Shown: positions 1 to 28,360 of the stretch, in pieces
Layout of the letters: every line of letters starts with the position of its first letter
Numbering within the stretch: position 1 is the stretch's first letter
Virus record (IMG/VR): IMGVR_UViG_3300009371_000232
Origin: a virus
Length of the DNA stretch: 28,360 nt
Direction: 5' to 3' (one strand)
The notes under the pieces: generated by a model
Databases searched by the model: none
Told to the model about the DNA's origin: nothing
What the model saw: only the letters and a program-made list of their open reading frames with translations
Made by a program: the position numbers and the translations under genes

Positions 1-119
1 AACACGACAGGATCACCGCGAGCATTCAACCCGGCATCACGCTGGAACGCCACCGGCATCGGTGACGCTGACGATCACCGCCGAGCATTCGACGGGCTGC
101 GAAGCCTGGCCAATGACGC
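1..119. repeat. Terminal overlap copy 1, identical to 28242-28360. The window holds one complete circular or circularly permuted genome unit of 28,241 bp.
   Basis: Base-by-base comparison of both ends gives 119/119 identity (aacacgacaggatcaccgcg...gcctggccaatgacgc). Confidence 0.95.
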
Positions 120-603
120 AAGCGCAACACGTGACGCGTCGGTCATGACCTATGCCGACATCATGGCTACTCGTGGTCTGATGGCGGGTGCACATGGCAT
201 CTCTGACAGCCTAGCGATGATTGTGTCGCCCGAGGTCATGGTCATGCACTTGCTTGATCTTGAGCAGGTAGCCACGATCGACAAGATCGGAGACAAGGCC
301 ACAGTGGTCACGGGCTCTCTGGCTATGCTGGCAGGCGCCCCAATTGTGGTATCAAGCCTGATGCCATCCAACGTCAACGCGACAGGGTACTTTGACGCGG
401 TGACAACGAACCTGACAGGGTACCTGTTCGTGGATACAGCACGCTATTTCATGGCAAATTACAAGCCTCTGACGACTGATATCCAGCGCGAAATTACGCA
501 AGGAATCATCGAGATCGTCGGAACCCGTAGAACCGCCCTTGCGAGCTACGATGCCTCGACCGTCAAGAACGTGGCCTACGGTTACAACGTCGCCACAAGC
601 TAA
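1..603 (+). CDS. Major capsid protein, HK97 fold, C-terminal part. It continues from 27438-28360 across the junction; the full ORF is 468 aa.
   Basis: The frame of ATG 27438 runs through the 119-bp overlap into track ORF 145..603, ending at TAA 601-603. The gene follows portal and prohead protease. It has an N-terminal coiled-coil delta-like region, then a core with EGCILNGDETAAHLD typical of HK97-type capsid proteins. Confidence 0.85.
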   Translation, partial: NTTGSPRAFNPASRWNATGIGDADDHRRAFDGLRSLANDASATRDASVMTYADIMATRGLMAGAHGISDSLAMIVSPEVMVMHLLDLEQVATIDKIGDKATVVTGSLAMLAGAPIVVSSLMPSNVNATGYFDAVTTNLTGYLFVDTARYFMANYKPLTTDIQREITQGIIEIVGTRRTALASYDASTVKNVAYGYNVATS

Positions 604-613
604 GGAGCCTGAC

Positions 614-841
614 ATGCCGACCCTACGATTCAAAGGATTCAGCCACACCGCCGTCTACCGGGGGCCTTCGGGCACCTGGGAGGCTGGCGATGAAAAGGAA
701 GTCACACCATCGGAGGCCGAGCGATTGCGCGGTTCCTTCGGTGATGCCTTTGAGCCCGTGGGGTCGGCTGTCGCCAAGCCCAAGAAATCGCGTGCGGTGA
801 AGTCACCCACCAAGCGCACGGCCAAGAAGGTGGCGAAATGA
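614..841 (+). CDS. Small protein (75 aa) with a Lys-rich C-terminal tail (AKPKKSRAVKSPTKRTAKKVAK); function unknown.
   Basis: ATG 614 lies 6 nt after AAGGAG (602-607). This is the in-frame internal start of track ORF 539..841. The gene sits between the capsid and head-tail connector genes. Confidence 0.6.
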   Translation: MPTLRFKGFSHTAVYRGPSGTWEAGDEKEVTPSEAERLRGSFGDAFEPVGSAVAKPKKSRAVKSPTKRTAKKVAK

Positions 842-993
842 AGTACACAGCAACACAGCGAGGGGAGTGGCCCACCGGCACCCACTGGACCGAGGGCGAA
901 ACCCGCGACATCGTGGTGCCTGATGGCGCCGATGCACCGGCATGGCTGAAGCCAGCCAAGGCCAAGAAGCCCAAAGCAAAAAAGGCCGAATAG
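838..993 (+). CDS. Small protein (51 aa) with a Lys-rich tail (KPAKAKKPKAKKAE), possibly a paralog of 614..841. It is below the ORF-track length cut-off.
   Basis: Hand translation: MKYTATQRGEWPTGTHWTEGETRDIVVPDGADAPAWLKPAKAKKPKAKKAE, stop TAG 991-993. ATG 838 overlaps the upstream stop (ATGA), with AAGGTGG upstream. It shares a G-T-W-x-E-G-[DE] core with its neighbour. Confidence 0.5.
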   Translation: MKYTATQRGEWPTGTHWTEGETRDIVVPDGADAPAWLKPAKAKKPKAKKAE

Positions 994-996
994 CAG

Positions 997-1599
997 ATGG
1001 CCATCATGACCGCAGAGCAGGCGCGCCTCTACATCAGAGCGATCCAGGGCAGTGCAGAGGACAGTACAATCAGTACGCTCGTGGCACGTGCCGATTCTGT
1101 TTTTGCGTCTTTTATCGGCCTGCCAGCACCCACTACGGGCGGCAACCCAACCTTGGAGGACACTGCCCACACATTGTACCTGGACGGCCCCGGCGGTCAG
1201 GCTCTGCAACTGCCGTACATGCCCATTCAATCCATCACCAGCATCCACGACAGCACGGACCGCACCTATGGGTCAGGCGACCTGGTGGCGGGGTCTGATT
1301 ACGATCTGTTTGGCAGCGAGGGCCTGGTGTATCTGAAGGACTCCAGCGTTCACGGGTCATGGTCCGGCACCACGCGAGCCATCAAGGTGATCGCGACGAT
1401 CGGATGGACTGCCGTACCCGAGGCCATCCAACACGCGGCGGGGCTCCAGACGGCCTTCTGGTTCAAGAATCGCGACCAGGTGGGCTACTCCAGCATAAAC
1501 CAGGGCGGCGGCAGCGTCAGCATCGCGGCACTGGGTCTACTGCCCGAGGTCCAAGAAGCGCTCCAGCCATATCGTCAAGCATCGACCTGGGTGGGCTGA
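997..1599 (+). CDS. Head-tail connector/adaptor protein (gp6-like, Phage_connect_1-like).
   Basis: Position after the capsid gene. N-terminus TAEQARLYIRAIQGSAEDSTISTLVARA, internal LQLPYMPIQSITSI and C-terminal AFWFKNRD resemble gp6-type head-tail adaptors. Confidence 0.6.
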   Translation: MAIMTAEQARLYIRAIQGSAEDSTISTLVARADSVFASFIGLPAPTTGGNPTLEDTAHTLYLDGPGGQALQLPYMPIQSITSIHDSTDRTYGSGDLVAGSDYDLFGSEGLVYLKDSSVHGSWSGTTRAIKVIATIGWTAVPEAIQHAAGLQTAFWFKNRDQVGYSSINQGGGSVSIAALGLLPEVQEALQPYRQASTWVG

Positions 1600-1601
1600 G
1601 C

Positions 1602-2015
1602 ATGGCCACCATGACCCTGGAACGATTCCATGAGAAGCTGAACACCCTGGTGAAGACCGGGGGCCTGAGTAGGGCACTGGCGGCGGGTGCTGCTGAGTTG
1701 GGTAACGAGATGGAGAACACAGCCAAAACGAACTATCTGACCGGACCACGACCGGCCAAACTGGGCGTGGTGTCGGGCGACCTGCGGCGGTCGGTCAAGT
1801 GGAACACCAGATCCACCGGGTCTGGGCTTCGTGTCTGGATTCAGGCGGGCGGCGGGCCTGCCGCCGTTGACTATGCTGACAAGCATGAATTGGGCATCGG
1901 TGTACGCCAACGCCCGTTCCTGCGCCCAGCACGCGCCGAGGGTCTCGGAATGGCTCCCCGGATATTCACCAAGCACGTCGCCGGGGCTTTGCGCTCCGGT
2001 CTTGGCGGTGCCTGA
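1602..2015 (+). CDS. HK97 gp10-family head-tail joining protein.
   Basis: ATG 1602 lies just after the stop of the previous gene. SGDLRRSV...VDYADKHELGIGVRQRPFLRPA matches the remembered HK97 gp10 family pattern (tG.Lr.S...Ya..vE.G....PFlrPA). The upstream part of track ORF 1359..2015 overlaps the previous gene out of frame. Confidence 0.7.
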   Translation: MATMTLERFHEKLNTLVKTGGLSRALAAGAAELGNEMENTAKTNYLTGPRPAKLGVVSGDLRRSVKWNTRSTGSGLRVWIQAGGGPAAVDYADKHELGIGVRQRPFLRPARAEGLGMAPRIFTKHVAGALRSGLGGA

Positions 2016-2479
2016 TGGCCAGCCTTGAACGTCAGATATTGGAGCGGGTGCAGAACCGAATCCAGACGGTGAACGGTGCCGGGTCCTACACCTACGACCT
2101 GAGCACTGCCGACCAAGTGGTATTCGGTGATCGGTTCAGCCCCGACCGCTTGCCCGGTGTCTATATCAACATGATCGATACCACCACCAAACAGGAAGCA
2201 GGGCGAACTGTCCTGTCCCGGTACGATCGCGAAATGAAGGTCCAGATTGAAATGTGGGCAGGGGTCACCAGTTCAACGCCAGGGCTGGCGATGCTGGAGG
2301 GTGCCGATCTGTTCGCAGATGTCCGGCGCTCCATCGAGAGTGACCGGAGCCTGAATAACCTGGTGCGGGATGTCGAATCAGTAGCGGCAAGCATGGACGG
2401 GTCTGCGGCTGAACGCCCAGGGCTGGCCTTTGCGGTGATGATGCTGACGATCAAATACACTGAAACGGCGGGTGCCTGA
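2015..2479 (+). CDS. Neck or tail-terminator-position protein (function inferred from position only).
   Basis: TGATG start/stop overlap at 2013-2017. A 154-aa protein lying between the gp10-like gene and the tail tube gene. Confidence 0.45.
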   Translation: MASLERQILERVQNRIQTVNGAGSYTYDLSTADQVVFGDRFSPDRLPGVYINMIDTTTKQEAGRTVLSRYDREMKVQIEMWAGVTSSTPGLAMLEGADLFADVRRSIESDRSLNNLVRDVESVAASMDGSAAERPGLAFAVMMLTIKYTETAGA

Positions 2480-3267
2480 TGAGTTGGATGGACAAGGACT
2501 GGACCCACCGAGCGGCTGTCAGTGTGGACAACACGGCATCCTCGGCAACCCAGGAAGACGTGACGATCGCCCTGCCGAGCGAGTGGCCCGAATTCTGGGG
2601 GAATGTGAACAACACAGGCGACGATGTGCGCGTCACCGATGCCGATGGCGTCACCCTGGAGACCTATCAACTGGTCAGCTTCAACAGCACCACGCGCACC
2701 GGTTCAATCGAAGTGGACAATGTGGGGCTGGTGGACATCGATGGATCTGTTGCTGCGGTAGCGGGTGTTCTGCTGTGGGTCTATTGGGGCAACGCCAATG
2801 CGACAGCGGCGGGTGGTTCGTTCACCGCAGCAGGCACAGCCAAGACAGGCACCGTCCAAGTCGGCACACCGGGCAGCGGTTCGCAGCGGGTGGTCATGGC
2901 ACGGCCCGAGACACCAGGCAGCACCAACCCCCGCACCGAAGTGCACAAGGCGGCATCAGAGACTATCCATCTATGGTGGAACCTCTCCGGGGTGCTGGCA
3001 ACCAGGCACATTCCGTCACAGGGCTCGCGTGCGTTCGAGGAAATACATAACGTCAGCTATGATGTCGAGACAGCCGGTAACCCGGTGCCGTCCATGGTTG
3101 ATGCAACGTCGATCAGAATGGTCGGGCCTGGCTGGGTCCGCACCACCATCAAGGCCGGGGCATCCGGCACCAATTACGTTGCGCTCTTGGCGGTCGAATT
3201 GACCGAGGGCCGCAAGCTCGATTTCAGAACCACCATCCGCGTCAAAGACGTAACAGAACCATCATAA
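2479..3267 (+). CDS. Virion-module protein with a DUF2341-like N-terminal domain.
   Basis: TGATG overlap with the upstream gene. WTHRAAVSVDN...EDVTIALPSEWPEFWGNVNNTGDDVRVTDADGVTLETYQLVSF...LLWVYWGNANATAAG resembles the remembered DUF2341 (PF10102) consensus (W.yR..i.i....l..f.v.v.l...f....g.DiRf.d.dG..L.y.ie.w.....vWVk...iymYYGN..a). Confidence 0.5.
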   Translation: MSWMDKDWTHRAAVSVDNTASSATQEDVTIALPSEWPEFWGNVNNTGDDVRVTDADGVTLETYQLVSFNSTTRTGSIEVDNVGLVDIDGSVAAVAGVLLWVYWGNANATAAGGSFTAAGTAKTGTVQVGTPGSGSQRVVMARPETPGSTNPRTEVHKAASETIHLWWNLSGVLATRHIPSQGSRAFEEIHNVSYDVETAGNPVPSMVDATSIRMVGPGWVRTTIKAGASGTNYVALLAVELTEGRKLDFRTTIRVKDVTEPS

Positions 3268-3281
3268 ACTGGAGGCCCTAA

Positions 3282-4232
3282 ATGGCATCAATCTACCACG
3301 GCAGAGGGGCCAGCATCGGCTTCGGAGAGGAAACGGGAAGCACTTACGGCGTCGCCGTCGCACGCACCAACTGGAGGCCACTGATCAGCAGCAGCCTTCT
3401 CAGGACCATCGAGAAGGTGCCACGCCCGACCCTGCGAACGGGTGCGGCGGGTGCTATGCGGCGGGCACATATCATATCCGTCGATGGCGCCGGGGGAAAT
3501 TTCAGCGTGGAATGTGATTACAACTCCATCGGGATGTTGTGCAAGCATCTGATGGGCACCGTTGTCGATTCAGCAGGCCCCGCACCATTCACGCACACGT
3601 ACACATTCTCCAACACCCTGCCGATCGGACTCACCATTGAGAACATCCGAGGCACCGGCACCAGCGAGGTCTTCGAGGGGTGCAAGATCAACACCGGCAC
3701 ATTCGCTGTTAGCGCCGGCGGCGTGATGACGTTCGATGCGGCGGTCATCGCCGAGACATCAGCGGCCCGTGGATCGGCAGGTACGCCAACCATCGCTGCC
3801 ACCGATGCCCCGGTGCTTCACTCCCACGCTGGGCAGTTGTCATTCAACAGCGTCAACTATGACGTGATCGACATGAGCCTGGTGGTGAACAACAGCCTCG
3901 CAACCCGTCAGAAGCTGGGCAGTGCGGCCACCCTGGAGCCACTGCGGTCGGACTTTCAGAGCGTTGAAATGAGCGTGACCGTTGAGGTGGATGATGTGCT
4001 GATGGCGGCCTACATCGCTGATACCGAATCGGACGCGGTGATCACATTCACCAGCGGGTCGGACGTGTTCAAGTTCACGATCCACAACGCCTATCTGTCC
4101 GAGTGCAGCGACCCCGTTTCGGATGCCAACGTCATCCGGCAATCGCTGACCCTGGTGGGACAATCAGACGGCACCGATGAGGGGCTGAAGATCGAGATCA
4201 CCAACGCCAACGCAAGCGGAACATCTAACTAA
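3282..4232 (+). CDS. Major tail (tube) protein.
   Basis: GGAGG 8 nt upstream. A 316-aa beta-rich protein immediately upstream of the chaperone pair and tape measure gene, which is the canonical siphovirus order. Confidence 0.7.
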   Translation: MASIYHGRGASIGFGEETGSTYGVAVARTNWRPLISSSLLRTIEKVPRPTLRTGAAGAMRRAHIISVDGAGGNFSVECDYNSIGMLCKHLMGTVVDSAGPAPFTHTYTFSNTLPIGLTIENIRGTGTSEVFEGCKINTGTFAVSAGGVMTFDAAVIAETSAARGSAGTPTIAATDAPVLHSHAGQLSFNSVNYDVIDMSLVVNNSLATRQKLGSAATLEPLRSDFQSVEMSVTVEVDDVLMAAYIADTESDAVITFTSGSDVFKFTIHNAYLSECSDPVSDANVIRQSLTLVGQSDGTDEGLKIEITNANASGTSN

Positions 4233-4258
4233 ACAACACGCTCAACCGGGAGGAAACC

Positions 4259-4780
4259 ATGAGCATTCTACACGCAATCAGGAACGCATCCATCGATGAG
4301 GTGGAAGCGGCTGGCCTTTTGTTTAGGGTCCGGCGCATATGCAGCGCCGATCTCGCGAAGGTCGGATTCGCTGCCATGGCGATGGCAACACCAGAGGCAG
4401 ACGAGGACATGGACGTTGACGCCATGATGAAGCGGATCAACCCGAAGCAAGCCGCAGACCTGGCGGCACTTCAGGAGGCCACCGTAGCAGCGGGCACCAT
4501 GGCTGTCGGTGACGGGGAGGGGGCCTGGGATGATCTCAAGCTGGTGATCGACAAGACCCGAGAAGACCCCGACACGGGTGTACTGTGGGTGGGCTCGCTG
4601 CCTGCCGGCGTGTCTGATCAACTGTTCACGCGCATCATGTCGCTGTCTACGGACGGGGAGGAAGCGGCCAAGCGGCTCGCGTCTTTTCGCAAGCCAACCG
4701 GAATACCTGCTGATGATCGGGGAACTGGCCAAGATGTTCGGGAAGTGGCCCCACGAAGTGCTGGAGTTGGACCCGTATGA
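4259..4780 (+). CDS. Tail assembly chaperone (gpG-like).
   Basis: GGGAGGA at 4248-4254. An acidic 173-aa protein between the tube and tape measure genes. Its 3' end is overlapped by a second ORF in another frame. Confidence 0.65.
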   Translation: MSILHAIRNASIDEVEAAGLLFRVRRICSADLAKVGFAAMAMATPEADEDMDVDAMMKRINPKQAADLAALQEATVAAGTMAVGDGEGAWDDLKLVIDKTREDPDTGVLWVGSLPAGVSDQLFTRIMSLSTDGEEAAKRLASFRKPTGIPADDRGTGQDVREVAPRSAGVGPV

Positions 4781-4895
4781 ATTGGGCCTTGCCATGTTGG
4801 TCTATACCGAGCGCGACAAGGCGAGCACGCGGATCATGGAGTCCATGTCTGCCAAGGGGCTTCCAGTGTTTCCTGCCGTCGTGCTCAAAGGGTAG
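4689..4895 (+). CDS. gpT-like extension of the tail assembly chaperone. It is reached either by recoding near 4683-4688 or by independent initiation at ATG 4713.
   Basis: The frame-0 ORF ends at 4895, 3 nt before the tape measure ATG. Only its distal part (ASQPEYLLMIGELAKMFGKWPHEVLELDPYELGLAMLVY...) looks protein-like. The W-P-x-E-x-L-x-L-x-P-x-E-L motif resembles GTA/siphovirus chaperone T segments. Confidence 0.5.
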   Translation, partial: ASQPEYLLMIGELAKMFGKWPHEVLELDPYELGLAMLVYTERDKASTRIMESMSAKGLPVFPAVVLKG

Positions 4896-4898
4896 ATA

Positions 4899-7061
4899 AT
4901 GGCCGGTGATGTGATCAAGATGGTCATCCAACTGGATGACAAGGCAAGCCCAGCACTCAAGAAGGTCGAATCTTCGACCGAAGCAGCGGGCAAGGCATCG
5001 GTGAAGTCTGCCAAGGGCTTCAAGATGTCCGGCGCTCAGTTGGCCAAGATGGGTGCAATGGCCCTGGGCGCGGCGGCGGCATTCGGTAAGATGGTCCAAG
5101 CCCTGGCCGATAGCCGCAACGAGTTGATCGACACGTCCACCAGGACCGGCCTGGCTACGTCCACAATCGCTGGGCTCCGGCTGGCTGCGGAAGGTTCCGG
5201 GATGCAGTTTACGAGCCTTGCAGCGGGGCTCCAACAGCTACCGAAGCGCATGTCCGACATGGCCAACGGAACCGGCGAGGCTAAAAAGGCATTCGAAGCC
5301 CTGGGCGTCAGCGTGTTGAATTCGTCCGGTGAGCTACGATCCGCAGATGATGTGCTCAAGGAATCATTAAGCAAGATCCTTGCGCTGGAATCGCCGACGC
5401 AGAAGGCAGCGCTGGCCACCGAGTTATTCGGGCGATCAGGGACAGGTATGCTCCAGGCCCTGAGCGGCACAGAGCTACAAGACTTCGTGGACCAGGCTGA
5501 GCGCTTCGGGGTCAGCGTCGGGCCGGATGCTGCCAAGGCTGCGGGGGATTTCCAACGGGAACTGGCGACCTTCAACATGATCACAGAGAAGGCAAACGAG
5601 ACATTCCTGTCTGCGTTTGGGCCTGGGCCCGGCGGTGCCAGCAGCATGCTCAAGGTATTCGGAGCCACACTGATCGGCGTCACGACGATGTTCAAAAGTG
5701 CCATGGACATCGGGCGTCGTTCGTTCGGCGTGATCACAGGCGCAATAGCGGATCTACTTGCCGCAATCATGCATCTTGGCGACGCGATGGTGCAGGTGTT
5801 TGCGGGTGACTTTGAGGCGGGCGGAAGGTCTGCTAAAAAATCGCTCGCTGTAATCAAGGCGGGAATAGTCACAGCCGCCGAAGAAACGGCCGGCGTTTTT
5901 GTGGACAACATCAGTGCCAAGGCTGTCCGTGATGGCATAGCGGCGGGCATGGCAGCATTCGACGCACCCACGGCGGGCACAGGTGGCACTGCCCAGCGGC
6001 AGGCATTCAGGACGCCCACAGGTGCCGAGGATGGCGCAGGTGATAGCAAGGCAGCAGATAAGGCAGCCAAGGACCGCGAGAAGGCCCGTAATGCTGCGGA
6101 GGCAGCCGCCAAGAAACAGGCCGAAGCATGGGCGCAGATGCTGATCGACCTGGATGAATTGAACGCTCAAATGAAGGCCCTGCCGTTCGAGATCGGCGGG
6201 GCTGTGTTGGAGGGTATGGCATCACCAAAAACTGGCATACTGGACGCGATCAGCGCAGCGGGTCCAACGGGTTCGGCGATCGCTGGTATCATGGGCACAC
6301 TGTCGTCGATGGGTGAGAAGGGTGCCAAGGCAATCAAGGCAGAGTTGAAGGGCTTCATAAGAAGCATGATCGTGGGACTGACCGAGGTACTGCCCGAGTT
6401 GATAGGCGTTCTGCCGGTGGAGCTAATCAAGGCAATTCCGAAGCTGATCAGTGGCATCGTGAAGGCGGTGCCACTGATCGCCAAGGCCATGTTCATCGAC
6501 CTGCCGAAGCAGCTTATCCAGACGTTCGGTCGGTGGCTGGTCAAGGCGATCGGGGGCTTCTTCCGGTTCTTCATCGATGACATGCCCAGCGCGATATGGA
6601 AGGGCGTCAAGCGGTGGTTCAAGGGTGCGATCAAGGCATTCAAGGACATGATATCGGACCTGAACCCGTTCAAGAAAAAGGGCGGCATATTCACGCCAGA
6701 GACCAAGAAGGGGCGCCGCCGGTTGGCGGTTGCTACGCTTGGCATCAGTGAGGTCGTGCGAGGCGCCAAGGGGCTTGTGAAGGGCTCCAAGCAGACCGGA
6801 GGGTTTACAACGGGCGGCACTGGGCTTTATATGCTCCATGCTGGTGAGCGCGTGATTCCGGCTACCGGTGCATCCACGTCAGCGATGGAGGCCGCAGCGG
6901 GCAACATAGGCAGCGGGCAGGCCATCACCATCAACACCAACGTGGTTGACCCGAATGCGCTGGAGTCGTTGGGCCGCCTGCTCGATCGACAGTTTGGCGA
7001 GAAGGGCCGGTCACGGGCTGGCATCTTCTCGAACCCTGAGCCCCTCGGAGGGTTGGTGTAA
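4899..7061 (+). CDS. Tail tape measure protein (720 aa).
   Basis: The largest gene, Ala/Gly/Lys-rich and helical. The N-terminal core (TSTRTGLATSTIAGLRLAAEGSGMQFTSLAAGLQQL) resembles the TP901-type TMP core. At about 0.15 nm per residue the tail would be roughly 108 nm long. Confidence 0.9.
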   Translation: MAGDVIKMVIQLDDKASPALKKVESSTEAAGKASVKSAKGFKMSGAQLAKMGAMALGAAAAFGKMVQALADSRNELIDTSTRTGLATSTIAGLRLAAEGSGMQFTSLAAGLQQLPKRMSDMANGTGEAKKAFEALGVSVLNSSGELRSADDVLKESLSKILALESPTQKAALATELFGRSGTGMLQALSGTELQDFVDQAERFGVSVGPDAAKAAGDFQRELATFNMITEKANETFLSAFGPGPGGASSMLKVFGATLIGVTTMFKSAMDIGRRSFGVITGAIADLLAAIMHLGDAMVQVFAGDFEAGGRSAKKSLAVIKAGIVTAAEETAGVFVDNISAKAVRDGIAAGMAAFDAPTAGTGGTAQRQAFRTPTGAEDGAGDSKAADKAAKDREKARNAAEAAAKKQAEAWAQMLIDLDELNAQMKALPFEIGGAVLEGMASPKTGILDAISAAGPTGSAIAGIMGTLSSMGEKGAKAIKAELKGFIRSMIVGLTEVLPELIGVLPVELIKAIPKLISGIVKAVPLIAKAMFIDLPKQLIQTFGRWLVKAIGGFFRFFIDDMPSAIWKGVKRWFKGAIKAFKDMISDLNPFKKKGGIFTPETKKGRRRLAVATLGISEVVRGAKGLVKGSKQTGGFTTGGTGLYMLHAGERVIPATGASTSAMEAAAGNIGSGQAITINTNVVDPNALESLGRLLDRQFGEKGRSRAGIFSNPEPLGGLV

Positions 7062-7966
7062 TGGGCACGAGCAAAATTTACTGGTTCCCCACATCGACCG
7101 AGGTGTCAGGCCGCCAAGAGATTGACTTCGGCGAGATACTGAGCGACCTGCAGATCACACCATATCGCGTGGTTTCAGATGCGGTCAGTATCGGCGGGGC
7201 ATTCAGCCGGGTCGCCAGACGGTCTGGGATGCGGGTGCGCATCATTCACGAACGGTTCAGTGATGATGCCCTGGCTGAGAAGCTGTACAGTCTTCAGAGT
7301 CACCTGGAGGCGGGTGGTGCCATCTCGTTCGCTGTGGATTCTGACAACGCATATGCGGCATTCAACACCGCCGGGTCATCACTGACCGGTGGGGCGACGA
7401 CGCATTTGATGGAGCCTGAGTTGTTGAGCACGTACGGCGGCGGAAACCCGGTATTCGGTGACGTGTTCCACGTGGAAAGCTTCGGAGCATCGCCACGGCG
7501 CGAGGAAGTGCGCGTCCAGGCGTTCGCCAGCGGCATCCGAGAGCTAACCATGCAGACGGCGCTCAAGTACAACCACGCGCGGCCGATCCTGTTCCGCCAT
7601 CGTGACTTCTTCCCGGCTCTGTTTTGGCCCGAAGGTCAAATGGGTAGCCCGATATTGACGCACGACCATCGAATTTCGTGGACGCTCGACATGACCCTGG
7701 AGGTCTACCCGGCGCACTTGCGGACCATGGCCGACGGAGCCGACCAGGATGGCCTGGATATCGCGGGCACCCTGGCCGACCCGAAGGCTTCCGACCTGGA
7801 CTCTTTGATCCTTGGTCCGCTGGGGTCAGCGCTTGACAGTGGCGGCGGCGGTGGCGGATGGGCAGCCAGCCCCAAGGAGCCCGAGTCAGGCATCGAGGGC
7901 GCGGGGTACACGGCAGGCGACCCGCTGGGTGATACCATTCGCAAGCTCGGCATCTTGGGGTACTGA
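7061..7966 (+). CDS. Minor tail protein in the distal-tail-protein position.
   Basis: TAATG overlap with the tape measure stop. It is the first gene after TMP and contains a G6 linker (7841-7858). Confidence 0.5.
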   Translation: MGTSKIYWFPTSTEVSGRQEIDFGEILSDLQITPYRVVSDAVSIGGAFSRVARRSGMRVRIIHERFSDDALAEKLYSLQSHLEAGGAISFAVDSDNAYAAFNTAGSSLTGGATTHLMEPELLSTYGGGNPVFGDVFHVESFGASPRREEVRVQAFASGIRELTMQTALKYNHARPILFRHRDFFPALFWPEGQMGSPILTHDHRISWTLDMTLEVYPAHLRTMADGADQDGLDIAGTLADPKASDLDSLILGPLGSALDSGGGGGGWAASPKEPESGIEGAGYTAGDPLGDTIRKLGILGY

Positions 7967-9552
7967 TGGCTTGGAGTGCTGCATTCCGTGAGCGACTGGC
8001 GATCGGTGGCGAGCCGATGTTCGCCCTGGACTTCGCAGATGCGCCAAACCCGGAGATGTTCGACTATCGGCCGGAACGGTACATCCTGCACACCCACGGC
8101 ATGGGCGGGGGGTCTCACATGGCCCATGCGCTTCTAAGCGTCTCAGCGCCCACACAGAGCGTCCAGATCCGTTCCTGGCGTCCCAGCATCGGCGCGGTAC
8201 GTGCAACGCTCAGCGGGGCCCACCACGCCTTCTGGATAGCCCGTGTGATACCGCGCGGGATGCTGTGCCGTCTCAAGATCGGATTCGCTGGCATGGATTA
8301 CACCGAGTGGGGCGATTGTGGGATCTTCCAGTACAAGGGCATCAGCGGAGCCCGGAACCAATGGGTGATGGAGTTCGGCGACTTTTTTGGCTACATGCAA
8401 TCGAGGTCCGACAACACCGACTACCGCGACCTTTTTGAAGACGCGGGCAAGACAACAATTACGGTGTCTCCCAATTGGACTGTCGGTGATCCCACGCTCA
8501 GCGTTGACGATGTTTCGGGCTTCGACATGGATACTGCATCCAGCACGCGGGGCCTGCTGCACTGCCAGCCCACAACGGGCGACCCGTTCTACATGAAGTA
8601 CACGAACATCCTGACGGGGAGCAAGCGGTTTGAGGTTGTTGATGCCGATGTAATGGGGACGACCCGCGTGAATTTGGGTGTGAGCACGAACGCGGCAACT
8701 ATTACATCGCTCGGCTACACGTTCGAGGACATACCCGACACATGGACAAAGCTGCTGTTTCGGGATGAATCAGCGGGCACCCTGCTTGATGGGTGGAACC
8801 TGCAACTTTGGAAGGACTTTACCACGGTCGACACCGACGACTGGAGCCGGCAGACGGGCAGGCTGCATCCGACCTATGGGGACTTCAAGCTGGACTTCGT
8901 GACCGCGCAGCCATTGACGAATCCATGGGCAGCTATCTCCGATTATATGGCGGCGTTCGGTTCGTGGCTGGTTGTCCGCCAGGGTCGGCTGTCATTCAGA
9001 GCAGCCCAGAACATCGCGGCCGATAGCGGGTTCCCGATCTACACAGACGGCACGATAACGGACGTGGACATCGTGTCTGTGGAGGGGCAGACCCTGTACC
9101 ATCCCGAGGCGCGGGACGATGTGATCCAGTTCAGCCCACCAGGGGCCACCGATTACGCGGACGGCGTCACATCACCGACGACCCTGCCAGTGTCCCAGTT
9201 CTATCAGCACCCATCGAACGGCAAGGTATTCGACGATGACGTGGAGACCACGAACGAGGCTAATGCCGGGCTCCACATCAAGCGGCGGCTCATGCCCTGG
9301 CACACCAGGCTCCCGAATCAGCTACGCCTGAACCTGGCCGGTTGGCGCTGGACCGAGTTGGTGCCCGGCGATGTGGTCACGGTCGAATCAGACCACGTTA
9401 TGGACCTTCAGACGCCCGTCGCATCACTTGCCAGGATGCGCACCCTGAGCGGAACCCCGTTCCTGGTGACAGCCATCAGTCCAGACTTCGCAAATTTCAC
9501 AACATCGGTTGAGTTGGCAGCACTGCCACCGAAGCCCAACCCCTACACGTAA
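7966..9552 (+). CDS. Minor tail protein in the tail-tip/hub (Tal-like) position.
   Basis: TGATG overlap with the upstream gene. A 528-aa protein, second gene after TMP. No motif recognised. Confidence 0.5.
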   Translation: MAWSAAFRERLAIGGEPMFALDFADAPNPEMFDYRPERYILHTHGMGGGSHMAHALLSVSAPTQSVQIRSWRPSIGAVRATLSGAHHAFWIARVIPRGMLCRLKIGFAGMDYTEWGDCGIFQYKGISGARNQWVMEFGDFFGYMQSRSDNTDYRDLFEDAGKTTITVSPNWTVGDPTLSVDDVSGFDMDTASSTRGLLHCQPTTGDPFYMKYTNILTGSKRFEVVDADVMGTTRVNLGVSTNAATITSLGYTFEDIPDTWTKLLFRDESAGTLLDGWNLQLWKDFTTVDTDDWSRQTGRLHPTYGDFKLDFVTAQPLTNPWAAISDYMAAFGSWLVVRQGRLSFRAAQNIAADSGFPIYTDGTITDVDIVSVEGQTLYHPEARDDVIQFSPPGATDYADGVTSPTTLPVSQFYQHPSNGKVFDDDVETTNEANAGLHIKRRLMPWHTRLPNQLRLNLAGWRWTELVPGDVVTVESDHVMDLQTPVASLARMRTLSGTPFLVTAISPDFANFTTSVELAALPPKPNPYT

Positions 9553-9573
9553 CCCCCACACAGGAGGCCCACG

Positions 9574-9888
9574 ATGGCCCAAACCCTTGACGGTTCCCAA
9601 TTCCCCCAGCTACTACGCTTCACCCTTGGCGGTGTTGATGTGGCGACCCAGGTGAACATCCCAAACGCAGCCAAAACAGCCACCATCCGATTCGAAACGA
9701 ACGCCGGAAAATTGGCTTTCACTGGTACCGATGCCGCCGGCATAAACGCCAACCACATCGCAGTCACGGCTGACGCCACGCACCAATTCTCGGTGACTGA
9801 TGGTATCAACGTCAGCAAGGGCGTCGCTGCGTTCTACGTGGCCAGCGCCACGGGCAGTACCGTCGTCTCTGTCATGTGTGAGGGCTAG
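9574..9888 (+). CDS. Small beta-rich virion-module protein, function unknown.
   Basis: AGGAGG 7 nt upstream of ATG 9574. The 104-aa ORF sits between tail genes. Confidence 0.6.
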   Translation: MAQTLDGSQFPQLLRFTLGGVDVATQVNIPNAAKTATIRFETNAGKLAFTGTDAAGINANHIAVTADATHQFSVTDGINVSKGVAAFYVASATGSTVVSVMCEG

Positions 9889-9891
9889 GCC

Positions 9892-10803
9892 ATGCAGGTA
9901 GTAAACAATGCACCGGCAGGCGGTGGTGGCGGCGGGGCCGCATCGAACGAGGATTGGGTCAGGGTAGATATCACCGACGGAAATTGGAGCCTCAACGACC
10001 CAGACAGCACCCTGTCTTCGATTACGAACACGGGCGGCATCAATCAGGTTGTAGTCAGCACAGCGAATAACCCGCTGACGATCGACTCCGGCGTCCATTA
10101 TATGGAACTGAAAAACAACGATGGCACATCGATCGACTTCGGTGACCGTCCGGTGATGGTGCAGATATATGTGCACTGGCCGAATACTGGATGGGAAGCT
10201 GACGGGAATACAGGAGGCAACAACCGGCCAACAACCGCGAGCAGATGCTATACGGTGGCCGGCATTATGACTGACCCGGAGAACCTGCCGGCGACCGCAG
10301 GGGCGGCAGACCACCCGCTGGACCTTGTCGGCTATGGTCTCGAATGGAAGGGCTCAGCAGCGAAAACGAACAGGCGGGGCATCTACAACAAGGGCACAGG
10401 CTCGCCGCGCGGAACACTCACGCACATATCGTCCAACATGAACACGCCAACGTCATCCGACTACGCAGCGGGCAGGAAGGTCTGCAATCGGATTATGTGG
10501 TTCGGGCGAATCGCAAAGCAGGAATCCGCAACCGGCACCGGCATCAACGTCGTCGGTGAGCCCAACATGAACGAGTTCAGTTTTTCCCACCACTGGGATA
10601 ACGGGTACAAAGTGACAGGCGATGTGGAAACAGCCATGCCGCAGCGTTTTGGCCGTGTACGCACGGACAAGCTTTATCTATGGATCGCCAATGGGCGGGG
10701 GATGAGCGGGGCTGGTTCTTCAGTGACGATTGACTTTGACGTGTACTACCGAATCACCGCACTCGACAGCGGGAACCATCCATCCGGGAGGACGGGCGCA
10801 TGA
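9892..10803 (+). CDS. Putative tail fibre or receptor-binding protein.
   Basis: Last large gene of the tail module. It has an N-terminal G6 hinge (9919-9936), then a Gly/Asn/Thr-rich beta-type sequence. The assignment rests on position and composition only. Confidence 0.45.
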   Translation: MQVVNNAPAGGGGGGAASNEDWVRVDITDGNWSLNDPDSTLSSITNTGGINQVVVSTANNPLTIDSGVHYMELKNNDGTSIDFGDRPVMVQIYVHWPNTGWEADGNTGGNNRPTTASRCYTVAGIMTDPENLPATAGAADHPLDLVGYGLEWKGSAAKTNRRGIYNKGTGSPRGTLTHISSNMNTPTSSDYAAGRKVCNRIMWFGRIAKQESATGTGINVVGEPNMNEFSFSHHWDNGYKVTGDVETAMPQRFGRVRTDKLYLWIANGRGMSGAGSSVTIDFDVYYRITALDSGNHPSGRTGA

Positions 10804-10985
10804 ACTTCATAGACGACCCAGAGACACAGACCGAAAGCCACATAGACACGATCAACGAGGCTTATGATGTGGCCAGCATCCGCATCCGAATTCGGGTGAC
10901 CGAGTTGGCCGCAATCGCAGCCGGCACCGAGGCAGACAAAGACGCGTTCATCGAATGGCTAACCCCCGCCCCGGCCGGCGAATGA
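10800..10985 (+). CDS. Small acidic protein (61 aa), unknown function.
   Basis: ATGA overlap with the upstream gene at 10800-10803. ORF-track entry. Confidence 0.5.
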   Translation: MNFIDDPETQTESHIDTINEAYDVASIRIRIRVTELAAIAAGTEADKDAFIEWLTPAPAGE

Positions 10986-11596
10986 CCAAGGTGGTGGTCT
11001 ACCTGGACCGACAGCACAGCGGGAAGCCCGGCCGAAAGGCTGGGGACCGTGGCGCTGCCGTGGACCTGGATGGTGATGGCACCATCGGCATTGATGAGCG
11101 TGAAGCCATGCTGACGGCCCGGTATCTGCTGGCGTGCGAGGCGGCGCTTCTGGAGGCTGGCCACACGGTGATTCCCATATCGGACGGCTGGTACTCAGAC
11201 CGGCACGCCAGGGTCAACCAGTACGCGGGCGGATTCGACTGCCAGCAGGTGTACGTGGCGGCACATTTGAACGCTGGAAAAGGTGATTATGGAGCCGTTT
11301 TTTGGGATCACCGGTCACGCAGCGGGCCCGAGTTGGCGTCTCGCATCGCCCGACAGATCAGGATGGTCGCCCCGGAGATCAACGGGGTCAAGACCATCGC
11401 AGCCAAGCCGGATGACTGGACCCGTGCCGCATTCGCCACAATCGCGGGCGTGGTTCAGCCGGTAGCTATTTGTTTTGAGCCATTTTTTATGGATCAACCC
11501 AGCCATGCCGACCTGTCGAGCCGATCTGGTTTGGCGGCAATCGGTAGAGGACTCGCCGCAGGCATCGACGCCTGGGCCAACACATGTGAGGTATGA
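10982..11596 (+). CDS. Endolysin, N-acetylmuramoyl-L-alanine amidase (Amidase_3-like).
   Basis: ATG 10982 overlaps the upstream stop (ATGA). VYLDRQHSGKPG...DRGAA...EREAMLTARYLL..LLEAGHTVIPISDG.YSDRHARVNQYAG....VYVAAHLNAG matches the remembered Amidase_3 pattern (GHGG/D.Ga..E......L...G..v...R......R...aN......SiH.Na). Confidence 0.7.
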   Translation: MTKVVVYLDRQHSGKPGRKAGDRGAAVDLDGDGTIGIDEREAMLTARYLLACEAALLEAGHTVIPISDGWYSDRHARVNQYAGGFDCQQVYVAAHLNAGKGDYGAVFWDHRSRSGPELASRIARQIRMVAPEINGVKTIAAKPDDWTRAAFATIAGVVQPVAICFEPFFMDQPSHADLSSRSGLAAIGRGLAAGIDAWANTCEV

Positions 11597-11597
11597 G

Positions 11598-11786
11598 ATG
11601 AAAGCAGCATTTAACACACTATTCAGCGCCACCGAGCGCATCAGCTACCGGCGGTTGACCGTCTTTGCCACCGCATGCGGCCTGCTCATGGTGGACAAGC
11701 TGACGGGCGAGCAGTGGGTGATGGTCGCCATCAGCTACATCGCGGGCCAAGCTGCGCCAGCGATGGCTAAGGCTTTCCGTGGTTGA
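11598..11786 (+). CDS. Putative holin (62 aa, two hydrophobic segments).
   Basis: ATG 11598 lies 1 nt after the endolysin stop. Hydrophobic stretches are LTVFATACGLLMV and WVMVAISYIAGQAAPAMA. Confidence 0.5.
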   Translation: MKAAFNTLFSATERISYRRLTVFATACGLLMVDKLTGEQWVMVAISYIAGQAAPAMAKAFRG

Positions 11787-12030
11787 TTCGCTGGGCTGGG
11801 CTGTGGCTATCTTGGCGGCACTTGCGGCGGTCGTGGGTCGGTTTGTCTCGGCCAAACGGCGCAAGACCACCAGGGTGCCCACAGCCCCGCCTGAGCAGGT
11901 GGCAGCGTCTCACGCCAGGGACGCCATCGAAACGGCAGCACAGCGCGATATGAACGCCATAGACAACGCCCTGGAGGGTGACGACCCGGCCGGTGATGTG
12001 GCAGACATGGCAAACAGGCGGAAAAGATGA
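11779..12030 (+). CDS. Lysis-cassette membrane protein with an N-terminal TMD and a charged tail (holin, antiholin or spanin-like).
   Basis: The GTG start overlaps the previous gene. LGWAVAILAALAAVVGRFV is followed by KRRK and a charged helical region. Confidence 0.45.
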   Translation: MVDSLGWAVAILAALAAVVGRFVSAKRRKTTRVPTAPPEQVAASHARDAIETAAQRDMNAIDNALEGDDPAGDVADMANRRKR

Positions 12031-12455
12031 CAGCGCTTTTGATGCTCATTGCATCCGGGTGGGCTGGTTCGCTCGAAGCTCCACAACTCTCGGAGCCAAC
12101 CCCCAACGAGTGCGACCAGGCCACGCCCATCAGGGTCGGGGGCGGTATTCCTCCCGCTATCCTCGGCCCTGATGGGACCGTCCGCTGTCATGCCGTGGCG
12201 ATGCCCACCAGCGAAGTTGCGTATCTGCTGAAGCTCGAAGAATATCACGAGGCAATGGAGCGGCTACATGCACTGGATGTGGCGTTGCTCCAAGCCGAGC
12301 GGGATTGGTATCGTGACCAACTCGCCACAGAGCAGGCCCCGGTCCCATGGTATGAAACGCCCACAGCGCAACGATGGACGGGGCGTGCTGAAGTGTTAGC
12401 GGTGTTGACCGTCGTGACAATTGGATTAGGATATGGGTACAATCAAGCCAGGTGA
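12027..12455 (+). CDS. Lysis-cassette envelope protein with an N-terminal signal-like segment, a coiled-coil centre and a C-terminal TMD.
   Basis: ATGA overlap at 12027. N-terminus MTALLMLIASGWAGS has no lipobox Cys. The central region is LEEYHEAMERLHALDVALLQAERDWYRDQL and the C-terminus is AEVLAVLTVVTIGLGYGY. Confidence 0.45.
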   Translation: MTALLMLIASGWAGSLEAPQLSEPTPNECDQATPIRVGGGIPPAILGPDGTVRCHAVAMPTSEVAYLLKLEEYHEAMERLHALDVALLQAERDWYRDQLATEQAPVPWYETPTAQRWTGRAEVLAVLTVVTIGLGYGYNQAR

Positions 12456-12459
12456 AAGC

Positions 12460-12747
12460 ATGAACCAGACAGTGTTGATCGCAGGCATCCCGGCTTTGAT
12501 TGCGATCGGTGGTTCGCTGATGACTCTGGAGGCCACGGCCCAAGAGACTGAAAAGGTCTCCGAGCGGGTCAGGGCGATCGAGGTCAAGCAGGCCGAGGGC
12601 TCAGCCCTGGAAGTCATGGTGACCCAGAACACGAAAGACCTGGCAGCGCTGACCGCCATCGTGACCAAGATGGCAGAGAGTCAAAACGAAATGCTGAAGA
12701 ACCAGGTTTCCATCTGTGTCAGTACCGGCGCGGATTGTACCCGATAG
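12460..12747 (+). CDS. Lysis-cassette type II membrane protein, i-spanin-like (N-terminal TMD plus coiled coil).
   Basis: ATG 12460 lies 4 nt after the previous stop. VLIAGIPALIAIGGSLMTL is followed by a heptad-like charged region and two C-terminal Cys (CVSTGADC). Confidence 0.45.
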   Translation: MNQTVLIAGIPALIAIGGSLMTLEATAQETEKVSERVRAIEVKQAEGSALEVMVTQNTKDLAALTAIVTKMAESQNEMLKNQVSICVSTGADCTR

Positions 12748-12773
12748 CTAAATTGATGGGTTCCCTGTCCTGG

Positions 12774-12826
12774 GTGCCCCGCCTCTGATCGGCAATTGTC
12801 TGGTCAGGGGCACTTTGCTATTCGTT
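12774..12826 (+). terminator. Putative intrinsic terminator closing the structural and lysis operon.
   Basis: GTGCCCC (12774-12780) pairs with GGGGCAC (12807-12813). An inner TGA/TCA extension follows a 5-nt bulge, and TTTGCTATTCGTT follows the stem. It lies 27 nt after the last late stop codon. Confidence 0.45.
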
Positions 12827-12875
12827 GTACATGAAGCCAATTGCAATCTATCTTCACCTATCTCGCCCAATATCC

Positions 12876-12905
12876 TTGACGGGGATATTTAAACGGGTGT
12901 ATAAA
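12876..12905 (+). promoter_or_regulatory. Sigma70-like early promoter.
   Basis: TTGACG (12876-12881), an 18-nt spacer, then TATAAA (12900-12905), inside an AT-rich island. The predicted +1 is near 12912. Confidence 0.55.
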
Positions 12906-12919
12906 GAATATATGGAAAG

Positions 12920-12947
12920 CAACCAACCAACCCAGGACAACACCATG
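12920..12947 (+). repeat. Start-associated block, copy A (28-nt form, no hairpin).
   Basis: CAACCAACCAACCCAGGACAACACCATG, identical to 15493-15520. Confidence 0.9.
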
Positions 12948-13133
12948 ACCAACATCCTCGTGACCGAAACCTCCAAGAACCACGCGGGCGTGCCCTTCGC
13001 TGGCCTTGTCAACCTCGACGGCACCACGGCGCAATTCCTCGATGAGGACCACGCCAACGCATTCATCGAGGCAGAATCCAACGCTGCATTTTTCGCCGAG
13101 TTCGCTTCTGTTGAAGTGGTCCCAGCATCCTAA
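12945..13133 (+). CDS. Early small acidic protein (62 aa). The alternative in-frame start ATG 12912 would add MESNQPTQDNT.
   Basis: The ATG sits at the end of the conserved block. The promoter elements lie inside the longer track ORF 12825..13133, so that upstream start is excluded. Confidence 0.6.
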   Translation: MTNILVTETSKNHAGVPFAGLVNLDGTTAQFLDEDHANAFIEAESNAAFFAEFASVEVVPAS

Positions 13134-13177
13134 ACACTCACCGGGGCTTCGGCCCCCCAACCCAGGACAACACCATG
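13131..13177 (+). repeat. Intercistronic cassette, copy B (stop, spacer, cUUCGg hairpin, conserved block, ATG).
   Basis: TAAACACTCACC GGGGC-TTCG-GCCCC CC AACCCAGGACAACACC ATG. Confidence 0.9.
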
Positions 13178-13432
13178 GCAGCTTCCCCAAAATACAAGAT
13201 ATTCCAAAACGGCCAGTATCTCGGATCCCTCAAAAGGCCATCAGATGCCGCAGTACTGATATCGGTACTCGGCCCAGGGTCCAGTGTCAGGCTGGGACAT
13301 GCCAAGCGGGACACCCTGCTGGTGGTCACCGATGAGAACCATTCCGCAATCTGCGACAGCTACGACCAGACCGAGGACGCCATCTGCGAAGCCGAGAGCG
13401 CATTCCGCGCCCGACACCCTCTAATGTCATAA
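13175..13432 (+). CDS. Early protein (85 aa), unknown function.
   Basis: ORF-track entry. The ATG ends cassette copy B. Confidence 0.65.
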   Translation: MAASPKYKIFQNGQYLGSLKRPSDAAVLISVLGPGSSVRLGHAKRDTLLVVTDENHSAICDSYDQTEDAICEAESAFRARHPLMS

Positions 13433-13480
13433 ACACTCACCGGGGGGGGCAACCCCCCACCAACCCAGGACAACACCATG
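13430..13480 (+). repeat. Intercistronic cassette, copy C (GCAA tetraloop hairpin).
   Basis: TAAACACTCACC G GGGGGG-GCAA-CCCCCC ACC AACCCAGGACAACACC ATG. Confidence 0.9.
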
Positions 13481-13678
13481 AACATTCCACCCGGCCCATA
13501 CGCAGCCCCCGAGGGCAGCACCGAGAAAACCTACCAGGTGACCATCACCACGGTCGTTCCCATGACGCACACCGACCCGGCAGACTGGGACTTTGAAGCC
13601 CTGCTGGAGACCATCCGAGACCAGACCCACGGCGCAGATGTGCAGTCGGTCGAGATGACCCCAGGGGGTGCAGCATGA
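13478..13678 (+). CDS. Early small acidic protein (66 aa), unknown function.
   Basis: ORF-track entry. The ATG ends cassette copy C. Confidence 0.65.
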   Translation: MNIPPGPYAAPEGSTEKTYQVTITTVVPMTHTDPADWDFEALLETIRDQTHGADVQSVEMTPGGAA

Positions 13679-13986
13679 GGTGGCCCGACGGACCAAGATC
13701 AGCAGATAAGATACCAGAATTGGCGTGGACACTGTGGGATGACGGGAAGTTATATTCGAGCATCAGATGTGCCACTGGTGTGGTTACTTATCTTGAATAC
13801 CGCATAGTCCCCACCGAGACCGGCCGGTTCCGGTTGTTTATTGGTGACCGGTCTGCGGAGATCACAAAGACTGTATTCGCGGCGATGACCGCTGCAAGTA
13901 AGGACTCTCGCAGGTGGTATTCTTGGATCAAAAGTAAGCAGCAGAACCCCCGATCTCGGCACTACTACCCAGGCTGTGCAGCATGA
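13675..13986 (+). CDS. Early protein (103 aa), unknown function.
   Basis: ATGA overlap with the upstream gene and a GGGGGTG SD-like element upstream. Confidence 0.55.
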   Translation: MRWPDGPRSADKIPELAWTLWDDGKLYSSIRCATGVVTYLEYRIVPTETGRFRLFIGDRSAEITKTVFAAMTAASKDSRRWYSWIKSKQQNPRSRHYYPGCAA

Positions 13987-14057
13987 ACATCAGCAAACGC
14001 GAGATACTGGCGCGGGCCATCGTGGGCATCATGGTCGTTCTGTGGTGTCTGCTATGA
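13983..14057 (+). CDS. Possible 24-aa hydrophobic micro-protein (MNISKREILARAIVGIMVVLWCLL).
   Basis: Hand translation. Its ATG overlaps the upstream stop (ATGA at 13983-13986), and its own stop overlaps the next ATG (ATGA at 14054-14057). Confidence 0.3.
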   Translation: MNISKREILARAIVGIMVVLWCLL

Positions 14058-14485
14058 GCCGCCAACCATGGAAGGACAGCCCCATCGGGTCCAGGGCATT
14101 CGAGGAACACGAGGCCAAGCTACGCGGGCAGGCCGATCTATTCGACAAGGACCAGCACATCGGCACGATGGACGACCCACCAGCGCCCGACACGCCCGAG
14201 TCACGGGCACGGCTGGCCAAGCTGGACGCAGCCCTGGAGGACATCGCGCGCAGCCAAGCAGAGGCCAACCAGGACCGCACATTGAATAGCTATGACCAGG
14301 CCAGGCTCGACAACATCACGGCCATCGGTGCGCTGGAACAAGAGTTGCTGGAGGTCATCAACGAGGCCCGGCCGCACGTGTACCGTCAGCAGTACCACGG
14401 CAGGCATGAGCAGGATCGGGCCGATGCCGTGGCATGGCTTCAAAAGTGGACAGGCCAGGACCACGAGGGGGTGAATGATGACTGA
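14054..14485 (+). CDS. Early coiled-coil protein (143 aa), unknown function.
   Basis: In-frame ATG of track ORF 13976..14485. The 26 residues upstream of it (QHEHQQTRDTGAGHRGHHGRSVV) look like off-frame noise. Confidence 0.55.
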   Translation: MSRQPWKDSPIGSRAFEEHEAKLRGQADLFDKDQHIGTMDDPPAPDTPESRARLAKLDAALEDIARSQAEANQDRTLNSYDQARLDNITAIGALEQELLEVINEARPHVYRQQYHGRHEQDRADAVAWLQKWTGQDHEGVNDD

Positions 14486-14714
14486 AGCAGAACACGACCG
14501 ACTGGAGTGGGAGGCAGAGCGCGCCAGATACAACGACTGGGCCGCACAGATAGAGGTCCAGATCCCCGAGGGTGACCCCGACGATGTGCCAGACACCCAC
14601 GAGTGTGCCACCTGCGGCAGGGTCTCCGAGGACATGGACGAGCTATTGCGGCCCTGCGGTGATTCACGGGGCGAGTGGTACTGCCACCGAGGGCAAGGGT
14701 GCCAAAGTGGGTAG
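14475..14714 (+). CDS. Early protein with a C-terminal four-Cys zinc-ribbon-like motif.
   Basis: ECATCGRVSEDMDELLRPCGDSRGEWYCHRGQGC. GAGGGGGTG lies upstream of the ATG. Confidence 0.6.
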   Translation: MMTEAEHDRLEWEAERARYNDWAAQIEVQIPEGDPDDVPDTHECATCGRVSEDMDELLRPCGDSRGEWYCHRGQGCQSG

Positions 14715-14787
14715 GCGGCTATCAGACCACGACACGTACGATCTGGCGGTGGGTCCACCACGCCCATCGCCAACCCAGGGCAGCCGG

Positions 14788-15165
14788 ATGTCTCCGCCGG
14801 AGTACGACCGACCACCACCGGGTCCCGAGCCCGCGCCTGACCAGATGGGCGCACTGGTCAAGGCCCAGTCAGACCTGCACAGGGCGTCACATGCCGTGCT
14901 GTCTGCAATCGCAGCGGCCGACAGGGAGGCCCAGGATGCCCGTGACGCCATCGAAGCGGCCCAGATGATGGAACGCGCACGGGTGGCACTGGAACGCAGT
15001 CTGGCGCCACTGGAGCGCAACCAGGAGCCACCCACGGGCCCGGCTATCATGGCGTGCGCCCGGTGCGGTTCCCAGGGCATCGCCATCAGCCCGGAGCGGT
15101 CGACGGTCTGGTACTGCCCAGCCGGTTACGGGTGCAACCAGGAGGCCACAGATGCCGATCTATGA
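14788..15165 (+). CDS. Early protein with a paralogous C-terminal zinc-ribbon-like motif. The start is uncertain; GTG 14707 and GTG 14749 are alternatives.
   Basis: ACARCGSQGIAISPERSTVWYCPAGYGC matches the CxxCG...WYC..G.GC pattern of the upstream gene. ATG 14788 is preceded by an eroded conserved block, CCAACCCAGGGCAGCCGG. Confidence 0.5.
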   Translation: MSPPEYDRPPPGPEPAPDQMGALVKAQSDLHRASHAVLSAIAAADREAQDARDAIEAAQMMERARVALERSLAPLERNQEPPTGPAIMACARCGSQGIAISPERSTVWYCPAGYGCNQEATDADL

Positions 15166-15346
15166 ATACCGATGCGCAGAGTGCGGCACCCAGGTGGAGC
15201 AACTGCAATCATTCGATGACCCAGCACCCACGTGCCCCAAGTGCGCCGATACCGTCAACAAGCTGCGCCGGATGTCAAAGCAGGTGTCCCGGTCAAGCTT
15301 CCGCTTGGAGGGCGGCGGATGGGCGCACGACGGATACAGTGGGTGA
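15152..15346 (+). CDS. FmdB-family zinc-ribbon protein (CxxC_CxxC_SSSS type).
   Basis: MPIYEYRCAECGTQVEQLQSFDDPAPTCPKCAD is the hallmark N-terminus of this family. AGGAGG lies 7 nt upstream. Confidence 0.75.
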   Translation: MPIYEYRCAECGTQVEQLQSFDDPAPTCPKCADTVNKLRRMSKQVSRSSFRLEGGGWAHDGYSG

Positions 15347-15393
15347 TGTGAAGGTCCAGCCGATGTTTCTGGGGAGAGACTGAACGCTGGACA

Positions 15394-15424
15394 GGGACCC
15401 TGTTTCATGGTGTTGCAGGGTCCC
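15394..15424 (+). promoter_or_regulatory. 9-bp perfect stem-loop after the FmdB-like gene, a possible terminator or processing site.
   Basis: GGGACCCTG (15394-15402) and CAGGGTCCC (15416-15424) flank a 13-nt loop. No U-tract follows. Confidence 0.4.
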
Positions 15425-15444
15425 ACCTTCACCATTCCCCATAA

Positions 15445-15463
15445 ATATACTTGCGCGGTATAT
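15445..15463. promoter_or_regulatory. Operator-like palindrome ATATAC-N7-GTATAT overlapping a weak promoter-like element.
   Basis: 6-bp perfect inverted arms. TTGCGC (15451-15456), a 17-nt spacer, then TAGTGG (15474-15479). Confidence 0.35.
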
Positions 15464-15492
15464 CAGGAGCAATTAGTGGACAGTATGAGAAT

Positions 15493-15520
15493 CAACCAAC
15501 CAACCCAGGACAACACCATG
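15493..15520 (+). repeat. Start-associated block, copy D (28-nt form, no hairpin).
   Basis: Identical to 12920-12947. Confidence 0.9.
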
Positions 15521-16072
15521 GAAACCGAGACCACCAGCCAGATCACCGACGCGACCCGATACCGCTTGTTCCTTGCGAACAGGAAGCACAGCAAAACCGA
15601 GCCGACCGAGAACGCAGTGGAGAAGGCAGAGGACCTGTTTGATGGCCATCTTCGGGTCAGTGAATATGCCGCCCGTAAAGCTTGGTTCGCCGGTGACTTG
15701 CAGATCGCCGCAAAGCCTTGTCGCCCCGTCGAGTTTGTGGACCACGCCATTCGTTGCGCGATGGACAAGGACTACACAGCCTATGATGCCGACGGATACC
15801 GGATCGACCGCGAGAACACCACCGACATCGTCGATGTGCTCCGCGCCCTGAAGGTCATGGCGGCTTCGCATCGCGCCATGCGCGCCAGTAACCTTTACGT
15901 TGGGGTATCCTTGTGCCACAACGACCCGAGCACCGACAGATCGATCGCCCAAGACCGCGCAAACTGCCACCTTCTCCGCCGCGCCGTGGCGATTCTGGAA
16001 ACCCGCCTTGCAGCCCGCGCTAAAGAGTTGGCTCGCGAATGTTCCCGCATCCGTCGCGCACTGAAAGCCTAA
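15518..16072 (+). CDS. Early protein (184 aa), unknown function. The alternative in-frame start ATG 15485 would add MRINQPTQDNT.
   Basis: The ATG ends conserved block D. The track ORF 15407..16072 extends upstream across the hairpin and palindrome region. Confidence 0.6.
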   Translation: METETTSQITDATRYRLFLANRKHSKTEPTENAVEKAEDLFDGHLRVSEYAARKAWFAGDLQIAAKPCRPVEFVDHAIRCAMDKDYTAYDADGYRIDRENTTDIVDVLRALKVMAASHRAMRASNLYVGVSLCHNDPSTDRSIAQDRANCHLLRRAVAILETRLAARAKELARECSRIRRALKA

Positions 16073-16118
16073 ACACCCAACGGGGCTTCGGCCCCACAAC
16101 CCCAGGACAAACACCATG
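16070..16118 (+). repeat. Intercistronic cassette, copy E (cUUCGg hairpin, variant core).
   Basis: TAAACACCCAAC GGGGC-TTCG-GCCCC A CAACCCCAGGACAAACACC ATG. Confidence 0.85.
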
Positions 16119-16358
16119 TACACCGAACCAGGCCAACCAGGGCACCCAACCCAGGACAACACCATGAAAGACTACACCGACCCAGGCCAAGAGTTGGCCA
16201 ACACCATCACCATCCTGTCGAGGCTGCTGGTAACATTCGCAGAGCAAGCACACGAGGACGGCAAGCCCGGCCAAGCTGGGCAAATGGAAGCCATAGCCGG
16301 TCAACTGAACCGGGCTGTGGATGAGTTCAACACAGCAGAAGACGCGAAGCCATTCTAA
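16116..16358 (+). CDS. Early protein (80 aa, or 64 aa if translation starts at ATG 16164).
   Basis: Two conserved blocks in tandem each end in an in-frame ATG (16116 and 16164). Confidence 0.55.
   Translation: MYTEPGQPGHPTQDNTMKDYTDPGQELANTITILSRLLVTFAEQAHEDGKPGQAGQMEAIAGQLNRAVDEFNTAEDAKPF
16148..16166 (+). repeat. Start-associated block, copy F (perfect 19-nt core inside or at the start of the 16116 ORF).
   Basis: AACCCAGGACAACACCATG. Confidence 0.9.
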
Positions 16359-16394
16359 CCACGGGGGCAACCCCACAACCCAGGACAAACCATG
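16356..16394 (+). repeat. Intercistronic cassette, copy G (GCAA hairpin, shortened core).
   Basis: TAACCAC GGGG-GCAA-CCCC AC AACCCAGGACAAACC ATG. Confidence 0.85.
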
Positions 16395-17138
16395 CCACCG
16401 GCAAAGAAACACAACAGCATCGCAGAGGCATTGGCCACTGCACAATCCAAGATGGGCAACGCGGTCAAGAACAGCGTTAACCCACACTTCAAAAGCACGT
16501 TCGCCGACTTCCCAGCGGTGCGTGACATCGTAATTCCGGCACTATCCGCAGAGGGTATCGCGTGTATCCAGCACGTGGACGGTGCTGACGGATGCGTGAC
16601 TGTGCGCACCACGATCCATTGGATGGAGACCACCATCGAGGCGGGCAATTGCACGATCAAATTGGACGGGCGGAACGCTGCCCAGGCGGTCGGCAGTGCG
16701 ACCACGTACCTGAAGCGGTATCAACTGGCGGCGGTGGGCGGCATCGCCCAAGAGGACGATGATGGCCAATCGGCCACAAACGAGCCCAGTAACCCGACAT
16801 CCATGGCACGGGCACCAAGTACCGCCCAGCCACAGAAACGCGCCCCAGCGCCCACCAGGGGCACCGCAACCAACGTCCCCGACTGCCCGACATGCCAAGG
16901 GCCGATGTGGGACAACCGTGAACAGCGAGAACAGCAGAAGCGAGACAAGCAGGAAGGAACCCGATCGAAGGCACCGGGGCCTGCATACAAGTGCAAGGAC
17001 AAAAGCTGTGGCGGGGTCCACTGGGAGGCACCGAGCGAAATGGGTTCAAGAATCGAGAATGACGGAATGCATGCCGACGCCCAACAGCAGGAAGAACGCA
17101 GCGAGCGTGGAGGGTTCGACGATGGACTGCCCTTCTAA
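16392..17138 (+). CDS. erf: ERF-family single-strand annealing recombinase with a C-terminal zinc ribbon and an SSB-like acidic tip.
   Basis: IAEALATAQSKMGNAVKNSVNPHFKSTFADF...GSATTYLKRYQLAAVGGIAQEDDD matches the remembered ERF pattern (N..fks.Ya.L ... tY.kRY.l....Gi..eDDD). The C-terminal part carries CPTC...CKDKSC and ends in FDDGLPF. Confidence 0.75.
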   Translation: MPPAKKHNSIAEALATAQSKMGNAVKNSVNPHFKSTFADFPAVRDIVIPALSAEGIACIQHVDGADGCVTVRTTIHWMETTIEAGNCTIKLDGRNAAQAVGSATTYLKRYQLAAVGGIAQEDDDGQSATNEPSNPTSMARAPSTAQPQKRAPAPTRGTATNVPDCPTCQGPMWDNREQREQQKRDKQEGTRSKAPGPAYKCKDKSCGGVHWEAPSEMGSRIENDGMHADAQQQEERSERGGFDDGLPF

Positions 17139-17682
17139 GGCACTGCCAGGCCAGCGCGATATGTTCGGCGCAGCAGCTACACCGCCACCAGCGCCCGAGT
17201 TGACCCCGGAGATCATGCGGGCGGCCCTGGCGAAGCTCCGGGGTCAGGTATCGGCCAAGCTGGACGATGGGGTCGCGTGCCCATGCTGCGACAAGTACGC
17301 CCGGCGATACCGCCGGAAGTTCAATGCATCGATGGCCCGGTCGTTGATCTGGCTGGTCCGTCAATCCGAGGCATCACAGGACGGCTGGGTCGATGTGCCA
17401 GCCACGGCCCCGCGCTGGCTGGTCAGGACGAACCAACTTCCGACCGTGCGCTGGTGGGGAATGATTGAACGCGCAGAGCCCACAGAGGACAACACCAAGC
17501 ACAGCGGGCGGTGGAGGCCGACCGACCTGGGCAAGCGGTTCGCATATCAGCGCACCACGGCACAGGCTGCGGCGGTCACGTACAACGGCGAGGTGATTGG
17601 CTTCGAGGGTGGACAGATCACCATTGACGGCGCCCTGGGCACGCGGTTTAGCTACTTCGACTTGATGGGGTGGGACGAATGA
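17122..17682 (+). CDS. Putative DNA-binding protein with a CPCC zinc-finger-like motif, function unknown.
   Basis: GGAGGG lies 7 nt upstream of ATG 17122. The upstream part of track ORF 16759..17682 overlaps erf out of frame. Motif seen: ACPCCDKYARRYRRKFNASMARSLIWLV. Confidence 0.55.
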   Translation: MDCPSKALPGQRDMFGAAATPPPAPELTPEIMRAALAKLRGQVSAKLDDGVACPCCDKYARRYRRKFNASMARSLIWLVRQSEASQDGWVDVPATAPRWLVRTNQLPTVRWWGMIERAEPTEDNTKHSGRWRPTDLGKRFAYQRTTAQAAAVTYNGEVIGFEGGQITIDGALGTRFSYFDLMGWDE

Positions 17683-17927
17683 TACTCAAGCAGAACAGCA
17701 CGGCGGCGAATGTCCTGGCGGTGGTCTGCTCGTGGGCACTGCCAGCCAAGGAAGTCGCGGCCGAATTGCAGATCTCCGCATCAATGGTCTATGCAGCGTT
17801 GAAGCGGCTACGGGCAGCGGGGTACGTGGCACCGCACGACCATCCGACAGGCTGGAACCAGATCATCAAACCAACCCCGGCGGGGCGTGCTGCCCTTGCG
17901 GAAAGCACCAAGAGGTGGGCAGAATGA
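17679..17927 (+). CDS. Winged-helix (MarR-like) DNA-binding protein.
   Basis: ATGA overlap with the upstream gene. AKEVAAELQISASMVYAALKRLRAAGYV has the typical wHTH layout. Confidence 0.55.
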   Translation: MILKQNSTAANVLAVVCSWALPAKEVAAELQISASMVYAALKRLRAAGYVAPHDHPTGWNQIIKPTPAGRAALAESTKRWAE

Positions 17928-18220
17928 AGACCGCACACAGTAGCAGAGCAGAGCAGATAGCAGTGGTTGGGTTGGACATAGATGGCGACGTGTTGCCGAT
18001 GGTGCTGCTGATGATCATCGGCACCACCAGGCCCGGCCGTTGGGACGATGTGAACCTGGCGCGGCTGATGGACATGCGGCCCAGTCAGATTCGAGCAGCA
18101 CTGATTGACCTGGATGAATGGGGGCTGATTCAGGCGTGTGGGTCCAATGCTTGGTCCATCACGTACCGAGGCACTCAGAGCATCCGCACCTATCTACCGG
18201 GCAAGATGCCCATCGCATGA
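17924..18220 (+). CDS. Winged-helix-like DNA-binding protein.
   Basis: ATGA overlap with the upstream gene and GAGGTGGG upstream. LARLMDMRPSQIRAALIDLDEWGLIQ. Confidence 0.45.
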   Translation: MKTAHSSRAEQIAVVGLDIDGDVLPMVLLMIIGTTRPGRWDDVNLARLMDMRPSQIRAALIDLDEWGLIQACGSNAWSITYRGTQSIRTYLPGKMPIA

Positions 18221-18227
18221 GGACACC

Positions 18228-18479
18228 ATGACAATCACAATCACATTCGGCCAGATGGTCCGATCTATGCGCACCCGACAGGGACTAACACAGACCCAGC
18301 TTGCCGAGACACTGGCGCCGATGGTGCGGGGCCTCGCACAGGGGCATATATCTGACCTGGAACGGGGGCTGTTTCACCCGTCAGGGCGTCAGGTGGCGTG
18401 TCTGCTGGACGTTCTGGAGGCGGGGCTACACGAGCGCATTCAGGCGCTGACGCTACTCAGCCAGGAGGCGGCGGCATGA
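18228..18479 (+). CDS. XRE-family helix-turn-helix transcriptional regulator.
   Basis: FGQMVRSMRTRQGLTQTQLAETL...ISDLERG is the canonical Cro/C1-type HTH. The start context is TGAGGACACCATG. Confidence 0.7.
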   Translation: MTITITFGQMVRSMRTRQGLTQTQLAETLAPMVRGLAQGHISDLERGLFHPSGRQVACLLDVLEAGLHERIQALTLLSQEAAA

Positions 18480-18943
18480 GTTGGGAGGAATGTCTGCGGG
18501 TGACGATACCCGGACCGCCAGTGCCAAAGGGCCGACCCCGTGCAGTGTTCAGGCGCCGCAAGGTGCGCATGTTCACGCCACAGGCGACCATTGACTATGA
18601 GAAGAAGGTCGCGCTGGTGGTCGGGTCGGGCACTCACTTTCGAGGGCAGCCAAGGCCATTGTGCGGCAACGATGCACCGGTCAGGCTGGATGTGGTGGCC
18701 ATATTCCCACGCCCCCAGGCGATGAACCGGAAGAAGGACCCAGACGGATTGATCCCACACGCAAAACGGCCCGACCTGGACAACGTGGTCAAGGCCATCA
18801 GTGACGGCATCGACAAGCTGGACGGCATGGTGTGGCGGGACGATGGCCAGGTCCAGACCATCAGGGCGGAGTCATGGTACGCGGAGCGGGGCCAACCGGC
18901 CAGAACGCTGGTCGTAGTTTACAGGTGGAAGGAACCCAATTAG
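18476..18943 (+). CDS. rusA: RusA-family Holliday junction resolvase.
   Basis: IPGPPVPKGRPR...FTPQ...HAKRPDLDNVVKAISDGIDKLDGMVWRDDGQV matches the remembered RusA pattern (P.sKgRPR ... kPDlDNl.Ka..Dal...vw.DD.qv). AGGAGG lies 7 nt upstream. Confidence 0.8.
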   Translation: MSWEECLRVTIPGPPVPKGRPRAVFRRRKVRMFTPQATIDYEKKVALVVGSGTHFRGQPRPLCGNDAPVRLDVVAIFPRPQAMNRKKDPDGLIPHAKRPDLDNVVKAISDGIDKLDGMVWRDDGQVQTIRAESWYAERGQPARTLVVVYRWKEPN

Positions 18944-18982
18944 GGGAAGGTGTGCCGGTAGCTCCGGCGCAGAACCAGCGAT

Positions 18983-19065
18983 CACACTCCGATGGTTCCG
19001 GCCTCGCTGCCAACATGGTTGGCGGGGTCGCCATCGGGGAGTGAGGCACAAAAAAACGGAGTGTG
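18983..19065 (+). promoter_or_regulatory. Structured leader upstream of the replication initiator gene, with alternative pairings that include the SD.
   Basis: CACACTCCG (18983-18991) is complementary to CGGAGTGTG (19057-19065, which contains GGAG). CACTCCGATGG (18985-18995) also pairs with CCATCGG-GG-AGTG (19031-19043). A central hairpin GCCAAC-ATG-GTTGGC lies at 19009-19023. Confidence 0.45.
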
Positions 19066-19068
19066 AAA

Positions 19069-19875
19069 ATGCAGTGGATAGCGATACCCCGCCCATGGGT
19101 TGACGATGAAATGACGGGCCAATGGACCCAGGACAACCCGGCGCCCGACCTGCTGGTGATGGCGATGCTGTGCGCCCGTATTCAATCGGGGGCACCATGG
19201 GGTAAGACCAAGCTCATCAAGTGGTCTGGCATCAAGGATTGGAAGGCCCGCAAGTTGATCAAGCAGGCGACAAAATGGATGCAGGAGCAAGGCCACGGGC
19301 CAACCGAAAACCAACCGCCTTACGCACCGAAAACCACCGAAAACCAACCGAAAACCAACCGCCGACCTTTAATGATTCCAGGTAGTTGCGACGATCAAAT
19401 GACCGAGGTGCACGCAGGTTCCAACCAAAAAGTAACCGGCCTCACGCGCGCGCCTTCCTCTACAGATACAATACAACACAATACAGATCCTGACAGACAG
19501 GGGCAAAATGCCCCCGTACCGGTAGCTCAGGACAAAGGGATACCCAAGGAAGACCTACAGGCGATGTGGGAAACCATGTGCGGCATCAGGGCCGATGTGT
19601 TCCCAGGCTCTCAGCGGGTGCTGGCGTTGCTCCCCGCTCGAGCGGATAAGTTGAAGGCGTGTCTGCGCATCCAGAGGCTGACGCCCGACCAACTGGTACA
19701 CTTGACCCGGTGGTTCTTTACGGCAGACGAGACCCAGTGGGTGCGCGATGGCAAGTACCATTTTGATACGATGCTACGCCCGGCCAACGTCGCCAGGTAT
19801 TACGAGAAGGCAGAGGGCTGGTCAGCAGCCAGGGATGAAGCAGACATAGAACGCCGATTGGCGGAGGGATACTGA
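19069..19875 (+). CDS. Replication initiator/organiser protein (lambda O-like layout with a DnaD-like C-terminus).
   Basis: GGAG lies 7 nt upstream of ATG 19069. It has an N-terminal HTH-like segment (KTKLIKWSGIKDWKARKLIKQA), an iteron-encoded linker, and a C-terminus (KYHFDTMLRPANVARYYEKAEGW) resembling replisome-organiser C-terminal domains. Confidence 0.55.
   Translation: MQWIAIPRPWVDDEMTGQWTQDNPAPDLLVMAMLCARIQSGAPWGKTKLIKWSGIKDWKARKLIKQATKWMQEQGHGPTENQPPYAPKTTENQPKTNRRPLMIPGSCDDQMTEVHAGSNQKVTGLTRAPSSTDTIQHNTDPDRQGQNAPVPVAQDKGIPKEDLQAMWETMCGIRADVFPGSQRVLALLPARADKLKACLRIQRLTPDQLVHLTRWFFTADETQWVRDGKYHFDTMLRPANVARYYEKAEGWSAARDEADIERRLAEGY
19302..19500. other. Putative origin of replication inside the initiator gene: four iterons followed by a comparatively AT-rich segment.
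   Basis: CCGAAAACCA(A)CCG occurs at 19304-19317, 19327-19339, 19337-19350 and 19348-19361. The 18-mer AACCGAAAACCAACCGCC occurs at both 19302-19319 and 19346-19363. The downstream AT-rich stretch contains ACAATACA twice. Confidence 0.5.
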
Positions 19876-20402
19876 TGGCAAGCAAGGACAACGTGATGGC
19901 GATGCTGGCGGCAATGGCCACCAACTACAACAAGCGCAACGACTGGGCCGATTCGGTGTGGGGTACGTGGTTCACCGCGTTGAAGCCATACACCGATCAC
20001 GATGTGCGACGGGTAGCCCGGCAAGTGATGGCAGAACGCAGCAGAGTGCCCACCGTGGCGGCGTTTCTGGAGTGCATCAAGGCCGACCCACGGACACCCG
20101 CCCCAAAGGGCGCCAGCGGCTGTGCAGCGTGCCAGGGCACCGGGTGGCGTGAGGTCTCATGGCATCGATGGGTAGATGCTCGCCTGGTGGTCACCAGCTA
20201 CGCAGCGGGGTGCGACTGCGAGAAGGGGCGCCGGTACTGCATGGGGGCTGTTCGTCACTGGTCGGACGTTGTGGCTGAAATGAGCCAGCACCCATCCACA
20301 GAGGCGGTCTATTCGACCAGCGCCAGCCACACGGCACTGGACACCCATGAGCGATACCATCCCGATACCGTGGCACGGCTGCAGACCAGGGTGGATCGAT
20401 GA
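19875..20402 (+). CDS. G39P-like replicative helicase loader with a Cys-rich C-terminal half.
   Basis: NVMAMLAAMATNYNKRNDWADSVWGTWFTALKPYTDHDVRRVARQVMAERSRVPTVAAFLECI fits the remembered G39P (loader and inhibitor of G40P) N-domain pattern. GGAGGG lies 6 nt upstream. Confidence 0.5.
   Translation: MASKDNVMAMLAAMATNYNKRNDWADSVWGTWFTALKPYTDHDVRRVARQVMAERSRVPTVAAFLECIKADPRTPAPKGASGCAACQGTGWREVSWHRWVDARLVVTSYAAGCDCEKGRRYCMGAVRHWSDVVAEMSQHPSTEAVYSTSASHTALDTHERYHPDTVARLQTRVDR
20359..20402 (+). repeat. 44-nt direct repeat, copy 1 (3' end of the loader gene).
   Basis: 39/44 identity with 20913-20956. Both copies end in GGATCGATGA. Confidence 0.85.
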
Positions 20403-20956
20403 AGATCGTCCCCTGTACGCAGAAATTGGCCAAGCAATTCGTGAAGCTCCATCACCGCCACCATAAGCCACCGCTTGGTGCGATATTCTGCATCGCTGTG
20501 ATTGACGATGAGGGCTTAGTGCGAGGGGTGGCAACTGTCGGCAGACCAGTCGCGAGATACCTGGATGACGGGTACACAGTCGAGGTCAACAGGGTCGCCA
20601 CGGATGGATGTGACAACGCGTGCTCGGCACTACTGGCGGGTACTCGCCGGGTGGCCTTCGCAATGGGGTATTCGAAGGTCGTTACTTATACGTTGAAGCA
20701 TGAAGGGGGGGGGTCGCTGAGGGGTGCCGGGTGGGTACTCGAATCGGAGGAAGCTGGCGGAAGCATCAAACTGTGGCACAGTCGAAAGGGGAGGAAAATA
20801 GAGAATGAATTCAAACTCAAGAATAGATGGTCAACCACCAACAGCAAAGCAAACCGGAAGCCGGTCATATGGCCAGAAGCAGAAGCTGAGGACCAGCTAT
20901 CAATGTTCGACGATCCCGACACCGTGGCACGGCTGCAAACCCCGGCGGATCGATGA
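20399..20956 (+). CDS. XF1762-family (GNAT-fold-like) protein with a C-terminal extension.
   Basis: AKQFVKLHHRHHKPPLGAIFCIAV.DDEGLVRGVATVGRPVARYLDDGYTVEVNRVATDGCDNACSALL...GYSKVVTYTLKHEGGGSLRGAGW matches the remembered XF1762-family pattern (HHRHhkp..G..f.igv......GVa.vGRPvAR.ldDG.TlEV.R..tdG..NAcS.Ly). Confidence 0.6.
   Translation: MKIVPCTQKLAKQFVKLHHRHHKPPLGAIFCIAVIDDEGLVRGVATVGRPVARYLDDGYTVEVNRVATDGCDNACSALLAGTRRVAFAMGYSKVVTYTLKHEGGGSLRGAGWVLESEEAGGSIKLWHSRKGRKIENEFKLKNRWSTTNSKANRKPVIWPEAEAEDQLSMFDDPDTVARLQTPADR
20913..20956 (+). repeat. 44-nt direct repeat, copy 2 (3' end of the XF1762-like gene).
   Basis: See 20359-20402. It encodes DPDTVARLQTPADR, compared with HPDTVARLQTRVDR in copy 1. 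Confidence 0.85.
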
Positions 20957-21072
20957 CCGTGATCCACATCGAGCGGCGATGCTGTCTGCACTGTGGGCAC
21001 ATCTATTGCGGGCGGATCGAGTGCCCGATTGATGACTGTGATGGTCTTGGTGAGCCCATTGGCCAGGACTGA
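20953..21072 (+). CDS. Possible 39-aa Cys-rich zinc-finger-like miniprotein.
   Basis: Hand translation: MTVIHIERRCCLHCGHIYCGRIECPIDDCDGLGEPIGQD, stop TGA 21070-21072. ATGA overlap with the upstream stop. It is below the ORF-track cut-off. Confidence 0.4.
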   Translation: MTVIHIERRCCLHCGHIYCGRIECPIDDCDGLGEPIGQD

Positions 21073-21074
21073 AT

Positions 21075-21103
21075 TTGACGGGAAATGTGCAAGTAACTAA
21101 ACT
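21075..21103 (+). promoter_or_regulatory. Sigma70-like promoter in front of the packaging and structural genes.
   Basis: TTGACG (21075-21080), a 17-nt spacer, then TAAACT (21098-21103). It shares TTGACGGG with the early promoter. Confidence 0.45.
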
Positions 21104-21109
21104 ACCACT

Positions 21110-21586
21110 GTGGGACGCAAGCACACAGATGAGCAGGTCAGGCAGCGGCGCGATGTCGTTGAGGCCCTACTGGTCAAGGGTGACTGGACGCTGAGACGGC
21201 AAGCCCAGGTAGCCGAGCAATTCAACGTCACACCGGTCCAGGTGCGCCACGATGCGGCCAAGATTCGGCGCGAGTGGGCAGGCCAGGAACAAGAGCAGAG
21301 CCCCGATGAGTTGCGTGCAGACTGGCGACAGCGGGTGCTGGCCACCATCAACCAGGCGATGGAGTTGGGCCACACCACGACGGTCGCACGGCTATTGGCT
21401 ACCGAGGCGCGGGTACTGGGCATCGAGAGCCCGACCCAGGTGGACATCCGCGCCCAGGTCCACACGATTGCAGACGCGCCACGACTGGCCGCAGACTTAC
21501 TCCAGGCGCTACCGGCCGCATGTGAGTTGTTGGGGGTTGATGCTCCCGCCCTGCCGGACTTCGAGTTGGAGGATGATGATGGGTGA
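21110..21586 (+). CDS. Terminase small subunit (HTH-containing, assigned mainly by position).
   Basis: GTG 21110 is the first possible start after the in-frame TAA at 21098-21100. The N-terminal HTH is WTLRRQAQVAEQFNVTPVQVRHDAAKIRRE and the C-terminus is acidic. It is the first gene of the packaging cluster. Confidence 0.5.
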   Translation: MGRKHTDEQVRQRRDVVEALLVKGDWTLRRQAQVAEQFNVTPVQVRHDAAKIRREWAGQEQEQSPDELRADWRQRVLATINQAMELGHTTTVARLLATEARVLGIESPTQVDIRAQVHTIADAPRLAADLLQALPAACELLGVDAPALPDFELEDDDG

Positions 21587-21944
21587 TGACATGAAACAGG
21601 AGTGGCGCGATGTGATCGGCTACGTGGCAAAGGTCGGAGGGGCCACGTTCGCAGAGTTGGAGAACCGGTTCGAATGGCTGGGCGGCGGGAACCAGGAGCT
21701 AATTCTAACAGGGCCCAATCTGTTGATGTGGACGGGGCTGAGTGCAGAGGGTGTTGCGTTCTACATGGATCGAGGGGTCAGGGACCAACTGGAGCCATCG
21801 GCGTGTAGCTGGCTGCTGTATGCCGACGATGGCAAGATGCTGAGGATGCCGATCGCCAAGAGGCCACCAAAGGGCGGCTACAAGAAGCAGAGGTGGGTTC
21901 CAACGATGCTGAGTGTGCGGGATGGAATGACCGATGCCAAGTAA
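21579..21944 (+). CDS. Hypothetical protein. The start is uncertain, with ATGs at 21573, 21576, 21579 and 21591.
   Basis: This is the in-frame distal part of track ORF 21252..21944. GGAGGA (21567-21572) lies 6 nt before ATG 21579. No motif recognised. Confidence 0.5.
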   Translation: MGDDMKQEWRDVIGYVAKVGGATFAELENRFEWLGGGNQELILTGPNLLMWTGLSAEGVAFYMDRGVRDQLEPSACSWLLYADDGKMLRMPIAKRPPKGGYKKQRWVPTMLSVRDGMTDAK

Positions 21945-23154
21945 GCAGAAACCAGAAGCGGCGGCAGTGTGGATGCCGATCGGTGATCTGACCCCATGGG
22001 CAGACAATCCACGCGACAACGCGGCAGCCGTGCCCGAGGTCGCCAAGAGCATCACGCGGTTCGGGTTCGCATCGCCCATCATCGCACGGCCCATCGAGGG
22101 CGGGTTCGAGATCATCGCAGGCCACACACGGCACCAGGCGGCCCTGTCGTTGGGCCTGGACCGGGTGCCGGTGCGGGTGATGGACTTGGACCCCACAGAT
22201 GCGAAGCTGCTGGCCCTGGCGGATAACAAGGTGGGCGAGATTGCTACCTGGTCGGATGGGCTGGGTGATCTACTGCGGGAGTTGGAGGCCGATGGCATCG
22301 ACCTGGACGGGCTGGGCTTCGGTGATGATGAGTTGACCGAGCTATTGGCACCGCTTCCCATCGAGCCCGACGGCACCGAGGACGATGTGCCAGACGTTCA
22401 AGAGGATGTCCACAGTCAGACCGGCGAGGTGTACGAGTTGGGCCCGCACCGGCTGGCGTGCGGTGACTGCACAGACCCGGCGGTGTGGGATGCTGTGGTC
22501 GGTGATGACCGGCTGCGGTGCGTGTGGACTGACCCGCCTTATGGGGTGTCCTACGTGGGCAAGACAGCCGATGCCTTGACCATCGACAATGACGCCATGA
22601 CTCCAGAGGACACGGCTGCGCTGTGGTCGGATGCCTTCGCCCAGTTGCAGCGGGTCAGCGAGCCGGGCGCGGCGTGGTATGCCTCTGCCCCGGCGGGGCA
22701 GATATTCTGGCATCTCGGCCAGGTGCTGGAGGGCTTCGGATGGAGGCGCACCCTGGTCTGGGTCAAGGATAGATTCGTGATGGGCCGTGGCGACTACCAC
22801 TATCGGCACGAGCCCATCTTCCACGGATGGTTCGATGGGGCCGCCAGGCTCCACCCGGTGCCCCGCACCGTTGACACTGTGCTGGAGTGCAAGCGTCCAG
22901 GCGCATCCAAGGAACACCCGACCATGAAGCCGGTTGATCTGATCCGGCCAATGATTGAGAACAGCAGCGGCCCCGGCTGGATGGTCGGTGATCCGTTCGG
23001 CGGCAGCGGGTCAACGCTGATAGCGTGCGCCATGACTGGGCGGGTGGGCCGTCTGATCGAGTTGGACCCACGATACTGCGATGTGATCCGGCGGCGGTGG
23101 ACACGGTGGGCCATCGATCACAACCAAGATCCAGGCCCCGGTGCGCTGGAGTGA
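21934..23154 (+). CDS. ParB-like nuclease domain fused to a DNA N6-adenine (beta-class) methyltransferase.
   Basis: The N-terminus IGDLTPWADNPRDN...IIAGHTRHQAA is ParB/Srx-like. TDPPYG (motif IV) precedes VGDPFGGSGSTLIAC (motif I). Confidence 0.8.
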   Translation: MPSKQKPEAAAVWMPIGDLTPWADNPRDNAAAVPEVAKSITRFGFASPIIARPIEGGFEIIAGHTRHQAALSLGLDRVPVRVMDLDPTDAKLLALADNKVGEIATWSDGLGDLLRELEADGIDLDGLGFGDDELTELLAPLPIEPDGTEDDVPDVQEDVHSQTGEVYELGPHRLACGDCTDPAVWDAVVGDDRLRCVWTDPPYGVSYVGKTADALTIDNDAMTPEDTAALWSDAFAQLQRVSEPGAAWYASAPAGQIFWHLGQVLEGFGWRRTLVWVKDRFVMGRGDYHYRHEPIFHGWFDGAARLHPVPRTVDTVLECKRPGASKEHPTMKPVDLIRPMIENSSGPGWMVGDPFGGSGSTLIACAMTGRVGRLIELDPRYCDVIRRRWTRWAIDHNQDPGPGALE

Positions 23155-24536
23155 ACACCGCCGAGCAGGTCATAGCAGCGGCCCCGGCGATCGAGGCACT
23201 GGCACAACTGAGGGCCGACAACCCGCTTGCATTCGCTACCCTGTGGCACAACGAGGCACCACGGACCAGCCAACGGGCACCGCTGCAACGGCCCGGCCTG
23301 GACGCCATACTCGCGGCGGGTGGCAACGGTTCAGGCAAGACCGAGTTGGGCGGCATGGCATCGTGCGCCGTGGCGATGGGGAGGGGTCACCCGGCCGTGC
23401 AGATGTGGCTGAAGCGCAACCAGCTTGACCCGTCTCTGATACCCCCGAAGCCGGGCATGGTCCTGGCGTCCAGCCTGAACAGCACGATGTCGATCAACGT
23501 GCAGCGGCCAGCGGTGGAGCGATACGCCCCAGCGGGCACCGAGTGGCGGAACCGCGACGGGGCAGGTTTCAGCGAGGCCCGATTCCCAGGGGGCGGAAAG
23601 GTCCGGTTTCTGACCAACGATGCCGGCCGCAGAGCTATGCAGGGCTACACCGGACACATGCTGTGGCTGGACGAGGAACACGATCAAGACATCTTCAACG
23701 AGGGTATGCAGCGGCTGACCCGTGCCCAGTGGGAGGACCGAAGCGGGTGGGCCATCCTGACCATGACGCCCCTCAAGGGCTTCACATGGGTTCACAAGCG
23801 GTTCATCGGAGACCCTGACGAGGGCTCGGCGGTGTTCTTCCTGCACGGCGGTGACAACCCACACATCGACCAGGCGAAGCGTGCAAGGCTGCTACGGTCG
23901 GTCAATGCTGGAGAGCGGGCAGCCCGAGACCGTGGCGAGTTTACCCAGATGGAAGGGCGGATCTTCACCGAGTGGGCACGGCACAGCCACGTGGTCAAAT
24001 CGTTCGAGGTTCCCCCACACTGGCCGTTGTACGCTGGGTGGGACTTCGGTACTCGCGCACCCACAGCGATCGTCCTGTGCGCCCTGGACCCTGCCGACGA
24101 TACCCTGCACTGCATCGATGAGGTCTACCAGGCAGAGCACACCACCAAACAGAACGCGGCGGCATATCGGCGGATGCTGGCGGGGCGTGAGGTGGAGTGG
24201 TTGGTGTGCGATCCAGAGGACAAGGGCAGTCGGTTAGCACTGGGGCGCGAGCACGGCATCGCCAACATCGCGGCCAAGAAGGGGCCGGGCTCCGTCCGAA
24301 AGGGCATCAACGACATCAGCGAGCGCCTGGCCATCAGCGAGATCAGCGGCCGTCCTGCACTGGTTGTGCATGACCGATGCACCAACCTGATCCGCGAGAT
24401 CGAGGGCTACGTGTGGGCACCCACGACCAGCGGCGAGGTCAAAGACGCACCGGCACCACGGCAGGCAGATCACGCCATCGACGCCTTGAGATACGCGGTG
24501 ATGCGGCTGGCACGGTCCACATTCGCCATCGGTTAG
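23151..24536 (+). CDS. terL: Terminase large subunit.
   Basis: GTG 23151 overlaps the upstream stop (GTGA). Walker A is GGNGSGKT and Walker B is MLWLDEEHD. The C-terminal nuclease-type motifs are GWDFG, VCDPEDKG and DHAIDALRYAV. The upstream part of track ORF 23025 is out-of-frame overlap with the methyltransferase gene. Confidence 0.85.
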   Translation: MNTAEQVIAAAPAIEALAQLRADNPLAFATLWHNEAPRTSQRAPLQRPGLDAILAAGGNGSGKTELGGMASCAVAMGRGHPAVQMWLKRNQLDPSLIPPKPGMVLASSLNSTMSINVQRPAVERYAPAGTEWRNRDGAGFSEARFPGGGKVRFLTNDAGRRAMQGYTGHMLWLDEEHDQDIFNEGMQRLTRAQWEDRSGWAILTMTPLKGFTWVHKRFIGDPDEGSAVFFLHGGDNPHIDQAKRARLLRSVNAGERAARDRGEFTQMEGRIFTEWARHSHVVKSFEVPPHWPLYAGWDFGTRAPTAIVLCALDPADDTLHCIDEVYQAEHTTKQNAAAYRRMLAGREVEWLVCDPEDKGSRLALGREHGIANIAAKKGPGSVRKGINDISERLAISEISGRPALVVHDRCTNLIREIEGYVWAPTTSGEVKDAPAPRQADHAIDALRYAVMRLARSTFAIG

Positions 24537-24626
24537 CCGGCGTTCGACCGGCACAATCAGAGCAAAACTAAAGAATCTAAAAAAAAGAAATAGTCAAAAC
24601 GCCCGAAACCCGGTAGGCTTGACCCG

Positions 24627-26693
24627 ATGGGCAAAGCTGATCTCGCTATCCGTGGCGGCTGGTTTCCGCGCCTGCTCAGGGCGTTGAGGCTGGTTGACGT
24701 GCGTGAGGACGGGACCACCACCCACATCGCCGGGTCTGACTTCATCGGTGATATGGCATCGCCCCGCCAGTATGCGGCGATCAACAGCATGTCGGCGATG
24801 TCTGCGTTCCCATGGGTCCGCGCCTGCGTGGAAGCCATCAGCAGCGATCTCACCAAGGTGCCCGTAAGGGTGATCCGTGGGCGCGGTGCCGATGCTGAGC
24901 CCATCGATGACCACCCAGTGCTGGACCTGTTGGAACGCCCGAGCAGCACCATGCCCGGCGTTTTGCTGAGGCGTCAGTTGATCGTGGACATGGTGTTGAC
25001 CGGTGACGCCTTCCTGCTGGTCGCGGGTGCCGATGAGCCCCGTGCATTGATCAGGCTCCACCCGGAGCGGGTGCGGGTCATACCGTCCGACGATGGACAG
25101 ATCCAGGGCTATGAATTCAGCGGTGCGGGCACGACCCAGCGCTATACATTCGAGCAGGTGCTCCACATCCGGCTACCATCGTGGCAAGAAACCCCGGCGA
25201 TGTTGTACGGTACCGGGGCGATCGAGGCACTGCAACACGACCTGACTACCGACCTGGCGGCTGCGAAGCTGGCAGCGGCATCGGCATCGAACGGAATGCC
25301 GACCGGTATTATCAGCCCGTCCGATGATGGGATGTGGTCTGCCCAGCAGATCAAACTACTGCGCGAAGGGTTCGAAAAACAGCTTTCCAGCAAGTCCGGC
25401 GTGGTCCTGCTGGGTGCCGGTGTTGATTACAAGCAGTTGTCCATGACGATGCGAGACATGGAATACCAGAACACGCGCCTGATGGCCCGTGAAGCGGTGA
25501 TGGCCGCCTTCGGTATGGTCCCCACGAGAATCGGACTCCCAACAGCCTCATACGCCACCGCCGCCGCCCAGAATAAGCAATACTGGGAAGGGCTCCAGGG
25601 CCGCGCCACACTGATCGACGGCGAGCTAACCAGGCTGGCCCGCATGTTCCCCGACTCCGATGGCGTCCGGGTGGTGCATGACTTCAGCGAGGTTGATGCC
25701 CTGCAAGAGTCACGCACCGAGCGGGTCAATCGGGTTCAAAGTTGGTGGTTGATGGGGGTAGGGCTTTCCGAGGCTGCAGCCATGGAGGGGTTCGACCAAC
25801 TGGACGCAGCCGACATCCAGGCAGAGCCCGAGCCCGAGGCACCCACGGACCAAGCGGCGGGCCTGGCCAAGTGGCTTGTATACGATGGCGCTGGCGATAC
25901 CGTCACGACCGACCTGGACACCGAGGACGGGCGGGCGGCGGTGTGGCGCGGCTTCATCAAGAACATTCAAGGCCCAGCAGAACGCAAGATGGCGCTGAAC
26001 ATGCGGCGGTATCTGCGAGGACTGGCCGCCCGTATCGGGACCAGGCTCAAGGATGAGATGCCTTCAGCCAAGGGCGTCACCAGGGCGGTCGATGACAAGC
26101 TGCTATCGGCGGTGTTGGATGAGGTCTTCGAGCGTGAGCAGATCGGCCAGATGTTCCTGCCGATCTACAAATCCATGCTGAACAAGGCCATGGAGGAAGC
26201 GTACCGAAGCATTCGGGTGGATGAGTTGGTTGATGCCAATGCCATCCAAGCGGCGGCCAATGATGCCGTGATCAAGATGACCAGGCAGATCCAAGCCACG
26301 ACCAACAAGGCCGTTGCGGAAACGCTGCAAACGGGCTTCCAGCAAGGCGCCACACTGTCCGAGATACAGGGCAACCTGGTTCAGCAGTTCGCCTTCAGCC
26401 CCGCACGGGCGTTGACGATCGCACGCACCGAGGCAACACGTGTAAGCAATCAAGGCGCGGCGGATGCCTTCAGGCGTGCCGATGCCCTGGGCGTCAAGGT
26501 CCAGAAGCAGTGGCTGTCTGCGCGGGACAGTCTGGTCCGAGACACACACATAGCCTTGGACGGCCAGCCTCCAATTCCGGTGGGCGGTCGATTCGAGAGC
26601 AGTGGCGGCAGTGCCGATGTCCCCGGTGGATTCGGTGATCCTGCCGAGGACATCAATTGCCGCTGTTCAATTGTTGGAGTTGTAGCACGATGA
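24627..26693 (+). CDS. Portal protein (HK97-type) fused to a C-terminal MuF/SPP1 gp7-like head morphogenesis domain.
   Basis: The portal-like N-terminal two thirds include PVLDLLERPS...LRRQLIVDMVLTGDAFLL. The C-terminal ~240 aa carry ALTIARTEATRVSNQGA...WLSARDSLVRDTHIALDGQ...PAEDINCRCS, the MuF-domain hallmark. Confidence 0.8.
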   Translation: MGKADLAIRGGWFPRLLRALRLVDVREDGTTTHIAGSDFIGDMASPRQYAAINSMSAMSAFPWVRACVEAISSDLTKVPVRVIRGRGADAEPIDDHPVLDLLERPSSTMPGVLLRRQLIVDMVLTGDAFLLVAGADEPRALIRLHPERVRVIPSDDGQIQGYEFSGAGTTQRYTFEQVLHIRLPSWQETPAMLYGTGAIEALQHDLTTDLAAAKLAAASASNGMPTGIISPSDDGMWSAQQIKLLREGFEKQLSSKSGVVLLGAGVDYKQLSMTMRDMEYQNTRLMAREAVMAAFGMVPTRIGLPTASYATAAAQNKQYWEGLQGRATLIDGELTRLARMFPDSDGVRVVHDFSEVDALQESRTERVNRVQSWWLMGVGLSEAAAMEGFDQLDAADIQAEPEPEAPTDQAAGLAKWLVYDGAGDTVTTDLDTEDGRAAVWRGFIKNIQGPAERKMALNMRRYLRGLAARIGTRLKDEMPSAKGVTRAVDDKLLSAVLDEVFEREQIGQMFLPIYKSMLNKAMEEAYRSIRVDELVDANAIQAAANDAVIKMTRQIQATTNKAVAETLQTGFQQGATLSEIQGNLVQQFAFSPARALTIARTEATRVSNQGAADAFRRADALGVKVQKQWLSARDSLVRDTHIALDGQPPIPVGGRFESSGGSADVPGGFGDPAEDINCRCSIVGVVAR

Positions 26694-27409
26694 AACACGT
26701 ATTCAAGACCCTGATCTGCAAGGCCGAGCCCGGCGATGATGGCACCATCACAGCCATCGCATCCACACCAGATGTGGACCGCTACGGCGATGTCGTGGCC
26801 CCTTCGTGGGACCTGGCCAGCTTCCGAGCCAACCCGGTGATCATGCACGGCCACGACTACGAGGGCCCCGTGGTCGGGAAGGCCATCGAGATCGACCTGG
26901 TTGGCGACACGCTGATGATGCGGGTCAAGTTCGACGAGAGCGAATCCAACCCCGTCGGGCGGCGTCTGGGCAACCAGTACCGGGAAGGCTTCATGCAGGC
27001 GTTCAGTGTCGGCTTCAGCCCCGGCACAGCCACGCCCCGGTCGGACCTGCCGACCGACCATCCAGCCTACCAAGAGAAGGGCACCGGACAATTCTTCGAG
27101 AACAACGCCCTGCTGGAGGTCTCGGCGGTCGCGATACCAGCCAACCCCCACGCGCTCGCTGTGCGTGCGAAGCGGTGGCAGATCCCGACCGAGGCAGTGC
27201 CCGAGCTACGGGCGGCACCACCAGCACCACCAGCCGCCCCGGATGTCGAGACGCTGCGCACCATCGTGCGGGATGAGATCCTGGCGCTGATGGGCGAGAC
27301 CACCGATCCAGAGGTCCAGGCAGTCGTGGATGACTTCTGGACAGACAACGATTCACAAACCGCTGATGAGCCATCCGGCTTGGACGCGTTCTTCACACCG
27401 GGCGAGTAG
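26690..27409 (+). CDS. Prohead protease (HK97 family, S78-like).
   Basis: ATGA overlap with the portal stop. ITAIASTPDVDRYGDVVAPSWDLASFRANPVIMHGHDY matches the remembered HK97 protease N-terminal pattern. It lies between the portal and capsid genes. Confidence 0.75.
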   Translation: MKHVFKTLICKAEPGDDGTITAIASTPDVDRYGDVVAPSWDLASFRANPVIMHGHDYEGPVVGKAIEIDLVGDTLMMRVKFDESESNPVGRRLGNQYREGFMQAFSVGFSPGTATPRSDLPTDHPAYQEKGTGQFFENNALLEVSAVAIPANPHALAVRAKRWQIPTEAVPELRAAPPAPPAAPDVETLRTIVRDEILALMGETTDPEVQAVVDDFWTDNDSQTADEPSGLDAFFTPGE

Positions 27410-27437
27410 CCCAACCGTCCAACCGTAGGAGACTCAA

Positions 27438-28360
27438 ATGGACATCCAAAACAAAGCAGATGCACTTCAGGTGCTGTCCGAAATTACTTCCGAGCAGAAG
27501 CGACTCAAGGAAGCCAACCGCGACCTTAGTGAGAACCTGGAGGCCAAGGCCGCCGACCTCAAGGCAGTCCAACAAAAGTTGGCCGAGATGTCCGCACCCA
27601 AGGTGGTGACCGTCTCCGAGAAGGAAGCCACCCTGCGCAAGTTCGTTGGCGCCGATGGTAGCCTGGACGTTGCTGGCATGGCATCCGATGATGTTGACCG
27701 TGGCGAATGGCACAGCGAGTTTAAGCGGTTGATCGACGATCGCAACTTGGCCAAGCTGATGACCAAGAGCGGCAACGTGCCCAAGATGGACGCGAAGCTG
27801 AACATGCACATGGCATCAGCCCCGGTTGACGTTCGCCGTGCATTCTCCGACGCCGCTGGAGTTGGCGCCGAGTGGATCCCCGACCTGGTTCTGCCTGAGT
27901 TGGCTAAGCAATTGTATGTAGGCGGTGCGGTGGAAAGCCTCTTTCCAACCATCAACCTTCAGAGCAAGGAACTTCGTCTGCCCGTGCTGAACACCCAGGT
28001 TCGCCCCTATTACAAGAACGGCGCAACATGGGGAACCATCACTGCACAGGATGACGTGACAAGCCAAGTAAGCGTCACGGCCAAGTCATTCGGAAGCAGA
28101 ATTTCCGTCGATGAAGACGCCAGCGCTGATGCAATCACCGCCGGCCTCGACTTCGTAAGAAGTGCCCTTTCCGATGCCCTGAGCCACGCCGTTGAAGGGT
28201 GCATCCTGAACGGGGATGAAACCGCAGCACACCTGGACCTCAACACGACAGGATCACCGCGAGCATTCAACCCGGCATCACGCTGGAACGCCACCGGCAT
28301 CGGTGACGCTGACGATCACCGCCGAGCATTCGACGGGCTGCGAAGCCTGGCCAATGACGC
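27438..28360 (+). CDS. Major capsid protein, N-terminal part. It is open at the window end and continues at base 120 via the terminal overlap.
   Basis: GTAGGAG lies 7 nt upstream of ATG 27438. Hand translation gives MDIQNKADALQVLSEITSEQKRLKEANRDLSENLEAKAADLKAVQQKLAEM... (coiled-coil delta-like region), with no stop before 28360. Confidence 0.85.
   Translation, partial: MDIQNKADALQVLSEITSEQKRLKEANRDLSENLEAKAADLKAVQQKLAEMSAPKVVTVSEKEATLRKFVGADGSLDVAGMASDDVDRGEWHSEFKRLIDDRNLAKLMTKSGNVPKMDAKLNMHMASAPVDVRRAFSDAAGVGAEWIPDLVLPELAKQLYVGGAVESLFPTINLQSKELRLPVLNTQVRPYYKNGATWGTITAQDDVTSQVSVTAKSFGSRISVDEDASADAITAGLDFVRSALSDALSHAVEGCILNGDETAAHLDLNTTGSPRAFNPASRWNATGIGDADDHRRAFDGLRSLAND
28242..28360. repeat. 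Terminal overlap copy 2, identical to 1-119.
   Basis: 119/119 identity with the window start. Confidence 0.95.

Follow-up and report, generated by a model that had tools for sequence, protein, structure and literature searches.

A repeated unit that heads the variable early genes of a small marine phage probably plays three roles at once: it serves as a standard ribosome-binding module, provides recombination linkers, and gives a late antisense RNA a common target. The core of this unit is complementary to a conserved hairpin loop in the 3'-UTR of the late operon and the two sequences co-vary across lineages; RNA pairing between them, with an effect on translation, is inferred. The window analyzed here (the whole 28,360-nucleotide stretch of DNA) is a complete, circularly assembled genome of about 28.2 kb from a small, uncultured, marine siphophage-like virus, for which we found no cultured close relative. 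We collected 81 distinct cassette units from some 23 metagenomic contigs related to it: the hairpin is of the GNRA type in 26 and of the UNCG type in 17, 20 units scored as leader type, and 18 fall outside these classes. Contigs retrieved with the 19-nt core are biased toward perfect cores; units were also present in relatives retrieved by protein rather than by motif (L045, L046, L048, L049, L051 and L053).

The 19-mer AACCCAGGACAACACCATG occurs in five exact copies, all on the plus strand, against 0.02 expected from shuffles, and these are the five positions at which the earlier note had called it letter-perfect (12929, 13159, 13462, 15502 and 16148). A 16-mer search added the variant at 16377, which, like the one at 16097, lies one or two single-base indels from the core, as had been described. 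Base-by-base reading likewise bore out the proposal that four early gene junctions are built from one unit of about 45 bases, comprising TAA, a box of 4 or 9 nt, a hairpin with a UUCG or GCAA loop, the CA-rich core and ATG:

13131..13177, plus strand: unit A, consisting of TAA, ACACTCACC (= ACACUCACC), GGGGC-UUCG-GCCCC, CCAACCCAGGACAACACC and ATG
13430..13480, plus strand: unit B, consisting of TAA, ACACTCACC (= ACACUCACC), G8-CAA-C6 (a GCAA-type hairpin, also readable as G6-GCAA-C6 plus spare G's), ACCAACCCAGGACAACACC and ATG
16070..16118, plus strand: unit C, consisting of TAA, ACACCCAAC (a hybrid 5' box), GGGGC-UUCG-GCCCC, ACAACCCCAGGACAAACACC and ATG
16356..16394, plus strand: unit D, before erf, consisting of TAA, CCAC, GGGG-GCAA-CCCC, ACAACCCAGGACAAACC and ATG

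Two further copies of the core lie in the leaders behind two early promoters, in leader-type units that have no hairpin. The 28-nt form CAACCAACCAACCCAGGACAACACCATG is indeed identical at 12920 and 15493, and both copies lie 3' of promoter-like sequences:

12870..12905, plus strand: early promoter P1, with −35 TTGACG (12876-12881), an 18-nt spacer and −10 TATAAA (12900-12905)
12912..12947, plus strand: leader-type unit 1, AUGGAAAGCAACCAACC followed by core AACCCAGGACAACACC (12929-12944) and ATG 12945
15394..15424, plus strand: hairpin GGGACCCUG...CAGGGUCCC, 3' of the Zn-ribbon gene
15445..15479, plus strand: early promoter P2, with −35 TTGCGC (15451-15456), a 17-nt spacer and −10 TAGTGG (15474-15479)
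15485..15520, plus strand: leader-type unit 2, AUGAGAAUCAACCAACC followed by core (15502-15517) and ATG 15518

The −35 element of P1 sits within a palindrome (ATATCC...GGATAT), and that of P2 is surrounded by another (ATATAC-TTGCGCG-GTATAT). The P1 layout is conserved in nine relatives; a simple promoter scan missed it, since the scan accepts only −10 hexamers ending in T. Leader-type unit 1 begins at the predicted transcription start site. The hairpin at 15394..15424, read from the sequence and conserved in relatives, probably delimits early operon 1 at its 3' end, although the terminator scan does not list it, there being no T run. In all lineages seen, distant ones included, this operon closes with the gene of a conserved Zn-ribbon protein of 64 aa (PF09723; its Com-like match is weak, 4e-4).

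Two additional core copies depart from this plan:

14772..14790, plus strand: eroded core AACCCAGGGCAGCCGG-ATG, inside a non-shuffled block
16148..16166, plus strand: extra core and ATG, in frame with ATG 16116 and 48 nt 3' of it

The eroded copy at 14772-14790 is credible because it keeps the same register to ATG and is conserved in four relatives, whereas the second eroded copy that had been suggested, at 18221-18230, retains only GAGGACACCATG and is unconvincing. Relatives begin the gene of ATG 16116 at the second ATG, and we therefore read the extra core as a recombination scar or dual start.

The core keeps a fixed register to ATG: positions −17 to −1 hardly vary, G and U are scarce between −22 and +15, and predicted folds leave the core unpaired. 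A weak AGGA Shine-Dalgarno lies 7 nt from ATG, inside a tract nearly without G and U; other genes carry AAGGAG, GGGAGGA or AGGAGG sites, as the earlier note stated. Given its position, the 3' core would act as the ribosome-binding site. The hairpin varies among relatives in stem length (4 to 8 bp) and polarity (flipped in L020 and L036) while its pairing is kept, including through a G.U pair in one cassette stem of L048, and its loop (UUCG, UCCG, UACG, GCAA or GCGA) is nearly always UNCG or GNRA; the unit D orthologue, found in 12 relatives, has GCGA in L045. With such loops and variable but paired stems, the cassette hairpins resemble RNA elements. Each ends 18 nt 5' of ATG and starts 9 nt past TAA in units A, B and C (4 nt in unit D, before erf), a spacing that leaves it outside the space of a terminating or initiating ribosome. 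It is probably an RNA insulator or decay barrier between cistrons, clear of the ribosome footprint, and hairpin-protected mRNA processing is plausible.

The units also mark where gene content changes, and the genes concerned include the following:

12945..13133, plus strand: cassette-delimited ORFan of 62 aa (group F), in the P1 slot here and the P2 slot in L009 (96.5% nucleotide identity), with no Pfam or PHROG match
15518..16072, plus strand: cassette-delimited ORFan of 184 aa (group G), in the P2 slot here and the P1 slot in L031
16392..17138, plus strand: Erf-type single-strand annealing protein (phrog_2324/155, PF04404), the last cassette-headed gene
18398..18943, plus strand: RusA-type Holliday junction resolvase (PF05866, 1.1e-21)

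Homology breakpoints against relatives hit all seven of seven cassettes. Cassette intervals, which make up 11.9% of 12900-16450, contain 23 of 42 alignment ends and 6 of 13 clustered breakpoints (binomial p = 0.0023). The 59 cassette-headed ORFs fall into 27 similarity groups, four of which (E, F, G and J) occupy slots that differ from phage to phage, and in L019 one ORF is flanked on both sides by cassette pieces within an otherwise unrelated backbone. The parts of the cassette (5' box, hairpin type, linker and core variant) are found in all combinations. Aligning relatives, as the earlier note had advised, thus shows that cassettes do mark gene-content breakpoints, and an evolutionary role is strongly supported for recombination linkers, one of the three candidate functions that it had named unranked. 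Breakpoints also fall at cassette-free gene junctions (13657-13679, 13968-13974 and 15135-15152), so the cassette is not required for exchange. In a lineage of small marine siphophages, the module would drive expression of hypervariable accessory early genes: because each accessory gene has the same 40-60 nt on both sides, homologous exchange at the units between co-infecting relatives inserts, deletes, replaces and relocates whole genes. The recombination functions that the phage itself encodes, Erf and RusA, are plausible drivers of this exchange, Erf being the candidate at short homologies.

The late side of the proposed interaction is a conserved two-hairpin element at 12758-12811, 3' of the last late gene and outside the interval that the earlier note covered:

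12758..12779, plus strand: hairpin 1 of the late-operon 3'-UTR, GGGUUCCC-UGUCCU-GGGUGCCC
12781..12821, plus strand: terminator-like hairpin 2 (hairpin 12781-12811) with tail ACUUUGCUAU, from the terminator scan

Within hairpin 1, the anti-core UGUCCUGGGU (12766-12775) is the reverse complement of the core stretch ACCCAGGACA. Hairpin 2 directly follows; it is terminator-like and would end the late transcription unit. Across nine relatives, hairpin 1 shows compensatory stem changes around an invariant UCCUG, and hairpin 2 has 13 pairs, 99% of cells paired and compensatory changes at 3 pairs. For the element as a whole, 98.3% of cells are paired with 6 compensatory pairs, a covariation score reached by 0 of 500 shuffles, and fold z-scores range from −2.7 to −5.3 (one value, z = −3.4). 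Hairpin-1 stems are of five kinds (W, that of the window; L009; L015/L045; L050; and L066), around a conserved loop. The element is absent from the temperate-looking relatives L069, L071 and L072.

The window anti-core is complementary to canonical cassette cores over 10 nt (9 nt at 16116; shuffle p about 9e-4). In every contig holding both regions, the loop and its flanks complement the same phage's cores, Shine-Dalgarno included, over 8-11 nt. Shuffle p values run from 2.5e-4 to 1.6e-2 across related lineages and hence are not independent. Since the window anti-core was found by searching complements, only L050 and L066, two divergent lineages retrieved by protein homology independently of the motif, provide true replications; in both, the core (G/A)AGGACGAAC goes with the loop UUGUUCGUCCUC (9-11 nt complementary, compared with 3-7 nt for non-cassette start regions and 5-6 nt across lineages), core and loop having changed together. 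The match is shorter in the L009 type (8 nt, p = 0.013), and in the W type the loop holds just 6 nt of the anti-core and the stem the remaining 4. Among 41 initiation regions, the best duplex partner of the anti-core seed is the eroded core at 14772..14790 (−21.7 kcal/mol). The matched stretch shifts among lineages (ACCCAGGACA, CAGGACAA, AACCCAGGA(A) and (G)AGGACGAAC(AA)), with AGGA alone common to all.

The constrained part of the core is the stretch that would pair with this loop. The earlier argument from conservation beyond AGGA to an added function is borne out in part: the 3' half of the core can vary in more distant relatives (e.g. AACCCAGGGACACACA and AACCCAGGAAACAAG in the P1 and erf units of L045), so that homogenisation or shared descent accounts for some of the letter-perfect identity. 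The suggestion of a start-associated sequence read by a factor gains a candidate that co-varies with the core, in the unexpected form of an RNA, the 3'-UTR hairpin loop of the late operon. RNA carrying this 3' end would accumulate once the late genes have been transcribed throughout, and pairing of the loop with ACCCAGGACA would cover the Shine-Dalgarno of every cassette-headed gene, whose translation might be shut off or otherwise jointly controlled. Late shut-off of erf has no obvious benefit, which counts against antisense control.

Another account, possible though unlikely, holds that the unit does no more than offer the ribosome a good, unstructured binding site, its copies homogenised through frequent recombination or gene conversion, with no trans-acting control; the loop upstream of P1 would be part of the late terminator region and have another role or none. 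The differing 3' halves in L045 indicate that full identity is not required, the free combination of cassette parts is expected of recombination within units, and CA-rich leaders can drive bacterial translation without a Shine-Dalgarno, as reported for the TMV omega leader in E. coli (PMC13577412). This account leaves unexplained why the loop is conserved amid five different stems and complements each phage's own core, down to a lineage-specific CGA insertion in L050 and L066. Homogenisation alone also does not explain the sharp boundary in leader units, where a variable 15-nt insert abuts the invariant core.

We consider it improbable that the core is a protein operator, whether for a RegA-like or Com-like RNA-binding translational repressor or activator or for a stoperator-like dsDNA regulator with numerous sites in one orientation, to which the inverted copy before P1 would add another. 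The core is asymmetric and lies in a single orientation at many early starts, the Zn-ribbon protein closing early operon 1 has its Com-like match, and the palindromes at both promoters suit a dimeric regulator. A dsDNA-binding protein reading the core in either orientation would likewise yield the core/anti-core co-variation, which counts against the antisense reading. Yet the AGGA common to all lineages does not suffice for a protein site, the inverted copy is invariably found in an RNA hairpin loop, in a hairpin that contains G.U pairs and adjoins a terminator, the L045 variant AGGGA keeps its pairing with UUCCU through a G.U wobble (as read from the sequence), and no RegA-like or other RNA-binding family was detected. 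Slightly less probable still is that the hairpins carry the main function, as attenuators, terminators or RNase processing or stability sites that set a gradient or separate mRNAs per early gene, as with the early RNase III sites of T7, the core being a passenger ribosome-binding site. Hyperstable UNCG/GNRA hairpins with paired stems do occupy most intercistronic units, at a fixed position between stop codon and ribosome-binding site. But no T run follows the hairpin in any unit preceding a start codon (terminator scan, units of relatives included), so these are not canonical intrinsic terminators; RNase III substrates are far longer than 4-8 bp stems; and leader-type units retain the core without a hairpin, which argues that the core is conserved in its own right.

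If the combined reading of ribosome-binding module, linker and antisense target is true, a gene recombining into a slot would gain a translation start and shared antisense control together, and the co-varying loop and unit may point to an RNA switch acting on all cassette-headed genes at once. The closest known systems are the PeSLs, the SAS/ESAS of cluster K phages and phage antisense RNAs; the cassette belongs to none of them.

The repeated element described in the earlier note is real and richer than that description, with parallels among linker cassettes, start-associated motifs and antisense RNAs that act on ribosome-binding sites. The 19-mer AACCCAGGACAACACCATG was found exactly at the five positions that had been claimed for it (12929, 13159, 13462, 15502 and 16148), on the + strand only and against 0.02 copies expected from shuffled sequence, and a 16-mer search allowing mismatches also recovered the variant at 16377. 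Reading the sequence confirmed four intercistronic units, that is, copies between two early genes, with the general layout TAA-ACACTCACC-hairpin-ACAACCCAGGACAACACC and the core AACCCAGGACAACACC:

13131-13177, + strand: unit A, TAA ACACTCACC GGGGC-TTCG-GCCCC CCAACCCAGGACAACACC ATG
13430-13480, + strand: unit B, the same 5' box ACACTCACC as unit A, then G8-CAA-C6
16070-16118, + strand: unit C, 5' box ACACCCAAC, UUCG hairpin, core with two 1-nt insertions
16356-16394, + strand: unit D, TAA CCAC GGGG-GCAA-CCCC, core with a 1-nt deletion, preceding erf

A spacer of 7 nt (6 or 8 nt in indel variants) separates the AGGA of the core from the ATG, and the core is predicted to be unpaired in folds. Every cassette start is ATG, and every unit lies on the + strand of the early region. 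Leader-type units, which stand behind the early promoters P1 and P2, begin where transcription is predicted to start (AUGGAAAGC...) and retain the core but no hairpin; the two 28-nt forms, at 12920 and 15493, are indeed identical. Among the eroded copies that had been listed, that at 14772 is in register and conserved in relatives, and that at 18221-18230 is too weak to count. The remaining genes carry AAGGAG, GGGAGGA or AGGAGG as their SDs, in agreement with the earlier reading, and a text search of a literature library found no occurrence of the core sequence.

Two start regions have a less regular layout. At 16116-16166 of the window two ATGs share one frame, separated by 32 nt and then another complete core, a layout common to the related contig L002; in the other relatives the gene begins at the second ATG. 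AACCAGG occurs twice within these 32 nt, just upstream of the core's AACCCAGG, an arrangement suggesting that the double start may be a recombination scar. In 17 of 17 leader units of close relatives (the window leaders lie at 12912-12947 and 15485-15520), ATGGAAAGC or ATGAGAA stands at the predicted transcription start, its ATG in frame with the annotated start and 33 or 48 nt from it. Core variants of +/-1 nt occur in 0/17 leader units versus 11/42 intercistronic units (Fisher p = 0.024). This pattern hints at a possible leaderless start. It is not kept in the distant relative L050, whose upstream ATG stands out of frame at a distance of 40 nt and whose P2 leader has none. A leaderless or in-frame upstream start is a weak idea.

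A 119-nt terminal direct repeat (window 1-119 and 28242-28360) shows the window to be a complete genome of ~28,241 bp (~28.2 kb) in circular assembly, and the same genome was recovered from several marine samples as 28.2-28.3-kb contigs with different start points. All window genes lie on the + strand, in the following order:

up to 12747, + strand: capsid end, tail tube, tape measure, further tail genes and probable lysis genes (PHROG/Pfam matches)
12876-12905, + strand: early promoter-like site P1, -35 TTGACG (12876-12881), 18-nt spacer, -10 TATAAA (12900-12905)
from 12945, + strand: early operon 1
15451-15479, + strand: early promoter-like site P2, -35 TTGCGC (15451-15456), 17-nt spacer, -10 TAGTGG (15474-15479)
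from 15518, + strand: early operon 2
from 16392, + strand: erf, then RusA and ParB-methyltransferase (PHROG/Pfam matches)
after ParB-methyltransferase in gene order, + strand: TerL, portal fused to a MuF-like domain, protease (PHROG/Pfam matches)

No cultured close relative was found: megablast of the window returned 0 matches, and tblastn with the portal, TerL and tail tube gave matches below 30% identity, except for one short partial tail-tube match at 32%. The 28.2-kb genome, in which tape measure and tail tube are present, gave no match to a tail sheath and no similarity to T4-type phages; no tRNA genes were found in the window, nor an integrase among its ORFs scanned against PHROGs or Pfam. 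Searching 185,579 reference genomes (596 Gb) with the 19-mer produced 4 singleton matches in unrelated MAGs, at an estimated chance level of ~4, and pointed to no host.

The P1/P2 layout is conserved in relatives. Both -35 hexamers are central in palindromes, ATATCC-TTGACGG-GGATAT (12870-12888) and ATATAC-TTGCGCG-GTATAT (15445-15463), which are kept in relatives including L050 and look like operators of a dimeric regulator. Early operon 1 ends just before P2 with a 64-aa Zn-ribbon protein (15152-15346; PF09723, FmdB-like, with a weak Com-like match), a candidate regulator with a homologue in every lineage examined, the distant contigs L050, L066, L069 and L071 included. Elsewhere in this operon a 24-codon ORF with a hydrophobic product (13983-14057) shares ATGA stop/start overlaps with both neighbours, within a conserved, non-shuffled block in which genes are coupled by overlaps, not cassettes. 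The more distant relative L045 carries at 8649-9218, in its early or replication region, a QueC-like gene (PF06508), a hint of 7-deazaguanine DNA modification; the window lacks this gene.

The unit is a property of the whole family. Scanning IMG/VR and JGI metagenomes with the 19-mer identified ~17 related marine contigs with 1-14 units apiece, and relatives recovered through protein homology rather than the motif (L045, L046, L048, L049, L051 and L053) also carry it. Of the 81 distinct units from 23 contigs, 26 have a GNRA and 17 a UNCG hairpin, 20 were scored as leader type, and 18 are eroded or of other kinds. There is hardly any variation from position -17 to -1, and little G or U between -22 and +15, an estimate biased in that -13 to -5 were set by the search pattern and each contig fetched with the 19-mer has one copy exact by construction. 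In L045 the orthologous P1 unit reads AACCCAGGGACACACA and the erf unit AACCCAGGAAACAAG, so the 3' half of the core can change.

The hairpin of the cassette behaves as an RNA element, judging from how it varies among relatives. Stems comprise 4 to 8 G-C pairs, with flipped polarity in L020 and L036 (GGCCCCC-UUCG-GGGGGCC) and a G.U pair in L048, and with few exceptions the loops are UUCG, UCCG (L015), UACG (L066), GCAA or GCGA (L045); UNCG and GNRA loops are well known as RNA tetraloops of extra stability. The hairpin is separated from the ATG by 18 nt and, in most units, from the TAA by 9 nt. Canonical intrinsic termination was rejected because, in units that precede a start codon, the hairpin is never followed by a T run, ACAACCC coming next in each case; a terminator scan likewise listed no cassette hairpin. 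Folding energies of single cassettes were not significant (z-scores -0.2 to -1.0) because G and C runs fold in shuffles too, and the support for these hairpins is comparative. An Rfam 15 scan of 12400-17400 on both strands (E<=1) returned a single chance scaRNA match.

We next consider the units as points of exchange. The earlier note had suggested aligning relatives to see whether cassettes mark breakpoints, and the ends of blastn alignments between the window and its family do pile up on them. Cassette intervals, which make up 11.9% of the stretch 12900-16450, contain 23 of its 42 alignment ends and 6 of 13 clustered breakpoints (binomial p = 0.0023), and 7/7 cassettes carry alignment ends. 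Identity to the related contig L009 jumps between segments delimited by cassettes:

10706-12948, tail region: 85.9% identity
12927-13177, first early gene: 96.5% identity
16147-16927, erf region: 79.7% identity

The 59 cassette-headed ORFs fall into 27 similarity groups, and these groups change slots, that is, positions after P1 or P2. Group F occupies the P1 slot in the window and the P2 slot in L009; group G, the P2 slot in the window and the P1 slot in L031. Group J fills the P2 slot in L015 but in L018 that of P1. Group E heads the genes behind P1 in L037, takes second place there in L009 and comes third behind P2 in L002. The parts of the unit are themselves reassorted, every combination of 5' boxes, hairpin types, linkers and core variants being seen, the hybrid box ACACCCAAC included, and in L049 a junction falls inside the hairpin. 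Breakpoints and slot changes together bear out, in evolutionary terms, the earlier suggestion of a linker like the PeSL elements of T4-type phages.

Individual loci illustrate the process. In L019 (745-1045, identical in L034) a single 70-aa ORF has a partial cassette upstream and a downstream cassette that ends after CCAGGACAA and gives way to AAGTTTTTTT; the backbone is an Arctic marine contig of 51-54% GC with nothing else in common with the family, and the ORF with its cassette looks like a transplanted module. Exchange also occurs at junctions free of cassettes. The gene at 13675-13986 (103 aa; region 13660-13986), absent from L002, L009 and L037, is bracketed by a ~20-nt direct repeat ending GGTGCAGCATGA (around 13668 and 13976), a module exchange of this kind. 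Both Erf and RusA are encoded by the phage, and Erf-type annealing proteins recombine with ~40-50 nt of homology. The accessory early genes are probably host-takeover or anti-defence genes; searches of their ORFs against Pfam and PHROG gave no match to anti-defence or other families.

A complement search with the core returned a single + strand site, GTCCTGGG at 12767-12774, beyond the positions treated in the earlier note. It is downstream of the last late gene, whose stop codon occupies 12745-12747, and upstream of P1, in a conserved two-hairpin element:

12758-12779, + strand: hairpin 1, GGGUUCCC-UGUCCU-GGGUGCCC
12781-12811, + strand: hairpin 2, terminator-like, with a U-containing tail; 12781-12821 has the G+C hairpin and U tract of an intrinsic terminator, separate from the cassettes

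Across nine relatives, 98.3% of cells in the two-hairpin alignment pair, with compensatory changes in six pairs, and the covariation score was reached by 0/500 shuffles. The pairing collapses if the 3' partners are slid by 1-3 columns, the G.U pairs are compatible only with a + strand RNA, and fold z-scores range from -2.7 to -5.3. Formal pair counts come only from these nine close relatives because a MAFFT alignment of all five hairpin-1 types placed those with a 12-nt loop out of register. Comparable elements were absent from the temperate-looking relatives L069, L071 and L072. L069 has a lineage-specific repeated start region of its own, GCAATCAACGAGCAACAG, before two early genes (5170-5470), one copy of which has no SD and is preceded by a TAA-ACACCCAACC-GGGGGCAACCCCC hairpin.

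The loop of hairpin 1, with its flanks, is the reverse complement of the core and covers the SD. The stems of the window (W) type and the L009 type are entirely different (GUGCGAAU and GUUCGCAC), and the loop UGUCCU is identical. The core complements of the close types are as follows:

W type: ACCCAGGACA, 10 nt
L009 type: CAGGACAA, 8 nt
L015, L045 and L051 type: AACCCAGGA(A), 9-10 nt

At its 10-nt length, the complement of the L015/L045 type matches exactly the variant core that precedes erf in L045. L050, fetched through its last late gene (49% identical), has different early cores, (C)CAAGGACGAACAAC-ATG, and its hairpin 1 is GCCA-UUGUUCGUCCUC-UGGC, with a 12-nt loop that is a perfect complement of AGGACGAACAA over 11 nt. 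A further lineage, the 29.8-kb contig L066, has the loop of L050 on a different stem (GCGCCG / CGGCGC); its units read GGCCCCC-UUCG/UACG-GGGGGCC ACAACC GAGGACGAA..., with one start being AGGAGGACGAACC, and complementarity reaches 9, 10 and 11 nt at these units and start versus 3-7 nt at its other start regions. The unit's architecture of tetraloop hairpin, ACAACC and SD core persists with a different core.

Loop-core complementarity spans 8-11 nt per lineage, with shuffle p values of 2.5e-4 to 1.6e-2 for lineages that are related to one another. Cross-lineage matches extend over only 5-6 nt compared with 9-11 nt within L050 and L066, indicating that core and loop changed together, and this co-variation was replicated in silico in the two independently fetched lineages, L050 and L066. 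The late element thus has, in silico, the marks of an antisense RNA: a conserved stem-loop display, and complementarity over the SD or start region that co-varies with its targets.

The comparisons establish that the repeat exists and is conserved throughout the family, that its copies coincide with breakpoints and slot changes, that the hairpins are conserved, and that the loop is complementary to the core and co-varies with it. Our preferred reading, which we think somewhat more likely than not, is that the core serves as the ribosome-binding site, that the cassette hairpin would insulate or stabilize cistrons, and that Erf and RusA may drive exchange at the units. An RNA ending at the late terminator would pair with the cores and mask the SD, shutting off, or otherwise jointly controlling, the accessory early genes after transcription of the late genes has begun; such pairing would explain both the conservation beyond AGGA and the constraint on the pairing stretch. 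Put together, the late-operon 3' end would be, or yield, a small antisense RNA whose loop pairs with a portable RBS cassette common to all accessory early genes, so that a gene entering a slot would gain both a translation start and a timed, RNA-mediated shut-off, with core and loop co-evolving into an address specific to each lineage; a similar scheme may account for the SAS motifs of cluster K mycobacteriophages. We hold this full reading tentatively, giving it somewhat less than an even chance.

The reading next in weight is that the core is purely a ribosome-binding site kept uniform by homogenization. It takes in the repeat and the frequent exchange at the units, and leaves to one side the co-variation of the core with a loop after the late genes; we think it unlikely but worth serious thought. 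A protein operator, the dsDNA-binding variant included, is a good deal less probable. A dsDNA-binding protein would predict the co-variation of core and loop too; however, the extent of the match shifts between lineages, the anti-core sits in an RNA hairpin context, and a G.U-compatible variant exists. Slightly more doubtful still is a role centred on the hairpin as a processing site, which the earlier note had listed among its candidates: the tetraloop hairpins are conserved in intercistronic units, leader-type units keep the core with no hairpin, and stems of 4-8 bp are far too short for RNase III. Should antisense pairing with a portable cassette hold, these phages would offer a compact natural case of standardized parts in a virus, one ~45-nt unit serving as cistron insulator, ribosome site, handle for homologous exchange and, by inference, antisense address. 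It would explain how accessory early genes turn over in small phages without broken operon expression, and would provide an RNA-based counterpart to protein-mediated early shut-off such as that by RegA of T4.

Several known systems share parts of this arrangement. The modular theory of lambdoid phages invokes short conserved boundary or linker sequences proposed to guide homologous exchange of modules; those are sporadic, weakly conserved and of no defined structure, whereas the present unit is highly ordered, occurs in up to 14 copies per genome and carries expression signals. Integron-like capture was rejected because there is no integrase and there are no attC features: integrons use an IntI tyrosine integrase and attC sites that are 57-141-bp imperfect palindromes with R/L core sites, while our units are ~45 nt and lack the GTTRRRY core.

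The PeSL (promoter-early stem-loop) cassettes of T4-type phages (Arbiol et al. 2010, PMC2839356; PMC4122927), recombination between which yields mini-circles, come closer. Both are short conserved composites with a GGGG...CCCC stem-loop between small ORFans in hyperplastic early regions; in both, end points of insertion, deletion and replacement between related phages fall in the units, and the proposed mechanism is homologous recombination between units, with expression signals travelling with the gene. However, each PeSL has a sigma-70 promoter, whereas intercistronic units here have no -35 or -10 and only two units per genome stand behind a promoter, and the PeSL stem-loop is a tested terminator, while the G/C stem-loop here has no T run. 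The conserved part here is the RBS with its spacer and genes stay polycistronic, the unit is ~45 nt rather than ~100 bp, no antisense partner has been described for PeSL, and the carriers are T4-type myoviruses in one case and a 28-kb siphophage-like genome in the other. The evolutionary role is PeSL-like, but the defining promoter feature is missing and the phage is not T4-type.

For regulation, the nearest parallels are c4 of P1/P7, acting on icd-ant, and sar of P22, acting on ant, phage antisense RNAs that mask ribosome-binding sites. Like these, the predicted RNA is a short phage RNA in which a stem-loop shows the complement of the target RBS region. While c4 and sar serve immunity or anti-repressor control at one or two sites, the RNA predicted here would be formed by the late operon's 3' end and have 8 targets in the window genome and up to 14 in relatives, all of them copies of one portable cassette. 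RegA of T4, a translational repressor protein with a loose AU-rich site, likewise controls many early genes jointly through a common initiation-region element and switches them off later in infection; the candidate regulator here is instead an RNA, and its site a near-identical CA-rich 16-mer.

Cluster K mycobacteriophages, which have been used in phage therapy, offer the closest likeness in position. Their start-associated motifs (SAS/ESAS; 2011, PMC3203893), still described as of unknown function in 2024-2025, have a 13-bp SAS consensus, GGGATAGGAGCCC, 3-9 bp before the start codon, with a preference for ATG. Like our core, SAS is asymmetric, includes an SD core and lies in a single orientation a few bases before the ATG of non-structural genes of diverse families; it is conserved beyond the need of an SD and is often preceded by an inverted repeat. 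The core AACCCAGGACAACACC departs from the SAS consensus, having only AGGA in common with it, and ESAS consists of 17-bp imperfect inverted repeats with a variable spacer and a promoter inside, compared with hairpins of 4-8 bp, a 3-4-nt loop and no promoter here. SAS hosts are mycobacteria, whose genome lacks the motif, and SAS genes largely keep their SAS across phages, slot shuffling as seen here not having been described for them. K1 phages carry one SAS in reverse orientation that is not at a gene start. That of Mycobacterium phage Anaya (JF704106 59870-59882; L057 10871-10883) falls in the loop, 10 nt long, of a predicted hairpin, GCGCGG-CCUCCUAUCC-CCGCGC. The hairpin belongs to a non-coding gap of 385 nt, which contains several invariant blocks and has matches in 182 cluster K phages. 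In 7/9 phages sampled the loop is rich in C and U, with a poorer SAS match in K6 phages. This loop is a possible antisense partner of SAS, as a lead only, and gives a concrete, checkable idea for motifs unexplained since 2011. Overall, the unit resembles SAS/ESAS in position and logic, not in sequence or ESAS structure.
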